Of a stretch of 64,000 nucleotides of DNA, positions 1 through 64,000 are shown piece after piece; positions within the stretch are counted from its first letter, which is position 1; each line of letters opens with the position of its first letter. The DNA is from Symbiobacterium sp. (GTDB lineage Bacteria; Bacillota; Sulfobacillia; UBA995; UBA9673): assembly GCA_020725405.1 (NCBI GenBank), contig DYFB01000037.1, positions 8,760-72,759 of the forward strand, given 5' to 3'. The notes under the pieces are model-generated. The model was not told where the DNA came from, made no database searches, and saw only the letters and a list, made by a program, of their open reading frames with translations. A program made the position numbers and the translations under genes.

Positions 1-365
1 AGTGCGCCAGTGTGGGGCTCAAGGAGAAGGAGGCCCTTGAGGCGGCCTCAGCCGGCGGCCGGGAGATAAAGGTCTCGAAGTTCCCGTTCTCGGCCAACGG
101 CAAGGCCGTGGCCATGGGCGAGACGGACGGCCTGGTCAAGCTGGTGGCCGACAAGGCGACCGGGGAGATTCTCGGGATGCACGTCATGGGACCGCACGCC
201 TCGGACCTCATCCACGAGGGAGCGGTGGCCGTCAAGGCCCGGATGACCGGGGAGGACCTCGCCCGCATCGTCTTCGCCCATCCGACCCTGTCGGAGGCAG
301 TCATGGAGGCGGCCCACGGCGTCCGGGGCGAGCCCATCCACATCGCCGCTACGAGGCGGAGGTAG
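1..365 (+). CDS. lpdA: Dihydrolipoamide dehydrogenase, C-terminal dimerisation domain (5' truncated by window)
   Basis: Motifs ASVGL, KFPFSANGKA, GEILGMHVMG, FAHPTLSEA (catalytic HPTxxE). Confidence 0.93.
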   Translation, partial: CASVGLKEKEALEAASAGGREIKVSKFPFSANGKAVAMGETDGLVKLVADKATGEILGMHVMGPHASDLIHEGAVAVKARMTGEDLARIVFAHPTLSEAVMEAAHGVRGEPIHIAATRRR

Positions 366-370
366 CGGCC

Positions 371-2098
371 TCAGGGTTCGCCCCCGGCCATCGCGCTCAG
401 CCCGCGCTCGATGACCTCCCAGATGTACGGGAGCTCGAAGCCTCGCCTCCAGGCGGCGACGCCGGCCAGGCTGTACTTTCTCACGAGCTCCACCCGGAGG
501 GCCATCGACGCCTCGTCCTCGATCCAGACGCGGTAGCGGACGCCGTCCTCGACGTAGGAGATGTAGTTGTGTCCGGTGGCCGCATCCCAGGTGGGGGTCA
601 GCCCCTTCTCGGCGATGATGTCGAGGACGTCCTGCATCCAGAGGGTCTTCACCGTCGGCCGCTGGCCCGACTGTTCGGCCCACAGCCTGGTGTAGAAGGG
701 CACTCCGAGGACGAGCTTCGACGCCGGGACCTCGCTGAGGATGCGCTGGATGCCGGCCTCGACCCAGGGGATGGCCCCCACGGGGCCGGAGACGGGGCTG
801 CCCGCCGTGTGCTGGTCGTAGCCCATGGCCATCACGTAGTCGACCGCCTCGGCCAGGGCCCGGCGGTCGTAGCAGAGGGACCAGGCCTCGCTTGAGGAGT
901 AGAAGGTCACGTCGACCGAGAGAACCAGTCCCTGCTCTCGGGCAAGCGGGCTGAGCTCCCGCATCAGCCGCACGTAATCGGCCTTCTGGGCGAGGTACAT
1001 GTTCTCGAAGTCCATGTTGAGGCCGTCAAGCCGGTAGAGCGAGCTGTAGATGAGGAGCTGCCGCACGATCTTCTCCCGCTTGGCCGGGTCGGTGAGGACA
1101 GCCCGGGTTCGGTCCCGGTTGAAGCCGTTCGTGACCAGCCCCCACACCTGATAGCCCCGCTGCCGGGCCCAGGCGACGTAGGCGGTGTCGGCGAGGTTCT
1201 GGACCGTCCCCTCGTTGTCCACCACGTGGAACCAGGTCGGCGAGACCACGTTCAGTCCGGGCATGGGGCCGATGAGGCCGGGGTCGGGGTTCCGGGAGTG
1301 CACGTGCTCCCAGACCAGGAAGACGGGGCCGGTGAGAGGGGGGGAGGGCGGACCCGGGTCGGCCGGCGCGACGGCGAACGGCTCTCCGGGGGTCAGACTT
1401 TTCTTCGGAACGTAGCCGATCCAGCCCGAGGCGTCCCGGACGCGGTACCAGCCGCCTTCCTCCCCCGAGAGGCGGACCTTGTCACCGGGCTCCAGGCGGC
1501 TGAGTCGCAGGGAGAAGAGGGAGGGGGCCTCCCGGACGTAAACCGGAGACGAGCCGACCACACCGGTTGGGACGAGCTCGCCGACCCGGTCGATGATAAC
1601 CGTGTTGCTCTCCACGACGTGGCGCTGGACAAGACCCAGGAGCTCGAGGAAGAAGTCGCCCGGGACGTAGGGCCGGCCCTGCGGGTCGAGGGTGACGGGT
1701 ACGTTGAGGTCCACGGGCACGCGGTTGACGAACTCCGTGAGGGAGTCCGTGGCCATGCGGATCGTCTTGCCCGCCGTGCTCACGGTCGCCCGGCGGACCT
1801 CGGGGTCCCAGGTCACGGACGGGTCGAGGTGGGCCTCCACGGTCTCGAGGGAGATGAGGAGGCGGCCCGCCCCGTCGAACAGGGGGGCGTCCGAGCAGAG
1901 GTGGTCACCGATGACCAGCCTGGTGACGGGCGGAACAGGCGCGTACCCGGGCCAGAACTGGAGGAACCCGAGGCCGGCGAAGGGTAGGACGGCGGCCAGG
2001 ACGGCGGCGGCCAGGACCGGGGAGCGCCGCCGCCAGCGCCGTCTCCGAGGTCCAAGCGGACCCGGGATGTTGAGGGCGGTGCGAATCTCGGACGCCAA
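371..2098 (-). CDS. Glycoside hydrolase family 18 protein (YaaH/YdhD-like spore peptidoglycan hydrolase) with N-terminal TM, copper-amine-oxidase-N-like and SH3 domains
   Basis: LDGLNMDFE catalytic motif, VVSPTWF, MGYDQH, LGVPFYTRLW, GVAAWRRG; SH3-like GWYRV..GWIGYV; TTG start with GGAGG. Confidence 0.88.
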   Translation of the reverse strand: MASEIRTALNIPGPLGPRRRRWRRRSPVLAAAVLAAVLPFAGLGFLQFWPGYAPVPPVTRLVIGDHLCSDAPLFDGAGRLLISLETVEAHLDPSVTWDPEVRRATVSTAGKTIRMATDSLTEFVNRVPVDLNVPVTLDPQGRPYVPGDFFLELLGLVQRHVVESNTVIIDRVGELVPTGVVGSSPVYVREAPSLFSLRLSRLEPGDKVRLSGEEGGWYRVRDASGWIGYVPKKSLTPGEPFAVAPADPGPPSPPLTGPVFLVWEHVHSRNPDPGLIGPMPGLNVVSPTWFHVVDNEGTVQNLADTAYVAWARQRGYQVWGLVTNGFNRDRTRAVLTDPAKREKIVRQLLIYSSLYRLDGLNMDFENMYLAQKADYVRLMRELSPLAREQGLVLSVDVTFYSSSEAWSLCYDRRALAEAVDYVMAMGYDQHTAGSPVSGPVGAIPWVEAGIQRILSEVPASKLVLGVPFYTRLWAEQSGQRPTVKTLWMQDVLDIIAEKGLTPTWDAATGHNYISYVEDGVRYRVWIEDEASMALRVELVRKYSLAGVAAWRRGFELPYIWEVIERGLSAMAGGEP

Positions 2099-2368
2099 GG
2101 GTACCCTCCTTTGGTGGCCGGGCGCGGGGGTCCTTCTCTAATGACCGGCCGGGCAGGGGGAAGACTCGAAGAAGGATTCGCTCCGGGCCCGAGGCCGCCT
2201 GCCGCCGCTCCGAAGGAAGAATCCGCCAGGAGGCGCGGGCGGAGGGCCGCTCTGGCCCGCCTGGTCCTCTCCCGGACGGGAGGAAACCGGCGGGCCCCGT
2301 GTAATTGAAGGTCGTTCCGGCCCGAGGCAGGCCGGATGACCACCTGAGGCGCAGGAGGAGGCCGGCTC

Positions 2369-3493
2369 ATGGCGGAGGGAACCGGAGAACGAGGCGGAGG
2401 GCGGGATAAGGGGTGGCGTCTCGCCCGGCGCCTCGAGACGGTCAGGCGGAAGCTCGGCACCCTGGAGAGGCGGCCCGGGGCGGTGGTGGTCACGGGGGAG
2501 TGCAACCGGCGGTATCTCACCGGCTTCACCGGGTCGTCGGGAGCGGCGGTGGTCTCGGCGACCAGGGCCGTCCTCGTGACCGACTTCCGCTACCTCACGC
2601 AGGCTAAGGCCGAGTGCCCCGGCTGGGAGATAGTACGGCAGGGGCCCGTCCTGCTCGATACGGTGGCCGAGGTCGTGGTCGGGTTCGGGGAGGAGCGGGT
2701 GGGCTTCGAGCGCGACCACGCCACGTTCGCCCTCTACGAGGACTTGAGCTCCCGTCTGAAGGGCTTCGAACTCATCCCGGTGGCCGGCCTCGTGGACTCG
2801 GTGCGCGAGATAAAGGAGGAGGAGGAGATAGACGCCATCCGGGAGGCGGCCCTCCTGACCGACCGAGCCCTGGGTGAGATCCTCCCGTTCATCAAGCCGG
2901 GAGTCTCCGAGATGGATATCGCCCTCGAGCTGGAGTACCGGATGCGGAAGCTCGGCGCGGATGGCGTGGCCTTCCCGGCCATCGTCGCCTCCGGGCCGCG
3001 CTCGGCGCTTCCCCACGGCCGGGCCTCGAAGAAGAGGCTGGCCCCCGGGGAGCTGGTCACCGTCGACACCGGGGCCGTGGTCGGCGGGTACTGCTCGGAC
3101 CTCACCCGGACCTTCGCTCTCGGCCCGGTGATGGGCGAGCAGGAGAAGGTCTACCGTCTGGTCCTCGAGGCCCAGCTGGCGGCTCTGGAAGCCTGCCGCC
3201 CCGGACGGGCGGGCAAGGAGATAGACCAGGTGGCGCGGGACGTCATCTCCGCCCGCGGTCACGGGGACCACTTCGGCCACGGCCTGGGCCACGGGGTGGG
3301 TCTGGCCGTCCACGAAGGGCCTCGCCTTTCCCCAACGTCGGACCAGGTCATCGAGGCCGGTCACGTGGTGACGGTCGAGCCGGGGGTTTACATCGAGGGC
3401 TGGGGCGGCGTCAGGATAGAAGACCTCGTCGCGGTCAGGGCCGACGGGGTGGAGATCCTCTCGACCTTCCCCAAGGAGCTTCAGGTCTTGTGA
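2369..3493 (+). CDS. Xaa-Pro aminopeptidase (M24 family, YqhT/PapA-like)
   Basis: YLTGFTGS, TDFRY, DTGA..YCSDLTRT, HGLGHGVG..HEGP, TVEPGVY, GVRIED; directly upstream of efp. Confidence 0.93.
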   Translation: MAEGTGERGGGRDKGWRLARRLETVRRKLGTLERRPGAVVVTGECNRRYLTGFTGSSGAAVVSATRAVLVTDFRYLTQAKAECPGWEIVRQGPVLLDTVAEVVVGFGEERVGFERDHATFALYEDLSSRLKGFELIPVAGLVDSVREIKEEEEIDAIREAALLTDRALGEILPFIKPGVSEMDIALELEYRMRKLGADGVAFPAIVASGPRSALPHGRASKKRLAPGELVTVDTGAVVGGYCSDLTRTFALGPVMGEQEKVYRLVLEAQLAALEACRPGRAGKEIDQVARDVISARGHGDHFGHGLGHGVGLAVHEGPRLSPTSDQVIEAGHVVTVEPGVYIEGWGGVRIEDLVAVRADGVEILSTFPKELQVL

Positions 3494-3537
3494 GAGGCTG
3501 GAGATAGGCTCAGAGCACCCAGGGCGGTGAGACCAAG

Positions 3538-4095
3538 TTGATTTCGACCAACGACTTCCGGACCGGGGTGACCGTCGAGATAGACGGCGCCGTGTGGCAG
3601 GTCATCGAGTTCCAGCACGTCAAGCCTGGCAAGGGGTCGGCCTTCGTCCGGAGCAAGCTCAGGAACCTCGAGACGGGGGCGATCGTCGAGCGGACTTTCC
3701 GGGCCGGGGAGAAGCTGCCCCGGGCTCACCTCGAACGGCGCGAGGTTCAGTATCTCTACAGCTCCGGTGATGAATACACCTTCATGGACACCGAGACCTA
3801 CGAGCAGCTCTCCCTCTCGGAGGAGCAGCTCGGTGACGGGCGGCAGTACCTGGTGGAGAACATGACCATCCATGTCGTCTCTCACGGGGGTCGCCTCATC
3901 GGGGTCGAACTGCCGAACTCGGTCGAACTGCGAGTCGTCGCGACCGACCCCGGGCTCAGGGGCGATACGGCCTCGGGTGGGACGAAGCCGGCCAGGCTCG
4001 AGACGGGGCTGGTGGTCCAGGTTCCTCTGTTCATCGAGGAGGGCGACGTCCTCCGCATCGACACCCGGACCGGGCTCTACATCGAGCGAGCCTGA
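3538..4095 (+). CDS. efp: Elongation factor P
   Basis: [35 protein letters not shown] motifs. Confidence 0.98.
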
Positions 4096-4108
4096 AACGC
4101 GCCCGAAA

Positions 4109-4144
4109 GACGGGGGGACGGCCCGCGTGGGTCCGCCCCCCGTC
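4109..4144. terminator. GC-rich hairpin between convergent efp and small membrane-protein gene, likely bidirectional terminator
   Basis: gacgggggg (4109-4117) pairs perfectly with ccccccgtc (4136-4144), plus an inner stem. Confidence 0.6.
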
Positions 4145-4164
4145 CTCTTGGCCTGTCTCCGCAC

Positions 4165-4350
4165 CTAACCGCGGTTCCGGACGTCGGTGTTGCTTCTCAC
4201 GAACAGGAACCAGGCGTTGTAGAGAGCCACCACCGCCCCGACGATGATGTTGTTCATGAGGATGGACTCAGTAGTCTGGAAGATGCCCAGCAGGGGTGCG
4301 GCGACCAGCCAGGCTCCGACCACGATGTGGATGATATGGAACGTGGTCAG
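4165..4350 (-). CDS. Unannotated 61-aa two-TM membrane protein (SPW-repeat-like), CTG start
   Basis: SD AAGGAGGTGA 6 nt before CTG; MTTFHIIHIVVGAWLVAAPLLGIFQTTESILMNNIIVGAVVALYNAWFLFVRSNTDVRNRG*; hand-translated, absent from ORF track. Confidence 0.75.
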   Translation of the reverse strand: MTTFHIIHIVVGAWLVAAPLLGIFQTTESILMNNIIVGAVVALYNAWFLFVRSNTDVRNRG

Positions 4351-4450
4351 GTGTCCTCACCTCCTTCCGGATTAGCGTTCCCCGCGGCGGCCATATTAGA
4401 CCCCGGGAGGGGGGCCGGGCGTGGACGGAGTCGGGCGGGAGAGCGGGGAC

Positions 4451-4975
4451 ATGGAGAGCCGGGCCGCCTACCTCAGCGGTCTGGTCCAGGGCCTCGGACT
4501 CCGGACCGGAAGGCCCGAGGGCCGGGTCCTCGAGCAGGTCGTCGAGCTCCTCGAAGACGTCGTCCGCGAGCTCGACGCCGTGCGGAAGGCGCGGGCCATC
4601 CCGCCGCGCCGGGGAGGCGCCGAGGCCGCCGACCGGCCGGTCTTCCTGGCCTGCGAGTGTCCCCACTGCGGCCAGGACATCTTCGCCGAGGTCGGGCCCG
4701 CCGTCGTCCGGGGGCGGGAGGAAGCCGGCGCCGGCGCGCTCCGGGACCGGGAGGAGACCGGCTCCGCCGTCCAGGAAGGCGGGCCGGCCGCCCTTTACCG
4801 TGATTTCGTCCTGACCTGCACCAACTGCGGTGAGACCATCCACGTCGCACCGGCCCTCCCGTCGACCCCGCCTCCGGAAGACGGCACTGCTTCTCCGGGG
4901 CGGGTCTCCGCTTTTCCGCGCCGCGGTGCCCGGCGGGGAGGGGGCCGCCGGCCGCAGCAGGGTCCGGTCCATTAG
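4451..4975 (+). CDS. CD1247 N-terminal-domain-like protein with two CxxC pairs (putative zinc ribbon)
   Basis: RAAYLSGLVQGLGL..EGRVLEQVVELL, CPHC and CTNC; position between efp and spoIIIAA. Confidence 0.7.
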   Translation: MESRAAYLSGLVQGLGLRTGRPEGRVLEQVVELLEDVVRELDAVRKARAIPPRRGGAEAADRPVFLACECPHCGQDIFAEVGPAVVRGREEAGAGALRDREETGSAVQEGGPAALYRDFVLTCTNCGETIHVAPALPSTPPPEDGTASPGRVSAFPRRGARRGGGRRPQQGPVH

Positions 4976-5040
4976 GCCTTCACCCCGGCTCGCCCGGGCC
5001 TTCATCCCCGCTCGCCGGGGCCTTCATCCCCAACTCCGCC
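4975..5040. repeat. 3 x 22-bp imperfect tandem repeat
   Basis: ggccttcaccccggctcgcccg / ggccttcatccccgctcgccgg / ggccttcatccccaactccgcc. Confidence 0.85.
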
Positions 5041-5065
5041 CGCCGGACCCTTCCCGCGGCCGCGG

Positions 5066-5094
5066 GCATAAAGGCTCCCCGGGTTCAATAGGAT
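5066..5094 (+). promoter_or_regulatory. Candidate sigma-E promoter of spoIIIA
   Basis: GCATAAA-N14-AATAGGAT; spoIIIA is sigma-E controlled in characterised spore formers. Confidence 0.6.
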
Positions 5095-5149
5095 GGGACG
5101 AGCTACGGCTTGTCTTGGACCATACGTTCCCCCCGGGGGAGGACGACCG

Positions 5150-6187
5150 TTGTCACGCCCTGAGCTCGCCGCCCGGACCCAGAGCCCTGGCCCGCCGCTC
5201 AGGCGGGAGACCATCGCCATCCGGGCTCCCGCCCGCGAGGAGGTTGTGTCCTTTCTGGCCCCCGCGGTCAGGCGGCCGGTCGAGAGGCTGGGGGAGGGGC
5301 TCTGGGCCCGGGCGGAGGAGCTGCGCCTCCGCCGCGGGCGCCCGCTCTCCCTGGTCAGCGATTCGGGTGACGTCTGGCTCTCGCCCCAGGGCCTCCCGAC
5401 CTCGGACCCGACCGCAGCCTACGTGGTCTCGGCCGAGGACACCCGCCGGACTCTGAGCCTGGTGAGCCAGGGCTCCGTCTACGCCCTCGAGGAGGAGTTC
5501 AGACAGGGCTTCGTCACCCTTCCCGGCGGGCACCGGGTGGGGCTTGTCGGCCGGGCGCTTCTCGAGGGCGGCCGGGTGAGGACCATCACCCACGTCGCCG
5601 GGCTCAACTTCCGCCTCTCCCGGGAGGTCCGCGGGGTCGCCCGACCCCTCGTCGAGCGGGTCGTCCCTTCTTCGGGCCGGCCCCTGAGCACCCTCATAGT
5701 CTCCCCGCCGGGCTGCGGCAAGACCACGGCTCTGCGGGACCTGGTCCGCCTCCTTAGCGACGGGGTTCCCGAAATAGGCCTCAGGGGGTTCCGAGTCGGG
5801 CTCGTGGACGAGCGCTCGGAGGTGGCCGCGTGCTACGAGGGAGTGCCCCAGCGCGACGTCGGCCTGCGCACCGACGTTCTCGACGCCTGCCCCAAAGCCG
5901 ACGGCGTGGTCCTTCTCCTGAGGGCGATGTCGCCGGAGATCATCGCCGCGGACGAGGTCGGGCGCCCCGAGGACGTCCGGGCCCTCGGTGAGGCCGCCTG
6001 CGCGGGTGCGGCGGTCATCGCCACGGCCCACGGTTCCTCCCTCGACGACCTTGCCGGCCGGCCCATGCTCGGCGAGATGGTCCGGTCGGGGCTCTTCCAG
6101 GTTTACGTCATCCTCTCACGCCGCCGGGGCCCGGGGACCGTGGAGGCGGTCCTCAGCGGATGGGGAGGCGGCCGGGGTGCTCGCTAA
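5150..6187 (+). CDS. spoIIIAA: Stage III sporulation protein AA (ATPase)
   Basis: EELRLRRGRP, GFVTLPGGHRVG, SPPGCGKTT, DERSEVA, MSPEIIAADEVG; TTG start after GGAGG. Confidence 0.96.
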   Translation: MSRPELAARTQSPGPPLRRETIAIRAPAREEVVSFLAPAVRRPVERLGEGLWARAEELRLRRGRPLSLVSDSGDVWLSPQGLPTSDPTAAYVVSAEDTRRTLSLVSQGSVYALEEEFRQGFVTLPGGHRVGLVGRALLEGGRVRTITHVAGLNFRLSREVRGVARPLVERVVPSSGRPLSTLIVSPPGCGKTTALRDLVRLLSDGVPEIGLRGFRVGLVDERSEVAACYEGVPQRDVGLRTDVLDACPKADGVVLLLRAMSPEIIAADEVGRPEDVRALGEAACAGAAVIATAHGSSLDDLAGRPMLGEMVRSGLFQVYVILSRRRGPGTVEAVLSGWGGGRGAR

Positions 6188-6698
6188 GGCCGTCGGGTTC
6201 CTGGTGGTCGTGGTCTCGGCCTCGCTGGCGGGGATGACGGTGGGCCACAGCTACAGGGCCCGGGCCCGGCAGCTGACCGACCTGAGGGTCGGCCTTCATC
6301 TTCTGGAGACGGAGGTGACCTTCGCCGCCAGCGCTCTGCCGGGTGCCCTCGACCGCGTGGCCCGCGGGCTGGCCGCTCCGGTCGGGGACATCTTCCGCGG
6401 GGCCGCCGGTCTGATGCGCTCGGGCGAGGGGCTCGCGGCCGGGGAGGCCTGGGAGACGGCCGCCCGGGCGGTGTTCCCGCGAACGGCCCTAGAAGCCGGG
6501 GACCTCGACGTCGTCCTCGCCCTGGCCGGGTACCTGGGTGTGACCGACCGCGAGGACCAGAGGCGCCACATCGCGTTGGCGGTGGAGCGCCTGCGGGCGC
6601 GGGAGGAGGCGGCTCTGGCGGAGCAGAGGACGTCGGAGCGCATGTGGCGCTACCTCGGAGTCCTGGGTGGGTTGGCCCTGGGGGTGGCCCTCCTGTGA
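6177..6698 (+). CDS. spoIIIAB: Stage III sporulation protein AB
   Basis: N-terminal TM, LHLLETEVTF..LP, LG..D.EDQ, MWRYLGVLGG; operon position. Confidence 0.92.
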   Translation: MLAKAVGFLVVVVSASLAGMTVGHSYRARARQLTDLRVGLHLLETEVTFAASALPGALDRVARGLAAPVGDIFRGAAGLMRSGEGLAAGEAWETAARAVFPRTALEAGDLDVVLALAGYLGVTDREDQRRHIALAVERLRAREEAALAEQRTSERMWRYLGVLGGLALGVALL

Positions 6699-6780
6699 CC
6701 ATCCCGGCCGCAGAAGTTCGCCGCGTCCGTCGGCCGGTCGGCCGGGACTCCCACCGATCTGCCGGGAGGGTGGCCGGAAG

Positions 6781-6984
6781 ATGAGCCTTAACGTGGACCT
6801 GGTGTTCCAGATAGCCATAATCGGCATCGTCGTCTCGGTCCTGAACATCGTCCTGCGCCAGTCCCACAAGGAGGAGTGGGCCCAGATGTTGACCATAGCC
6901 GGGGCCGTCGTCGTGCTCTCCATCGTGGCCAGGATGGTGCTCGACCTCTTCCAGACGGTCCGGACTATGTTCCAGCTCTACTAG
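6781..6984 (+). CDS. spoIIIAC: Stage III sporulation protein AC
   Basis: 67 aa, VDLVFQIAIIGIVVSVLNIVLRQS.KEEWAQ. Confidence 0.95.
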   Translation: MSLNVDLVFQIAIIGIVVSVLNIVLRQSHKEEWAQMLTIAGAVVVLSIVARMVLDLFQTVRTMFQLY

Positions 6985-7032
6985 GGCGGATGCACAGCCT
7001 GGCCGGAGAGAGCCGGAGCGGGGGAACGAGTC

Positions 7033-7416
7033 TTGGAGATCATGCAGGTCGTCGGGCTGGCCATCGTCGCCGCCGTCCTGCTGGTCATCCTCCGGCGGCA
7101 GCGGCCGGAGATGGCCGTCGTCCTGAGTCTGGTCGTCGGCCTCGCCATTTTCTTCATGGTGGCCCAGAGGCTCCTGGCCATCCTGGAGTTTCTGCGCGAG
7201 CTCGCGGCCAGGGCAAGGGTCGACAGCCTCTATCTCAACACCATCCTCAAGATCGTCGGCATCGCCTACATCGCTGAGATCGGCGCCCAGGTCTGCCGTG
7301 ACGTGGAGGAGACCTCGGTGGCGGCCAAGGTCGAGCTGGCCGGGAAGGTTCTGATCCTGGCCCTGGCCATACCGATCGTCATGGCCATCCTGGAGGCCAT
7401 CCTTAGAGTCCTGTAG
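7033..7416 (+). CDS. spoIIIAD: Stage III sporulation protein AD
   Basis: MEIMQVVGLA, ILKIVGIAYIAEIG..VCRD, KVELAGKVLIL. Confidence 0.96.
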   Translation: MEIMQVVGLAIVAAVLLVILRRQRPEMAVVLSLVVGLAIFFMVAQRLLAILEFLRELAARARVDSLYLNTILKIVGIAYIAEIGAQVCRDVEETSVAAKVELAGKVLILALAIPIVMAILEAILRVL

Positions 7417-7421
7417 AGGGG

Positions 7422-8846
7422 GTGGAGGAGACGGACCACCGGGTGAGGCGCGAGGGAAGAAGACGGGAGGGCAGGCGCCTTGCAGCTCCGGCGCTCCGGG
7501 CTCAGGCCTGGCTCCGGGCTCGGGCCTGGCTCCGGGCTCAGGCCTGGCTCCGGGCTCGGGCCTGGCTCCGGGCTCAGGCCTGGCTCCGGGCTCGGGCCTG
7601 GCTCCGGGCGGCCGGCCTCGTCCTTCTGGCGGCCCTGGCCGCGCTGGTCGCCCTGAACGCCGCGGCCTTGCGGGTCGAGGCCGGGCCGTCCGGGGATGCG
7701 GTGGGCGCGCCTCGGGCAGCAGCCCAGGAGGGAGGTGGCTCAGGAGCCGGACTTCTCGAGACCGAGCTTGAGCGGCAGGCCGAGAGCCTGGGGCTCGACA
7801 GCGTCGACCGCTTTCTCGAGGAACTCGACCGCCAGATGGCCGGAGACCTCCCTCCCCTCCGGGTGAGGGACGTCATCAGCATGGTCGTGCGGGGGGAGGG
7901 GGCCTACACCCTGCCCGGATTCCTGCGGGCCCTGGGCGCCAGGCTCATGCGGGAGGTCCTTGCCGGATCGGGGCTTCTCGCGCGCCTGGTCATCCTCTCT
8001 CTGGTCGCGGGGCTGCTGAAGGCCATCCAGAGCGCCTTCGCCCGGTCGGAGACGGCGGAGCTGGCCTACGGGGCCTGCTATCTCGTTCTGATCATCATGG
8101 CCATGGGCGGGTTCCTCCTGGCCATGGAGGTCTGCCGGGGGGTCATCGATAACCTCACGGGCTTCATGCAGGCGATGCTGCCGGTGATGATCCTGCTCCT
8201 CGCCGGGGTCGGCGCGGTCAGCACGGCCGGGCTCCTGAACCCGGTCCTGGTGGCGTCGGTCCAGTTCATAGCCGGCTTCATCCGGGATGTCGCCCTGCCG
8301 GTGGTCCTGTGCGCCGCCTGCGTCGACCTCGTCTCCCGGACCTTCACCCGGGTCAAGGCCACGGCCCTGGCCGACCTTCTCCGCCAGGGGGCGGTGGTGG
8401 TGACGGGTCTTCTCCTGTCGCTCTTCACCGGGGTGGTCGCCGTCTACGGGGCGGCCGGCTCTGTGGTTGACGGAGCTGCGATAAAGGCGGCCAAGTTCGC
8501 GACGGCGACCTTCATCCCCTTCCTCGGCGGATTCCTGGCCGACGCCGTCGAGGTCGTCATATCGAGCTCCCTTGTTCTGAAGAACGTGGTCGGAGTGGTC
8601 GGAGCTCTCGGGGTGGTGGCCTTCACGGTCTTCCCGCTCCTGAAGGTGCTTGCCCTTGTCCTGGTCTTCCGGGTCGCCGGGGCCCTTGTCCAGCCCCTCG
8701 GGGCCGGGGAACTCGTGGGCAGTCTCAACAGCGTCGGGAGCTCCCTGGTGCTCATGATGGTAATGGCCTGCGCCGTCGCGGTGATGTTCCTCATCACCCT
8801 GGCCGTGGTGGTCATGGCGGCCACGGCGGCGGTGATGATCAGGTGA
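7422..8846 (+). CDS. spoIIIAE: Stage III sporulation protein AE with repeat-expanded N-terminus (start may be GTG 7443)
   Basis: Multi-TM, FMQAMLPVM, K.AKFA..TFIPFLGG.LADAVE.V..SSLVLKN. Confidence 0.93.
   Translation: MEETDHRVRREGRRREGRRLAAPALRAQAWLRARAWLRAQAWLRARAWLRAQAWLRARAWLRAAGLVLLAALAALVALNAAALRVEAGPSGDAVGAPRAAAQEGGGSGAGLLETELERQAESLGLDSVDRFLEELDRQMAGDLPPLRVRDVISMVVRGEGAYTLPGFLRALGARLMREVLAGSGLLARLVILSLVAGLLKAIQSAFARSETAELAYGACYLVLIIMAMGGFLLAMEVCRGVIDNLTGFMQAMLPVMILLLAGVGAVSTAGLLNPVLVASVQFIAGFIRDVALPVVLCAACVDLVSRTFTRVKATALADLLRQGAVVVTGLLLSLFTGVVAVYGAAGSVVDGAAIKAAKFATATFIPFLGGFLADAVEVVISSSLVLKNVVGVVGALGVVAFTVFPLLKVLALVLVFRVAGALVQPLGAGELVGSLNSVGSSLVLMMVMACAVAVMFLITLAVVVMAATAAVMIR
7494..7609 (+). 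repeat. 6.4 x 18-bp coding tandem repeat with alternating A/G variant (3 x 36-bp higher-order unit)
   Basis: ctccgggctc[a/g]ggcctgg, encoding (LRAQAW LRARAW)x3. Confidence 0.95.
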
Positions 8847-8861
8847 CGGCCGGCCGGGGGG

Positions 8862-9731
8862 GTGAGGGAGACGCCTGGAGTCGTCGAGGCCCTTAACGCC
8901 TGGGTGCGAGAGATAATCATAATCCTCTTTCTCGCCGGGAGCCTGGAGATGCTTCTGCCCGAGACGGAGATGAAGCGGTACGCGCGGGTCGCCGTCGGCT
9001 TCTTCGTCGTCCTTGCCGTCGGACAGCCCATCTTCGCCCTGATGGGCGAGGGGCTCCGGCTCGACCGGAGCCTCATCGGGCTGGCCGCCTGGGATACCGG
9101 CGGTCTGAGCTCAGGCCCCGCCTCCGCCGGGGTCCGGGGCGGCACCGAGTGGCAGGAGCTGTCCCGCGACAGGGCCCTGGCCGCGGCGAGGGCGGCTCTG
9201 GAGCGGCAGCTCAGCGACCTGGCCACCCGCGATCCGGAGGTAGCCGAAGCCCGGGTCGAGGTGGACCTTGAGACCGACCCGTCCTCCGCGGCCTACGGGC
9301 ACCTGCTGGCCGTGCGGGTGATGGTCAGGATGGCCGGACCGGCGGCCGGCGGGGGTGGAGGGCTTGACGCGGGCGGCGGCGACGGCGGAGACGGCGCCGA
9401 CACCGGCGGCGGCCTGGGAAGCCCCGGGTCCGGGGGCGGGCGAGAGGGTGGCGTCGGGTCGGGCCTCCCGGCCGGACCCGCCGCCGGGGTCGAACCGGTG
9501 CGCGTGACGGTGCAGCCGGTCATCGTCGCGTCGGGACGGGGGTCGGGCGGAGTTCCCTCGCCCGCCGCCTGGCCGGGCGGTCCGGCGGCCGTCGACAGCG
9601 GAGGGGCCGGTGGTACGGCGGGGCCCGGTCCGGCGGCCGCTCTCGCCGCCCGGCTGAGAAGCGTTTTCGTGCTTCTTCTCGGAGTGCCACCGGGGGGCAT
9701 CACCGTGGAGGTCTGGCCCCCGGGTCCATGA
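8862..9731 (+). CDS. spoIIIAF: Stage III sporulation protein AF with Gly/Pro-rich insertion
   Basis: WVREIIIILFLAG.LEMLLP...MKRYAR; operon position. Confidence 0.9.
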   Translation: MRETPGVVEALNAWVREIIIILFLAGSLEMLLPETEMKRYARVAVGFFVVLAVGQPIFALMGEGLRLDRSLIGLAAWDTGGLSSGPASAGVRGGTEWQELSRDRALAAARAALERQLSDLATRDPEVAEARVEVDLETDPSSAAYGHLLAVRVMVRMAGPAAGGGGGLDAGGGDGGDGADTGGGLGSPGSGGGREGGVGSGLPAGPAAGVEPVRVTVQPVIVASGRGSGGVPSPAAWPGGPAAVDSGGAGGTAGPGPAAALAARLRSVFVLLLGVPPGGITVEVWPPGP

Positions 9732-9761
9732 CCCGGGCCAGCTGCCCCGGGAGCCGTAGAG

Positions 9762-10466
9762 GTGGTGAGGGAGATGGACGGAAAGGAGGCCCGCGACGGC
9801 GGGCGGTCCTCCTGGCTGGCGGGGCTGCTCGACCCGGATCGCGGACGGGGCCGCATAAAGGCCGGGACCCTGCGGCTCCTCTGGCTTCTCGGCTTGACGC
9901 TGGTGATCGGAATAGGGCTCATGGGGGTCGGAGACCTACTCCGCCCCAGGTCAAGCGCTGTCTACGACGCCGCGGGGTCGCCCGCCGACCGGACCGGGAG
10001 CGCGGCGTCCGTGGGCGGTTCGGCTCCGGCGGCGACCAGCCAGGGCACGTCGGGCGTGCTGATAAGCGTGGCCGAACTCGAAGCGATGGTCGAGCGGGGC
10101 CTTGAGCGCATCCTCTCGCGGATAGAGGGGGCCGGGACGGTCGCCGTGGCCGTCAGCTTCGAGACGGGTGCGACCTACGTCTACGGTTACAACGAGACGC
10201 AGACGCTCCAGACGACCGAGGAGCGGGACGCCCAGGGTGGAACGCGGCTCGTCACGCAGACGAACTCGTCGCGGTCGGTGGTTCTGGCCTCGGTGGGGTC
10301 CGGCAGCCAGCCGGTCGTGGTCAGGATCGAGCTTCCCCCCATCCGCGGGGTGGTGGTGGTCGCCAGCGGGGCCGCCGACTCCCGGGTGAAGGCCGTTCTA
10401 TCGCAGGCGGTGCAGATCCTGTACGGGCTGCCGGCCAACAAGGTCGTCGTCCTGGCCGGCGGCTGA
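9762..10466 (+). CDS. spoIIIAG: Stage III sporulation protein AG
   Basis: LERILSRIEGAG.V.V, P.IRGVVVVASGA, V..LYGLPANKV. Confidence 0.93.
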   Translation: MVREMDGKEARDGGRSSWLAGLLDPDRGRGRIKAGTLRLLWLLGLTLVIGIGLMGVGDLLRPRSSAVYDAAGSPADRTGSAASVGGSAPAATSQGTSGVLISVAELEAMVERGLERILSRIEGAGTVAVAVSFETGATYVYGYNETQTLQTTEERDAQGGTRLVTQTNSSRSVVLASVGSGSQPVVVRIELPPIRGVVVVASGAADSRVKAVLSQAVQILYGLPANKVVVLAGG

Positions 10467-10588
10467 CCCAGACGGGACCGGGCCGGCCGGGAGCTGGCCG
10501 GGAGCCGCCTGGGAGCCGGCCGCGGGGGCCGCCCGGGAGCCGGCCCGGGGGTCGCCCGGGACGGGCGGCCCCAGACTGGAGGTGTGGT

Positions 10589-11191
10589 ATGGTCTTGACG
10601 CGACGAGACGTCTTGAAGTTCGTGGTTTTCGTCGTTCTCATCGGCCTAGCCGTATCCTACGTGTCGGCCAACCGCGAGGCGCTTCTCGACGGGATTCTGG
10701 GGCGTTCCGGAGGAGGCGCGGCTGAGACGGTCCCGGTCGGCGGCACGGTCCCCGGCGGCGGAGAGGCGGTGCCTGTGGCCGCTCTCACAGGCCTCGAGTT
10801 CGATCTCGGGGCCCTCGGGTCCGGACGTTCGGGCGGAGGCGAGGACTACTTCGTCGAGTTCCGCCTGGCGAGGGAGCAGGCCCGCGGCGTGCAGCTGGAC
10901 CTCTTGCGCGAGATCCTGCGGAACCCGGATCTCGGCAAAGAGGCCCACGAGCGGGCGCTCGGGCTCTGGCTATCGATAACCGAGGCGGTGGGCCGCGAGG
11001 TGGACATCGAGAATCTGATCCGGGCCAAGGGGTACGCCGACGCCGTGGTCATCCTGAGCGAGGGGAAGGCGACCATCCTTGTGAAGGCCGACAGCCTGAC
11101 CCGCGAGGAGGTCATCTGCCTGGCCGACATCGCCGTGCGGGTCGCGGGTATCACTTACGAGGACATCACCGTCGTGTCCAAGGGCGGCTAG
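10589..11191 (+). CDS. spoIIIAH: Stage III sporulation protein AH
   Basis: YFVEFRLAREQ.R, IENLIRAKGYADAVV. Confidence 0.92.
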   Translation: MVLTRRDVLKFVVFVVLIGLAVSYVSANREALLDGILGRSGGGAAETVPVGGTVPGGGEAVPVAALTGLEFDLGALGSGRSGGGEDYFVEFRLAREQARGVQLDLLREILRNPDLGKEAHERALGLWLSITEAVGREVDIENLIRAKGYADAVVILSEGKATILVKADSLTREEVICLADIAVRVAGITYEDITVVSKGG

Positions 11192-11349
11192 AGGCAGGGA
11201 ATCCCCGGGGGTGGACGAATACGGGACCGGACGCCCGGCGGTCGGGAGCGCGGCTTCGCGCTCCGGCCGCCGCACCGGCTCTCGCCGCTGCCGACGGGCG
11301 GTTTCCCGTCCGACCGGGCGTCGCCCTTCGTGGTCGGGCGCGGGAGAAA

Positions 11350-11802
11350 GTGATAGACTGTGAGGCGAACTCGGGCCGGGACGGTCTGGAGGTGGCGAAG
11401 TCGAGCGAGCGGACGATAGGACCGTATGACGACGGCGAGGACTCCGGCCTCATCCGAATCTCGGACGACGTGGTCGGGACCATCGCCGGTATCGCCGCGA
11501 CCGAGGTCGAGGGCGTGGCCGGGATGAGCGGCGGGATCGTCGGTGGGATAACCGAGATGCTGGGGCGCAAGAACTTGGCCAAGGGGGTCAAGGTCGAGGT
11601 CGGCGAGCGCGAGGCCGCGCTCGACCTGTTCATCGTTGTTGACTATGGCGTGCGCATACCCGAGATCGCCCAGCGGGTCCAGGAGAACGTCAAGCGGGCT
11701 GTGGAGAGCATGACCGGTCTCACCGTGGTGGAGGCCAACATTCACATCCAGGGCGTGGCTTTCCGCCACGAGGCCCGGGAGGAGGAAGCGCGGGTAAGAT
11801 GA
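11350..11802 (+). CDS. Asp23/Gls24 family envelope stress protein (YqhY-like)
   Basis: IRISDDVVGTIAGIAATEVEGV, KNLAKGVKVEV, V.YGV.IPE, VESMTGL.V...NIHIQG; start uncertain. Confidence 0.92.
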   Translation: MIDCEANSGRDGLEVAKSSERTIGPYDDGEDSGLIRISDDVVGTIAGIAATEVEGVAGMSGGIVGGITEMLGRKNLAKGVKVEVGEREAALDLFIVVDYGVRIPEIAQRVQENVKRAVESMTGLTVVEANIHIQGVAFRHEAREEEARVR

Positions 11803-12341
11803 TGGGGCTCTTCGACCGCATAATCCTGACCGTGCTCACCCTGATTGTCGCCGCCCTGTCCGCGGTAGTCATTCTCCTCGCCGCGGGCTGGACGGTTCCT
11901 CTGGAACTCATCTGGGCGACCCTGACCGACGACGTGGGGCGCTGGCTGGTCGGGGGTCTCGCCGGACTGACCTTTGTCATCGCCGTCAGGTTCATCTACT
12001 ACGGGTTTCACCGCGCGGGAGCCGACCAGACCCTTGTTCACGAGAGCGACCTCGGCGAGGTCCGCATCTCTATCGAGGCCGTCGAGAATCTGGTAAGGAA
12101 GGTGGCCCGCCAGGTCAAGGGAGTCCGCGGCGTGCGGGGCTGGGTCGTTCCCGGAGGCGACCGCCTGAACGTCAGGCTCAGGACCATCATCAGCCCGGAC
12201 GTCAGCGTGCCGGACGTCTCGAGCGACATCCAGTCTGCCGTGCGCGACTGCCTGAAGAACGTGGTCGGGGTCGAGGCCGGCGAGGTCAGGGTTTTCGTGG
12301 AGAACATATCCAACGAAGCGCGGCGTGGGCGGGTGGAGTAG
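11799..12341 (+). CDS. amaP: Alkaline shock response membrane anchor protein AmaP-like
   Basis: Two N-terminal TMs, GEVRISIEAVENLV, between asp23 and DUF2273/nusB. Confidence 0.8.
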   Translation: MMGLFDRIILTVLTLIVAALSAVVILLAAGWTVPLELIWATLTDDVGRWLVGGLAGLTFVIAVRFIYYGFHRAGADQTLVHESDLGEVRISIEAVENLVRKVARQVKGVRGVRGWVVPGGDRLNVRLRTIISPDVSVPDVSSDIQSAVRDCLKNVVGVEAGEVRVFVENISNEARRGRVE

Positions 12342-12656
12342 ATGGCCGTCTTTCGGGGCCCCGGGAACGACGACGAGGCACGTGAGGAAGACGGGCGCCG
12401 CCCGCCCGCGACCGGCGGCGAGGCGCATGCTTTCTGGTGGGTCGTGCTGCAGTACTGGCGCCGGCATCGCGGTAAGCTGCTCGGCGTGGTCATCGGCCTC
12501 TCGGTGGGGCTCGGAATAAGGTACCTGGGATTTCTGTGGACCCTCTTCATCGCCATTTGCGGCGTGGTCGGGTACTTCATTGGTCGCAGGCTCGACGAGA
12601 GCAACGAGGACATCCTGGAACTCCTGGACCGGGTGCTCCCCCCCGGGAGGGGCTGA
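12342..12656 (+). CDS. DUF2273-like small membrane protein
   Basis: HRGKLLG...G...GFLWTLF....G.VGYFIGRRLD. Confidence 0.8.
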   Translation: MAVFRGPGNDDEAREEDGRRPPATGGEAHAFWWVVLQYWRRHRGKLLGVVIGLSVGLGIRYLGFLWTLFIAICGVVGYFIGRRLDESNEDILELLDRVLPPGRG

Positions 12657-12721
12657 GCTTCCGCCGGGGGCTCGCGTCACGGTAAGATGGGTTCCGCTTG
12701 GCGTACTGGGGGATTTGCTCT

Positions 12722-13216
12722 TTGAAGAACCGTCGTCAGGGGCGCGAGCTCGCCCTCAAGGTCCTCTTCCAGCTGGATGTCGCCGGGGGCGACCCGGACG
12801 AGGCCTTCGACCTCGCTGTGCAGCTGATGACCGAGGATCCCGAAGACCCCGACACCGGGGCTCCCACCGAGGACGTCAAGGTCTTCGCCAGGCGACTCCT
12901 CACCGGGGTCATTGCGAATCTGGAGGAGATCGACGCCAAGCTGCGGGCCTACGCCCGCGAGTGGTCCCTCGAGCGGATGGCCAATGTCGACCGGAACATC
13001 CTTCGCCTGGCGCTCCACGAGATGCTCTCTCTTGACGACGTTCCTCTGAGCGTCTCGATAAACGAGGCTGTGGAGCTGGCCAAGATTTACAGCACCCCGG
13101 ATTCCGGCCGGTTCATCAACGGCATTCTCGGCAAGATCGCCGTCGAGGGGGTCGCGTCCGGACCCGGAGGGGAGAAAGGAGGCACCCCACCCGCAGACCG
13201 CGAAAGCACACCATAG
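12722..13216 (+). CDS. nusB: Transcription antitermination factor NusB
   Basis: RRQGRELALKVLFQ, WSLERMANVDRNILRLA, INEAVELAK.YS, FINGIL. Confidence 0.97.
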   Translation: MKNRRQGRELALKVLFQLDVAGGDPDEAFDLAVQLMTEDPEDPDTGAPTEDVKVFARRLLTGVIANLEEIDAKLRAYAREWSLERMANVDRNILRLALHEMLSLDDVPLSVSINEAVELAKIYSTPDSGRFINGILGKIAVEGVASGPGGEKGGTPPADRESTP

Positions 13217-13256
13217 AACACAACAGAACACAACCACGGGGGAGAGAGCCGAACTC

Positions 13257-15529
<2,273 letters not shown>

Positions 15530-15657
15530 GGAGCAGGCCGAAGCCCCGGCGACGCGCGGCGGAGGCCGGGGCGTGGGAGGGGCGGCGGCCGCGAAGACGG
15601 CAGGCGGCGGCGCCCGAAAACCGGAGGGCGGTGGCCGCGAGGGAGAGGAGTGGCAAC

Positions 15658-16506
15658 ATGTCGGCAACGATCATTGACGGCAAGCAAGTGTCGGCATCGA
15701 TACGCGAGGAGCTCGCTCGCCGGACGGCCGAACTCAAGGCTAGGCACGGGCTCATCCCGGGCATCGGCGTCGTCCTCGTCGGCGAGGACCCGGCGTCGCA
15801 GTCTTACGTCAAGAGCAAGGAGAGGACAGCGGAGGAGCTCGGCTTCTACTCGAAGACCCACCGGGTGCCGGTCGAGACCAGCGAGGCCGAGGTCCTGAGA
15901 CTGGTGGAGGAGTTCAACCGTGACCCGAAGATCCACGGCATCCTCGTCCAGCTTCCCCTCCCTCCGCACATCAACGAGAACGCGGTCATCTACGCCATCG
16001 ACCCCAAGAAGGACGTCGACGGTTTCCACCCCGTCAACATCGGACGCCTGCACATGGGCGAGGAGTGCTTCGTCCCCTGCACCCCGAACGGGGTCATCGA
16101 GCTCCTCGACCGTACGGGCGTGGAACTGAAGGGCAAGAACGCCGTTGTCGTCGGCCGGTCGAACATCGTCGGCAAGCCCGTGTCGATGCTTCTCCTGTCC
16201 CGCCACGCGACGGTCACCATCTGCCACTCCCGGACCCGGGACCTCGCCGCCGAGTGCCGCAGGGCCGACGTCCTCGTCGCCGCAGTCGGTAAGGCGAGGC
16301 TGATCACGGCCGAGATGATCAAGCCGGGGGCCGTGGTCATCGACGTCGGCGTGAACCGGGTGGACGGCAAGCTGGTGGGTGACGTGGACTTCGAGGGCGC
16401 GGCGAAGGTCGCCTCGGCCATCACCCCGGTTCCCGGCGGGGTAGGCCCGATGACCATCGCCATGCTGATGAAGAACACTCTCCTTGCGGCGGAGAGGACC
16501 CTCTGA
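15658..16506 (+). CDS. folD: Methylenetetrahydrofolate dehydrogenase/cyclohydrolase
   Basis: [44 protein letters not shown]. Confidence 0.98.
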
Positions 16507-17771
16507 TCGGCCGGGATGCTGCACTCGGACGCAGGATTCTGTCTGTCGGGGAGCTCACTTCCATTGTGAAGGGGCTCCTCGACTCTGAACCCGTCCTGGC
16601 CGACGTCTGGGTCCGGGGAGAGATATCCAACTTCCGCCACCACTCGTCGGGCCACATGTACTTCACTCTGAAGGACAGCGTGGCCCAGATACGAGCGGTG
16701 ATGTTCCGGGGAGACAACCAGAGGCTGCTCAGCCGCGGCCCGCTCTTCCGACCGACGGACGGCCTCAAGATTATCGCCCGCGGGCACGTCAGCGTCTACG
16801 AGCGGGACGGCCAGTACCAGCTCTACGTCAGGGAGATGCAGCCCGACGGGGTCGGCTCTCTCTACCTCGCCTTCGAGCAGCTCAAGGCCAAGCTGGCCGC
16901 TGAGGGGCTGTTCGATCAGGCCGCGAAGCGAGAGCTGCCGCTCGTCCCGCGGCGCGTCGGCGTGGTCACTTCGCCGACAGGCGCGGCCCTGCGCGACATC
17001 ATCACCGTGGCCCGGCGTCGCTACCCCAACGTCCACCTCGTTCTCTCGCCGGCCGCGGTCCAGGGCGAGGGGGCGGCGGCCGATCTCATCCGGGCGCTGG
17101 GGCTCCTTGACGAGCGGGACGACATCGACGTGATCATCCTCGCCCGGGGAGGCGGCTCCATCGAGGAGCTCTGGGCCTTCAACGACGAGGGCCTGGCCAG
17201 GGCGATCCGGGCGGCGCGGCACCCGGTGGTCACCGGAGTGGGGCACGAGACGGACGTGACGATCGCCGACCTCGCGGCCGACCGGCGGGCGGCCACCCCG
17301 TCGAGCGCCGCCGAGCTCGTCGTGCCGGCCAAAGCCGAGCTGGCCCGGGCGGTGGGGGTCCTCACCGGACGCCTGGAGCGGGCCTGCCGGGGCTTTGTCG
17401 ACCGGCGGCGGGAGGCCGCGGCGAAGCTCGCGGCCGCGGCCGTCCTGAGCTACCCCGAACGCCTGCTCGAGGCCCGCCGGCAGCGGGTGGACGACCTCGC
17501 GGCGGACCTGCGGGGAGTGATGGAGCGGTTCCTGGAAAGGCTTCGTCTCAGGCGGGACGCCCTGGCCGGCCGCCTGGACGCCCTGAGTCCCCTGGCCATC
17601 CTTACCCGGGGCTACGCCCTGTGCCGCCGGAGCGACGACGGGCGGGTGGTGTCCTCGGTGACGGCGGTGGCCCCCGGGGAGAGAGTCGATGTGCTGGTGT
17701 CCGACGGCCGCCTCGAGTGCGACGTCCGTGCGGTCGAGGGTGGGGTCGTGGGCCCGGAGGGAGGCGAATAG
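16503..17771 (+). CDS. xseA: Exodeoxyribonuclease VII large subunit; probable CTG start overlapping folD stop (first canonical start is 16566)
   Basis: [43 protein letters not shown]; conserved ILSVGELT lies upstream of 16566. Confidence 0.93.
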
Positions 17772-17773
17772 AC

Positions 17774-18052
17774 ATGACCGGAAGCGATGCGGCCGCCGGG
17801 GCGGCCGGGACCGAGATGTCGTTCGAGGACGCCCTCAGGCGTCTCGAGGAGGTTGTCGGGGAGCTCGAACGGGGCGGCCAGACCCTCAACGAGGCGCTTG
17901 GCCTCTTCGAGGAAGGCATCCGCCTCTCACGGACACTCACGGCCAAGCTGGACGCGGCCGAGGCCCGGATAGACCGGATAGTCGAGACCGCCTCCGGCGC
18001 GACGCGGCTCGAGCCGTTTGAGAACGACGAGGATGGGGGGTTAGAGCGGTGA
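17774..18052 (+). CDS. xseB: Exodeoxyribonuclease VII small subunit
   Basis: SFEDAL.RLEEVV.ELE.G..TL.EAL.LFEEG. Confidence 0.95.
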   Translation: MTGSDAAAGAAGTEMSFEDALRRLEEVVGELERGGQTLNEALGLFEEGIRLSRTLTAKLDAAEARIDRIVETASGATRLEPFENDEDGGLER

Positions 18053-18915
18053 CCGGAAGCATCGCCGAGGCGTACGGCCGCAGGCTGGCTTTGGTGAACT
18101 CCGGGCTCGAGGCCGTCCTCCCGCCCGCGGGTCGTGAACCCCGCCGGCTGCACGAGGCCATGAGGCACGCCGTCTTCGGCGGCGGCGGCGGGAAGCGGCT
18201 GCGGCCCGTTCTGCTTCTCTCGGCGGCCGCCGACCTCGGCGTGGCTGACGACCGCGCTCTTCCGGCGGCCCTGGCTCTCGAGCTGGTCCACTGCTACTCC
18301 CTCGTCCACGACGATCTCCCCTGCATGGATGACGCCGGCGAACGGCGCGGGGCGCCGTCGGTTCACGCCGCCTTCGGGTACGCCGTGGCCCTTCTGGCCG
18401 GCGACGCTCTCCTGACTCAGGCCTTTGAGATTCTCGGGCGGGCGGCGAACTCCGGTCTGCCCCGCCCGGGCGAGCTCCTGGTCGAACTGGCCACGGCCGC
18501 CGGGAGCGGCGGGATGGTCGGCGGGCAGGACCTCGACCTCGCTCTGGGCGAAGGCGGGGCCGGGCCGGCTGGTCCCGACCTGGTCTTGCGCGTTCATCGA
18601 ATGAAAACGGCGCCTCTTTACGGTTTCGCTCTGGTCGCCCCGGCCCATCTCGCCGGGGTCTCCGCGGCCGAAGTCCGGCGCTGGAGAGAAGCCGGGGTCA
18701 ACTTCGGCCTGGCCTTCCAGGCCGCGGACGACCTTCGGGACGCCAGCGAGGACCGGCGGGCCCCGAATCTGGCCAAGGCTGCGGGAACGGCCCGGGCCCG
18801 CGAGATGGCCCGGGAATCCCTGCGAGAGTGCGAGGCAGCCCTCATCGACCTCGCCGGCCTGGAGTCCGGGACCTTGGCCCTCGTCCGGGCCGCGGCGCGG
18901 GAGATGGGGCTCTAG
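18049..18915 (+). CDS. ispA: Farnesyl/geranylgeranyl diphosphate synthase
   Basis: GKRLRP, SLVHDDLPCMDD...RRG, GDALL, GGQ.LD, FQAADDLRD. Confidence 0.93.
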   Translation: MTGSIAEAYGRRLALVNSGLEAVLPPAGREPRRLHEAMRHAVFGGGGGKRLRPVLLLSAAADLGVADDRALPAALALELVHCYSLVHDDLPCMDDAGERRGAPSVHAAFGYAVALLAGDALLTQAFEILGRAANSGLPRPGELLVELATAAGSGGMVGGQDLDLALGEGGAGPAGPDLVLRVHRMKTAPLYGFALVAPAHLAGVSAAEVRRWREAGVNFGLAFQAADDLRDASEDRRAPNLAKAAGTARAREMARESLRECEAALIDLAGLESGTLALVRAAAREMGL

Positions 18916-18963
18916 GGGACCTCTAGAGGGCCCCAAGCGTGCTTTTTCGCCGGCGACCGCTCG

Positions 18964-18972
18964 TGCTATAAT
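18964..18972 (+). promoter_or_regulatory. Extended -10 sigma-A promoter (TGcTATAAT) upstream of OLE RNA
   Basis: Perfect TG-n-TATAAT in a ~70% GC context; -35 weak (ttttcg). Confidence 0.7.
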
Positions 18973-19049
18973 GGAGCCGCTCGTCAGGACGACAGCCCGG
19001 GCAGCGGCCTGCGGCTCCGGACCCGACGGGCTGACAAGATGATAGCGTT

Positions 19050-19652
19050 GGGAGGCTGGTGGCGCAGTATCCTAGTCGGTGCCGTCGCTTATAAGGGCGG
19101 GGCTAAAAATCCGCCAAGGGCACATCGATGAAGTTCCTGGTGCTGGCCTGCGACGCCCAGTCGCGGGTTGGTGCTGGGAGTTAAGGAGCGGGGGCAGCCC
19201 GCAAAGGCATGTGGGTGGGACCCTCGCTTCGCGGAGACCCAAGGCTCGTGGTCTGGTCTAGTGGGCCGGCTACGACTTGGGGTGGAACCTGCATCCGGGC
19301 GCAGACTGGGTGCAGCGTAGCCTGCCTTGAGCGGCGGTGGCGGACGGTCGTCCACGAGGTCCGCGTCCATGGGCCCAGGACGGGACCTGGTTCGATACGA
19401 CCCAAAACCATCGTTCGCAAAAAAGGCTAAGAAGCGGTCAGCACCGCCGAGGAAAACTCCTAGGCTGTTCAGCATCCTGAGGCGAACCGGGGATTACAGT
19501 GTGCTCTAAGTGGTAATCCAGCTCCGTCCTGGGCAACCGGACGGGGGCCTCGTAAAGGGAAACCGCCCCGGCGGTAACGCTTGGGTGAGGCTTGGGAAAT
19601 CCTGCTGGACCTAAGACACAACGTTTACTCGGTCCGCTGCCACCTGACTCTC
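19050..19652 (+). ncRNA. ole: OLE (ornate, large, extremophilic) RNA, ~603 nt
   Basis: Between ispA and oapA-dxs; OLE-type blocks AAATCCGCCAAGGGCACATCGATGAAGTTCCTGGTGCTGGC, GCTGGGAGTTAAG, GGATTACAGTGTGCTCTAAGTGGTAATCC; terminal pairing ggtggc(19058-63)/gccacc(19639-44) and gggag/ctctc; several GNRA-capped hairpins; ends approximate. Confidence 0.92.
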
Positions 19653-19677
19653 AATCTCTTGAAAGGTGACCTGAGGC

Positions 19678-20295
19678 TTGCCACATCCGAACCGGAGAGA
19701 GGGCCTGGCCAGCGACGTGCGACGGCTGGCCGGGGTCTTCCTGACCACGTTCGTGCTGGCCGTAGCGTTCTCCCTCCTCTCCGACACCGTCCTGCGGAAG
19801 ACTACGATTCTCCTGGCGACGCTCGTCCTGGCGGTCATAATCCTCGTCGGCATCCTCGCCGACATCGTGGGGTTGGCCGTAGCTACGGCGGGGCGCGCGC
19901 CGCTGAACGCGATGGCGGCGAAGAAAGTGCCGGGGGCCCGCCAGGGACTCCGGCTCGTCAGGAACGCGCCCCGCGTCGCCACCATCTTCAACGACCTCGT
20001 CGGCGACATTTGCGGGACGGTGAGCGGCGCGGCCGGAGCGGCCATCGTCTTCCGGGTGGCCCTAAGCCGCCCCGGCGTCGACGAGGGGCTCTGGACGGTC
20101 CTCCTGGTCTCGGTCATCGCCGCCCTCACCGTCGGCGGCAAGGCCCTGGGGAAGCGCATCGCCCTGGTGAACTCGGACCGAATAGTCCACCAGCTTGGGA
20201 AGATTCTGTGGTGGCTTGAAGAACACCTGGGTCTCGTCGTACTGGCTGAGCCAGCGACCCGCCGGGCGCCGAGGAGGAGGACCAACTCTTCTTGA
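19678..20295 (+). CDS. oapA: OLE-associated membrane protein A
   Basis: 4 TM; GILADIVGLAV, AMAAKKVPGA, NDLVGDICG.VSG, ALTVGGKALGK; immediately downstream of ole. Confidence 0.9.
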   Translation: MPHPNRREGLASDVRRLAGVFLTTFVLAVAFSLLSDTVLRKTTILLATLVLAVIILVGILADIVGLAVATAGRAPLNAMAAKKVPGARQGLRLVRNAPRVATIFNDLVGDICGTVSGAAGAAIVFRVALSRPGVDEGLWTVLLVSVIAALTVGGKALGKRIALVNSDRIVHQLGKILWWLEEHLGLVVLAEPATRRAPRRRTNSS

Positions 20296-22436
20296 GCGAC
20301 GCGATAACGTCTGCTGCTGCGCCTGGTGAAAAAACCGCGGCCGCCGGCCCTAGCCCCGGCAGACCCGCCGGGGGGACAAGCCCGGGGCGGGGATCGGCCC
20401 CTCCGACCCCCGGACGACGCGCTTCCGATGAGGAAACCGCAGCCGGGGTTCTTGCCGGCCTGCGCGGTCCCGAGGACCTCAAGGCCCTGCCGGCCGCTAG
20501 GCTCCCCGAGCTCGCCGCGGAGATACGCCGGCGGATCATCGATACGGTGTCGCGGACAGGTGGGCACCTCGCACCGAACCTCGGAGTCGTGGAGCTGACC
20601 ATTGCTCTGCACCGCGTGTTCTCGAGCCCGCGCGACCGCATCATCTGGGATGTGGGGCACCAGACCTACGCCCACAAGCTTCTGACGGGCCGCGCCGAGC
20701 GATTCAACACCCTCCGGCAGGAGAACGGCCTCTCCGGGTTCCCGCGGCGCTCTGAGAGCCCTCACGATGTCTTCGAGACCGGCCACGCCAGTACCTCGGT
20801 CTCGGCTGCGCTCGGCATCGCGGCCGCGCGCGATCTCAAGCGGGACGACTACTCGGTCGTGGCCGTTATCGGCGACGGAGCCCTGACCGGGGGGATGGCC
20901 TTCGAGGCCCTGAACAACGCGGGCCACATGAAGACGCACCTCATCGTCGTCCTGAACGATAACGAGCTCTCCTACGGGCCGACCGTGGGTGGCCTGGCCT
21001 CCCATCTGAGCCGCCTCCGCTCCCATCCGGTCTACTTCCGGGTTAGGCGCGACCTCGAGTCCTTCGTGAAGAACCTTCCTCTCATTGGACCGGCCCTCTA
21101 CTACCTGGGCGGGCGGATCAAGGGCAGCGTGAAGTACCTCGTCGTCCCCGGCATCCTCTTCGAGGAGCTCGGCTTCACCTACCTCGGGCCCGTGGACGGG
21201 CACAACCTAGCCCAGCTCGAGGAGTTCCTGGAGCGGGCCAAGATGATCCGCGGGCCGGCGTTCGTCCACGTCATAACCAAGAAAGGGAAGGGCTACCCTC
21301 CGGCCGAGGCCGACCCGGACCGCTTCCACGGCATCGGGCCGTTTGACATTGCCACCGGCCTCGACCTGGCCGAGCCTCCGATCACTGGACCTAACGGCCC
21401 GTCGACAGCCGTCAACAACCACGGACCCTCGAGCGCCCTGAACAGCCACGCGCTGCCGCGTCCCACCTACACGCAGGTCTTCGGACAGACCCTGCTCGAG
21501 CTCGGAAGCCGTGACGACCGCATCGTGGCCATTACCGCGGCCATGGCGTCGAGCACGGGGGTCCTGCCCTTCGCCCGCTCCTTCCCCAAGCGCTGGTTCG
21601 ACGTCGGCATCTCCGAGCAGCATGCGGTGACCTTCGCCGCCGGCCTGGCCGCCGAGGGGCTTAGGCCGGTGGTGGCCGTCTACTCCACCTTCCTCCAGCG
21701 TGCCTATGACCAGATCCTGCACGATGTCTGTCTCCAGCGGCTGCCGGTGACGTTCGTCCTCGACCGCGGGGGGCTCGTCGGCGCCGACGGGCCGACCCAT
21801 CACGGCGCCTACGACCTCAGCTACCTTCGGGCCATGCCGGGGATGGTGGTCATGGCCCCGAAGGACGAGAACGAGCTCAGGCACATGCTCAAGACAGCCC
21901 TGTACCTCGGGGGCCCCGCGGCCGTCCGCTACCCGCGGGGCCCGGGCCCCGGGACGCTGGCGGAGGGCGAGCCGCGGCGTCTGGAGGTCGGGCGGGCGGA
22001 GATCCTGCGGGATGGCGGCGACCTGGCCATCGTCGCCATAGGCTCCATGGTCGTTCCCTCCCTGGAAGCGGCGGAGCGGCTGGGGACCGCGGGCCTCCGG
22101 GCGGCGGTCGTCAACGCCCGCTTCGCCGCACCGGTGGACGGGAACCTAATCGTCCGGCTGGCCCGCGAGACGGGGAGAATCCTGACCGTGGAGGAGAACG
22201 TGGCCAAGGGCGGCTTCGGGGCGGCGGTGGTCGAGACCTTGACCGGGGCGGGGCTGACCGTCGGCGTCAAGGGGGTCCGGGTCAGGCGACTGGCCCTCCC
22301 CGATGAGCCCGTGGAGCACGGCCGGGCCGAGACCCTCCGCCGCCGGTACGGGCTCGACGCCGAGGGCATCGCCCGGGCGGCGGCCGCCCTGGTCCGGGAC
22401 GAGGCCGGCGCGGTTGACGGAGGTCGGCGCGGCTGA
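20292..22436 (+). CDS. dxs: 1-deoxy-D-xylulose-5-phosphate synthase with N-terminal extension and linker insertion
   Basis: GGHLAPNLG, WDVGHQ.Y.HK, GDGALTGG, GISEQHA, YSTFLQRAYDQ..HDV, DGPTHHG. Confidence 0.97.
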   Translation: MSDAITSAAAPGEKTAAAGPSPGRPAGGTSPGRGSAPPTPGRRASDEETAAGVLAGLRGPEDLKALPAARLPELAAEIRRRIIDTVSRTGGHLAPNLGVVELTIALHRVFSSPRDRIIWDVGHQTYAHKLLTGRAERFNTLRQENGLSGFPRRSESPHDVFETGHASTSVSAALGIAAARDLKRDDYSVVAVIGDGALTGGMAFEALNNAGHMKTHLIVVLNDNELSYGPTVGGLASHLSRLRSHPVYFRVRRDLESFVKNLPLIGPALYYLGGRIKGSVKYLVVPGILFEELGFTYLGPVDGHNLAQLEEFLERAKMIRGPAFVHVITKKGKGYPPAEADPDRFHGIGPFDIATGLDLAEPPITGPNGPSTAVNNHGPSSALNSHALPRPTYTQVFGQTLLELGSRDDRIVAITAAMASSTGVLPFARSFPKRWFDVGISEQHAVTFAAGLAAEGLRPVVAVYSTFLQRAYDQILHDVCLQRLPVTFVLDRGGLVGADGPTHHGAYDLSYLRAMPGMVVMAPKDENELRHMLKTALYLGGPAAVRYPRGPGPGTLAEGEPRRLEVGRAEILRDGGDLAIVAIGSMVVPSLEAAERLGTAGLRAAVVNARFAAPVDGNLIVRLARETGRILTVEENVAKGGFGAAVVETLTGAGLTVGVKGVRVRRLALPDEPVEHGRAETLRRRYGLDAEGIARAAAALVRDEAGAVDGGRRG

Positions 22437-22451
22437 CGGGAGGGGAGGCCG

Positions 22452-23324
22452 GTGGGGGCTCGGGGAGACGGACCTGACCGGCGCAGGCTCGACGCCCTCC
22501 TCGTCGAACGAGGCCTGGCGGCGAGCCGGACCGAGGCCCAGGCGCTCGTAGTGGCCGGACGCGTCCGCGCCGGAGGTCGGGCCGCGGACAAGCCCGGACG
22601 CCGCTACCCGGCCTCGGTCGACCTCGAGGTCGAGCGTCCCCCGCACCGCTACGTCTCCCGCGGCGGCCTCAAGCTGGAGAAAGCCCTCGACCAGTTCGGA
22701 CTCGACGTGACCGGCCTCTCGTGCCTCGACGTCGGGGCGTCGACCGGCGGATTCACCGACTGCCTCCTCCAGCGCGGGGCCGGGCGGGTCTACGCCGTGG
22801 ACGTAGGCTACGGTCTTCTGGCCTGGAAGCTCAGGAGCGACGACCGGGTCGTCCCCCTCGACCGCACCAACGCACGCTATCTCGACCGCGAGTCTTTCCG
22901 GCGGGCGGTCGAGGCCCAGGGGCGCGACCTGGTCTGGCCGGCTCTGGCCACGATCGACGTCTCCTTCATCTCCCTCCTTAAGGTCGCCCCCGCCGTGGTC
23001 GGGCTTCTGGAGCCTCCCTGGCAGATCATCGCTCTCGTCAAGCCGCAGTTCGAGGCTGGGCGGACAAAGGTCGGGTCGGGAGGGGTGGTCCGGGACCCGG
23101 AGACCCACGTCGGGGTCCTGGAGAAGGTGACGGCCGGCCTGGCGGCGATAGGACCGGCCGACGTCGCCGGCCTCACGCCCTCGCCCGTCCGCGGCCCGGA
23201 GGGGAACGTCGAGTACCTCCTCTGGCTCGTCGGCCCCTCCGACCGGCCCGAAGGGGGGCACCCCGCACCCGAGGCGATCCGGAAGGCCGTCTCGGACGGT
23301 CTGGCCGTCGGGCCCGTCCCCTAG
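22452..23324 (+). CDS. tlyA: TlyA/YqxC family RNA methyltransferase
   Basis: RLDALLV, YVSRGGLKLEKAL, DVGASTGGFTDCLLQ, DVSFISL, LVKPQFE, GNVEYL. Confidence 0.95.
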   Translation: MGARGDGPDRRRLDALLVERGLAASRTEAQALVVAGRVRAGGRAADKPGRRYPASVDLEVERPPHRYVSRGGLKLEKALDQFGLDVTGLSCLDVGASTGGFTDCLLQRGAGRVYAVDVGYGLLAWKLRSDDRVVPLDRTNARYLDRESFRRAVEAQGRDLVWPALATIDVSFISLLKVAPAVVGLLEPPWQIIALVKPQFEAGRTKVGSGGVVRDPETHVGVLEKVTAGLAAIGPADVAGLTPSPVRGPEGNVEYLLWLVGPSDRPEGGHPAPEAIRKAVSDGLAVGPVP

Positions 23325-25087
23325 CCGGGGTCGCTCTCCGGCCTCCGGCCGGCGGCCGCCTGGGCGCGGGCCCGGCGGAGCTCGTCCTTGGTCCTCCGCC
23401 CCTGGTCCAGCATCTCGCGGGCGTGGGCCAGGGTTATGGGGGTCGGCGGGTGGCCGGCGAGCATCCGGGCGACCTCGTGGACCCGGCCGTCGGGGTCGAG
23501 GGTCCTGACCAGGGTTGCGGTCCGGTTACCGGAGGTCTCTTTCAGGATGAGATGGTGGGCGTCGGTCAGGCTGGCTATCCGCGCGAGGTGGGTGACGCAG
23601 ACCACCTGTCGCGAGAGGGCTATGGTCGCGAGTTTCTCGCCGACGGCCTGGGCCGCGCCGCCTCCAACGCCGCTGTCTATCTCGTCGAAGATCATCGTCG
23701 GGATCTCGTCGCTCTCGGCCAGGATGGCCTTCAGGGCGAGCATGACCCGCGACATCTCTCCGCCGGAGGCGATGCGGCTGAGCGGGCGGGGTGTTTCGCC
23801 CGGGTTCGCCGAGAAGAGGAACTCCACCCGTTCGGCCCCGCGGGGACCGGGAGGGTCCTCGGGCTCGAAGGCCACGGAGAACCGGGCGTCCTTCATCCCG
23901 AGCTCGGCCAGGGCCGCCTCGACCGTCGCCTCGAGGTTTCCGCAGACGGTCCGGCGGGCCGCCGAGAGGCGCCCGGCCAGTTCGTCGAGGCGCGCGCGAG
24001 CGCGCCCGGCTTCCTCCTCGAGCCGGGCCAGGAGTTCGGCGGCGTTCTCGAGCCGGCCGAGCTCCTCGCGGCAGCGCGCGACGAAGGCCAGGATGTCGGC
24101 GACAGAGGCCCCGTACTTGCGTTTGAGGGCGCTGATGAGGTCGAGACGGCTCTCGACCTCGGCCAGGCGAGTCGGGTCGGCGAGGACTCCGTCGCGATAC
24201 CGGCGCACGTCACGGCTCACGTCGTCGAGCTGGTAGGCCGCCTGACGCACGGTCTCGAGCAGCGGGGAGACCGAAGGGTCGAGGGCTGCGAGTTCCTCGA
24301 GGGCGGCCAGGGCCCGGCCGATCTGGTCGTGGGCCGAGCTCTGGCCGGCGCCCTCGGCCGAATAGAGGGAGGCGTAAGCCCGGCCGGCCGCCTCGCGGCG
24401 CTTCTCGGCCCCGGCGAGGAGCCTCCTCTCCGCCTGGAGCTCCTCCTCTTCGCCTTCCCGCAGACGGGACCGTTCTATCTCCTCGACCTGGAAGGCGAGA
24501 AGGTCCAGGCGGCGGGCCCGGTCCCGCTCGTCGCCGGCGAGGGACCTCATCTCCTCCACGGTCTTCCGCCACTCCCGGTGGGCCCGGGCGACCTCGGCCC
24601 TGAGAGAGGCGGTCTCCCGGCCTCCGAAAGCGTCCAAGAGGTCGACGTGACGTTCGGGCCGGAGGAGGGACTGGTGCTCGTGCTGGCCGTGGATGTCGAT
24701 GAGGTGCTGGGTTATCTCGCGGAGGACGGACAGGGTCACCGTCCGGCCGTTGACGCGGCAGGTGGCCCGGCCGTCGACCGGCACCTCTCTCGAGACGACC
24801 AGGGTCGCCTCCTGGGGGTCGCCGAGGCCGAGCTCGTCCACCAGCCGGCGCACCCCGGGAAGGCGGGAGAGGTCGAAGACGACCTCGACGACGGCGCGGT
24901 CGGCTCCGGTCCGGATGACGTCGGCCGAGGCCCGGCCGCCGAGGGCGAGCTCAACGGCGTCGATGAGGATGGACTTGCCCGCCCCGGTCTCCCCGGTGAG
25001 GACGTTGAGCCCCGCGGAGAGAGCGAGCCGTACACTGTCTATTAGCGCGAAGTTGCGGATGGAGATCTCTGCGAGCAAAGCGCCCAC
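23321..25087 (-). CDS. recN: DNA repair protein RecN (inverted relative to neighbours)
   Basis: I.NFALI, TGETGAGKSILI, HGQHEHQ, ASGGEMSR.MLALK, FDEIDSGVGG, THL. Confidence 0.97.
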   Translation of the reverse strand: MGALLAEISIRNFALIDSVRLALSAGLNVLTGETGAGKSILIDAVELALGGRASADVIRTGADRAVVEVVFDLSRLPGVRRLVDELGLGDPQEATLVVSREVPVDGRATCRVNGRTVTLSVLREITQHLIDIHGQHEHQSLLRPERHVDLLDAFGGRETASLRAEVARAHREWRKTVEEMRSLAGDERDRARRLDLLAFQVEEIERSRLREGEEEELQAERRLLAGAEKRREAAGRAYASLYSAEGAGQSSAHDQIGRALAALEELAALDPSVSPLLETVRQAAYQLDDVSRDVRRYRDGVLADPTRLAEVESRLDLISALKRKYGASVADILAFVARCREELGRLENAAELLARLEEEAGRARARLDELAGRLSAARRTVCGNLEATVEAALAELGMKDARFSVAFEPEDPPGPRGAERVEFLFSANPGETPRPLSRIASGGEMSRVMLALKAILAESDEIPTMIFDEIDSGVGGGAAQAVGEKLATIALSRQVVCVTHLARIASLTDAHHLILKETSGNRTATLVRTLDPDGRVHEVARMLAGHPPTPITLAHAREMLDQGRRTKDELRRARAQAAAGRRPESDPG

Positions 25088-25107
25088 GCTCCCTCCGGAG
25101 GTCTCCG

Positions 25108-25986
25108 TCAGGCGTGGAGGCCGCCTTCGGGCAGCTTCCGGCGGAGGACCTCGAAGAAGTTCCAGTCCCTGCGTCTCACCAGGCGGGCGACCACGGGGGC
25201 CCGCCGGACGGTTATCGGATGATGGGGGTCGAGGGTGTAGACCTCCTGACCGTCCACGGTCATCACCGACTCGCGGACGGCGAGGTGGTTCTCCTGGTAG
25301 CGGACCTCTATCGTCGCCTCCGGAGCGACCACCACCGGACGCGAGTAGAGCGTGTGCGGGCAGACGGGTGTCAGGACGAGAAGGCTCAGGGACGGGTCGA
25401 CGATGGGCCCGCCGGCGGACAGGGAGTAGGCCGTGGAGCCCGTCGGAGTGGCCACGATGAGGCCGTCACCGGAGAAGGAAGCCAGGCGGGAGCTGTCGAC
25501 GAAGGCCTCGACGTGGACGAGCCGGGCGTAGGAGGTCTTGTGGAAGGTCAGCTCGTTGAGGGCGATGACCACGCGCCTTTCCCCGCCGCGGAGGGTCACC
25601 GCGGCCTCGACCATCGCCCTCTCGTCGAGCTTACTCTCGCCGGAGATGATGGCGGGGAGCTCGGCCTCGATCTCCCGCGGTTCCAGCTCCGTGAGGAAAC
25701 CCAGGCGGCCGAAGTTCACCCCGAGGAGCGGGGTACCGGCCGGAGCGAGAAGGCGGGCCGCCCGGAGGAGGGTCCCGTCTCCGCCCAGGACGACCGCGAG
25801 GTCGAGCCGGGCGGCGTCCTCCGGGAGGCGAACCGCGTGGGCGTCAAGGCCAAGCTCGCCGGCGATGTCGGCGTCGACAAGACACTCGACTCCGGCCCGG
25901 GAGATGGTCTGGAAGAGCTTGACGCCGGTATCGGCCGCCCCCGGCTTGTCCAGGTTGGCCATGATGACCACCGTGCGCCGGCTCAC
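25108..25986 (-). CDS. nadK: NAD+ kinase (inverted relative to neighbours)
   Basis: LGGDGT.L, GVNFGRLGFL, LNE, GDGLIVATPTGSTAYSLSAGGP, CPHTL..RP; GTG start after GGAGGGG. Confidence 0.96.
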   Translation of the reverse strand: MSRRTVVIMANLDKPGAADTGVKLFQTISRAGVECLVDADIAGELGLDAHAVRLPEDAARLDLAVVLGGDGTLLRAARLLAPAGTPLLGVNFGRLGFLTELEPREIEAELPAIISGESKLDERAMVEAAVTLRGGERRVVIALNELTFHKTSYARLVHVEAFVDSSRLASFSGDGLIVATPTGSTAYSLSAGGPIVDPSLSLLVLTPVCPHTLYSRPVVVAPEATIEVRYQENHLAVRESVMTVDGQEVYTLDPHHPITVRRAPVVARLVRRRDWNFFEVLRRKLPEGGLHA

Positions 25987-26065
25987 CGGTCCACCACCCC
26001 TCCGGCAGTCTAGACCCGGTCGGACCTGGCCGTCATCGGCTACGCTGCCCGCCGGACCTTTCCCT

Positions 26066-26090
26066 ATTCGCGCCCCCGGACGGGCTTCCT
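26066..26090 (-). promoter_or_regulatory. Candidate sigma-H-like promoter pointing into nadK-recN
   Basis: Minus strand caAGGAagc-N-cgcGAATag with 17 nt between AGGA and GAAT, same spacing as candidates at xerD and spoIIA. Confidence 0.4.
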
Positions 26091-26099
26091 TGTCCGCGG

Positions 26100-26129
26100 G
26101 CATAGGACCCTCCGGCGGCGGACAAGTTA
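26100..26129 (+). promoter_or_regulatory. Sigma-F/sigma-G promoter of spoIVB
   Basis: GCATA-N15-GGACAAGTTA. Confidence 0.75.
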
Positions 26130-26130
26130 G

Positions 26131-26164
26131 CCGGGTAGTCGGAGCTTCCGGGTAGTCGGAGCTT
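26131..26164. repeat. Perfect 2 x 17-bp tandem duplication in spoIVB leader
   Basis: ccgggtagtcggagctt twice. Confidence 0.9.
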
Positions 26165-26182
26165 GGGGAGTGGTCGTTCCTC

Positions 26183-27634
26183 GTGCCTAGGCGCCCCACC
26201 CGTCCCGCGGCGGCCCTCGTCCTCTCGGTCCTCGTCCTGGTTGTCGCCTTCAGCCCCCCCGTCCGCAGTCTGACAAGCCTGCCGGGGGAGATGCGCCTCC
26301 TCCTCGGGGAGGAGGAGCGGGTGGAGATAATCGGTCTACCCATCCCGGCCGTCATCCGAGCCGACCGCGACGGGCTCATCCACATCAACGACGAGGTGGC
26401 GCGGGGCGGCGAGTGGCGGGTCAACCTGGCCGCCCCCCTGGCCCTGAGGCCGCTCACCGAAGGGCGCTGCCAGCTCGATCTCGCTCTCTTCGGGTTGTTC
26501 TCGCTGAGGCGCATCGCCGTGGAGGTGGTCCCGCGGGTGGAGGTCGTCCCCGGGGGGGAGTCAATCGGCATCCTTCTCCGGACGCGAGGGGTGACGGTGG
26601 TCGGACACGCCCCCGTCGACTCCGCCGCCGGCCCCCGCTACCCCGCCCGGGACGCGGGGGTCCGCGTTGGCGATACCATCGTCCGCATCGACGGGGTCGA
26701 GGTCAAGAGCAACCAGCACATTGTCTTCCTGGTGAACCGCTGCGCCCGGGAGGGCCGTCCGGTCCCGGTGGAGGTCGTCCGGGGAGGAGAGGTCCTGAGC
26801 CTCGAGGTCACGCCGGGCTACAGCGAGCGCGAGCGGGTCTACCAGCTCGGGCTCTTCGTGCGCGACGGGGCCGCGGGCGTCGGGACCCTCACTTTCCTCG
26901 AACCCGAGTCGGGGATATTCATGGCTCTCGGGCACGTCGTCGCCGATTCGGCCACGAACCGACCTCTTGAGGTGAGCGACGGGCGGATTGTCAGGGCCTC
27001 GGTGGCCCGCATCATCCCTGGCCGGCGAGGTGAGCCGGGCGAGAAGGAGGGTACCTTCGTCGACAACCGCGACGTCATCGGGACGATAACCGCCAACACG
27101 GAGTTCGGGATAGTCGGGGTGCTCACGGCGACGGATAACGCTCTCGGCGGGAGAGTGCCGGTAGCCCTGGCGCGGGAGGTGCGGCCGGGTCCGGCCGAGA
27201 TCCGGACCGTCGTGGACGGGCAGCGCGTGGAGCGCTTCACCGTGGAGATAGTCAGGGTGGACAGGACCCAGACCTCGCCGGCCGGGAAGGGGATAACGCT
27301 GCACATCACCGACCCCCGGCTCCTGGAAGCCACCGGGGGCATCATCCAGGGGATGAGCGGGAGCCCCATCCTTCAGGACGGCCGGCTGGTGGGAGCGGTC
27401 ACCCATGTCTTCGTCAACGACCCCAGCCGGGGCTACGGGGTCTTCGCCGAGTGGATGGTCAGGGCGGCCGAACTGCTCCCGACCCCTGAAGGGGCCGGAG
27501 AGAGCGCTCTCCCGGCAACGGGACTGGCGGCTTGTTGTTCGACAAAACGAGAATCTAATTACAAATCTGGAAGGAACGGCCAGGGGGAAGGTCGAAAGGG
27601 AGAACCCGCAGGGGGGAGGGAGGACCATAACTAA
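26183..27634 (+). CDS. spoIVB: SpoIVB serine peptidase (PDZ + S55); C-terminus reads through the spo0A promoter
   Basis: PGGESIGI, GLFVRDGAAGVGTLTF, ALGH, GGIIQGMSGSPILQDG.LVGAVTHVFVNDP. Confidence 0.96.
   Translation: MPRRPTRPAAALVLSVLVLVVAFSPPVRSLTSLPGEMRLLLGEEERVEIIGLPIPAVIRADRDGLIHINDEVARGGEWRVNLAAPLALRPLTEGRCQLDLALFGLFSLRRIAVEVVPRVEVVPGGESIGILLRTRGVTVVGHAPVDSAAGPRYPARDAGVRVGDTIVRIDGVEVKSNQHIVFLVNRCAREGRPVPVEVVRGGEVLSLEVTPGYSERERVYQLGLFVRDGAAGVGTLTFLEPESGIFMALGHVVADSATNRPLEVSDGRIVRASVARIIPGRRGEPGEKEGTFVDNRDVIGTITANTEFGIVGVLTATDNALGGRVPVALAREVRPGPAEIRTVVDGQRVERFTVEIVRVDRTQTSPAGKGITLHITDPRLLEATGGIIQGMSGSPILQDGRLVGAVTHVFVNDPSRGYGVFAEWMVRAAELLPTPEGAGESALPATGLAACCSTKRESNYKSGRNGQGEGRKGEPAGGREDHN
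27538..27597 (+). promoter_or_regulatory. Spo0A box and sigma-H-type spo0A promoter
   Basis: TTCGACA (reverse complement TGTCGAA) at 27538-44; AGGA(27572)-N18-GAAA(27594) with overlapping GGTCGAA 0A-like box. Confidence 0.7.
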
Positions 27635-27649
27635 GGGAGGACGAGAGCC

Positions 27650-28414
27650 TTGTCCAGGGTGAAAGTGCTGCTGGCGGATGACAACAAGGAGTTCTGCGAG
27701 CTGTTCAGGGACTACATAGGGGGGCACGATGACCTCGACCTCGTGGGAGTGGCCCTCAACGGGCTGGAGGTCTTCGACCTCATCGAGGAGACCCGCCCGG
27801 ATGTCCTGGTTCTCGACATCATCATGCCTCATCTCGACGGCATCGGTGTCCTGGAGAGATTGGTCCGCGACGAGGCGGGACGGCCGAAGGTGATCTTGCT
27901 CACGGCCTTCGGCCAGGAGTCCGTTACCCAGAGGGTGGTCGAACTCGGGGCGGACTACTACGTTCTGAAGCCGTTCAACCTCGATGTCCTGGCCGATAGG
28001 ATCCGGCAGGTCGCCCTATCCTCGCGGCGTGTCCCGCCGGCCCCGGCGAGGGTCCGGAACCTCGAGGTCGAGGTGACCAACATCATCCACGAGGTCGGCA
28101 TCCCGGCCCACATCAAGGGCTACTTCTATCTCCGTGACGCCATTCTCATGGTCGTGCACCGCGTCGACTATCTCGGGGCCATCACCAAGGAGCTCTACCC
28201 GGCGGTGGCGGCCAAGTACGGCACTACCCCGAGCCGGGTCGAGCGGGCTATCCGTCACGCTATCGAGGTCGCCTGGAACCGGGGGAACATCGAAGCCATC
28301 ACCCGCCTCTTCGGCTACACGGTGAGTCACGAGCGCGGTAAGCCCACCAACTCGGAGTTCATCGCCATGATAGCCGACAAGCTGCGCATGGAGCTGCGGC
28401 TGACCGGGTCCTGA
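27650..28414 (+). CDS. spo0A: Sporulation master regulator Spo0A
   Basis: [55 protein letters not shown]. Confidence 0.99.
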
Positions 28415-28502
28415 CCCGGCCGGAGCGCCTCTGGCGACCCCGGAAGCGGCCGCCCCGGGCCCGCACGGACGGGCCCGGGGCGGTCGCGCGCTCTCGCGGC
28501 GG

Positions 28503-28528
28503 AGGAATCGTCCGGCCCGGCCACGAAT
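28503..28528 (+). promoter_or_regulatory. Candidate sigma-H promoter for the amino-acid dehydrogenase/oxidoreductase operon
   Basis: ggAGGAATc-N-cacGAATa, 18 nt between AGGA and GAAT. Confidence 0.55.
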
Positions 28529-28609
28529 AGTCCACCCCGGACCCGAGGTGAGTAAGATGGCCGCGGGCGAGACGAATCCCTCAGGAGGTGGCCCGGCTCC
28601 AGAAACGAC

Positions 28610-29710
28610 ATGGGCATATTCGATAAGATGGCGCAGCACCGCCACGAACAGGTGGTCTTCTGCCACGATAGGGTCTCAGGGCTGAAGAGCATAATCGCCA
28701 TCCACGACACAACCCTGGGACCGGCCCTCGGCGGCACGAGAATGTGGCCCTACAAGTCGGAAGAGGAGATGCTGGAAGACGTCCTGAGACTCTCTCGGGG
28801 CATGACCTACAAGTCCGCGGCCGCCGGAAGCAACTTCGGCGGGGGGAAAGCTGTAATCTGGGGGGACCCGGCAACCGATAAGGGCGAGCTGCTCTTCAGG
28901 GCGCTGGGTCTTTTCGTGCACTCCCTGGCCGGTCGGTTCATCACCGGGACCGACGTGGGCACGGTGGCCGACGACTTCGTCCACGCCCGGAGCGTGACGC
29001 CCTACCTGGTCGCCCTCCCGGAGGAGCACGGCGGCAGCGGGGACTCCTCGCTGACCACGGCCTTCGGGGTCTGGCACGGGATGCGGGCCTGCGCCGAGGA
29101 GGTCTTCGGGTCGCCCTCTCTGAAGGGGCTCAGGGTCGCGGTCCAGGGCGTCGGCAAGGTCGGCTACCGCCTCTGCGGCTACCTCAGCGAGGAGGGCGCC
29201 GAAGTCATCGTCAGCGACGTCTCCGAGGCCAACCTCAACCGGGTCAAACGCGAGCACAAGGTCGAGGTGGTCTCTCCTGAGGAGATCATCGACACCGAGT
29301 GCGACATCTTCTCCCCCAACGCTCTCGGCGGAGTCGTTAACGACGAGACCGTAGGCAGGTTCAGGACCAGGATAGTGGCTGGGGCCGCCAACAACCAGCT
29401 GGCCGAAGACCGCCACGGAGACGAGCTCCACCGCCGGGGGATTCTCTACGCCCCGGACTACGTCATCAACGCCGGCGGCCTCATCCAGGTGTCGGAGGAG
29501 TTCCCGAGCTTCAGCCGCGAGCGGGCCATGAGGCGCGCCGCGGCCATCTACGACAGCCTGAGGCGCATCTTCGCCATCTGCCGGCGGGACGGAATCGCGC
29601 CCCACAAGGCGGCTGACGTGCTGGTGGAGGAGCGGCTGGCCGAGATATCCGGCTGCCGCCTCTACCTTCCGGAGCCCGGCGGGACGGCCGGGGCCCTCGA
29701 CCGCTCCTGA
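28610..29710 (+). CDS. Glu/Leu/Phe/Val dehydrogenase, phenylalanine-dehydrogenase-like
   Basis: GMTYK, GGGKAVI, but TGTDVG / DDFVHA / GGSGDSS / NAGGLIQV as in Bacillus PheDH rather than LeuDH TAEDVG. Confidence 0.8.
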   Translation: MGIFDKMAQHRHEQVVFCHDRVSGLKSIIAIHDTTLGPALGGTRMWPYKSEEEMLEDVLRLSRGMTYKSAAAGSNFGGGKAVIWGDPATDKGELLFRALGLFVHSLAGRFITGTDVGTVADDFVHARSVTPYLVALPEEHGGSGDSSLTTAFGVWHGMRACAEEVFGSPSLKGLRVAVQGVGKVGYRLCGYLSEEGAEVIVSDVSEANLNRVKREHKVEVVSPEEIIDTECDIFSPNALGGVVNDETVGRFRTRIVAGAANNQLAEDRHGDELHRRGILYAPDYVINAGGLIQVSEEFPSFSRERAMRRAAAIYDSLRRIFAICRRDGIAPHKAADVLVEERLAEISGCRLYLPEPGGTAGALDRS

Positions 29711-29782
29711 GGTCGGCCCGAAGTCCGGCCCTTCGTGAGATGACGGTCCGCGACAACGCGCGCAAGGCAGGGGAGGACTCCG

Positions 29783-30868
29783 ATGGAAGTCTTCGTAGGC
29801 ATGCAGAAGCACGGGTTCGAGCAGGTGGTGTTCTGCTACAATGAGAGCGCGGGGCTGAAGGCCATCATCGCCATCCACGACACCACCCTCGGCCCGGCTC
29901 TCGGTGGTCTCCGGATGTGGCCCTACGCCACCGAGGAGGACGCCGTGTTCGACGTTCTTCGTCTGGCCCGGGGGATGACCTACAAGGCGGCGGCCGCAGG
30001 CCTGAACCTGGGCGGAGGCAAGGCCGTGATCATCGCCGACCCCCGGCGCGACAAGTCCGAGGCCCTCTTCCGGGCCTTCGGACGCTTCGTCCAGTCCCTG
30101 GGCGGGCGCTATATAACGGCCGAGGACGTCGGGACCACCGTCGAGGACATGGACTATATCCACATGGAGACCGACTACGTCACGGGCGTTTCGACGGCCT
30201 ACGGCTCGAGCGGCGATCCGTCTCCGGCGACGGCCTTCGGGGTCTGGCGGGGGATGAAGGCCTGCGCCAAGGAGGCTTTCGGGAGCGAGAGCCTGGCCGG
30301 GAAGCGGGTGGCCATCCAGGGTGTCGGCCACGTCGGCCAGAACCTCGCCCGGCACCTCTATGACGAGGGGGCGAGGCTGGTCGTCTCCGATATCAACGAG
30401 GAGGCGGTCGCCAGGGCCCGGGCCGAGTTCCGGGCCGAGGCGGTCGACCCTGAAGCCATTTACGACGTGGAGTGTGATATATTCTCACCGTGCGCCCTCG
30501 GCGCCGTCCTGAACCCGGAGACCATCCCGCGCCTGAAGACGCGGGTCGTCGCCGGAGCCGCCAACAACCAGCTGCTCAGCGATTCGGACGGCGACACCCT
30601 GCACGAGAGGGGCATTCTCTACGCCCCGGACTACGTGATCAACGCCGGCGGGCTCATCAACGTGGCCGACGAGCTCGAGGGCTACAACCGCGACCGGGCC
30701 TTCAAGAAGATCACCGGCATCTACGCGAACATCGAGAAGGTTATCGGTATCTCGAAGCGCGACCGCATCCCGACCTATCGAGCGGCCGACCGGCTCGCCG
30801 AGGAGCGCATCGGTCTTATCGGACAGCAGAAGCGGATGCACCTGCCCTGCTGCGACGCTCCGGCCTGA
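29783..30868 (+). CDS. bcd: Leucine (branched-chain amino acid) dehydrogenase
   Basis: [63 protein letters not shown]. Confidence 0.92.
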
Positions 30869-30979
30869 GGGGCGGCCACGCCGGCCGCCGGCCTGGCCCT
30901 AAACAACAACGATTTACGACCAGGGCCGACCGCCCGGCTCGACCGGACGGCGGCTCGGGTCTTGAAGGGGGACGAAGGC

Positions 30980-31213
30980 TTGAAGGGCCTTGTCTTTTTT
31001 GACGAGGACCGGTGCAAGGGTTGCGGCCTGTGCGTGCCGGTCTGTCCGAAGGACGTCATCCGGATGGCCGACCGGATAAACGTCCGCGGCTATCCGCCCG
31101 CCGAAGCGGTCGAACCCGAACGCTGCACCGGGTGCGGGCTCTGCGCCAGGATGTGCCCTGACACGGTCATCCGGGTCTACCGCCAGACGCCGGCCAGGGC
31201 CGGCAAGGGCTGA
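30980..31213 (+). CDS. 2x[4Fe-4S] ferredoxin-like delta subunit of 2-oxoacid oxidoreductase
   Basis: [12 protein letters not shown] and [12 protein letters not shown]. Confidence 0.9.
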
Positions 31214-31227
31214 AGGAGGACGTCATC

Positions 31228-32298
31228 GTGAGCGGCAAGGTCCTGATGAAAGGGAATGAGGCTCTGGCCGAAGCGGCCGTCCGGGCCGGGTGCCGTTTTT
31301 TCTTCGGCTACCCCATAACGCCGCAGAACGAGATCCCCGAGTACATGTCCGGCCGCCTGCCGGAGGTCGGCGGCCAGTTCATCCAGGCCGAGTCCGAGCT
31401 GGCGGCGATAAACATGGTCTACGGGGCCGGAGGGGCTGGGGCCCGGGCGATGACCTCGAGCTCGAGCCCTGGGGTGAGCCTCAAACAGGAGGGCATCTCC
31501 TACATGGCCGCGGCTGAGGTCCCCGGGGTCATCGTCAACATGGTCCGCGGCGGCCCCGGGCTGGGCGGTATCCAGCCGGCCCAGTCCGACTACTTCCAGG
31601 CCACCCGGGGCGGAGGCCACGGGGACTACCGGACGATAGTCTTCGGCCCGGCGACGGTCCAGGAGATGGTCGACGTCGTCGGGAAGGCCTTCGAACTCGC
31701 CGACAAGTACCGGACCCCGGTGGTCATCCTCGGGGACGGCATGTTGGGCCAGATGATGGAGCCGGTGGTCCTGCCCGAGCCGATCGACCCGGCGAGCCTG
31801 CCGCCCAAGGCCTGGGCGACGACCGGGACCGGAGGGCGCCGCCCGCCGGTTGTGATCAACTCTCTCTACCTGGACGCCGCCGAGTGCGAGGCCATGAACC
31901 GGAGGCTCCAGGCCAAGTACAGGGAGATCTGCGCCAGGGAGCAGATGGCCGAGATAGCCTTTCCTGACTCCGAGTATTTCGTCGCGGCCTACGGTACGAC
32001 GGCCAGAATCTGCCGGATGGCCATCCAGGAGGCGAGGGCGCGAGGGCACCGCGTCGGTCTCCTCCGCCCGGTGACCCTCTGGCCCTTCCCGGCCGAGGCC
32101 TTCGAGACGGTCATCGGACGGGCCAAGGGCTTCCTGACGGTTGAGATGAGCCTCGGCCAGATGGTCGAGGACGTCCGGCTGGTCGTGGCCGGCCGGGCGC
32201 CCGTCAGTTTCTACGGACGCACGGGCGGGGTGGTACCGTCAAGCGACGAGATCCTCATCGAAATAGAGAAGATGGTCGAGGGAGGTGGGTCGATGTGA
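31228..32298 (+). CDS. vorB: 2-oxoacid:ferredoxin oxidoreductase alpha subunit (VorB-like, 2-oxoisovalerate type)
   Basis: [54 protein letters not shown]. Confidence 0.88.
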
Positions 32299-33104
32299 CC
32301 AGCCGCGACACGGAGCGTCCCCTGGGGGCCGAGGTGGTCTACGAGCGCCCGAGAGCCCTGGCCGACGTGGTGACCCACTACTGCCCCGGCTGCACGCACG
32401 GTATCGCCCATCGTCTGGTCGCCGAGGTCCTGGACGAGCTCGACGTCGCCGGACGGGCCATCGGGGTGGCCTCGGTCGGCTGCTCCGTGCTGGCCTACAA
32501 GTACTTCAACGTGGACATGCAGCAGGCGGCCCACGGCCGCGCCCCGGCCGTGGCCACGGGAATCAAGCGGGTCCATCCCGAGGCCGTGGTCTTCACCTAC
32601 CAGGGCGACGGTGACCTTGCGGCCATCGGCACGGCCGAGATCATCCACGCCGCCATGCGGGGCGAGAACCTGACGGTGATCTTTATCAACAATGCCATCT
32701 TCGGGATGACCGGCGGCCAGATGGCTCCAACCACCCTTGTCGCCCAGAAGACCACGACGACGCCCCGCGGTCGTGACCCCGCGCGGGCGGGGTACCCCAT
32801 CCGGGTCTGCGAGATGGTCTCCGTCCTGGACGGGGCGGGCTACGTCGCCCGGGCTGCCCTCTCCAGCCCGAGCAACATCGCCCGGGCCAAGAAAGCGGTC
32901 CGCAAGGCCTTCGAGAGCCAGCTCGGCGGCTACGGCCTCGGGCTCGTGGAGCTCCTGTCGAGCTGCAACGTCAACTGGGGGATGAGCCCCGGCGATGCCC
33001 TGAGGTGGATAGAGACCGACATGATCCCCGTCTATCCTCTCGGGGTCTTCAAGGACCGGAGCGAGGCCGGAGCCGAGGCCGCCCGGATGGAGGTGGCCGG
33101 ATGA
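32295..33104 (+). CDS. 2-oxoacid:ferredoxin oxidoreductase beta subunit (TPP-binding)
   Basis: [42 protein letters not shown]. Confidence 0.9.
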
Positions 33105-33652
33105 GACTCGCGGTCATCATGGCCGGCTTCGGAGGCCAGGGTGTGATGTCCATGGGGCAGCTCCTGGCCTACGCCGGGATGTTCGAAGGGAAGGAGGTCA
33201 CCTGGCTCCCGTCCTACGGCCCGGAGATGCGGGGCGGCACAGCGAACTGCACGGTCATTGTCTCCGATGAGCCGGTGGCCTCGCCCGTCGAGACCAAGCC
33301 GGACGCGTGCATCATCATGAACCGGCCCTCCCTGGACCGCTTCGAAGGGGCGGTCGTGCCAGGCGGTCTTCTGGTCATCAACACCTCGCTCTGCGACAAG
33401 CCGGCCTCGCGGGGCGACCTCCGGGTCGTCGCCCTACCGGCGACCGACCTCGCCGCCGAGCTCGGCGATGTGCGGGTGGCGAACATGGTCGCCTTGGGGG
33501 CATTTCTCGCGGTCGAGCCCGTGGTCCAGGCGGCCTCGGTCGTCGACGCCCTGAAGAAAGCCCTGCCGGCCCACCGGCAGAATCTCATACCCCTGAACGA
33601 ACGGGCTCTGGCTCTTGGGGCCGAGACAGCGCGAGCCCAGCTGACGGCCTGA
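33101..33652 (+). CDS. 2-oxoacid:ferredoxin oxidoreductase gamma subunit
   Basis: AGFGGQG, PSYGPEMRGGTANC, NMVALGA. Confidence 0.92.
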   Translation: MRLAVIMAGFGGQGVMSMGQLLAYAGMFEGKEVTWLPSYGPEMRGGTANCTVIVSDEPVASPVETKPDACIIMNRPSLDRFEGAVVPGGLLVINTSLCDKPASRGDLRVVALPATDLAAELGDVRVANMVALGAFLAVEPVVQAASVVDALKKALPAHRQNLIPLNERALALGAETARAQLTA

Positions 33653-33774
33653 GCCGCCGCCGGGCGGGTGACCGAGGCGGCGACCGCCGGGCCCGGCGGC
33701 GGTGACAGGACGGCCCTCCCCAAGCGGAGGGCCGCTGGGGTGCTGGGACGCCTGAGGAAATCGGAGGGACCCGC

Positions 33775-34545
33775 GTGACTCGCTCCCAACTCATCCTGGT
33801 GGTGGACGACGAGCCGGCCCTGGTGGACGTCGTCACCTACAATTTGAGGCAGGCCGGGTTCGAGACGGTCGTGGCGGGCGACGGTCGCGAGGCCCTGCGG
33901 GCGGCGGAGAACCACCGGCCGGACCTCGTCATCCTAGACCTCATGCTGCCGGAGCTCGACGGCCTGACGGTGTGCCGCGCCCTGCGGGAGAGGGACCCGG
34001 TCCTCCCGGTGATCATGCTGACGGCCCGGGACGGCGAACTCGACCGCGTCCTCGGGCTGGAGACGGGGGCCGACGACTACCTGACCAAGCCGTTCAGCCC
34101 TAGGGAGCTCGTGGCCCGGGTCAGGGCCGTCCTGAGGCGGGCGGCGCGCGAGGGAGCGGGAGCGGGCGCCGGCGACTGCGGAGCGGGGGCCCCGGCTCCC
34201 CGCCCGGCCCAGGCCGACCCCATCGACCTGGGCCGCGGGCTCGTGCTCGACCGGCGGGGTCGCGAGGTGCGCCGGGACGGCCGACCCGTCCTCCTTACTC
34301 CTACGGAGTTCCGGCTCTTGGAGACCCTAGTGGACCATCCGGGCCAGGCCCTCAGCCGGCGGCAGCTCTTCGACCTCGTCTGGGGCGAGCCGGTCTTCGG
34401 GGACGAGCGCACCGTAGACGTACATATTCGGAACCTGCGGGCCAAACTCGAAGCGACACCTTCTGACCCCGAAATCATCGTCACCGTTCGCGGCTACGGC
34501 TATAAGCTGCGGCCTCCGGCCGAGCGGGGGGGTGGTCGGTCGTGA
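33775..34545 (+). CDS. phoP: OmpR-family response regulator (PhoP/PhoB type)
   Basis: VVDDE, LDLMLP, MLTAR, GADDYLTKPF, LTPTEF, RTVDVHIRNLR.KL, TVRG.GY; upstream of pst operon. Confidence 0.85.
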   Translation: MTRSQLILVVDDEPALVDVVTYNLRQAGFETVVAGDGREALRAAENHRPDLVILDLMLPELDGLTVCRALRERDPVLPVIMLTARDGELDRVLGLETGADDYLTKPFSPRELVARVRAVLRRAAREGAGAGAGDCGAGAPAPRPAQADPIDLGRGLVLDRRGREVRRDGRPVLLTPTEFRLLETLVDHPGQALSRRQLFDLVWGEPVFGDERTVDVHIRNLRAKLEATPSDPEIIVTVRGYGYKLRPPAERGGGRS

Positions 34546-36431
34546 GTCCGGCCGAGGCGCCCGCCCCGGCCCGGCGGCCGGCCAGGGGCCTTCTCGTCCG
34601 ACACGGAGCCCGCGTGGCCCTGACCTTCGTCGGCCTCATCCTCCTGGCTCTTCTGGGGCTCGGGGTCTCCCTCTACCACAGCGAGCGTTCGGTCTACATC
34701 GAGCTCCTCGCCGAGAACCTGGCCCGGGCCGCGGCGGTCGCCGGCGAGGAGTTCGGTGAGGCCCGCGACGCCGAGACCCTGGCCATCCTCGTCCGGAAGG
34801 TGGCCGACCTGACCGGAACCCGGGTGACCCTCATCGCCCACTCGGGCCTCGTCCTGGCCGACAGCCAGGCCGACCCCGCCCGGATGGAGAACCACGCGGG
34901 TCGGCCCGAGGTCCGGACGGCGATCCTCGGCGGCAAGGGGGTGGCCATCCGCTCGAGCCCGACCCTCGGGGAGGAGATGCTCTATATCGCCGTCCCGGCC
35001 GGAGACGGGATGGTCGCCCGGCTCGCCGTCCCGATGACCGCCGTCAGGGAGGCCGTCAACCGCCTGCGCTACGCCACACTCCTTCCGCTGGCCGCGGTGG
35101 GCGTCCTCGGCGTGGCTCTGGTCCTCGGGCTGACGAGGCGGATGACCGAACCTCTGCGAGAGATGAGCGGTGTCGCCCGGGAGATGGCCGCCGGCAACCT
35201 TGAAGTCCGCGCTCCGCTCGAGGGGCCGGTGGAGGTCGCGGAGCTCGGTCAGACGCTGAACCTTCTGGCGGCCAACCTCTCCGAGCGCATGGCCGAGGTC
35301 GACGCCTCTCGGGAGAGACTCGAGACCCTCGTCGCCGGGCTTCCGGCCGGGGTCATCGAGATAGACCGGGACTACCGCGTGGTCATGGCCAATCCCGCGG
35401 CCGAGCGCATTCTCGGATTCCGGCTGGACCAGGTTCGGGGCAGGCACTACTCCGCCCTCGTCCGGAGTTACGGCCTCGCCCAGGCGGTTCGGACGGTGTT
35501 CGAACGAGGCCAGAGCCAGAAGCTCGAGGTGGAACTGGGCGAGGACCCCGACCAGGCCGTGCACGTCAGCGTATCGCCCCTCCGCCACCCGTCGGGAGGA
35601 GCCTTTGGGGCGGTGCTCGTCCTCGAGGACCTGGGCCAGACCAGACGGGACGCCCGGATGCGCCGGGACCTCGTGGCCAACGTCTCTCACGAGCTGAAGA
35701 CCCCGGTCGCCTCCATCCGGGCCCTGGCTGAAACCCTGGCCGCCGGCGCCGCGGGGGATCCGGCCGCCTCGACCCGCTTCCTCGCCCATATCCAGCGGGA
35801 GTCCGAGCGCCTGGCCCGCCTGGTCGATGACCTCCTCGAGCTGGCCCGCCTCGAAGCCGAGGAGGTCTCCATGGAGCGCGCGGTCATCGACCCGGTCCGG
35901 CCCGTGGTCAGGGCCGTGGAGCGGTTCGCGCCCCTCATGGAGCGGCGGGGCCTGGCTCTCAGCCTGGAGGTCTGCGGGCGCGAGGTCGGCCCCCCCGGTT
36001 GGAGGGGCTGGTCCGAGGCCGGCGACGCCGACCGGCTCGACTCAGGCCTGCGGGTGGCCGGAGACGAGCGGTACCTTGAACGGGCCGTGGCCAACCTTCT
36101 CGATAACGCCATGAAGTTCACCCCGGAGGGCGGCAGCGTCCGGGTCTCGGTGACCCGCCACGAGGGCGGGAGCCGTGACGAAGGGTCGGGCCGGGTCGAG
36201 ATCGCCGTCACCGACACCGGCCCGGGTCTCAACCCCGAGGTCATCCCGCTTGTCTTCGGTCGGTTCTACCGGGCCGACCCGGGACGGGCGCGACAGGGCG
36301 GGGGCGGCACAGGTCTCGGCCTAGCCATTGTCAAGCACATCGTCCAGCACCACGGCGGGCTGGTCGGAGCCGCCTCCGAAGGGCCCGGCCGGGGTGCCCG
36401 TTTCTGGTTCATCCTCCCCCTCGACGACTAG
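34542..36431 (+). CDS. phoR: PhoR-type sensor histidine kinase (HAMP, PAS, HisKA, HATPase)
   Basis: ANVSHELKTP, NLLDNAMKF, DTGPG, FGRFYR.D..R, GGTGLGLAIVKH. Confidence 0.88.
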   Translation: MSPAEAPAPARRPARGLLVRHGARVALTFVGLILLALLGLGVSLYHSERSVYIELLAENLARAAAVAGEEFGEARDAETLAILVRKVADLTGTRVTLIAHSGLVLADSQADPARMENHAGRPEVRTAILGGKGVAIRSSPTLGEEMLYIAVPAGDGMVARLAVPMTAVREAVNRLRYATLLPLAAVGVLGVALVLGLTRRMTEPLREMSGVAREMAAGNLEVRAPLEGPVEVAELGQTLNLLAANLSERMAEVDASRERLETLVAGLPAGVIEIDRDYRVVMANPAAERILGFRLDQVRGRHYSALVRSYGLAQAVRTVFERGQSQKLEVELGEDPDQAVHVSVSPLRHPSGGAFGAVLVLEDLGQTRRDARMRRDLVANVSHELKTPVASIRALAETLAAGAAGDPAASTRFLAHIQRESERLARLVDDLLELARLEAEEVSMERAVIDPVRPVVRAVERFAPLMERRGLALSLEVCGREVGPPGWRGWSEAGDADRLDSGLRVAGDERYLERAVANLLDNAMKFTPEGGSVRVSVTRHEGGSRDEGSGRVEIAVTDTGPGLNPEVIPLVFGRFYRADPGRARQGGGGTGLGLAIVKHIVQHHGGLVGAASEGPGRGARFWFILPLDD

Positions 36432-36462
36432 GGCAAGAGGTCCTCGGTTTCTCTCGCAACCC

Positions 36463-36516
36463 TTAACACAATCTTCACCATCTGCGCGGTCAATCTTGAG
36501 GCTCGTCCCATAGGAT
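36463..36516 (+). promoter_or_regulatory. Candidate Pho box / pstS promoter
   Basis: TTAACA (36463) and TTCACC (36474) 11 bp apart, CAATCTT repeated at 22-bp spacing, -10-like TAGGAT at 36511. Confidence 0.6.
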
Positions 36517-36608
36517 GAGGGTGGTTGGAAAGCTGGTCCAAGCCGCCGGTCGGACCCGGTTACGCGAGCCGGCCCTGCAGGCGGCGCCAATGGGAGGAGA
36601 GATGTTTA

Positions 36609-37505
36609 GTGAGGAAGGGAAGGAGGAGCGGCAGCACCCCAGCCCGGTTTGCCGTGGCGGCGCTGGTCGTCGCGGTCGCCCTGAGCGGGGCCACCGGCTG
36701 CCGGCGCGAGCCTCCGGTGACCGACGGGCTCAGCGGGACCCTGGTCATCCGGGGTTCGGACACCCTCGTCAACCTGTCGGCGGCCTGGGCGGAGGCCTTC
36801 ATGGAGCTGAACCCGGGTGTCCAGGTCTCTGTGTCCGGAGGTGGTTCCTCGACGGGATTCGCGGCCCTCATCGACGGATCGGGGGACCTCGCCAACGCTT
36901 CGCGCCCCATCAAGAGCTCGGAACGGCAGGCTCTTGAGACCAAAGGCAAGCCCGCGGTTGAGCACGTCGTCGCCCTCGACGCGGTAACGATGATCGTCAA
37001 CCCTTCCAACCCGCTCGAATCATTGACAATGGGTCAGCTCGCCGATATCCTGACCGGCCGGGTGACCAACTGGAGGCAGGTTGGGGGTTCCGACCAGGCC
37101 ATCACGGTCTACAGCCGTGAGACGAGCTCCGGGACCTACGCCTTCGTTCGGGAGCACGTCATGGGCAACGAGGACTACGTCGCCTCGGCCCGCCTGATGC
37201 CGTCGACCGAGTCCGTCCTCCAGGCCGTGGCTCAGGACCGGGGCGGCCTGGGCTACATCGGGATGGGCTACCTCACGCCGGCCGTCAAGGCCCTCAAGCT
37301 CGCTCCCACGGCCGACGCGACGCCGGTCGAGGCCACGGAGGAGAACGCCGTCTCCGGAGCGTATCCCCTGGCCCGCCCGCTGTACGTCTACTCCGCAGGC
37401 GAGCCCGGCGAGATAGCCCGAGCCTTCATCGAGTTTGCGACGAGCGAGGCCGGGAGGCGGATAGCGGTGGAGATGGGCTTCGTGCCTCCGCCGGAGGGTG
37501 GCTAG
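36609..37505 (+). CDS. pstS: Phosphate ABC transporter substrate-binding lipoprotein
   Basis: Lipobox ATGC, GSDT, GGGSSTG..ALIDG, ASR, RETSSGT, YPLARPLY. Confidence 0.93.
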   Translation: MRKGRRSGSTPARFAVAALVVAVALSGATGCRREPPVTDGLSGTLVIRGSDTLVNLSAAWAEAFMELNPGVQVSVSGGGSSTGFAALIDGSGDLANASRPIKSSERQALETKGKPAVEHVVALDAVTMIVNPSNPLESLTMGQLADILTGRVTNWRQVGGSDQAITVYSRETSSGTYAFVREHVMGNEDYVASARLMPSTESVLQAVAQDRGGLGYIGMGYLTPAVKALKLAPTADATPVEATEENAVSGAYPLARPLYVYSAGEPGEIARAFIEFATSEAGRRIAVEMGFVPPPEGG

Positions 37506-37508
37506 ACC

Positions 37509-38417
37509 GTGAACCGGCGACCCCGAGCGGCCGGACCGCTGCGGCCGAGACTACGGGGTAGCGAGGGCCGCCAGGCCGAGCTGGTCCTGGCGGGCCTCGC
37601 CTCGTTCTCGCTGCTGGTCCTCGGCCTCATCTTCCTCTTTCTCCTCAGGGAGTCGCTGCCGCTCTTCAAGCACTATCCGCTCCCGGCCTTCCTGACCGGG
37701 ACCGAGTGGCAGCCGACTTCCACGAACGTACGCTTCGGCCTCATCCCGCTCTTCACCGGGACGGTCGTGGTGACCTTCGGCGCCGCCGTCATCAGCGTTC
37801 CTCTCGCCCTGGGCGTGGCCCTCTTCGTCTCGGAGGTGGCCCCGCGGCGGGTGCGCGAGCTCCTCAAGCCGTGCCTCGAGCTCCTTGCGGCCATCCCGTC
37901 GGTGGTCTACGGTTTCATCGGACTCCTCGTCCTCTCCGATTGGATAAAGGGCGCTTTCGGTCTGGATTCGGGTCTGTGCGCCCTGAACGGCTCAATCCTT
38001 CTCGCGGTTATGGCCCTCCCGACGATGGTGACCCTCAGTGAGGACGCCCTCCGGGCCGTCCCCGAGTCCTACCGGCACGCGTCGCTGGCCATGGGCGCGA
38101 GCCGCTGGGAGACCATGGTCCACGTGACCCTCCCGTCGGCGCGGTCGGGCATCCTGGCCGCCATGATGCTCGGTCTGGGCCGCGTCATCGGCGAGACGAT
38201 GACCGTTCTCATGGTTACGGGCAACGCAGCCCACATCAGTTTCTCGCTCCTCGACTCGGTCCGGACCATGACGGCCACCATCGCGGCGGAGATGGCCGAG
38301 TGTCCCTGGGGCACCCCCCACTATCACGCGCTCTTCGCCGTCGGGACGACGCTCTTCCTGATGACCTTCGCGGTCAACGCCGCCGCCGACGTCCTCCTCC
38401 GGAAGGAGGTGCGGTGA
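37509..38417 (+). CDS. pstC: Phosphate ABC transporter permease
   Basis: ELLAAIPSVVYGF, ALGA.RWET, GRVIGETM.V.MV.GN. Confidence 0.95.
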   Translation: MNRRPRAAGPLRPRLRGSEGRQAELVLAGLASFSLLVLGLIFLFLLRESLPLFKHYPLPAFLTGTEWQPTSTNVRFGLIPLFTGTVVVTFGAAVISVPLALGVALFVSEVAPRRVRELLKPCLELLAAIPSVVYGFIGLLVLSDWIKGAFGLDSGLCALNGSILLAVMALPTMVTLSEDALRAVPESYRHASLAMGASRWETMVHVTLPSARSGILAAMMLGLGRVIGETMTVLMVTGNAAHISFSLLDSVRTMTATIAAEMAECPWGTPHYHALFAVGTTLFLMTFAVNAAADVLLRKEVR

Positions 38418-39415
38418 CGTTGCGATCTCCGTCCATCGCCGGAAGACGGGGAGGAGACGGACCCGGGCCGGGCGGGTGGACCGCCCGGGGTCGACGGGCG
38501 CCACCGGTCCTCCGACCGGGGCACGGGCCCGGCAGGCCCTCGCAGGACGGCCTCGCCGCGGTTAAGAGGTGGCGCCAGCGGGCGGCCTTCGCCGTCCTGG
38601 GTGCGCTCACCCTGCTCGTGCTTGCGCCGCTCGCTCTCATTGTCGCCTATCTCGTCGTCGGGGGCCTGCCGGCCATCAGCTGGGAATTCCTCACCCGCGG
38701 TCCGAGCAACATGATGCGCTCAGGGGGCATCTTCCCGGCCATCGCCGGGACCTTCCTCCTGGTCACGGGAGCTTCGCTGGTTGCGGTGCCCCTGGGGGTG
38801 GCCGCCGGGCTCTACCTCTCCGAGTACGCCCGGCCGACCCTGTTCACCCGGCTCGTGCGCCTGGCGGTAGTCAACCTGGCGGGGGTGCCCTCCGTCGTCT
38901 ACGGCCTCTTCGGGCTCAGCCTGTTCGTTGTCTTCCTCAGGATGGGCGTCTCGGTCATGGCCGGAAGCCTGACCCTGGGCCTTCTCGTCCTACCTGTGGT
39001 CATCTCCTCCACGGAGGAGGCCGCGCGCAACGTGCCGCAAAGCCACCGGCACGCGAGCCTGGCGCTCGGGGCGACGCGCTGGAGCACGGTCCGGCATGTG
39101 GTCATCCCCGGCGCGGCCCCCGGCATCCTGACCGGGATCATCCTGGCCGTGTCGCGTTCGGCCGGGGAGACGGCCCCGATCATGTTCACGGCGGCGGCGT
39201 TCTTCCTGCCGCGCCTGCCCGGCTCTCCCTTCGATCCGGTCATGGCCCTGCCCTACCATCTCTACGTCCTGTCAACCGAGGTCGCCCGGGCCGACCCGAC
39301 CCTGCGGTTGGGCACGGCCCTGGTGCTCCTCACCCTGGTCTTGCTGTCGAACCTTCTGGCCATCGTGCTTCGCGCCAGGATGAGAGCCAGGTACGGAGGG
39401 GGAGACGAAACGTGA
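38414..39415 (+). CDS. pstA: Phosphate ABC transporter permease
   Basis: [41 protein letters not shown]. Confidence 0.95.
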
Positions 39416-40335
39416 GCGCCCCTATCAGGTTGTCGACTGCGGTCCGGTCTTCTGCGGCTCGGGTCGGGCCGGGCGCCGACGAGGCGCGCGGACCGGTGGG
39501 CGCGCGGGGCGAGGCGACCCGTGGGCCGGGTCCTTCCGTCCGGCTGACCTCGAAGGACGGGGCCGCACGGGCCGCCGATTCCCCGCCCAAGGTCCGCACC
39601 GAGGGCCTCAGCGTCTGGTACGGCCCGATGCAGGCCATCAAGGACGTGACGATGGACTTCCAGGCCAGCCGGGTGACCGCTCTTATCGGCCCGTCCGGGT
39701 GCGGGAAGTCGACCTTCCTGCGGGCCCTGAACCGGATGAACGAGGTCCTCCCGGGCGCCCGGACCGGCGGCCGGGTCCTTCTCGACGGTCGGGACATCTA
39801 CGGCGGCGGGGTGGACCCGGTCGAGGTCAGGCGGAGGGTGGGGATGGTCTTCCAGAAACCCAACCCGTTCCCGTTCTCGGTCTTCGACAACGTGGCCTAC
39901 GGCCCGCGCCGGCACGGGGTCACCTCAAGGAGCGAGCTCTTCGCCATCGTCGAGCGGAGCCTGAAGGAGGCCGCCCTCTGGGACGAGGTGAGCGACCGCC
40001 TGCGCGCCCCGGCCTTCCACCTCTCGGGTGGTCAGCAGCAGCGGCTGTGCATCGCCCGGGCCCTGGCCATGCGCCCGGAGGTCATCCTCATGGACGAGCC
40101 GGCTTCGGCCCTCGACCCGGTGGCCACGGGACGCATCGAGGACCTCATCGCCGAACTGAAGAAGTCCTACACCATCGTCATCGTGACCCACAACATGCAG
40201 CAGGCGGCCAGGGTCTCCGAGAAGACAGGCTTCTTCCTTCATGGGGAGCTCGTCGAGTACGGGTCGACGGAAGACATGTTCACCAGGCCCAGGGACCCCC
40301 GGACGGAAGCCTACATCACGGGGCGTTTCGGCTGA
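39412..40335 (+). CDS. pstB: Phosphate ABC transporter ATPase
   Basis: [55 protein letters not shown]. Confidence 0.97.
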
Positions 40336-40355
40336 GCCCGGGTGGAGGTGTGACC

Positions 40356-41033
40356 ATGGACAGGAGCTCGACCGGCCGGACCCGGGGCTCCTTTGAGACG
40401 CAGCTCGGAGAGCTGCGCGAGGACCTCCTCAAGATGGGGGCCCTGGTCAAGGAGTCCGTGCACCGCTCGGTGAAGGCCCTGAAGGACCAGGACATCGAGC
40501 TGGCCCAGTCCATCGTGGAGGGCGACGAGACGGTGGACGCCCTCGAGCACGAGATAGAGCACAAGTGCCTGATGCTCCTCGCCCTGCAGCAGCCCATGGC
40601 GGTTGACCTCCGCTTCATCGGCACGGCCCTCAAGGCCGTGACCGACCTCGAGAGGATGGCCGACCACGCCACGGACATCGCCAAGATAGCCCTGCGGATA
40701 GGGCATGAGCCCCACATCAAGCCCCTCGTGGACATCCCGCGGATGGCCGCTTTGGTGGAGAAGATGCTCGATGACGGGCTGCGGGCCTTCATCGCCCGCG
40801 ACGCCGAGGCCGCCGTGGAGGTGGCCGGCCGCGACGACGAGGTCGACCACCTCTACGGGCAGGTCTACCGCGAGCTGCTTACCTACATGCTCGAGGACCC
40901 GCGCACCATCCGGCAGGCGACCCATCTCCTGTTCGCCGCCCAGCACCTCGAAAGGATCGGCGACCACGTGACGAACCTCTCGGAATGGGTACTCTACCTC
41001 GTCAGGGGCGAGCTGAGAGACCTCAACCCCTGA
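40356..41033 (+). CDS. phoU: Phosphate signalling protein PhoU
   Basis: QQPMAVDLR, DLERMADHA, DDEVD.LY, LERIGDH.TN..EW. Confidence 0.96.
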   Translation: MDRSSTGRTRGSFETQLGELREDLLKMGALVKESVHRSVKALKDQDIELAQSIVEGDETVDALEHEIEHKCLMLLALQQPMAVDLRFIGTALKAVTDLERMADHATDIAKIALRIGHEPHIKPLVDIPRMAALVEKMLDDGLRAFIARDAEAAVEVAGRDDEVDHLYGQVYRELLTYMLEDPRTIRQATHLLFAAQHLERIGDHVTNLSEWVLYLVRGELRDLNP

Positions 41034-41068
41034 CCTGGAGACGCCGACTGAAAGGGAGTGAAGGCGGC

Positions 41069-41653
41069 TTGGAGGAGCGGGTGTCTTCGCGCGCTGTCTT
41101 CAGGGGGCGCCTCGTCGGCCTGAGGGTCGACGAGGTCCGGGTCCTTCCCGAAGGCCGGGCGGCGAGCCGCGAGATCGTCGAACATCCGGGGGCGGTGGCT
41201 GTCGTGCCGGTCACGACCGAGGGTGAGGTCGTCCTCGTGCGCCAGTACCGTTACGCCGCGGGCGAGGAGCTCCTCGAGATTCCCGCGGGCACCCTCGAGC
41301 CGGGCGAGGAGCCGGCGGCGTGCGCCGTGAGGGAGCTCCGGGAGGAGACCGGCCGGAGCGCGGCCGCGCTCGAACCGCTGGGCTCGCTCTTTTCCTCCCC
41401 CGGGTTCTGCGACGAGGTCATCCACCTCTTCCTCGCCCGCCTGGAGGATCCGGGGGACGAGGCGTCGGCCAACGGGGAGAGAGGGGCCTACAACTACGCC
41501 ACGGACGAGGACGAGAGGCTCGAGGTCGTTGTCCTGTCTCTTGAACGGGCAGTGGGCCTCGCCCGCGACGGGCGCCTGCGTGACGCCAAGACCGTGGCCG
41601 GCCTGTGCCTTGCGGCTCTCAGGCTCGACGACGGGTGCGGTCGGCGCCGGTGA
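41069..41653 (+). CDS. nudF: Nudix hydrolase (ADP-ribose pyrophosphatase NudF-like)
   Basis: REIVEHPGAV, RQYRYA, Nudix box GTLEPGEEPAACAVRELREETG, SPGFCDE, DAKT. Confidence 0.9.
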   Translation: MEERVSSRAVFRGRLVGLRVDEVRVLPEGRAASREIVEHPGAVAVVPVTTEGEVVLVRQYRYAAGEELLEIPAGTLEPGEEPAACAVRELREETGRSAAALEPLGSLFSSPGFCDEVIHLFLARLEDPGDEASANGERGAYNYATDEDERLEVVVLSLERAVGLARDGRLRDAKTVAGLCLAALRLDDGCGRRR

Positions 41654-43124
41654 GGGACCGGGGGTCCGGGATGGGCGGGGTCGACCGGTCGGGGGTGGTC
41701 GAGAAGCGGCGGGTCCTGGCTGACCTTCACGTCCACGTCGGGCGGGCCGCCGGGGGGCCGGTGAAGATTACGGCCTCGCCCCGGCTGACCCCGGCGGCGG
41801 CGCTCGAGGAGAGCTCCGACCGGAAGGGCCTGGACGCCGTGGCCGTCGTCGACGCCCACTCACCCCGGGTCCTAGCCGACCTCGACCGCCTCGTCCGCTC
41901 GGGAGAGCTCGAACCTCTTCCGGGTGGCGGGCTCAGGCGGTCCGGAGAACGACCCCTCCTCCTACTCCTGGCCTCAGAGGTTGAGGTGGTCGAGCACGGG
42001 CTGGGCCCGGTCCATTACCTGTGCTATCTGCCCGACCTCGATACGGCCCTCGGCTTCTCGGGCTTTCTCTCCGGGCGGGTGACGAACGTCGCCCTCGGCT
42101 CGCCGAGGGCCCGGTCGAGCGGGGAGGAGCTCGCCCGGTGGGTGGGGCGCGAGGGAGGCTTTCTGGTACCGGCCCACGTCTTCACGCCGCACAAGGGGTA
42201 CTTCGGCCAGGGCGGTCGGGATCTTAGCCGGCACCTCAGTGACCGGGCTCTCGAGGCTATCCCCGCGGTCGAGCTGGGGCTCAGCGCGGATACGGCCATG
42301 GCCGAGGCCGTGCCGTCCCTGGGCCCGTTCACCTTTCTCTCGAACTCGGACGCCCACTCGCCCGAGACCATCGCCCGCGAGCACAACGCCCTCATGGTCG
42401 GTGAGCCGCGGCCGGCCGGCCCCGCGGCAGGGGAGGGCTCGAACCCCCCTGGTGAGATGGACTTCCAGACCCTCTTCTCGGCCGTCCGGGACGGGCGGGT
42501 GGCGGCGAACTACGGGCTCGACCCGCGTCTTGGGAAGTACCACCGGGCCTTTTGCCCTCGGTGCGGGTTCCGGGCCGACCTGGCGGAGGGGGCGCGGCCG
42601 CGGACGGGAGGCCCCGCGCCGGCCCCGGCGGGAAGCCCGGCGCCGGCCCCGGCGGGAAGCCCGGCGCCGGCCCGGACGCGAGGCCCGGCGCCGACGCGGT
42701 GGGCGCGGCGAACCGCCGGGGCGTCTGCCCGGCCTGCGGCGCGCGGGAGTTCGTCGGGGGAGTCTGCGACCGGGTCCTCCAGCTCTCGGGGGGCGGCGCG
42801 GTCAGGGAAGCCCCCGGCGCTGAGCCGGGCGCGACTCGGGAGGAGGGCGGGCGAACGGGCCGGCCGCGACGGGCGCGTCCTCCCTACGTCCACCAGATAC
42901 CGCTCAGGTACGTGCCCGGAGTCGGCCCGGCCGTCGTTCGCCGGCTCATCGCGGCCTTCGGGACCGAGCTCCGCGTCCTGCACGAGGTGGAGGAGGAAGA
43001 TCTGGCCTCGGTCGTCGGCCCCCGGCTGGCCGCACGCCTTGCGGCCGCCCGGCGCGGGACGGCGGCCCTTGATATCGTCCCCGGGGCGGGGGGGCGCTAC
43101 GGACGGGTGCGCCCTCCCACATAA
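41650..43124 (+). pseudogene. Endonuclease Q / YqxK-family PHP protein split by a single-base frameshift near 42588-42592 (real or sequencing error)
   Basis: DLHVH, AHVFTPHKG, ELGLSAD, SNSDAHS, NYGLDPRLGKYH..C..C in frame 1; C..CG, RPPYVHQIPL..VPGVG, FGTEL.VLH, GAGG.YG in frame 3. Confidence 0.82.
42603..42698 (+). repeat. 4 x 24-bp imperfect tandem repeat inside endoQ zinc-finger loop
   Basis: g[a/g]cg[g/c]ga[g/a]gccc[c/g]gcgccg..., two central units nearly identical. Confidence 0.85.
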
Positions 43125-43147
43125 CGGACCATACGGGCGCATAGGGG
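43119..43147 (+). promoter_or_regulatory. Candidate sigma-E promoter of spoIIM
   Basis: ACATAAC-N14-CATAGGGG. Confidence 0.5.
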
Positions 43148-43182
43148 TGAGGATGACGCTCTCGACCCCGGGGGAGTGCGCC

Positions 43183-43824
43183 GTGTCCTTCATCGGGCAG
43201 TTCAGGGGTGGGCTGAAGGGCTACCTTAGCGAGTCTCTTCCGTATTACTTCTTCGTCGGGCTCCTCTTCGTCATCGGGGTGTCCTTTGGAGCCCTCGCGG
43301 TGAACGCCCTCACCCCGAACCAGAAGGCCGAGCTGCTCGACTACATGCAGGTCTTCCTCCGGGGTCTCGGCCGCGAGCTCGGCGGGATGGACAGCGGCGT
43401 CGTCCTGCGCCAGTCGGCGGCCAATAACCTCAAGACGGCCGGCCTTATCTGGCTTCTGGGAGCGACGGTCGTCGGAGCCCCGCTGGCCCTGGTCATCATC
43501 TTCGTGCGCGGGTTCGTCATCGGGTTCTCTGTCGCGTTTCTCTTCAGTGAGATGGGGGCGAGGGGTCTCGCCCTCTCGGTCCTGTGCATTTTCCCCCAGA
43601 ATCTCGTCGCCGTGCCGGCCGTCCTCGCGGTTGGCGTCTCCTCGCTCGCTTTCGCCGTCCTGGCCGTCCGCCAGCGGGTGGGGCGCTTCCGGGTGAACCT
43701 GGCCGAGGAGTTCCTGGCCTACACCTTCACCTGCCTGGTCCTCGCGGCGCTGCTCGTCGGGGCCAGCTTGATCGAGGCCTACGTCACCCCGATGTTCATG
43801 GCCTTCATCGCCGGAATCCAATAG
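43183..43824 (+). CDS. spoIIM: Stage II sporulation protein M
   Basis: LFVIGVSFGAL.V, IWLLG..VVG.P, RGFVIGFSV, PQNL..VP, EAYVTP; 213 aa from GTG with GGGGAG. Confidence 0.93.
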   Translation: MSFIGQFRGGLKGYLSESLPYYFFVGLLFVIGVSFGALAVNALTPNQKAELLDYMQVFLRGLGRELGGMDSGVVLRQSAANNLKTAGLIWLLGATVVGAPLALVIIFVRGFVIGFSVAFLFSEMGARGLALSVLCIFPQNLVAVPAVLAVGVSSLAFAVLAVRQRVGRFRVNLAEEFLAYTFTCLVLAALLVGASLIEAYVTPMFMAFIAGIQ

Positions 43825-43948
43825 CCCCGATTCCTCCGCAGGAGGATTCTACTCCCCCGCCAGAAAAGAGACATCGAGCCAGTGATTCCGGGAGCTCCCG
43901 TTCGCGGCCTGGGGCCCGGGACGGGAGCCCGAGGAGGTTTTCGGTGTC

Positions 43949-45070
43949 GTGATCATCGGGGTTCCGAAAGAGATCAAGACCCTCGAAGGGAGAGTGGCCA
44001 TCACCCCCGGCGGCGTCATCACCCTGACCGGGGCCGGGCACCGCGTCCTGGTCGAAAAGGGGGCCGGTCTCGGGAGCGGGTTCGAGGACGCCGACTTCGC
44101 GAGCGCGGGGGCCGTCATCGTCCAGGACAAGAAGGCCCTTTTCGACGAGGCGGAGATGATTCTCAAGGTCAAAGAACCCCTCCCCGAGGAGTACGGTCTC
44201 TTCCACGAGGGCCAGATGCTCTTCACCTACCTGCATCTGGCGGCGGACCGTGACCTCACGGTGGCTTTGATGAAGGCCGGAATCATCGGCATTGCCTACG
44301 AGACGGTCGAGGTCAACGGGCAGCTGCCCCTCCTGACGCCGATGAGCGAGATAGCCGGGCGCATGGCCACCCAGATCGGCGCCCACTTCCTGGAGAAGCC
44401 GCAAGGGGGGCGAGGGGTCCTCCTCGGGGGGGTGCCGGGCGTACCGCCGGCCGAGGTCATCGTCATCGGGGGCGGGATAGTCGGCAAGAACGCGGCTCGC
44501 GTCGCCCTCGGGATGGGAGCGGCCGTCTGCATCCTTGACATCAACCCGGACCGGCTGAGGGAGATTGACGACCTCTGGGCCGGACGGGTCATGACCCTGG
44601 CCTCGAACACCCTGAACATCGCCGCGGCCGTGGCCCGGGCCGACCTTCTCGTCGGCGCGGTCCTCATCCCGGGCGCCAAGGCCCCGAAGCTCGTTACCGA
44701 GGAGATGGTCAGGACGATGAAGCCCGGGTCGGTGATCGTCGACGTGGCCATCGACCAGGGCGGGTGCGTCGAGACCATCGACCGGGTCACCACCCACCGC
44801 GACCCTGTGTACGTCAAGCACGGCGTCGTGCACTATTCGGTGGCCAACATGCCCGGGGCCGTCCCGCGGACCTCCACGTTCGCCCTGACGAACGCGACCC
44901 TTCCCTACGTTGTCCGGCTGGCCTCGCTGGGTCCGGCAGCGGTGAGGGACCACCCGGCCCTGGCCAAGGGGGTCAACGTCTGGCGGGGCAAGCTTACCTA
45001 CGAGGCCGTGGCCGTGGCCCACGGCCTGGAGCACACGCCTCTCGGCGAGGCCGCCGCCTCCGGGTTCTAG
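43949..45070 (+). CDS. ald: Alanine dehydrogenase
   Basis: [69 protein letters not shown]. Confidence 0.97.
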
Positions 45071-45152
45071 TCCGGCGGGCCCTGGTCATACTAATCCACG
45101 GGGGAGGGTGCGTAGCTGGGCATCTAATCGGGAGAGGTTGGAGGCCGGGAAG

Positions 45153-45398
45153 GTGCGGGTCATCTGGGTCCCCGGGGCCGGGCGGAGGACGCGCGGTGTT
45201 GTCCGGCTCGCGGTCCTGACCCTGGCGGTGCTGGCTGTCGCCGGCTTCCTGGCGTCCTGGGTCGTGTACCTCCTGTGCCCGCCGAGCCTCGACGCCCCCT
45301 GGGACAAGGTCCGGCCCGGGTCGAGGCCCCCGGCCCGACCGTCCGGACCGGCGGCGGAGGAGCCCACCGGGCCGGGTGGTCTCCCCGGGGGGACCTGA
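45153..45398 (+). CDS. Small single-TM protein at the yqzK (DUF4227) position
   Basis: GGAGG 8 nt before GTG, one hydrophobic segment, directly upstream of xerD. Confidence 0.5.
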   Translation: MRVIWVPGAGRRTRGVVRLAVLTLAVLAVAGFLASWVVYLLCPPSLDAPWDKVRPGSRPPARPSGPAAEEPTGPGGLPGGT

Positions 45399-45421
45399 GG
45401 CAACCTCGAACTGGGCTCCAA

Positions 45422-45446
45422 AGGAATCTCAGGCAGGGCGTAGAAT
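45422..45446 (+). promoter_or_regulatory. Candidate sigma-H promoter upstream of xerD
   Basis: aaAGGAatc-N11-gtaGAAT, close to consensus. Confidence 0.55.
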
Positions 45447-45530
45447 GCCGAGGATTGGCTGGCAGGGACGGCCTGGCCCGCGTTTCCCCAGCCGGGTCCG
45501 GTGGGCGAGGCGACGTGCAGAGGAGCAGGT

Positions 45531-46421
45531 ATGCAGGATCTCATCGGAGACTTCATACACTATCTGAGCGTCGAGCGTGGACTCGCCTCCAATACGCTCG
45601 AGTCCTACAGCCGAGACCTCCGGCAGTACTGGGCCTACCTCCACACAAAAGCCCGCCTGATGTCGCTGAGGGACGCCTCCCGAGCCAACGTCATCTCCTA
45701 CCTGCTCCAAATGGAGAAGCAGGGGAAGTCGCCGGCGACCATCGCCCGGCGGCTCGCCGCTCTCAAGTCTTTCTACCAGTTCCTCGTGCGCGAAAGCCTG
45801 GTCGAGCGCGACCCCACAGCCAACCTCGAATCGCCCAAACTCGACCGGAAGTTGCCGAAGGTCCTCACGGTCCGGGAGGTTGAGACCCTCCTCCGCCAGC
45901 CGAGGACGGGCACCGTGGGCGGCCTGCGCGACAAGGCCATGCTCGAAGTCCTCTACGCCACCGGTATCCGCGTCTCCGAGCTCGTCTCCCTTCTCCTGTC
46001 AGACGTGAACCTCGAGCTCCGCTATGTCCGGTGTCTCGGCAAGGGCTCAAAGGAGCGTCTCGTACCCCTGGGGAGCATCGCCTGTCAGGCCGTGGCCGAC
46101 TACCTGGCCCGGAGTCGTCCGAAGCTCGTCAAGGACCCCGGGGAGCGTCATCTGTTCGTCAACCATCACGGTCACCGGATGACCCGCCAGGGGTTCTGGA
46201 AGATAGTCAAGAAGTACGCGGCCGAGGCCGGGATAAAGAAGCCCATAACCCCTCACACCCTGAGGCACTCCTTCGCCACGCATCTCCTCGAGAACGGGGC
46301 CGACGTGCGGGCGGTGCAGGAGATGCTCGGCCACGCCGACATCTCGACGACCCAGGTCTACACTCATATCAACCGGGGCAAGCTCCGTGACGTGTACAGG
46401 AACAGCCACCCGAGGGCCTGA
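45531..46421 (+). CDS. xerD: Site-specific tyrosine recombinase XerD
   Basis: [65 protein letters not shown]. Confidence 0.96.
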
Positions 46422-47607
46422 CCCGGTCGGCCCCGTGGTCATCACCGTCCTCGACGGCGTGGGGGTGGGGGCTTTACCCGATGCCGCGCGCTACGGGGAC
46501 GAAGGCAGTCACACCCTCGGTAACATGGCCCGGGCGGTCGGCGGGCTCCGCCTCCCCAACCTCGAGGCCATGGGGCTCGGCCTGGTCGCCGACATCCTGG
46601 GGGTCGCCCGGCGGCCTCCGGCGGGCGCGGCCGGGAGAATGGCCGAACTCTCGCCCGGCAAGGACACCCTGACCGGACACTGGGAGCTCACGGGTCTGGT
46701 CAGCCGGGACCCCATTCCCACCTACCCCGGGGGCTTCCCCGAGGCTATGCTGGCACCGTTCGAGCGGGCCATCGGCCGGAGGGCTTTGGGCAACCGGGCG
46801 GCGTCGGGGACGGAGATAATCGAGGAGCTCGGCCGGGAGCACCTCGAGACGGGGCGGCCCATCGTCTACACTTCGGCCGACAGCGTCTTCCAGGTGGCCG
46901 CCCACGAGGAGGTCGTCCCTCCCGAGGAGCTTTACCGGATGTGCGAGACCGCCCGGGAGCTCTACCGGAGCCCGCCCTACCTGGTCGGTCGGGTCATCGC
47001 CCGACCCTTTACCGGACGCCCGGGCTCGTTCCGGCGGACCGCGGGCCGCCGGGATTTCAGCCTGCCGCCGCCGGGCCCCACGCTCCTTGACGACCTAGCC
47101 GCGGCCGGCCTCCCCGTCGTCGCCGTGGGCAAGATCAAGGACATCTTCACCGGCCGGGGGGTGACCGCGCACGTTCCGGCCTCGGGGAACGAGGGCATCC
47201 TCGAGGCCGTCATCAAGACGGCCTCGGCCGCGGACCGCGGCCTTGTTCTTGGAAACCTCGTCGACTTCGACATGCTTTACGGGCACCGCAACGACCCCTC
47301 CGGGTTCGCCCGGGCTCTGGAGGCCTTTGACCGGGAACTCCCGCGTCTCAGGCAGGCGGCCCTAGGGCGGGGCCGGGGCGTTCTCGTCCTCACCGCCGAC
47401 CACGGGTGTGACCCGACCACCCCGAGCACCGACCACTCCCGGGAGTACGTGCCCGTCCTTCTGGAGGGGGCAGGAGTCTCCCCGGGGGTGGACCTCGGGA
47501 CGCGCGGGAGCCTGGCCGACCTGGCCGCGACCATCGCCGACCTCCTGGGCCTCAGGGCCTACCGGGGAGCCGGCCTGAGTTTCGCCGCGGCTCTCGGTCG
47601 GCCGTGA
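46387..47607 (+). CDS. deoB: Phosphopentomutase (start uncertain, 46387 or 46435)
   Basis: [61 protein letters not shown]. Confidence 0.95.
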
Positions 47608-47671
47608 CTGGCCGGCCCAGCCCAGCGAGCCCCGTCGTTCGCGGGCCTCGCTACGGAAGAGAGGGAGAGTA

Positions 47672-48571
47672 ATGAGCGTAGGTCAGGAGGACCAGGTACT
47701 CACCTCGGTCTGGGTCAGGGCGGGCGAAGCGGCTCGCTATGTCCGGCGGTCCGCCGGTCTCGGCGAGATCCGGGTGGACGCCTTCCTCGTGTTGGGCTCG
47801 GGCTTGGGTGACCTCGCCGACGAGATAGCGGGCGGCGCGAGTCTCCCCTACGAGGAGATACCGCACTTCCCCCGGTCGACCGTCGAGGGGCACGCGGGGC
47901 GGCTCGTCGTCGGGAGCCTCGCCGGGCGGACGGTCGCAGCGATGCAGGGGCGGTTCCACTACTACGAGGGATACGACCTCCGGGACGTTACCTTCGGCGT
48001 CCGGGTCTCCCAGCGCCTAGGCGCGCCGGCCGTTCTCCTGACCAACGCGGCGGGCGGCCTCAACCCGGAGTTCGAACCGGGCGACCTCATGCTGGTAACC
48101 GACCATCTCAACCTCTTCCCCGACAGCCCTCTGCGGGGGCCCAACGACCCGAGGTTCGGCCCGCGCTTCCCCTCACCCGTGGGGGTCTACCACCCGGACC
48201 TCCTCGCGGCCGCCCGCCGGGCCGCGTCCCGCGAGGGGTTCACCTGCCGTGAGGGGGTCTACGCCGGCCTCCCGGGGCCGAGCTACGAGACGGAGGCCGA
48301 GGTCCGCTACCTCACCCTCATCGGGGCCGACGCGGTGGGGATGTCCACCGTCCCCGAGGCCCTGGTGGCCGGGCACGGCGGCCAGAAGGTGCTCGCCGTC
48401 TCAATCATCACCAACGTCCTCGGGCGGACCAGGGGTCAGGTCGTGAGCCACGAGGAGGTCCTCGAGGTGGCCGGACGGGCGCGGAACCGGCTGGCCGCCC
48501 TCCTGAAGGGCGTCCTGGCCGGACCGGGGCCCTGGGAGGACGCCGGGCCGGGCGGGGGTGGGACCCGGTGA
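47672..48571 (+). CDS. punA: Purine nucleoside phosphorylase
   Basis: VLGSGLG, GHAG, QGRFHYYEG, TNAAGG, GPSYET.AE, GADAVGMSTVPE. Confidence 0.95.
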   Translation: MSVGQEDQVLTSVWVRAGEAARYVRRSAGLGEIRVDAFLVLGSGLGDLADEIAGGASLPYEEIPHFPRSTVEGHAGRLVVGSLAGRTVAAMQGRFHYYEGYDLRDVTFGVRVSQRLGAPAVLLTNAAGGLNPEFEPGDLMLVTDHLNLFPDSPLRGPNDPRFGPRFPSPVGVYHPDLLAAARRAASREGFTCREGVYAGLPGPSYETEAEVRYLTLIGADAVGMSTVPEALVAGHGGQKVLAVSIITNVLGRTRGQVVSHEEVLEVAGRARNRLAALLKGVLAGPGPWEDAGPGGGGTR

Positions 48572-49884
48572 CCCGCGCCTGGTCTCCGGTTGAGACCATC
48601 CGACGCAAGCGGGACGGCCTCGCCCTGACGACCGAGGAGATAGAGAATATCGTCCGCGGTTACGTGGACGGCCGTATTCCCGACTACCAGATGAGTGCGC
48701 TCCTCATGGCCATCTTCTTCCGAGGGCTCGACGAGCGGGAGATGACCGACCTGACCATGGCCATGGCCCGCTCCGGGGACATGCTCGACTTCGTCGACGA
48801 TGCGCGCGTCGTGGACAAGCACTCCACCGGGGGGGTCGGCGACAAGACGAGTCTGGTCGTGGTGCCCCTGGTGGCCGCGGCCGGAGCCGTCGTGGCCAAG
48901 ATGTCCGGGCGCGGCCTCGGCCACAGCGGGGGGACCATCGACAAGCTCGAGTCCATCCCGGGTTTCCGGGCCTCTCTTGGACCCGAGGAGTTCCGACGGC
49001 AGGTTGCCGAGGTCGGGGCGGTCATCGCCGGGCAGTCCGGCAACCTCGTCCCGGCCGACAAACTCATCTACGCCCTCCGGGACGTCACGGCTACGGTGGA
49101 CAGCGTCGGCCTCATCGCCTCGAGCGTGATGTCCAAGAAGATCGCCGGCGGCGCCCGTCGTCTGGTGCTCGACGTCAAGGCCGGACGCGGCGCCTTCATG
49201 ACCGACCGGGAGGCGGCCGTCGAACTCGCTCGGGCCATGGTCGCCATCGGCCGGAAGGCGGGTCTCGGCGTCGTGGCGGTGGTGACAGCCATGGACCAGC
49301 CGCTCGGACGGGCCGTCGGCAACGCCCTCGAGGTGGCCGAGGCCGTGCGCTGCCTCAGGGGAGAGGGGCCGGAGGACCTTGAGGAACTATGCCTCGTCCT
49401 CGGGTCGCACATGCTCACTCTGGCCGGGCTCGCCCCGACCCCGGGCGAGGCCCGGGAGCGGCTCTCTTCGGTCCTGCGCGGCGGGCAGGCTCTGGAGCGT
49501 TTCAGGCGGATGGTGAGCGCCCAGGGCGGGGACGGCCGCGTCGCCGACCGGCCGGAGGAGGTCCTGGCGGCGGCCCCGGTGCGGGCCGAGGTGAGGGCCG
49601 AAAGACCCGGATGGGTAAGAAGCGTCGACGCCCTGGCCGTGGGCCGGCTGGCCATGGCCCTCGGGGGCGGGCGGCACCGCAAAGAGGACGAGGTAGACCT
49701 GTCGGTGGGTGTGGTCCTCGGGGCGAAGGTAGGTGAGCGGGTGGCACCCGGTGAGGTCCTGGCCACGGTCCACGCGAGAACGGCGGACCAGGCCCAGGAA
49801 GCCGCGGCGGAACTCGCTGCAGCCTTCGACATCTCCGGAGAACCCGTCGCGCCCCCGGCGCTCGTCCTCGAGACTGTCAGCTGA
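48568..49884 (+). CDS. pdp: Pyrimidine-nucleoside phosphorylase
   Basis: IPDYQMSALLMA, DKHSTGGVGDK, KMSGRGLGHSGGTIDKLES, SSVMSKK, LDVK.G.GAF, PLGRAVGNALEV. Confidence 0.97.
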   Translation: MTRAWSPVETIRRKRDGLALTTEEIENIVRGYVDGRIPDYQMSALLMAIFFRGLDEREMTDLTMAMARSGDMLDFVDDARVVDKHSTGGVGDKTSLVVVPLVAAAGAVVAKMSGRGLGHSGGTIDKLESIPGFRASLGPEEFRRQVAEVGAVIAGQSGNLVPADKLIYALRDVTATVDSVGLIASSVMSKKIAGGARRLVLDVKAGRGAFMTDREAAVELARAMVAIGRKAGLGVVAVVTAMDQPLGRAVGNALEVAEAVRCLRGEGPEDLEELCLVLGSHMLTLAGLAPTPGEARERLSSVLRGGQALERFRRMVSAQGGDGRVADRPEEVLAAAPVRAEVRAERPGWVRSVDALAVGRLAMALGGGRHRKEDEVDLSVGVVLGAKVGERVAPGEVLATVHARTADQAQEAAAELAAAFDISGEPVAPPALVLETVS

Positions 49885-49901
49885 AGAGCGGCCGCTCGCT
49901 T

Positions 49902-49919
49902 CCCGGCCTCAAGGCCGGG
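49902..49919. terminator. Hairpin between convergent pdp and dinB-like gene
   Basis: cccggcc-tcaa-ggccggg; no clear U-tract. Confidence 0.4.
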
Positions 49920-49965
49920 TTCGCGCGGGGCGGGCCCGGCCCCGTCACTCGCGGCTGGTGTCCGA

Positions 49966-50433
49966 TCATTCCCAGATGTTCGGCGGCGTTACCCCGGCCA
50001 CGCGGAGCGAGGTAACCAGGCTGCCGCGGTGGTGGGCCTCGTGGTCCATCCACTCCAGCCAGAGCTGGCCGAGAGACCACTCGGCGCCCCAGGGGAGCCT
50101 GACCGTTCTCGCCAGATCGGCGTCGGTCAGCCCGGACAGGTAGGCCCCCGTGGCCTCGGTTTGCTCATCGAGGGCGGCCAGGATACGGTCGAGCGTCGGG
50201 TAGCGTTCGAGAGTGAAGCCCTGGTCCCATTCCCACGCCGATCGGGTGGCGCTGAGGGCGTCGACGGCCGTCTTCTCGACCGAGGTCACGTGGAGGACGA
50301 TCTCGCCAAGAGACATGGTCCCCTCGGCCGGACGGAAGCCCTCCTGTCCCGGCGGGATGGCGGCGGCGGTGGTCCGGAACATCTTCCGGGCTGTCTTCCA
50401 GCGCTCGTAGAGAAACTTCGAGTCCAAGTTCAT
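49966..50433 (-). CDS. DinB/YfiT-superfamily putative metalloenzyme
   Basis: 155 aa; FRP..G.MS.GE...H, and HEAHHRG..L..LR..G..PP; GGAGGAG SD. Confidence 0.85.
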   Translation of the reverse strand: MNLDSKFLYERWKTARKMFRTTAAAIPPGQEGFRPAEGTMSLGEIVLHVTSVEKTAVDALSATRSAWEWDQGFTLERYPTLDRILAALDEQTEATGAYLSGLTDADLARTVRLPWGAEWSLGQLWLEWMDHEAHHRGSLVTSLRVAGVTPPNIWE

Positions 50434-50574
50434 CACCGGCCTCTCCTCCGGAGATGGCGGACGAACGCGAGTTCGCTGACCGGACCGGTTCTCCTTTCTC
50501 CTGACATCAAACGACAGGAGGGGGCGTAACCTTTGGCGGACCTTCATCCCCTCGTCCGCCGGAGGGATCGTCAG

Positions 50575-51729
50575 ATGAGCCGGGCCCGGAAGAACGTTCT
50601 CTACCTGGCGGGGTTCCTCGCCGCGGTCCTGGCCTGGCCCGCGGGCGTGTTCGCCCAGCAGCCCGCCCTCGATCTCGCCTCGCCCTCGGCCATCCTCATC
50701 GACGCCCTGAGCGGCCAGGTCCTCTACGAGAAGAACGCCGACGAGCGGAACGCCCCGGCTAGCCTGACCAAGATAATGACCCTCCTCCTGGCCGTGGAGG
50801 CCATCGAGGCCGGGCGACTGGGGCTGCAGGACATCGTCGTGGCCAGCGAGCACGCCGAGAGCTACGGCGGGACCGAGATATGGCTCGAGACCGGTGAGGA
50901 GATGACGGTCGAGCACATCCTCCTGGCCATCGCCGTGGCTTCGGCCAACGACGCCTCGGTGGCCATCGCCGAACACCTGGCCGGGTCGGAGGCGGAATTC
51001 GTCGAGCTCATGAACCAGCGGGCCCGGGAGCTCGGGATGACCCGGACGAACTTCGGCAACTCGCACGGTCTCGACGACCCCGACCACTACACGACAGCCC
51101 GGGACATGGCCACTCTCTCGCGCGAGGCAGTGAGGCACCCGCTTCTCCTCAAGTACACGGCAATCTATGAGACCTACATCCGCGGGAACAAGACCTGGCT
51201 GGTCAACCGGAACAGGATGGTCACTTTCTACCAGGGGTGCGACGGTCTGAAGACCGGCTGGACCCAGGAGGCCGGGTACTCGGTCTCCGTGACGGCCCAG
51301 CGCGGAGGGACGCGGTTCATCGCCGTGGTCATGGGGGCCGCGGCGGCTGCCGACCGCTTCTCCGACACGACCAAGATGCTGAACTGGGCCTTCGCCAGGT
51401 ACAGCTCCCTCCTCGTGGCCGAAAAAGGGCAGAGTTACGGCACCGTGCCGGTCAACCTCGGGTCGTGTCCGACGGTAGAGGCCGTGGCTCCCGAGACCGG
51501 CGGGGTCCTCCTCGAGAAGGGGAGCGAGGGAGAGGTCACCCGCGAGGTGAGCCTGCTCCCGGTGGTGGAGGCTCCCGTCCGGCGCGGCGACCCCCTGGGG
51601 GCCATCGTCGTCCGCCAGGGCGACCGGGAGATAGGCCGGTGCCTTCTCGTGGCCGAGCGCGATATCGGGCGGATAGGCTGCTTCCGACTCGTCTGGCGCC
51701 TCTTCCTGAGGGTCCTCAGCGGCGGCTGA
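50575..51729 (+). CDS. dacF: D-alanyl-D-alanine carboxypeptidase DacF
   Basis: PASLTKIMT (SxxK), VASAND (SxN), DGLKTG; directly upstream of spoIIAA. Confidence 0.93.
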   Translation: MSRARKNVLYLAGFLAAVLAWPAGVFAQQPALDLASPSAILIDALSGQVLYEKNADERNAPASLTKIMTLLLAVEAIEAGRLGLQDIVVASEHAESYGGTEIWLETGEEMTVEHILLAIAVASANDASVAIAEHLAGSEAEFVELMNQRARELGMTRTNFGNSHGLDDPDHYTTARDMATLSREAVRHPLLLKYTAIYETYIRGNKTWLVNRNRMVTFYQGCDGLKTGWTQEAGYSVSVTAQRGGTRFIAVVMGAAAAADRFSDTTKMLNWAFARYSSLLVAEKGQSYGTVPVNLGSCPTVEAVAPETGGVLLEKGSEGEVTREVSLLPVVEAPVRRGDPLGAIVVRQGDREIGRCLLVAERDIGRIGCFRLVWRLFLRVLSGG

Positions 51730-51744
51730 CGCCTCCGTCCTCCC

Positions 51745-51772
51745 TCCGGCCGGTCGGAATGACCCGGCCGGA
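51745..51772 (+). terminator. Hairpin after dacF
   Basis: tccggccgg / ccggccgga 9-bp stem. Confidence 0.45.
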
Positions 51773-51828
51773 CCTCCCCCGTCGCCGCCTTTCCGGCCGC
51801 GGCCCTGACCCTGGGTGGCCAGGGCGGG

Positions 51829-51853
51829 AGGAAGATTCTTCCTCGCGGCGAAC
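51829..51853 (+). promoter_or_regulatory. Candidate sigma-H promoter of spoIIA
   Basis: AGGA-N17-GAAC; spoIIA is sigma-H/Spo0A controlled in model organisms. Confidence 0.45.
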
Positions 51854-51871
51854 ACACCCAGCTAGGGAAGG

Positions 51872-52255
51872 GTGGTGGCGCCGTTGGACATCACGAGCCA
51901 GAGGGCCGGAGACATCCTCGTCGTCCGCGCCCGGGGCGAACTCGATCTCGACACCAGCCGGGAGTTCCGTCTTCGGGTGGACGCCGACCTCGACCGGTTC
52001 GGGAGCCGGGACCTCGTGCTCGACCTGGCGGGAGTAACCTTCCTCGACAGCTCCGGGCTCGGGGCCATCCTGGGCCGCTATAAGAAGGTGGCCGAGAACG
52101 GCGGGCGTCTGGCCCTGGCCGGGTTCGCGCCGCACGTCGGGAGGCTTCTTGAGCTGTCCGGGATCATGCGCATCGTCGGGTCCTACCCAACGGTCGAGGA
52201 CGCCCTGCGGGACCTCGGCGGAACGCTTCCGGCGGCGGGGGGTGGCCGGCCGTGA
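51872..52255 (+). CDS. spoIIAA: Anti-anti-sigma-F factor
   Basis: GELDL, DLAGVTFLDSSGLGAILGRYK, ELSG. Confidence 0.96.
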   Translation: MVAPLDITSQRAGDILVVRARGELDLDTSREFRLRVDADLDRFGSRDLVLDLAGVTFLDSSGLGAILGRYKKVAENGGRLALAGFAPHVGRLLELSGIMRIVGSYPTVEDALRDLGGTLPAAGGGRP

Positions 52256-52755
52256 GCCAGGGTGCGCCGCCGGCGGGAGGCGGGTCGAACTGGATGAGGC
52301 TGGAGCTTCCGGCCCTCCCGGAGAACGCCGCCCTCGTTCGGGTCGCTGTGGGGTGCCTCGCCGCTCAGCTCGAGTTCACCCTGGCCGAGATAGAGGAGAT
52401 CCGGGTGGCCGCCTCCGAGGCCTTCTCCAACGCCGTTCTGCACGCCTATCCCGGGTCCCCGCCGGGCGACCGGAGCGTGACGGTGGAAGCCCGTCTGGAG
52501 AACGGCCTTCTCGAAGTCAGCGTCGCCGACCGGGGCGTGGGTATCGCCGACCTGGAGCAGGCTAGGAGGCCGTCCTACACGACCCTCCCGGACCGGATGG
52601 GTCTCGGCTTCGTTTTCATGGAGACCTTCATGGACGAGGTGACCGTGAGGACTTCGGTCGGCTCCGGAACGCGGGTCGTCCTCCGGAAGAGGCCGGCCGG
52701 GCGGGGCCCGGCGGAGACGCCGGACGAGGTGCCGTCTGAGGGGTCCGGCGGGTAA
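52252..52755 (+). CDS. spoIIAB: Anti-sigma-F factor / kinase
   Basis: EIRVAASEAFSNAV.HAY, D.GVGI.D..QAR.P.YTT, GLGF.FME.FMD. Confidence 0.96.
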   Translation: MSQGAPPAGGGSNWMRLELPALPENAALVRVAVGCLAAQLEFTLAEIEEIRVAASEAFSNAVLHAYPGSPPGDRSVTVEARLENGLLEVSVADRGVGIADLEQARRPSYTTLPDRMGLGFVFMETFMDEVTVRTSVGSGTRVVLRKRPAGRGPAETPDEVPSEGSGG

Positions 52756-52769
52756 CGGGGGGTGCCGTC

Positions 52770-53600
52770 ATGGGACCGTCCAGCGAGGGCTCGCGTCCCC
52801 GGCCCACCGCGCCCCTGCCACCGGAGGAGCTCGATCAGGCCCTTGTCCGCGCGCGGGCCGGCGACGAAGACGCCCGCCGGGAGGTCGTCCAGTCCCACCT
52901 TCGCCTGGTCTGGGACATAGTCCGGCGCTTCCGCCACCGGGCTGAGGACCCCGATGACCTCTTCCAGCTGGGATGCCTTGGCCTGGTGAAGGCCCTTGAC
53001 CGCTTCGACCCCTCCTACGGGACACGCTTTTCGACCTACGCGGTGCCGCTCATCCTCGGAGAGATACGGCGGTTCTTGCGGGACGACTCCCCCGTCCGAG
53101 TCCCGCGGCGGGTGAAGGAGCTTGCCTACCGGGCCTGGCAGACCCAGGAGGAGATGACCAAAGCCGCCGGGCGCCCCCCCTCAGCCGCTGAGCTGGCTAG
53201 AGCCCTCGGTGTGGAGGCCGCGGACGTCGTCGAGGCTCTCGAGGCCGCCCGAACTCCGGTCTCTCTCTTCCACGGGTCCGGGGAAGAGACGGAAGACAAC
53301 CCGATCAGTCTGATCGACCAGGTTGCCGTCGCGGGAAGCGAGGGGGTGGTCGTCCCGGCCACCCGGGCGCCCCCGGCGGGCCACGAGGAGGCGGCGCTCC
53401 TCGAGTCGGTCGCCCTCCACGAGGCCCTCTCGCGCCTGGACGAGAAGACGCGGGACCTCATTCGCCTGCGCTTTTTCGAGGACCGAACCCAAGCCGAGGT
53501 GGGCGCCCTTCTCGGTGTCTCCCAGGTCCAGGTCTCGCGTCTGGAGAAGCAGGCCCTCCTCCGGCTACGGCACATGCTCGCCCCCGACCGACCCAGGTGA
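52770..53600 (+). CDS. sigF: RNA polymerase sporulation sigma factor F
   Basis: DDLFQLGC.GL.KA.D.FD..Y...FSTYAVP.I.GEIRRFLRDD, TQ.EV...LG.SQVQVSRLEK. Confidence 0.97.
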   Translation: MGPSSEGSRPRPTAPLPPEELDQALVRARAGDEDARREVVQSHLRLVWDIVRRFRHRAEDPDDLFQLGCLGLVKALDRFDPSYGTRFSTYAVPLILGEIRRFLRDDSPVRVPRRVKELAYRAWQTQEEMTKAAGRPPSAAELARALGVEAADVVEALEAARTPVSLFHGSGEETEDNPISLIDQVAVAGSEGVVVPATRAPPAGHEEAALLESVALHEALSRLDEKTRDLIRLRFFEDRTQAEVGALLGVSQVQVSRLEKQALLRLRHMLAPDRPR

Positions 53601-53664
53601 GACGCGCGCTCGCCCCGCACCTAGTCGCTTGAGACGCGCGCTCGGCTCCCTACCGACCCCTCCC

Positions 53665-53694
53665 GGTTAAGGGCAGGCCCTCCCGGGCATACTC
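53665..53694 (+). promoter_or_regulatory. Candidate sigma-G/F promoter of the spoVA operon
   Basis: GGTTA-N18-CATACTC. Confidence 0.55.
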
Positions 53695-53721
53695 CGTTGA
53701 GAGTCTCTCGGGAGGGGACCC

Positions 53722-54123
53722 ATGCCGGCCTGGACGGAAGGGCGTCTGAAGACCCTCATCTTCGTGGCCCTTCTTGTGGTCGCCCTCGCCGTTCTGGCGT
53801 CCCTCCTCTACTTCCGGGCCGGGCGGCGGGTCCCGGAGGGGGCGGAGATAGTCTTGGGACACGGCTGGACGGAGAGAGGCCCGGGCCACCGCCAGCGCGC
53901 GGTGGACCTTCTTGAGGACCTGAGGTCTCTCTGGGAGCTCGACGACCTCATCCTCGGCGGGTCCCGACCGGAGTCCGGGCGGGACTGGGCCGAGCCCTGG
54001 ATAGGCGGTGTCCTGGCCGTCCCCGGGCTCAGGCCTGGTCGGCGCGGTCCCGGCCGCCGGACCCGAACCAAGACATCAGCAGGGAAGGGGCGTAACAGCG
54101 GTGACAGTGGTCAAGGTTCTTGA
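53722..54123 (+). CDS. Hypothetical single-TM protein heading the spoVA operon
   Basis: GGAGGGG SD, N-terminal TM; C-terminus low-complexity and overlapping the next gene. Confidence 0.55.
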   Translation: MPAWTEGRLKTLIFVALLVVALAVLASLLYFRAGRRVPEGAEIVLGHGWTERGPGHRQRAVDLLEDLRSLWELDDLILGGSRPESGRDWAEPWIGGVLAVPGLRPGRRGPGRRTRTKTSAGKGRNSGDSGQGS

Positions 54124-54325
54124 GCTCGTCGGCGAGTCGAGCCAGAGCTGGCAGGACGCGGCCAACCAGGCCGTGGTTGAAGCCGCCCGGACGGTGGACA
54201 ACATCACCGGGGTCGAGGTCTGCAACTGGACGGCCAACGTGGACCAGGGCCGGATAACCAACTACAAGGCCAACGTCAGGGTGGCTTTCGTGGTCGACGG
54301 AAACCGGCGCAAGGCCAAGGTCTGA
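54101..54325 (+). CDS. Dodecin-family flavin/CoA-binding protein
   Basis: VKVLELVGES..SW.DA...AV.EA..TV.NI.GVEV....A.V..G.I..YK..V..AF. Confidence 0.88.
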   Translation: MTVVKVLELVGESSQSWQDAANQAVVEAARTVDNITGVEVCNWTANVDQGRITNYKANVRVAFVVDGNRRKAKV

Positions 54326-54333
54326 GAGGCGGT

Positions 54334-54798
54334 ATGGTCGAGGCCACCCGGGAACAGGCCGAGGACTACCGTCGCCTGGTGACCCGCTTCGGTCGCAGGC
54401 CGGCCATTCTGCGCAACGCGGTATGGGCCTTCCTGGTCGGGGGGACCATCTGTGCCGTCGGTCAGTTCTTCCTGGGGCTCTTCCTGCTCCGGGGGATGCC
54501 CCTCAAGGAAGCCACCGTACCCGCGGCGAGCACCATGATCGCCATAGGCGCCATCCTCACGGGCTTGGGGGTCTACGACAAGCTCGGTCGCCGGGCGGGT
54601 ATGGGGGCGGCCCTGCCCATCACCGGGTTCGCCAACGCCATCGTGGCTCCGGCCATGGAGTTCCGGCGGGAAGGTCTCCTTCTCGGGGTGGGGGCGAGGC
54701 TCTTCCAGATCGCCGGCCCGGTCATCGTCTACGCCCTGGCCGCGGCCCTCCTCGTGGCCGTGGTCAGGATCCTCGTGGCCGGCCCTCCGGGAAGCTGA
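54334..54798 (+). CDS. spoVAC: Stage V sporulation protein AC
   Basis: AFLVGG.IC..GQ, LTGLGVYD, GAALPITGFAN, EG...GVG..LF..AGPVI. Confidence 0.96.
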   Translation: MVEATREQAEDYRRLVTRFGRRPAILRNAVWAFLVGGTICAVGQFFLGLFLLRGMPLKEATVPAASTMIAIGAILTGLGVYDKLGRRAGMGAALPITGFANAIVAPAMEFRREGLLLGVGARLFQIAGPVIVYALAAALLVAVVRILVAGPPGS

Positions 54799-54799
54799 A

Positions 54800-55813
54800 A
54801 TGACGGTCAAGAAGAACGGTCAGACCCTGGTTTTCTCCAATCCTCCCGCGGTCCTGGCGACGGCGGCTGTCGTCGGGCCGAAAGAGGGCGAAGGCCCTCT
54901 CTCGGGCTGGTTCGACGTGGTCAAGCCCGACCGGCTCCTCGGGATGAAGAGCTGGGAGCGGGCCGAGTGCAAGATGGTCGAGGAGGCCGTCACTCTGGCG
55001 CTGGGCAAGGCCAAGGTGGCCCACAAGGACCTCGACTTCTATCTCGGAGGGGACCTCCTGCACCAGATAATCACGAGCTCCTTCGCGGCCAGGAGCATCG
55101 ACGTGCCTTTCTTCGGGCTTTACGGGGCCTGCGCGACCATCGCCGAGGCCCTCTGTCTTGCGGCCGTTCTCGTCGACGGCGGGTTTGCGACCCACGTCGC
55201 CCTCGCGTCATCGAGCCACCATGACACCGCCGAGCGCCAGTTCCGCTTCCCCACGGAGTTCGGCGTGCAACGCCCGGTGACGGCCCAGTACACGGTCACG
55301 GCGGTCGGGGCGGCGGTCGTCGGTCCGCCCGGGAAGGGAAAAATGCAGATAACCCACGCGACCGTCGGCCGGGTCGTCGATTACGGGCAGAAGGACCCCA
55401 TGGATCTCGGGGCGGCGATGGCCCCGGCGGCCGCGGACACCATCCTGGCCCACTTCCAGGACACCGGTCGGGCCCCGGAGAGCTACGACCTCATCCTGAC
55501 GGGCGATCTCGCCTCAGTGGGCCACCCGCTGTGCGTCGAGCTCCTCCGGCGGGCGGGGCTGGTCCTCGACGGTCGGTTCGTCGACTGCGGGATGATGCTC
55601 TACGACGAGACCCAGGAGACCGTCGCCGGCGGGAGCGGGTGCGGCTGCTCGGCTTCGGTCTTCGCCGGCTATCTCGCCCGGAACCTCGAGCAGGGCAAGT
55701 TCAGGCGGATCCTCCTCGTGGCTACCGGCGCCCTGCACAGCACGACCTCGGCCCAGCAGGGCGAGTCCATCCCGTGCATCGCTCACGCCATCGTCGTTGA
55801 AAGGAGCGGGTAG
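54800..55813 (+). CDS. spoVAD: Stage V sporulation protein AD (dipicolinate-binding)
   Basis: GPKEGEGPL, SWERAE, GGDLL.Q, GLYGAC.T, SSH..TAERQFRFPTE.G.Q, GGSGCGCSA, IP.IAHA. Confidence 0.97.
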   Translation: MTVKKNGQTLVFSNPPAVLATAAVVGPKEGEGPLSGWFDVVKPDRLLGMKSWERAECKMVEEAVTLALGKAKVAHKDLDFYLGGDLLHQIITSSFAARSIDVPFFGLYGACATIAEALCLAAVLVDGGFATHVALASSSHHDTAERQFRFPTEFGVQRPVTAQYTVTAVGAAVVGPPGKGKMQITHATVGRVVDYGQKDPMDLGAAMAPAAADTILAHFQDTGRAPESYDLILTGDLASVGHPLCVELLRRAGLVLDGRFVDCGMMLYDETQETVAGGSGCGCSASVFAGYLARNLEQGKFRRILLVATGALHSTTSAQQGESIPCIAHAIVVERSG

Positions 55814-55817
55814 GCAA

Positions 55818-56180
55818 GTGAGCCCTGCGAGCTTCGTCATCGCTTTCCTCGTCGGCGGCGCTATCTGTCTTCTGGCCCAGCTCACTCTGGACCTTGCAAG
55901 GAACCTGACGGCCGCCCACGTCATGGTCCTGTTCGTTGTGCTCGGGGCTGTGGCGAGCGGACTCGGCCTCTATGAGCCTCTGGTCGAGTTCTCCGGAGCG
56001 GGGGCGGCCATACCCCTGCCCGCCTTCGGGCACGCTCTGGTCCAGGGGATGCTCAAGGGAGCCGCCCAGCAGGGCGCCGGAGGGCTCCTGTCCGGGGGGC
56101 TCACGGCCGCGGCCATGGGTCTGACCGTGGCCATCGTCATCGGCCTCCTCATGGCCCTCGTCGCCCGCCCCCAGGGCTGA
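55818..56180 (+). CDS. spoVAE: Stage V sporulation protein AE (SpoVAEb type)
   Basis: AFLVGGAICL.AQ, LYEPL..FSGAGA.IPLP.FG. Confidence 0.93.
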   Translation: MSPASFVIAFLVGGAICLLAQLTLDLARNLTAAHVMVLFVVLGAVASGLGLYEPLVEFSGAGAAIPLPAFGHALVQGMLKGAAQQGAGGLLSGGLTAAAMGLTVAIVIGLLMALVARPQG

Positions 56181-56208
56181 GCCCATCTCGCGCGGGAGGT
56201 GGAGGACG

Positions 56209-57801
56209 TTGCGGAAAGAGCTCGGCGAGACGGGCAGGCTGACGAGGGACCTCGAGGAGAACCTGGCCCGGCTCCGGGAAGTCCTGGGGGCCGGGGAAAG
56301 CTTCGACGTCATCGTCAGGGAGTTCGTCATCGGGGGCCGGAGGGCGGCCCTCCTGTTCATCGACGGGTTCGCCAAGGACGATGTCCTGACCAACGTCCTC
56401 CGGCCGCTTCTCTCGGCCGCGCGGGAAGAACTCACCCCGGTCCCCCTGGAGGCCGTCCTCGACCGGTTCCTCCCCTACATCGAGGTCGACCGGGCGAGAG
56501 ACCTCGACGAGGTCGTCGAAGCCGTCCTTTCCGGACCGCTGGCCCTGCTTCTCGACGGCTCGGACGAGGCGGCTCTGATCGACGCCCGGCAGTACCCCGC
56601 CCGGAGCCCGGAGGAGCCCGAGCTCGAGCGGGTCCTCCGCGGCTCGCGGGACGGGTTCGTCGAGACCCTTGTCTTCAACACCGCTCTCATTCGGCGCCGG
56701 GTGCGCGACCCCGACCTGCGGGTCGAGCTCCTTTCGGTGGGCAAGAGGTCAAGGTCGGACATCGCCGTCATCTACATTAAGGACATCGCCAACGCCGACC
56801 TCGTCGCGGCGGTACGGGGGCGGATCGAGGAGATCAGGGCCGAGGCGGTGCCGATGGCCGAGAAGACCTTAGAGGAATACGTTCTCGGGGCGCGCTCCTG
56901 GTGGAACCCGTTTCCGCTCGTCCGCTACACCGAGAGACCTGACGTGGCCGCCGCCCATCTCTTCGAGGGTCACGTCCTCGTCGCCGTCGACACGTCGCCG
57001 AGCCTCATCATCCTCCCCACGACCTTCTTCCACCACCTCCAGCACGCCGAGGAGTACCGGGAGAACGTCGTGGTGGGTGCCTATCTCCGGCTCGTGCGGT
57101 TTCTCGGCATCGCCATCTCCTGGGTCGGCCCGCCGCTGTGGCTGGCGGCGGCCCTCAACCGGCACGTCCTCCCCGCCTGGCTGCAGTTCGTCGGCCCCCG
57201 GGAGCCCGGGAACATCCCGCTCGCCTTGCAGTTCGTCATGGCCGAGGTCGGGCTCGACCTCATCCGCCTGGCCCTCATCCACGTGCCGACGGCGCTCGGA
57301 ACGGCCCTCGGCTTCATCGGGGCCATCATCCTGGGGGACATCGCCGCGGAGGTGGGGCTGTTCGCCACCGAGGTCGTCCTCTACGTGGCCCTGGCGGCTC
57401 TCGGCACCTTCGCCACGCCGAGTCTGGAGTTCGCGATGGCCGTCAGGCTCAGCCGCCTTTTCCTCCTGGTTCTGGGCGGGCTCTTCGGCTTCGTCGGCCT
57501 CGGCGTCGGCCTCGCCGCCCAGGCCGCCCTCCTCTTGACGACCCGGTCGTTCAGGGTCCCCTACATGTGGCCGCTCGTGCCCTTCAACGCGGCCGCGCTC
57601 TTCGGCACCATCGTCCGCAAGCCCGTTCCTCTCAGGACGGTGCGTCCCTCGATCCTGAAGACCGCCGATCCGACCCTCGCCCAGTCGGGCGGGTCGCGGG
57701 AGGAGAGCGACGAGGGTGACGCGGGGTCGGACGGCGCTCCGGGGGACGGTGGGGGGTCGCGTCGGAACGGCGGGACCGGACGGGGTGGAGGCGGCCGGTG
57801 A
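56209..57801 (+). CDS. spoVAF: SpoVAF / GerA-family protein
   Basis: R.YPAR..EEPE.E.V.RGSRDGFVET...N.ALIRRR.RD, YTERPD, P.AL.TA.G..GA..LG. Confidence 0.9.
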   Translation: MRKELGETGRLTRDLEENLARLREVLGAGESFDVIVREFVIGGRRAALLFIDGFAKDDVLTNVLRPLLSAAREELTPVPLEAVLDRFLPYIEVDRARDLDEVVEAVLSGPLALLLDGSDEAALIDARQYPARSPEEPELERVLRGSRDGFVETLVFNTALIRRRVRDPDLRVELLSVGKRSRSDIAVIYIKDIANADLVAAVRGRIEEIRAEAVPMAEKTLEEYVLGARSWWNPFPLVRYTERPDVAAAHLFEGHVLVAVDTSPSLIILPTTFFHHLQHAEEYRENVVVGAYLRLVRFLGIAISWVGPPLWLAAALNRHVLPAWLQFVGPREPGNIPLALQFVMAEVGLDLIRLALIHVPTALGTALGFIGAIILGDIAAEVGLFATEVVLYVALAALGTFATPSLEFAMAVRLSRLFLLVLGGLFGFVGLGVGLAAQAALLLTTRSFRVPYMWPLVPFNAAALFGTIVRKPVPLRTVRPSILKTADPTLAQSGGSREESDEGDAGSDGAPGDGGGSRRNGGTGRGGGGR

Positions 57802-58889
57802 GCGCGAACGGACTCCCCCGCCTTGGCTCGGGCGCGGTCGTGGGCCTGCCCAGGGCTCTCCTGCACTACGAGCTGTACCCCTTCTGGCGGGTGCTCTTCG
57901 AGAGACTCGGGCTCAAGGTCGTGGTCTCGCCCCCGACCACGCGCGACCTTATCGAGCAGGGGGCGCGCCGGAGCGTCGACGAGGCCTGCCTTCCGGTCAA
58001 GGCTTACTACGGCCACGTAATGGCCCTTCGCGACCGGGTCGACGCCGTCTTCCTGCCCCGCCTGGTGAGTCTTCTCCGGGGGACCTACACGTGCCCCAAG
58101 CTTCTCGGCCTGCCGGACATGGTCCGTCACAACGTGGGTCGACTACCGCCGCCTATCATCCTCGACTTCGACGAGACCAAGCGGGGCTCCGGTCTCGGGG
58201 ATGCCGCCCTGGCTCTCGGCCCAAGGCTCGGAAGGACCGGCCGGCAGGCGAGCGAGGCCGTGAAGGCCGCCCTGGAGGCCCTCGGCGTCTTCCGCGCCGC
58301 GCTCTGGGCCGGGCTCTCGTTCGAGGAGGCGGCGGCTCGGGCCACGCAGGGTCCGCTGGCGGACCGCCCGGGCGGCGGACCGAGCGGTGAGGCCCTGCGA
58401 CCCCCGGTCCGGCCGACCGACTGGAGGGAGCCGGCCGCTCTGAACGGCCGCCCCCGCGTGGCCCTGGTCGGCCACGCTTATAACATCTTCGACCCGGGGG
58501 TGAACCTCGACCTCCGCCGCAAGCTGGTCGGTCTCGGGTGCCACATCCTGACCAGTGAGATGCTCAGCCACGAGGAAGTCCAGGCCGAGTCGGAAGCCAT
58601 GCCCAAGGAGATCTTCTGGAGCTCCGGGCGCCGGATAATGGCCGCCGTCAGGCGGTTCCGGCGGGCCGGCTTCGTCGACGGCATCATCCACGTCATCTCC
58701 TTCGCCTGCGGGCCCGACTCCATGGTCGGCGAGATCGCCGAACGGGAGACCAGGCGCGAGTCGGCCCTGCCCTACATGGTTCTGACCATCGACGAGCACA
58801 CGGCGGAGGCCGGGCTGGTGACGCGCCTGGAGGCCTTCGCCGACATGCTCCGGCGCCGGCGCCGGAAGACGGGGGGCGAAGGCCCGTGA
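57798..58889 (+). CDS. Acyl-CoA dehydratase activase-related (DUF2229-like) Fe-S protein
   Basis: GLPRALL.Y...PFW..LF..LG, CLPVK.YYGH, CPK..GLPD, GH.YNI.D, F.CGPD, DEHT..AG..TRLEAF. Confidence 0.75.
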   Translation: MSANGLPRLGSGAVVGLPRALLHYELYPFWRVLFERLGLKVVVSPPTTRDLIEQGARRSVDEACLPVKAYYGHVMALRDRVDAVFLPRLVSLLRGTYTCPKLLGLPDMVRHNVGRLPPPIILDFDETKRGSGLGDAALALGPRLGRTGRQASEAVKAALEALGVFRAALWAGLSFEEAAARATQGPLADRPGGGPSGEALRPPVRPTDWREPAALNGRPRVALVGHAYNIFDPGVNLDLRRKLVGLGCHILTSEMLSHEEVQAESEAMPKEIFWSSGRRIMAAVRRFRRAGFVDGIIHVISFACGPDSMVGEIAERETRRESALPYMVLTIDEHTAEAGLVTRLEAFADMLRRRRRKTGGEGP

Positions 58890-60046
58890 AAGTCACGTTC
58901 GCCCACATGGGCAATCTCTGGATAACGGTGAAGACCATCCTCGAGGACCTGGGGGTCGAGGTCGTCGTCCCGCCCCGGCCGAGCCGCCGCAGCCTGGAGG
59001 TCGGGGTGAGGCACTCGCCCGAGTTTGCCTGCTTCCCCCTCAAGATGAACATCGGCGACTACATCGGGGCCATCGAGAGAGGGGCCGACACCATCGTCAT
59101 GGTCGGCGGCGTTGGTCCCTGCCGCCTGGGTCACTACGCCCAGGTCCAGGCCGAGATACTCCGGGACCTCGGGTACCGGGCCGAGATGGTCATCCTCGAG
59201 CCGCCGCGCGGCCACTTCTCGGCTCTTCTGGACAAGATCCGCTACCTCACCGGCGGCAAGCCAATCTCCCGCGTCGTCCGAGCCCTCCGCTTCGGCTGGG
59301 AGAAGCTCTACGCCCTGGACTGCCTGGACCGGGCCCTGGTGAGGACGAGGCCGCTCGAAGCGGTCCCCGGCGGGGCGGCCGCGGCCCATCGCCGGGCGGT
59401 GGCAGCCGTGGCCGGCGCGGCCGGGGTCGAGGCGACCAGGCGGGCCAGGGACGAAGGCGTGGCCGCCGTTCTGGCCGCCGGAGGCGCGGGCGCTGCCTGG
59501 GAGGACGACGGCGAGGCGGGCGGTGGGCTTCCCGGCCGGAACGGGACCCCTCTCCGCGTGGGCATCGTCGGGGAGATTTTCATGGTCGCCGAACCCTTCG
59601 CCAACCAGGACCTGGAGAGGCGGCTCGGTGAGATGGGTGTGGAGGTGACCCGGGCTCTCTACGTCTCGGACTGGGTCCGCATCAATCTCCTCCTCGACAC
59701 CCTGCGGCTGAGGCGCCGCAGCCGCCAGAGCGTGGTCAAGGAGGCCGCCAGCCCCTATCTGGGTCACTTCGTCGGCGGGGAAGGGCTGGAGAGCGTCGGC
59801 GAGACGGTCCTGTACTCCCGCCAGGGCTACGACGGGGTCATCCACGTGGCCCCGTTCACCTGCATGCCCGAAATCGTCGCCACCAGCCTCCTTCCCGAGG
59901 TCGGGCGGGACCTCGACCTGCCGGTGATGAGTCTGTTCCTGGACGAGCACAGCGGCGAGGCCGGGCTGGCCACGCGTCTCGAGGCTTTCGTCGATCTTCT
60001 GGCCCGGAGGCGGGCCCGCGCCGGCGCCGGCCGCGCGACCCGGTGA
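58886..60046 (+). CDS. 2-hydroxyacyl-CoA dehydratase-like / CoA protein activase-related Fe-S protein
   Basis: FAHMGN, PE.AC.PLK...G, GPCRLG.Y, VGIVGEIF...EP..N, PFTCMPE, DE..GEAG..TRLEAF. Confidence 0.75.
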   Translation: MKVTFAHMGNLWITVKTILEDLGVEVVVPPRPSRRSLEVGVRHSPEFACFPLKMNIGDYIGAIERGADTIVMVGGVGPCRLGHYAQVQAEILRDLGYRAEMVILEPPRGHFSALLDKIRYLTGGKPISRVVRALRFGWEKLYALDCLDRALVRTRPLEAVPGGAAAAHRRAVAAVAGAAGVEATRRARDEGVAAVLAAGGAGAAWEDDGEAGGGLPGRNGTPLRVGIVGEIFMVAEPFANQDLERRLGEMGVEVTRALYVSDWVRINLLLDTLRLRRRSRQSVVKEAASPYLGHFVGGEGLESVGETVLYSRQGYDGVIHVAPFTCMPEIVATSLLPEVGRDLDLPVMSLFLDEHSGEAGLATRLEAFVDLLARRRARAGAGRATR

Positions 60047-60153
60047 GGCGACCGTCGGCGACCCGGTGGGGTGACCGTCGGCGGCCCGGTGAGGTGACCG
60101 TCGGCGGCCCGGTGAGGTGACCGCCGGCGGGCCGGTGAGGTGACCGCCGCCGC
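60039..60153. repeat. 5 x 23-bp intergenic tandem repeat
   Basis: Consensus cccggtgaggtgaccgtcggcgg, units start 60039, 60062, 60085, 60108, 60131. Confidence 0.95.
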
Positions 60154-60224
60154 GCCCGCCCGTGAGGCGTAGGACCACCGCCGGTTGGGAAGACCTACTG
60201 GTCGGGGTGAAGGGAGGTTGGTTC

Positions 60225-61364
60225 GTGGCGACCGGAGATAACCGTGTGTACCTCGGGATAGACGTCGGTTCGGTCACGACCAAGGCGGTGGCCGTCGACG
60301 GGGCGGGGGAGATCTTGGCGCGGGCCTGTCTTGAGACCATGGGCCAGCCGGCCAGACAGATCATGCAGGTCCTGGCTGAAGTGGGGCGGCGGCTGGGGGA
60401 GGCGGTGACCGTGGACGGGGTGGGTACGACGGGCAGCGGCCGAAACCTGGCCGCGGCCCTGGTCGGAGGGGACGTGGTCAAGAACGAGATAACCGCCCAC
60501 GCCGTGGCCGCGCTGCGCCTCGTTCCCGAGGCCCGGACCGTGCTGGAGATAGGGGGACAGGACTCGAAGGTCATCCTCCTCCGGGAGGGGGTCGTGGTCG
60601 ACTTCGCCATGAACACGGTCTGCGCCGCCGGGACGGGGTCGTTCCTGGACCGGCAGGCCTCACGGCTCGGTCTCGACATCCGGGAGTTCGGCCGGCTGGC
60701 GGCCGGCTCGACTCACCCGGTGCGTATCGCCGGAAGGTGCACCGTCTTCGCCGAGACGGACATGATTCACAAGCAGCAGGTCGGCCACCCGGTCGAGGAC
60801 ATCGTCGCCGGGCTCTGCCGGGCCCTCGTCCGCAACTACCTCAACAACCTCGCCAAGGGGAAAGACCTCGAGCCGCCCTACGTCTTCCAGGGCGGTGTGG
60901 CCGCGAACGCCGGCATGGTGCAGGCCTTCGAAGAGGCCCTGGGAGCGCCGGTCTTCGTCCCCGAACACCACGCCCTGATGGGCGCCTACGGGGCGGCCAT
61001 CCTGGCCCTGGAGGAGCACCAGGAGAAGGAGGCCCGGGTCGGAGCGCCCGGCTCCGGAGGGGGGAGCGGGCCCGGGGGGGCGGACCGATCCCCGAGTTCC
61101 TACTCCCCGACTTCCCGCTTCCGCGGCTTCCGGCTCGGAGAGATGGACTACCGCACCTCGGCCTTCGATTGCGAGGGCTGCACCAACCAGTGCGAGATAG
61201 TGGAGATATTCCTTGAGGGCGTCCTCGTCGCGCGCTGGGGTGGGAGATGCGATCGCTGGGAGAGGGCCGGCGTGGTCCCCGGAAGGTCCGACCGCTCTGC
61301 TGCAGGGGCCGGGCGGTCGACGGAGGACCGGGCCGGGTCGGCCGCGAAGGCGGGCCACGCCTAG
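60225..61364 (+). CDS. Acyl-CoA dehydratase activase (BadF/BadG/BcrA/BcrD ASKHA ATPase, [4Fe-4S])
   Basis: GIDVGS.TTK, TGSG, IGGQDSK, MN..CAAGTGSFL, AGRCTVFAE, GGVA.N; extra C-terminal CxxCxxxC...C. Confidence 0.9.
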   Translation: MATGDNRVYLGIDVGSVTTKAVAVDGAGEILARACLETMGQPARQIMQVLAEVGRRLGEAVTVDGVGTTGSGRNLAAALVGGDVVKNEITAHAVAALRLVPEARTVLEIGGQDSKVILLREGVVVDFAMNTVCAAGTGSFLDRQASRLGLDIREFGRLAAGSTHPVRIAGRCTVFAETDMIHKQQVGHPVEDIVAGLCRALVRNYLNNLAKGKDLEPPYVFQGGVAANAGMVQAFEEALGAPVFVPEHHALMGAYGAAILALEEHQEKEARVGAPGSGGGSGPGGADRSPSSYSPTSRFRGFRLGEMDYRTSAFDCEGCTNQCEIVEIFLEGVLVARWGGRCDRWERAGVVPGRSDRSAAGAGRSTEDRAGSAAKAGHA

Positions 61365-61459
61365 CTTGAGGCTCCGTCCCGGGAGAGGCTCACCGTGGGG
61401 TCGGCGAAGGACCCGCGGTCGCTGGCGGAGAAGACCCCCTTCGGGGGTGAGGGCGGACC

Positions 61460-62203
61460 TTGGACCCGGAGGGTCGGGGGGAGCGCAGGCGGAACGGGGG
61501 AGCGAGCGAGGGCTCCCGCGCCGATGACCCTGGGGGCTGGGAGGGTCTCCGCTGGCCCGGTCCGTGGGCTCCGGCCGCAGCCCTCGTCGTCGCGCTCGCG
61601 ACCGGCTTCGTGAGCGCCCTCATCCTGACGACGATCCTGGCCGGACGCCCGGAGACCGAGCTGGTCGCGAACCTCGGAGCGAACCTCGTCACCCACGCGG
61701 CTCTGGTGTCGGCCAGCCTCGCCCTCGTGGCCGCGGCTAATCCCGGGCGGAACATCATTGCCCTGGCTGCCCGTTTCGACCCGGCCGACTGGCGTCTCGT
61801 CCTGACTCTCGTTCTCTTCGCTCCCCCGGCCGGTCTTCTCCTGGCCGCAGCGGCGACGGAATTCGGTCTCGAGATGGACGAAACCCGGATGGCTCTCCTC
61901 CACCACCCGGTCATAATGCTCGCCGGACTGACTCTGGGACCCGCCGCCGAGGAGGCGTGGGGGAGAGGGCTCGTCTACGGGGCCCTCAGGCGGTTCGGCC
62001 CAGGGGCGGCCCTGGCGGGCACCACGCTGGTCACCGCCGGCATCCACTGGTCGGCGCCGCAGATTCTCGCCACCCTGCCGGCCATGTTCGGCCTGACCGT
62101 CATCAGACACCTGACCGGCCGCCTTGCGCCCTCCATCGTGGCGCACTCGGCCTATAACGCCGTCCTTATGCTCCTGGTGGTGGCCGGCGACCCGCCTGGG
62201 TAG
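61460..62203 (+). CDS. CPBP (CAAX/Abi) family intramembrane metalloprotease
   Basis: EE...RG, H, HSAYN motifs; multi-TM. Confidence 0.8.
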   Translation: MDPEGRGERRRNGGASEGSRADDPGGWEGLRWPGPWAPAAALVVALATGFVSALILTTILAGRPETELVANLGANLVTHAALVSASLALVAAANPGRNIIALAARFDPADWRLVLTLVLFAPPAGLLLAAAATEFGLEMDETRMALLHHPVIMLAGLTLGPAAEEAWGRGLVYGALRRFGPGAALAGTTLVTAGIHWSAPQILATLPAMFGLTVIRHLTGRLAPSIVAHSAYNAVLMLLVVAGDPPG

Positions 62204-62366
62204 GGAGAGCCGTCTTCCTCACCCGAGCCCGTGCGGTCCGTAGACCGCGCCAGGAGAGAGGCCCCGCCGGGAGGGTTGCGGCCCCGGGGGAAGAATAGGC
62301 CACAATCAGGCCGCGGCCCGGGACGGTCCGGCGGGCCGACCCGGAAAGGAGTCCTCCACCGAGCGG

Positions 62367-63017
62367 ATGTTCCCGAGAACCGATATGGTAACCCTGCTCC
62401 TGTCGCTGCCGGCACTGGTCCTGGCCCTGACGGTCCACGAGTACGCCCACGCCAAAGCGGCCGACCGCCTGGGCGACCCGACGCCGCGCCTGGCCGGGCG
62501 CCTGACCCTCGAGCCCTGGGCCCACCTCGACCCCATCGGGACCCTGATGCTCCTCATCTTCCGTTTCGGCTGGGCGAAGCCCGTCCCGATAAACCCGGCG
62601 AACTTCCGGGACTGGCGCCGGGGAGTTCTTATCACCTCGCTCGCCGGCCCGCTGTCGAATATCGCCCTCGCGGCCGTCGCCGCGCTCCTCCTGGCCTTCC
62701 GCTTTCCGACCTGGCCGCTCCTCGCCCAGGTGCCGCACCTGTGGGACATAACCTACTACATCTTCGTCCTGAACCTCTGGTTCGCCGTGTTCAACCTCAT
62801 CCCGATACCACCGCTGGACGGCTCGAAGGTCGTCATGGCCCTCCTGCCGGGCCGCCAGGCGTACTTCTTCGCCCGCCTGGAGCCCTACGGACCGGTCATC
62901 CTGATGCTCTTCCTCTTCAGTGGGGCGGCCCTGCCCCTAGTGCGGACGGTCGCGGGGATTCTGGGGAACATCCTCTGGCTTCTGGCTCGGCTCCTCGCCG
63001 GCCTGTTCGGCCTGTGA
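62367..63017 (+). CDS. Site-2 protease (M50) family
   Basis: HEYAH, GD.TP..AGRLTL.P..HLD, FGWAKPVP.NP, AGP.SN, NLIPIPPLDG. Confidence 0.92.
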   Translation: MFPRTDMVTLLLSLPALVLALTVHEYAHAKAADRLGDPTPRLAGRLTLEPWAHLDPIGTLMLLIFRFGWAKPVPINPANFRDWRRGVLITSLAGPLSNIALAAVAALLLAFRFPTWPLLAQVPHLWDITYYIFVLNLWFAVFNLIPIPPLDGSKVVMALLPGRQAYFFARLEPYGPVILMLFLFSGAALPLVRTVAGILGNILWLLARLLAGLFGL

Positions 63018-63886
63018 CGGTCGAGGCCCCCGCCGGCCGGTCGGCTTACCGGGTGAGGCTCGACGTCTTCGAGGGGCCTCTCGACCTCCTCCTCCACCTC
63101 ATCCGGCGCGAGGAGATGGACATCTATGACATCCCCATCGCCCGGATCACCGCCCAGTACCTCGAGTACCTCGAGGTCCTGGATACCATAGACCTCGACC
63201 GGGCCTCGGAGTTCCTGGTGATGGCGGCGACCCTCATCGACCTGAAGTCGCGGATGCTCCTGCCGCGGCCCCCGGCCGCGGAGTTCATCGACGATGAGGC
63301 CCAGGCCGACCCGAGGCGCGAGCTCGTGGCCAGGCTTCTCGAGTACCGGCGCTACAAGGAGGCCGCCGGGCTCCTGGGGAAGCGGGCGTCCGAGGCGCGC
63401 CGGCAGCACAGCCGCTACGGCGGGCCGGGCGGACCCGTCCCGCCAGCCCGGCCGGGGGGCGTCCAGGATGCGGGCCGCCCGGGGCCCGCCGCCTCGGACT
63501 CCGAGCCGGGAGCGGCGCCCGGGGCTGGCGCGGCGGAGGGCCGCCTGGAGGGGGTGTCGCTAGCCGACCTTGTGGCCGCGCTGCAGGAGGTGCTCCGGGG
63601 CCTGGAAGAGCGGGAGGCCCAGGAGATAGTCCGGGAGAGCGTGACCGTGGCCGCTAAGATGGAGGAGCTCGCGACCCTGTTCCGCGAGGCGGGGGACACG
63701 GGGCTCGACTTCTCGGACATCCTCCGGCGGGCGAGGACGCGCCGCGGCGTGGTTGTGACCTTCCTCGCCCTCCTGGAGCTTCTCCGGCAGGCGAGAGTCC
63801 GCGCGGTCCAGGAGCGGACGTTCGGACCCATTCGAGTCTGGGCCACGCCGGCTCTGGCCCGCTGGGGGTGGCCGGGGCGTGGCTGA
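63014..63886 (+). CDS. scpA: Segregation and condensation protein A
   Basis: FEGPLDLLL.LI, DIYDIPIA.IT.QY, EFLVMAATL..LKSR.LLP, TFLALLEL. Confidence 0.96.
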   Translation: MTVEAPAGRSAYRVRLDVFEGPLDLLLHLIRREEMDIYDIPIARITAQYLEYLEVLDTIDLDRASEFLVMAATLIDLKSRMLLPRPPAAEFIDDEAQADPRRELVARLLEYRRYKEAAGLLGKRASEARRQHSRYGGPGGPVPPARPGGVQDAGRPGPAASDSEPGAAPGAGAAEGRLEGVSLADLVAALQEVLRGLEEREAQEIVRESVTVAAKMEELATLFREAGDTGLDFSDILRRARTRRGVVVTFLALLELLRQARVRAVQERTFGPIRVWATPALARWGWPGRG

Positions 63887-64000
63887 GCGAGGGCCGGAGG
63901 GACCTGCCCCGGAGACGGTCAAGGGCGCTCTGGAGGCGCTGTTGCTCGTGGCTTCCGAACCGCTCACCCCCCGCCGGGCGGCGGGGATTCTCGGGCTCAC
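63879..64000 (+). CDS. scpB: Segregation and condensation protein B (3' truncated by window)
   Basis: Hand translation MAERGPEGPAPETVKGALEALLLVASEPLT..., following scpA. Confidence 0.85.
   Translation, partial: MAERGPEGPAPETVKGALEALLLVASEPLTPRRAAGILGL

Follow-up and report, generated by a model that had tools for sequence, protein, structure and literature searches.

OLE (ornate, large, extremophilic) RNA and its membrane partner OapA were first described between 2006 and 2011, and a further partner, OapB (YbzG), is a small KOW/SBB protein. A GTDB-wide survey has counted 2,822 OLE carriers in the Bacillota and separates full-length OLE RNAs from variants 1 and 2 (TANB77 and RF39 clades); the type definitions used here are taken from that work (PMC11332333). 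Block et al. 2011, as cited in PMC12265935, report that OapA binds OLE RNA cooperatively and takes the RNA to the membrane. Two regions of the RNA are bound by OapA, a CUAG palindrome within P2 and a second palindrome in P4a, and a helix composed of P3 and P3.1, typically 12 bp in sum, joins domain 1 to domain 2 and has been proposed to span the membrane (PMC12265935). The J4a/5-P5-J5/6 region forms an OapC-bound k-turn in H. halodurans (PMC9723947), the P13 hairpin is the OapB-binding site (PMC7936274), and a loop-loop contact in P9 contributes to the OLE dimer (PMC12265935, PMC12286853).

Two further observations frame the comparison made here. A DxxxD motif defines OapA and is absent from CNNM domains (PMC11332333), and OLE is reported to anticorrelate with the CNNM-type protein MpfA. 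Some species that lack OLE nevertheless encode homologues of OapB and OapC (PMC7936274, PMC9723947).

The OLE RNA and its locus

The window analyzed here, the whole 64,000-nucleotide stretch of a Symbiobacterium sp. contig, carries what we are nearly certain is a member of this system: a full-length OLE RNA at positions 19043-19659 and, at 19678-20295, its membrane partner OapA, both on the plus strand. The Rfam OLE model RF01071 matches the RNA with 465 bits (gathering cut-off 50 bits; E 2.5e-133) over model positions 1-616 of 616 and is not truncated, which bears out the identity proposed in a preliminary description of this DNA. The covariance-model search returned a single copy in the genome and no match in 14 control genomes. 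Within the 617 nt of the RNA, 150 of the 159 Rfam model base pairs are canonical, the other nine being non-canonical or gapped, and 234 of the 249 highly conserved (upper-case) consensus nucleotides (94%) are identical, leaving 15 that differ. The minimum free energy is -304.4 kcal/mol, as against -262.9 +/- 4.5 in shuffled sequences (z = -9.3).

The preliminary description had also suggested that this copy may be a divergent representative, a view that our data do not sustain. OLE RNAs of named genomes score 404-578 bits, and 465 bits falls within that range; because, in addition, 94% of the conserved positions are kept and 38 of 41 class relatives carry OLE, the copy is an ordinary family member, albeit a GC-rich one (62% GC versus 42-57% in 17 named examples). 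It belongs to the same length class as the studied OLE RNAs of Halalkalibacterium (Bacillus) halodurans, Clostridium acetobutylicum and C. botulinum and possesses all helices from P1 to P14. It also shares with them the CUAAAAAU loop of P4, the CAUCGAUG palindrome of P4a, the k-turn region, a self-complementary P9 loop, and the bulge and GNRA loop of P13. Variants 1 and 2 are members of the same RNA family, but the window's copy, unlike these, retains full P7, P8 and P9 together with the P13 OapB site, and assignment to either variant was ruled out on these grounds; P13 in particular separates it, as a full-length OLE, from variant 1 (PMC11332333). Three of the class relatives, with OLE RNAs of 566-582 nt, lack distal P9.

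The order of genes at the locus, ispA-ole-oapA-dxs-tlyA, is canonical and is shared with the studied OLE RNAs. An ispA-type farnesyl diphosphate synthase gene (18049-18915, plus strand), as is usually found upstream of ole, matches PF00348 (E 3.5e-35), and its product matches the FPPsyn model NF045485 with E 1.5e-59 and 201.5 bits, short of the 275 bits set as the curated cut-off for NF045485. Downstream of oapA, and on the same strand, lie dxs (20292-22436; TIGR00204, 787.8 bits) and a tlyA-family rRNA methyltransferase gene (22452-23324; TIGR00478, 229.5 bits), a usual downstream neighbor. At its N terminus the Dxs protein is extended by ~50 aa rich in Pro, Gly and Ala, and its Pfam match begins at residue 56. 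Among the OLE-bearing class relatives the order is mostly ispA-ole-oapA-dxs: an ispA homologue lies within 1.5 kb upstream of OLE at 22 of 29 relatives' loci, oapA is directly downstream in 26 of 29, and in two relatives OLE is followed directly by dxs with no adjacent oapA. A mis-assembled contaminant contig is an unlikely source of this arrangement, as the contig is 88.6 kb long with genome-typical GC and the same gene order recurs in family-level relatives. Between the ispA stop (18913-18915) and the oapA start (19678) we found only mechanical ORFs of 60-128 aa, and four of these that were tested had no Pfam match, in agreement with the earlier view that the gap of about 600 nt holds no credible coding sequence.

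Some 70 nt upstream of the OLE model start lies TGCTATAAT (18964-18972, plus strand), an extended -10 promoter element in its perfect form, which we spotted by eye and then checked against its genome-wide frequency and the relatives. There are 28 TGNTATAAT sites on both strands of the 2.23-Mb genome, for an expectation of 0.0009 per 150 nt, and a perfect TGNTATAAT occurs within ~85 nt upstream of OLE in 14 of 28 class relatives, with a near-match in four more. A standard -35/-10 scanner reported no promoter upstream of OLE because the -35 region is poor. Judged from its sequence and position, TGCTATAAT is the probable ole promoter; transcription would start just downstream of it, implying a 5' leader of roughly 60-70 nt, longer than in most relatives. 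A plus-strand terminator scan detected none between OLE and oapA, and with no terminator intervening, ole transcription probably continues into oapA and dxs.

The Shine-Dalgarno of oapA, AAAGGUGA (19662-19669, plus strand), begins 3 nt past the OLE model end, and the start codon, a TTG in the window's copy, lies 19 nt past it. The oapA stop codon TGA (20293-20295) overlaps the TTG start of dxs (20292-20294), so that the TTGA junction in the preliminary description is real, and this 4-nt overlap leads us to think that translation of the two genes is probably coupled. Ahead of the conserved Dxs domain the frame offers no canonical start but this TTG, and none follows it before codon 86; GAGGAGGAGGA is found at 20271-20281, ahead of the dxs start.

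Covariation and the helices of the RNA

We aligned the OLE sequences of 29 class relatives and scored covariation at the helices. Altogether 85.9% of cells are paired, compared with 75.3% in shuffles and 38-48% in slid controls, and 131 of 186 pairs have changed on both sides. The covariation score of 0.388 likewise exceeds the 0.192 of shuffles (0 of 500 as high) and the values of the slid controls, which are at most 0.154. Distal P9 and P7 have low covariation scores because MAFFT cannot align them.

Four helices, P1, P2, P3 and P3.1, are absent from the Rfam structure line and emerge in a fold with the Rfam pairs enforced. The 5' strand of P1, GGUGGC (19058-19063, plus strand), pairs with GCCACC at 19639-19644 in the constrained and the free fold. 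Across the relatives pairing in P1 reaches 99.4%, five of its six pairs having changed on both sides, and the paired termini seen in the preliminary description are thus real. The window's P1 differs from the consensus by a U-to-C change at 19063 and an A-to-G change at 19639, which compensate each other. Both folds add an 8-bp extension (19047-19054 with 19648-19655) that P1 may have gained relative to the studied OLE RNAs; it is not conserved across the class, where it is 50% paired, and may be family-specific or due to chance.

P2, whose 5' strand GCAG..CCUAG (19064-19075, plus strand) includes the CUAG palindrome, pairs with 19460-19468 and is ~99% paired in the relatives. The adjoining 5' strands of P3 (6 bp) and P3.1 (7 bp), at 19077-19090 on the plus strand, pair with 19432-19446, giving 13 bp in place of the typical 12. 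All 13 pairs vary on both sides in the relatives, with 85-88% of cells paired, and P3-type duplexes of 11-18 bp with unrelated sequences are present in 33 of 39 other OLE RNAs in which the anchor motifs were found. The P4 hairpin (19096-19115, plus strand), which bears the conserved CUAAAAAU loop, is 97.7% paired in the relatives; the figure for P5 is 96%, and 11 of its pairs covary, and that for P13 is 91%, with seven covarying pairs. As to the GNRA-capped hairpins that had been read from the sequence, we find two clear tetraloops, GCAA at 19533-19536 (P13) and GUAA at 19574-19577 (P14), plus one GAAAA pentaloop at 19452-19456.

The elements to which proteins bind in other OLE RNAs are present as well. 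The CAUCGAUG palindrome of the P4a region (19123-19130, plus strand) is identical to the consensus, and by analogy with the studied RNAs it and the P2 palindrome would be the sites bound by OapA. The J4a/5-P5-J5/6 region (19126-19190, plus strand) keeps all of its highly conserved consensus nucleotides, and the P13 hairpin (19524-19544, plus strand) has a one-nucleotide bulge at C19529 and the GCAA loop. The apical loop of P9 carries the palindrome UGGGCCCA (19371-19378, plus strand), a predicted kissing-dimer contact. Its core is GGGCCC, as in most of the class, whereas the consensus has UGGCCA. This core is self-complementary in nearly all of the 41 OLE RNAs that keep distal P9, in the forms GGGCCC, UGGCCA, AGGCCU, CGGCCG, GAGCUC and GGCGCC; the exceptions are one RNA with GGGCGC and one that is uncertain in the alignment.

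The OapA protein

The oapA gene (19678-20295, plus strand) encodes a protein of 205 aa with four TM helices. Searches of Pfam, NCBIfam and the PDB with its sequence gave none above threshold, and membership in the OapA family was settled by homologues, synteny and motifs. In all 17 named genomes tested, homologues of this ORF lie directly downstream of a full-length OLE, and this OLE-adjacent family, together with the DxxxD motif, supports the identity proposed earlier for the gene. The protein is 35-50% identical to homologues in named genera, and its closest homologues (57-71%) are all metagenomic.

The four hydrophobic segments and the two motifs of the preliminary description, GxxxD and NDLVGDICG, are as reported. 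Kyte-Doolittle peaks fall at residues ~17-35, 43-61, 107-129 and 137-158, and the AlphaFold2 model (pLDDT 84.6) has helices at 7-41, 44-70, 97-130 and 136-164. GxxxD corresponds to G58-ILA-D62 and NDLVGDICG to N105-DLVGDICG-113, the latter containing the DxxxD motif (D106-LVG-D110). D62, D106, G109 and D110 are invariant in 88 OapA homologues, and the family also keeps a TVGGK motif, found here at residues 151-155. The loop between TM2 and TM3 (residues 63-105) is basic, with seven K/R and no D/E. The OapA proteins of H. halodurans (BH2780) and C. botulinum (CLB_RS09010) have the four TM helices and DxxxD in common with it, and share as well the basic loop, presumably cytoplasmic here too, a fold of CNNM type (predicted for the window's protein) that lacks CBS and CorC domains, and a location directly 3' of ole (PMC11332333).

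When the predicted structure was compared with the PDB using Foldseek, the top matches were to MtCorB (7m1t/7m1u), at probability 1.00 and TM 0.45-0.47 with a weak E-value of 0.02-0.4, and the TM domain of CorC (7cfg) was also among them. These data suggest that OapA has a CNNM/CorB-like predicted fold without CBS or CorC domains, and MpfA, CorB and CorC (PF01595; 7M1T, 7M1U, 7CFG) are thus its best structural matches. From these proteins OapA differs in having four TM helices instead of three, in its DxxxD motif and in its lack of CBS and CorC domains (PMC11332333). We also considered whether the 205-aa ORF could itself be an MpfA/CNNM transporter, and rejected the idea: the Pfam CNNM model (PF01595) reaches only 14.1 bits on it against a cut-off of 28.4, there is no hmmscan match, and CBS and CorC domains are missing from this short protein of 205 aa. 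The relationship is one of fold only.

Partner proteins and host genome

The preliminary description suggested a search of the genome for oapB and a YbxF-like oapC, and candidates for both of these remaining partners are encoded there at their customary ribosomal-operon positions. The OapB candidate is a 125-aa ORF between map and infA (G000:C63, L113:1113-1490). Its best PDB match is 7k9b, "OLE-associated protein B" (E 7.4e-7, residues 7-89 aligned to 5-87), a modest match of 33 bits, and the next PDB matches are to eL14. The candidate has a low-complexity C-terminal tail of ~35 aa, whereas the OapB of H. halodurans is without a tail. The OapC/YbxF candidate, from the L7Ae family of k-turn binders, lies between rpoC and rpsL and is the genome's only PF01248 match. 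Its best PDB matches are YbxF 3v7e (E 4.6e-17) and 4lck, at E ~5e-17; it keeps the conserved glycine of the GTKQT motif and scores 97 bits against NF010125, for which the cut-off is 113. The genome also encodes bS21. The presence of OapB and OapC is consistent with the OLE reading and falls short of proof of it.

We found no MpfA-type CNNM protein in the genome, in which the only Pfam CNNM match is the 14-bit one to OapA. Among the relatives a strong CNNM protein occurs in 7 of 38 that carry OLE and in both near-complete relatives that lack it, and the anticorrelation of MpfA with OLE is therefore only partial within the class. A diderm Bacillota host was considered and dropped, since no Omp85/BamA was found in the 95%-complete genome; OLE in a diderm would be surprising because of the published link between OLE and the Gram-positive envelope.

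Discussion

Our results place an ordinary member of an already-known system in this high-GC genome of an uncultured Bacillota bacterium, as the preliminary description itself recognized when it called the system described and not new. The discovery value is small, and Rfam-based annotation of any kind would label the locus. As data it has modest value: nearly all members of its class, whose genomes have ~70% GC, carry OLE, and the sequences of this class are diverse enough for clean covariation of P1, P3 and P3.1, unannotated in the Rfam model. The self-complementarity of the P9 loop, moreover, survives sequence change. Both observations fit the published models of the dimer and of P3 as a connector. 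A G/C-rich OLE RNA with its own OapA, OapB and OapC could also offer structural studies of domain 2 a stable candidate.

How the particle might work can be envisioned from published studies of OLE in H. halodurans and of two OLE RNAs from Clostridium. By analogy with these, domain 1 (P4-P9) and domain 2 (P1, P2 and P10-P15) would be joined by P3/P3.1, and two copies of the RNA would associate as a homodimer, in part by way of the self-complementary loop of P9, which reads GGGCCC in the window's copy. OapA dimers on the P2 and P4a palindromes would hold the RNA at the membrane, with OapB on P13 and OapC on the P5 k-turn completing a particle that may help cells to withstand excess Mg2+, cold and short-chain alcohols and to live on poor carbon sources. 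We favor a model in which the CNNM-like OapA has the RNA as its regulatory or sensing module, where Mg2+ exporters of the MpfA type have CBS and CorC domains instead.

A point of mechanism on which opinion could reasonably divide is where the RNA sits. [quoted passage not shown] It is what one would ordinarily expect of a charged RNA and is among the alternatives listed in PMC12265935, which gives no direct topological proof, and the OapB candidate, the putative binder of domain 2, starts without a signal peptide. Cryo-EM structures instead show P3 projecting ~50 Å, at ~90 degrees, from a flat face beside the OapA site (PMC12265935, PMC12286853). The 13-bp length class of P3 plus P3.1 is also kept by covariation, as a constraint on length would have it, although any rigid connector would be expected to show likewise.

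The identity of the RNA is far less contestable than its topology. The stretch could in principle be a decayed relic retained only through linkage to ispA and dxs, a reading to which we give hardly any credence: nothing specific speaks for it beyond the nine imperfect model pairs and the 15 altered conserved positions. Two of those 15, at 19063 and 19639, are a compensating pair in P1, named, cultured carriers score both lower and higher than this copy, all protein-binding elements and the partner genes are intact, and the strong covariation in the class shows continuing selection on the fold. Just as improbable is a role in cis, as a 5' leader that controls oapA-dxs in the manner of a riboswitch or an attenuator, in place of a stand-alone RNA. 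The lack of a terminator before oapA and the closeness of the oapA Shine-Dalgarno to the model end would suit such a leader. However, no riboswitch family matches the OLE stretch, the RNA precedes dxs directly in the two relatives without an adjacent oapA, and published work shows that OLE functions in trans, within a ribonucleoprotein (PMC12265935). The least credible proposal is that the gap codes for protein, for instance through a 128-aa minus-strand ORF at 19089-19475 or a 212-aa alternative frame at 19581-20219: open frames do exist, as expected at 62-70% GC, but none of the frames tested has a Pfam match, and in the relatives indels are confined to helix tips while substitutions keep base pairs and not codons.

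Within the full-length OLE RNA, one element of the preliminary description fared less evenly. The inverted repeat reported there as a GGATTAC/GTAATCC stem is present in domain 2 (19491-19519, plus strand), with arms GGAUUAC at 19491-19497 and GUAAUCC at 19513-19519, but it is no helix of the consensus model and no compensatory change supports it. Its arms are near-invariant nucleotides, both unpaired in the Rfam consensus. In the 29 relatives 89.7% of cells are pairable and no pair has changed on both sides; the variants are mostly transitions that keep G-U pairs, with an A-C mismatch common at the sixth pair. P12.1 covaries among the relatives, and a hairpin at 19491-19519 would need a pseudoknot with it. 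That GGAUUA(C) and (G)UAAUCC do pair, either as an intramolecular helix pseudoknotted with P12.1 or in trans between the two RNAs of a dimer, seems to us improbable without being negligible; if true, the pairing would be a structural element that the secondary-structure model of OLE, as it now stands, does not include.

A complete OLE RNA between ispA and oapA

The gap downstream of an ispA-type prenyl diphosphate synthase gene (18049-18915) holds an OLE (ornate, large, extremophilic) RNA, and the locus is an ordinary, complete member of a known system. The preliminary description had proposed OLE here, and the covariance-model test of the gap bears this out: OLE (RF01071) is the single Rfam match in the whole window, at 19043-19659 on the + strand, with 465 bits (gathering score 50), an E-value of 2.5e-133 and untruncated coverage of model positions 1-616. 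The same search found one copy in the 2.23-Mb, 97-contig, 95%-complete genome and none in 14 of 14 control genomes. The flanking genes, xseA (16566-17771), ispA, a 205-aa ORF (oapA, 19678-20295), dxs (20292-22436) and tlyA (22452-23324), are those of the published ole neighbourhood (PMC12265935). A 61-aa ORF at 17787-17972, in the xseA-ispA gap where xseB is expected, had no Pfam or NCBIfam match at E <= 0.01.

When the Rfam structure line was mapped onto the window sequence, 150 of 159 model pairs were canonical; of the 249 consensus nucleotides that are highly conserved, 234 were identical. Two of the 15 departures compensate mutually, forming a P1 pair (19063 U to C and 19639 A to G). Because its first 53 and last 21 positions are unpaired, the Rfam line lacks four helices of the model now in the literature, P1, P2, P3 and P3.1; ViennaRNA, constrained to the Rfam pairs, folds the remainder into exactly these helices. 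P1 (19058-19063 with 19639-19644) accounts for the paired termini reported earlier, P2 joins 19064-19067 with 19465-19468 and 19071-19075 with 19460-19464, P3 (6 bp) joins 19077-19082 with 19441-19446, and P3.1 (7 bp, one bulge) joins 19084-19090 with 19432-19439. The 13 bp of P3 and P3.1 come close to the "typically 12 bp" of the connector proposed to cross the membrane (PMC12265935). Free-fold stability of the region is z = -9.3 relative to shuffles, and the GNRA caps that had been noticed are present as GCAA (19533-19536) and GUAA (19574-19577). The P4a palindrome CAUCGAUG (19123-19130), the k-turn region and the P13 hairpin (19524-19544, bulge and GCAA loop included) are all intact and the RNA is therefore of the full-length type, neither variant 1 nor variant 2 (PMC11332333). 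The suggestion that this copy is divergent did not hold, as its score is mid-range and class relatives look alike; its GC content is 62%, against 42-57% in named examples.

Covariation among class relatives

OLE scored above threshold in 38 of 41 relatives from the same family, order or class, and 29 of their sequences were aligned with MAFFT and counted against the projected structure. Paired cells reached 85.9%, compared with 75.3% in shuffles and 38-48% with slid partners, and both-sided changes occurred at 131 of 186 pairs, a number attained by 0 of 500 shuffles. P1 was 99.4% paired with covariation at five of its six pairs, P3 and P3.1 covaried at every one of their 13 pairs, and P5, P6, P8, P12, P13 and P14 were well backed. 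The low scores of distal P7 and P9 reflect variable tips that MAFFT is unable to align. An 8-bp lengthening of P1 in the window sequence was 50% paired across the class.

Only part of the GGATTAC/GTAATCC stem described earlier stood up to this comparison. GGATTAC (19491-19497) and GTAATCC (19513-19519) do form an inverted repeat, made of nucleotides that hardly vary and pairable in 89.7% of the relatives' cells; as a helix it lacks model and compensatory support, since both arms are unpaired in the Rfam consensus and no pair changed on both sides. The hairpin would also need a pseudoknot with P12.1, which itself covaries.

The apical loop of P9 in this copy is UGGGCCCA. Nearly all of the 41 OLE RNAs that retain distal P9 have a self-complementary core at this point (GGGCCC, UGGCCA, AGGCCU, CGGCCG, GAGCUC and GGCGCC were seen), a sequence pattern that fits the published loop-loop dimer contact. 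Three relatives' loci, L084 (G005), L088 (G007) and L092 (G026), encode OLE RNAs of 566-582 nt that lack distal P9 and its self-complementary loop but nonetheless reach 466-480 bits. Such naturally occurring losses are relevant to the dimer model if P9 is a dimer contact. The sole added value of the present locus is as a GC-rich data point, with covariation backing P1, P3, P3.1 and the self-complementary P9 loop, and as potential material for structural studies.

Two other loci deserve mention. L099, in a relative with a complete 3.57-Mb genome (G030:C1), has a 676-nt OLE with an insertion of ~30 nt in the P6 region, at alignment columns ~150-185. L034 (PWYO01000232.1), a contig from a MAG labelled "Actinomycetota bacterium", carries a full-length OLE (485 bits) and oapA; mis-binning or horizontal transfer is the probable cause, and the case is akin to the 24 non-Bacillota matches mentioned in published work (PMC11332333).

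OapA and other partner proteins

Searched alone, the 205-aa ORF had no Pfam, NCBIfam or PDB sequence matches. A large protein collection holds 167 homologues, some with a weak precomputed CNNM (PF01595) match, and across 88 aligned homologues D62, D106, G109, D110 and T151-V-G-G-K155 show little or no variation. D106-LVG-D110 forms the DxxxD motif that sets OapA apart from CNNM domains (PMC11332333). By hydropathy the protein has four TM segments, and a loop of 43 residues contains seven K/R but nothing acidic; these four helices and the GxxxD and NDLVGDICG motifs, seen in the translated ORF, agree with the preliminary description. Two OapA-family motifs were found at 584 loci in named genomes, and all 17 loci tested with Rfam had a full-length OLE upstream, its 3' end 23-182 nt from the protein match, which together with DxxxD supports the proposed OapA homology. 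An AlphaFold2 model (pLDDT 84.6) best matched the archaeal CNNM protein MtCorB (7m1t, 7m1u) among solved structures, with a weak E-value; 7M1U is the structure also reported for H. halodurans OapA (PMC11332333). In class relatives, oapA lies immediately 3' of OLE at 26 of 29 loci. At L087 (G017:C136) and L091 (G036:C54), oapA is missing from this position and dxs comes next after OLE. A separate contig of G036 (C65:13832-14227) encodes an OapA-like ORF that matches CNNM weakly; G017 gave no OapA-like CNNM match at E <= 0.001.

The genome check for oapB and oapC found homologues of each. The OapB candidate is a 125-aa KOW-type ORF between map and infA (L113:1113-1490, on G000:C63), whose top PDB match, over nearly the whole core, is 7k9b, "OLE-associated protein B" (E 7.4e-7). 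It carries an acidic, Gly/Pro-rich C-terminal tail of ~35 aa that is missing from the 98-aa H. halodurans OapB crystal construct. The OapC candidate, flanked by rpoC and rpsL, is the sole L7Ae-family gene in the genome; its top match is B. subtilis YbxF (E 4.6e-17), and it keeps the conserved glycine. The genome also encodes bS21. Omp85/BamA was not found in it, so the host looks monoderm.

The only CNNM-like signal genome-wide is OapA (14 bits) and the genome therefore has no MpfA, the CNNM-type Mg2+ transporter, in line with the published OLE-MpfA anticorrelation. Both near-complete OLE-less relatives, G014 and G015, have strong CNNM/MpfA-type genes, two in tandem in G014. The anticorrelation is partial in the class, because seven of the 38 OLE carriers (G002, G006, G009, G030, G033, G037 and G038) also have a strong CNNM.

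Probable promoter, putative leader and the oapA-dxs junction

About 70 nt 5' of OLE, at 18964-18972, is TGCTATAAT, which matches the extended -10 element perfectly; TGNTATAAT sites number only 28 in the whole 69.7%-GC genome. Such an element occurs within ~85 nt upstream of OLE in 14 of 28 relatives, with a near-match in four more. Its position here implies a putative OLE leader of 60-70 nt, and the probable promoter is much nearer P1 in most relatives than in this copy. The leader region (18964-19042) holds an 8-bp hairpin, GGAGCCGC (18974-18981) with GCGGCUCC (19012-19019). Directly 3' of the ispA stop is a 10-nt palindrome, CCTCTAGAGG (18920-18929), with a T5 run further on (18943-18947), a stretch (18916-18949) uncalled by the terminator scan.

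The oapA Shine-Dalgarno sequence AAAGGUGA (19662-19669) starts 3 nt past the OLE model end. The terminator scan found no terminator at the OLE-oapA junction, the oapA stop codon and the TTG start of dxs share bases in a TTGA (20292-20295), as had been noted, and GAGGAGGAGGA is located 10 nt 5' of this TTG; these sequence features therefore make co-transcription and translational coupling plausible. The TTG is the only canonical in-frame start ahead of the conserved Dxs domain, and would give Dxs a Pro/Gly/Ala-rich N-terminal extension of ~50 aa (20292-20460; Pfam match from residue 56), which seems real because there is no alternative canonical start.

Follow-up and report, generated by a model that had tools for sequence, protein, structure and literature searches.

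Comparison with known gene neighborhoods

In Bacillus subtilis, dxs, yqxC, ahrC, and recN form a single predicted operon (PMC3686787), and ole and oapA are often found adjoining dxs (PMC10898510). The locus described here lies in the window, by which we mean the whole 64-kb stretch of DNA analysed. Compared with the canonical Bacillota neighborhood, dxs-tlyA(yqxC)-[nadK]-argR(ahrC)-recN-spoIVB-spo0A, it has the same genes and flanks except for argR, including ole-oapA 5' of dxs. It differs in that nadK and recN, together with their promoter, are found on the other strand in the window's family, from which argR is missing. Invertible elements such as hin, fimS, and the invertons of Bacteroides and Clostridioides likewise consist of a short segment of differing orientation with a promoter near one end. 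Unlike these systems, nadK-recN has no flanking inverted repeats and no recombinase among the neighboring genes scanned, and was seen in a single orientation throughout. Its promoter also travels with its genes, such that nothing would be switched.

Gene identities were assigned by Pfam and gave the order dxs(+) tlyA(+), recN(-) nadK(-), spoIVB(+) spo0A(+). Within the block, nadK is upstream of recN, and the 20-bp gap between them does not hold argR. The parts of the locus are as follows.

19043..19659, + strand: OLE RNA (Rfam RF01071, 465 bits, full length), which opens the conserved ole-oapA-dxs-tlyA stretch
20292..22436, + strand: dxs (Pfam DXP_synthase_N, Transket_pyr, Transketolase_C), left flank, outside the inverted block
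22452..23324, + strand: tlyA-type rRNA methyltransferase (S4 + FtsJ; Pfam), left flank
23321..23324: junction A, where the inverted block begins on its left side; the TAG stops of tlyA(+) and recN(-) overlap here and spell CTAG, read from the sequence
23321..25087, - strand: recN (Pfam SMC_N, AAA_23), within the inverted block
25108..25986, - strand: nadK, NAD kinase (Pfam NAD_kinase, NAD_kinase_C), within the inverted block
26010..26013: second CTAG, read from the sequence, in the nadK 5' leader between promoter and Shine-Dalgarno sequence; not a breakpoint
26066..26090, - strand: sigma-H-like nadK-recN promoter (-35 AGGA at 26090-26087, N17, -10 GAAT at 26069-26066)
26091..26099: junction B, the probable breakpoint on the right, in the gap that separates the divergent promoters of nadK and spoIVB
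26100..26129, + strand: putative spoIVB promoter of forespore type (sigma-F/G-like), GCATA-N15-GGACAAGTTA, beyond the inverted block
26183..27634, + strand: spoIVB (Pfam Peptidase_S55, PDZ), right flank, outside the inverted block
27650..28414, + strand: spo0A (Pfam Response_reg, Spo0A_C), right flank

The genes scanned, from ~18.0 to 30.9 kb, were ispA, dxs, tlyA, recN, nadK, spoIVB, spo0A, and two ELFV dehydrogenases. One further ORF, between ispA and dxs, had no Pfam match and is the one called oapA in the original prediction. A generic sigma-70 promoter scan found none, and a terminator scan gave one terminator-like site, at chance level. The GC skew profile showed no discontinuity. Coding-strand GC3 skew was negative for all family genes on either strand and gives no age signal.

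Gene order across the family, sister family, and class

The original prediction, made from the sequence of the window, held that nadK-recN is turned around compared with the order usual in Bacillota and left three readings open: a fixed rearrangement, a switch, or an artefact. Synteny with loci of the sister family and class confirmed the flip. The canonical order in these relatives is dxs-tlyA-nadK-argR-recN-spoIVB-spo0A, and all five sister-family genomes were collinear with it. Loci from eleven other families of the class were compared; seven were fully collinear, and three were incomplete yet consistent. In the class-family locus L046, nadK-recN was co-oriented with dxs-tlyA, but spoIVB-spo0A was flipped.

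Within the window's GTDB family, all four informative genomes were inverted (the window's own and G002, G003, and G004), in a GTDB order represented by only 10 species genomes. G002-G004 belong to three other genera, with proteins 64-85% identical by tblastn synteny, and showed recN(-)nadK(-) followed by spoIVB(+), tlyA converging on recN, or both. Indeed, tlyA was convergent with recN wherever a family genome or contig spanned the tlyA-recN junction. A fifth family genome, G001 (81% complete), had no match to nadK, recN, or tlyA and was not counted for orientation. Metagenomes extended the pattern. A 61-kb marine-sediment contig carried the complete inverted layout, and five further metagenome lineages were all inverted, one of which was recovered in a single orientation from six samples, with contigs as long as 371 kb. 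The recN of relatives was 40-72% identical to that of the window.

In the nadK tree, the inverted rows formed one clade (100/100 support), and a single change of orientation was needed. The derived order is common to this clade while the outgroups keep nadK-recN in canonical orientation, which is the pattern of a fixed inversion. The outgroup locus L044 has argR between nadK and recN. No argR was found in any of the five family genomes, and the gene has been lost in this family.

The junctions and their CTAG sites

At junction A, tlyA(+) and recN(-) were confirmed to end in one CTAG at 23321-24, with a 2-base overlap of both TAG codons. Because overlapping convergent TAG stops must spell CTAG, this tetranucleotide needs no special origin. 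The same 4-bp overlap of the two genes was present in L072 and L080, while the gaps in other lineages were 15, 39-43, 59, and 83 bp. The spacing of recN and tlyA among inverted lineages thereby ranged from -4 to +83 bp.

As predicted, a second CTAG, at 26010-13, shortly precedes the GGAGGGG Shine-Dalgarno of nadK. It is unique to the window's species, with no equivalent in L034, L056, L072, L078, or L081; L079 and L080 had one CTAG each, only on the spoIVB side. As it falls between the conserved nadK promoter and the Shine-Dalgarno, this CTAG is inside the moved unit. The proposal of a block "precisely inverted between two CTAG sites" could therefore not be upheld. It is true that no base is lost when the segment is flipped in silico, but this holds for any imagined flip and is not diagnostic. 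CTAG is scarce in the window (37 observed in 64 kb versus 178 expected from base composition), and at this density a 196-bp spacer contains one ~11% of the time. A third CTAG occurs at 26187. We considered CTAG as a special recombination site and rejected it, as the first is forced by TAG overlap and the second is species-specific and inside the moved unit.

The position of junction B was approximated from promoter positions. The putative spoIVB promoter block was conserved in the window, L034, L056, and L072-L081, and similar motifs were present in outgroups L041, L044, L048, and L049. In the window's species it is back-to-back with the nadK promoter, 9 nt apart. As each of the two promoters is ancestral to its own gene, we infer that the break fell between them, placing the 26010 CTAG ~80 bp inside the right-hand breakpoint. 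In L034 and L056 the junction B spacer exceeded that of the window by ~100 nt. Mean column identity at this junction was 62%. Judged by gene spacing, spacer length, and column identity, both junctions have diverged since the inversion.

A promoter-like element accompanies nadK in both gene orders

The minus-strand AGGA-N17-GAAT element pointing into nadK exists as predicted, beside the spoIVB promoter. Its placement outside the segment did not stand, however, since canonical genomes also have the element ahead of nadK. Of 20 loci, inverted and canonical, 13 carried AGGA-N16-18-GAAT at 65-137 nt upstream of nadK, against a background of 0.011-0.017 per 330 nt. These include 10 of the 17 loci in which nadK is co-oriented downstream of tlyA/dxs. 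Three of four further inverted lineages also had the motif upstream of nadK, and it remained beside nadK where inserted genes separate tlyA from nadK. Its extended consensus is rGAGGA...GCGAATA, with cores 17-18 nt apart. Presence of the motif in both inverted and canonical genomes indicates an ancestral nadK promoter that was carried inside the block, and a promoter within the moved block means that orientation leaves promoter control unchanged. The idea that the two orientations would place nadK and recN under different control was not supported, as the motif accompanies nadK in both orders.

The element resembles the sigma-H (Spo0H) promoters of endospore formers. The B. subtilis sigma-H consensus is RnAGGAwWW-N11-12-RnnGAAT, from which the nadK element differs by at most one base. 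A sigH gene was found in the window's genome (TIGR02859, 384.6 bits versus a cut-off of 294.8) and in three relatives. Both cores are conserved at consensus spacing in front of orthologous nadK genes and sigH is present, which makes AGGA-N17-GAAT a candidate sigma-H promoter. A literature search for regulation of nadK or recN by sigma-H returned nothing relevant.

A broader proposal is that rGAGGA-N-GCGAATA is a genuine sigma-H promoter, that nadK(-argR)-recN is a conserved transition-state unit throughout a class of high-GC endospore formers, and that the inversion created compact divergent promoters. We offer this tentatively, as a reading that could well be wrong. If true, the nadK-recN and spoIVB promoters, only 9 nt apart here, might couple or interfere in expression.

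Origin of the inversion

Taken together, the flip of nadK-recN is very probably a single ancient inversion, fixed in the common ancestor of an uncultured family of high-GC Bacillota. Of the options left open by the original prediction, it is the fixed rearrangement that the data bear out: every informative member of the family clade is inverted and the junctions have diverged. The ancestral order would have been dxs-tlyA, P(sigH-like)-nadK-argR-recN, P(forespore)-spoIVB-spo0A. Of these three units, the central one would then have been inverted between two points, the left one in the short gap past the tlyA stop and the right one in the gap from the recN stop to the spoIVB promoter. Loss of argR would be a second change in the same family. 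In the present state, nadK and recN would form an operon of two genes, encoded on the strand opposite to their neighbors and read from its own AGGA-N17-GAAT promoter, with transcription running head-on into the end of tlyA.

The window's genome is a MAG in 97 contigs and the junctions are short palindromes, features that would suit a chimeric join or mis-orientation during assembly. We nonetheless regard an assembly artefact as scarcely conceivable. Three other same-species assemblies from other sources repeat both the order and the junction sequences (GCA_020725165.1, JGI 3300029892, and Logan SRR13164376). They matched the window at 99.66-99.86% DNA identity, gapless and collinear over one or both junctions. 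These contigs were reached via a 99%-identical nadK cluster, P0001, whose gene calls use a longer nadK start; an exact-sequence search with the window's nadK and recN gave no match. Further, the order recurs with different junction sequences in many relatives from ENA, JGI, NCBI, and Logan, with contigs reaching 371 kb. The suggestion of a chimeric read is thus set aside by independent assemblies of different origin, and the assembly of the MAG is correct here.

Alternatively, the block could be an active invertible segment, alternating between read-through from ole-oapA-dxs-tlyA and the sigma-H promoter. Two palindromic CTAGs do bracket nadK and recN in the window's species, and a promoter-like element faces nadK. 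Yet a repeat scan bore out the earlier observation that the flanks have nothing in common but a 4-bp palindrome, with no long inverted repeat; longer inverted pairs were 70-83% GC-rich noise, away from the boundaries. Nor was there a recombinase or transposase among the genes scanned from ~18.0 to 30.9 kb, in agreement with the reported lack of an adjacent invertase. Only one orientation was seen in four same-species assemblies and ~8 other lineages, including six samples of one lineage. The 26010 CTAG is not conserved, and a flip between the CTAGs would part nadK from its own promoter instead of restoring the ancestral state. The original prediction had named relatives sharing the orientation with diverged junctions as grounds against a switch, and this is what we found. 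With no inverted repeats, no recombinase among the genes scanned, and a single orientation among assemblies, a switch is extremely unlikely.

We also considered what brought about the original break. Some IS families target CTAG-like sites, and an ancient inversion could have been made by a transposase at such targets, with the CTAG at the tlyA stop as a remnant. That tlyA ends in C-TAG in most family lineages, and that the 4-bp stop overlap is kept in three, would agree with such an origin. At 70% GC, however, a C is often expected before a TAG stop, and the convergent overlap spells CTAG by necessity. In none of the lineages examined did either junction contain an IS, transposase, or terminal-repeat remnant, and junction B has no conserved CTAG. 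Microhomology inversion from CTAG to CTAG likewise fails, as the 26010 site is species-specific and ~80 bp within the probable breakpoint. A transposase is therefore a very unlikely cause. The single fixed inversion is an ordinary, ancient event; a literature search on nadK-recN inversion returned nothing relevant.

Significance

With the candidate DNA switch removed, the locus has little significance beyond housekeeping. A by-product of modest value is the class-conserved promoter-like element tied to nadK, which appears from its sequence to be sigma-H dependent. Together, the nadK-recN inversion and argR loss mark this uncultured family cleanly at the level of synteny.

Conservation of the nadK-recN inversion

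The inversion of nadK and recN is real, and is an old, fixed, family-wide rearrangement of the ordinary kind. The window derives from an 88.6-kb contig of a metagenome-assembled genome (97 contigs, 95% complete). Pfam matches agreed with the original gene calls throughout the locus:

18049-18915, +, ispA (Pfam)
19043-19659, full-length OLE RNA (Rfam RF01071, 465 bits), upstream of a 212-aa ORF and dxs
20292-22436, +, dxs (Pfam)
22452-23324, +, tlyA-type S4/FtsJ methyltransferase (Pfam)
23321-25087, -, recN (Pfam)
25108-25986, -, nadK (Pfam)
26100-26129, conserved spoIVB promoter block, GCATA-N15-GGACAAGTTA
26183-27634, +, spoIVB (Pfam)
27650-28414, +, spo0A (Pfam)

The 212-aa ORF between OLE RNA and dxs had no Pfam match and is presumably oapA. 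Beyond spo0A lie two ELFV (Glu/Leu) dehydrogenase paralogues in tandem (28610-29710 and 29783-30868).

Up to 17 kb around nadK was taken from 20 related species genomes, and the window's proteins were placed by tblastn. The comparison with the closest genomes, a check proposed in the original prediction, revealed the informative members of the window's GTDB family (5 species genomes, 4 genera) to be inverted and the sister family canonical. Within the family, two contigs of G003 cover the locus, one with recN(-) nadK(-) spoIVB(+) spo0A(+) and the other with dxs(+) tlyA(+) recN(-); G002 and G004 carry nadK(+) recN(+) tlyA(-), and the locus is absent from G001. The sister family, the only other family of the order, is collinear in each of its five genomes, with the order dxs-(tlyA)-nadK-argR-recN-spoIVB-spo0A. 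Loci from 11 further families of the class were wholly collinear (7), incomplete yet consistent (3), or partly flipped (1). The single complete genome among these class-level relatives (G030:C1, one contig, 3,566,135 bp) is in the collinear group. The partly flipped locus (L046, from G011) has a separate local inversion (11082-13188): spoIVB and spo0A run opposite to recN there, and nadK-recN is still co-oriented with dxs-tlyA.

A 61-kb marine-sediment contig (OSAF01000046) holds the complete inverted layout on one molecule. Protein searches revealed 21 more nadK clusters at 61-69% identity, with the next matches at ≤51%. All five of the clusters for which contexts were fetched were inverted, reading spo0A(-) spoIVB(-) nadK(+) recN(+) tlyA(-) dxs(-); one of these lineages was found in 6 samples, on contigs of 120-371 kb. 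In a maximum-likelihood nadK tree, the 8 inverted rows formed one clade with 100/100 support and a long stem, such that one change of orientation suffices. In one lineage of the family (L072-L077), a 735-aa PD40/peptidase-S9 (tricorn-like) gene lies between spoIVB and spo0A on the opposite strand (1200-3407).

The nadK-recN gap is ~500 bp and encodes ArgR in outgroups; it spans 20-128 bp in the window's family (25087-25108 in the window). The ArgR C-terminal domain (ArgR_C, PF02863) was matched in none of the 5 family genomes (G000-G004), while control genomes gave matches. Loss of the arginine repressor thus seems to be family-wide, and joins the inversion as a second change that sets the family apart at this locus.

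Assembly, switching, and the CTAG sites

Three additional contigs of the same species were reached through cluster P0001 (99% identity): GCA_020725165.1 (DYFP01000009.1, 23.6 kb), JGI 3300029892, and Logan SRR13164376. These were 99.66-99.86% identical to the window in gap-free alignment, with the first covering both junctions and the others the nadK-spoIVB junction. As these independent assemblies are collinear with the window and none has the opposite orientation, the chimeric read or misassembly originally offered as an alternative is ruled out. The same uniformity leaves a DNA switch unsupported. As had been noted, no inverted repeat beyond the 4 bp of CTAG flanks the block. No recombinase or transposase was found among the neighbouring genes scanned. 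Moreover, relatives within the family share the orientation with diverged junctions. In the window's species and in lineages L072 and L080, recN and tlyA end in a shared 4-bp CTAG; in the remaining lineages their stops are 15, 39-43, 59, or 83 bp apart. A CTAG within the nadK leader is confined to the window's species: none occurs between spoIVB and nadK in L034, L056, L072, L078, or L081, and L079 and L080 have a single CTAG beside or within the spoIVB promoter.

The block had been described as bounded by two CTAG sites. The one at 23321-24 comprises the overlapping stops of tlyA and recN and needs no special cause, since convergent TAG stops overlapping by 2 bases must spell CTAG. The other (26010-13) lies 6 bases upstream of the nadK Shine-Dalgarno GGAGGGG, and a third is at 26187. 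CTAG is under-represented in the window (37 versus 178 expected from base composition), and at this density the chance of at least one in the 196-bp intergenic spacer is ~11%. That flipping loses no base is uninformative, being true of every imagined inversion. With one site forced by stops and the other species-specific, a CTAG mechanism is unsupported.

A promoter-like element moves with nadK

A minus-strand element, AGGA(26090-87)-N17-GAAT(26069-66), is present in the window and kept across the family. Of 17 loci with nadK co-oriented downstream of tlyA/dxs, 10 also have it, at 65-137 nt upstream of nadK, among them all five sister-family genomes. The extended consensus is rGAGGA-N13/14-GCGAATA. 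The core pattern has a background of 0.017 per 330 nt over 706 kb of strand sequence (0.011 without nadK sites), and AGGA-N16-18-GAAT has two other matches in the 64-kb window, 28503-28528(+) and 45422-45446(+). The former falls between spo0A and the first ELFV dehydrogenase paralogue.

Several class-level relatives (L037, L039, L041, and L049) have 1-2.6 kb of extra DNA separating tlyA from nadK, marking this boundary as a recurrent site of change. Where other genes intervene (L037, L039, and L049), the element still adjoins nadK; it starts 22 nt after the tlyA stop in L044 and 8 nt after it in L051. As the element adjoins nadK in canonical, inverted, and gene-separated loci, we infer that it is the ancestral nadK promoter, carried within the inverted block. 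The right breakpoint would then lie on the spoIVB side of 26090 rather than at 26010, and promoter positions place it putatively within the 9 nt preceding the spoIVB promoter block.

Flipping 23325-26009, as originally envisaged, would thus detach nadK from its promoter and not restore the ancestral state. Nor would orientation place nadK-recN under different control, as the same promoter would serve both. The sigma-H-like promoter predicted to face nadK is a real element, but its linkage to nadK in canonical loci is at odds with a location outside the moved unit. A sigma-H gene in the genome (TIGR02859, 384.6 bits) makes sigma-H-like a reasonable, if putative, label.

In the present arrangement, nadK-recN would form a bicistronic unit read leftwards from its own promoter, divergent from spoIVB-spo0A and meeting tlyA head-to-head at its end. 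The convergent tlyA/recN junction revealed no convincing intrinsic terminator. In the spoIVB leader, just past the forespore-type -10, is a perfect 17-bp tandem duplication (CCGGGTAGTCGGAGCTT x2, 26131-26164); this unit is present in one copy in the relatives L034 and L056 and in two in the window.
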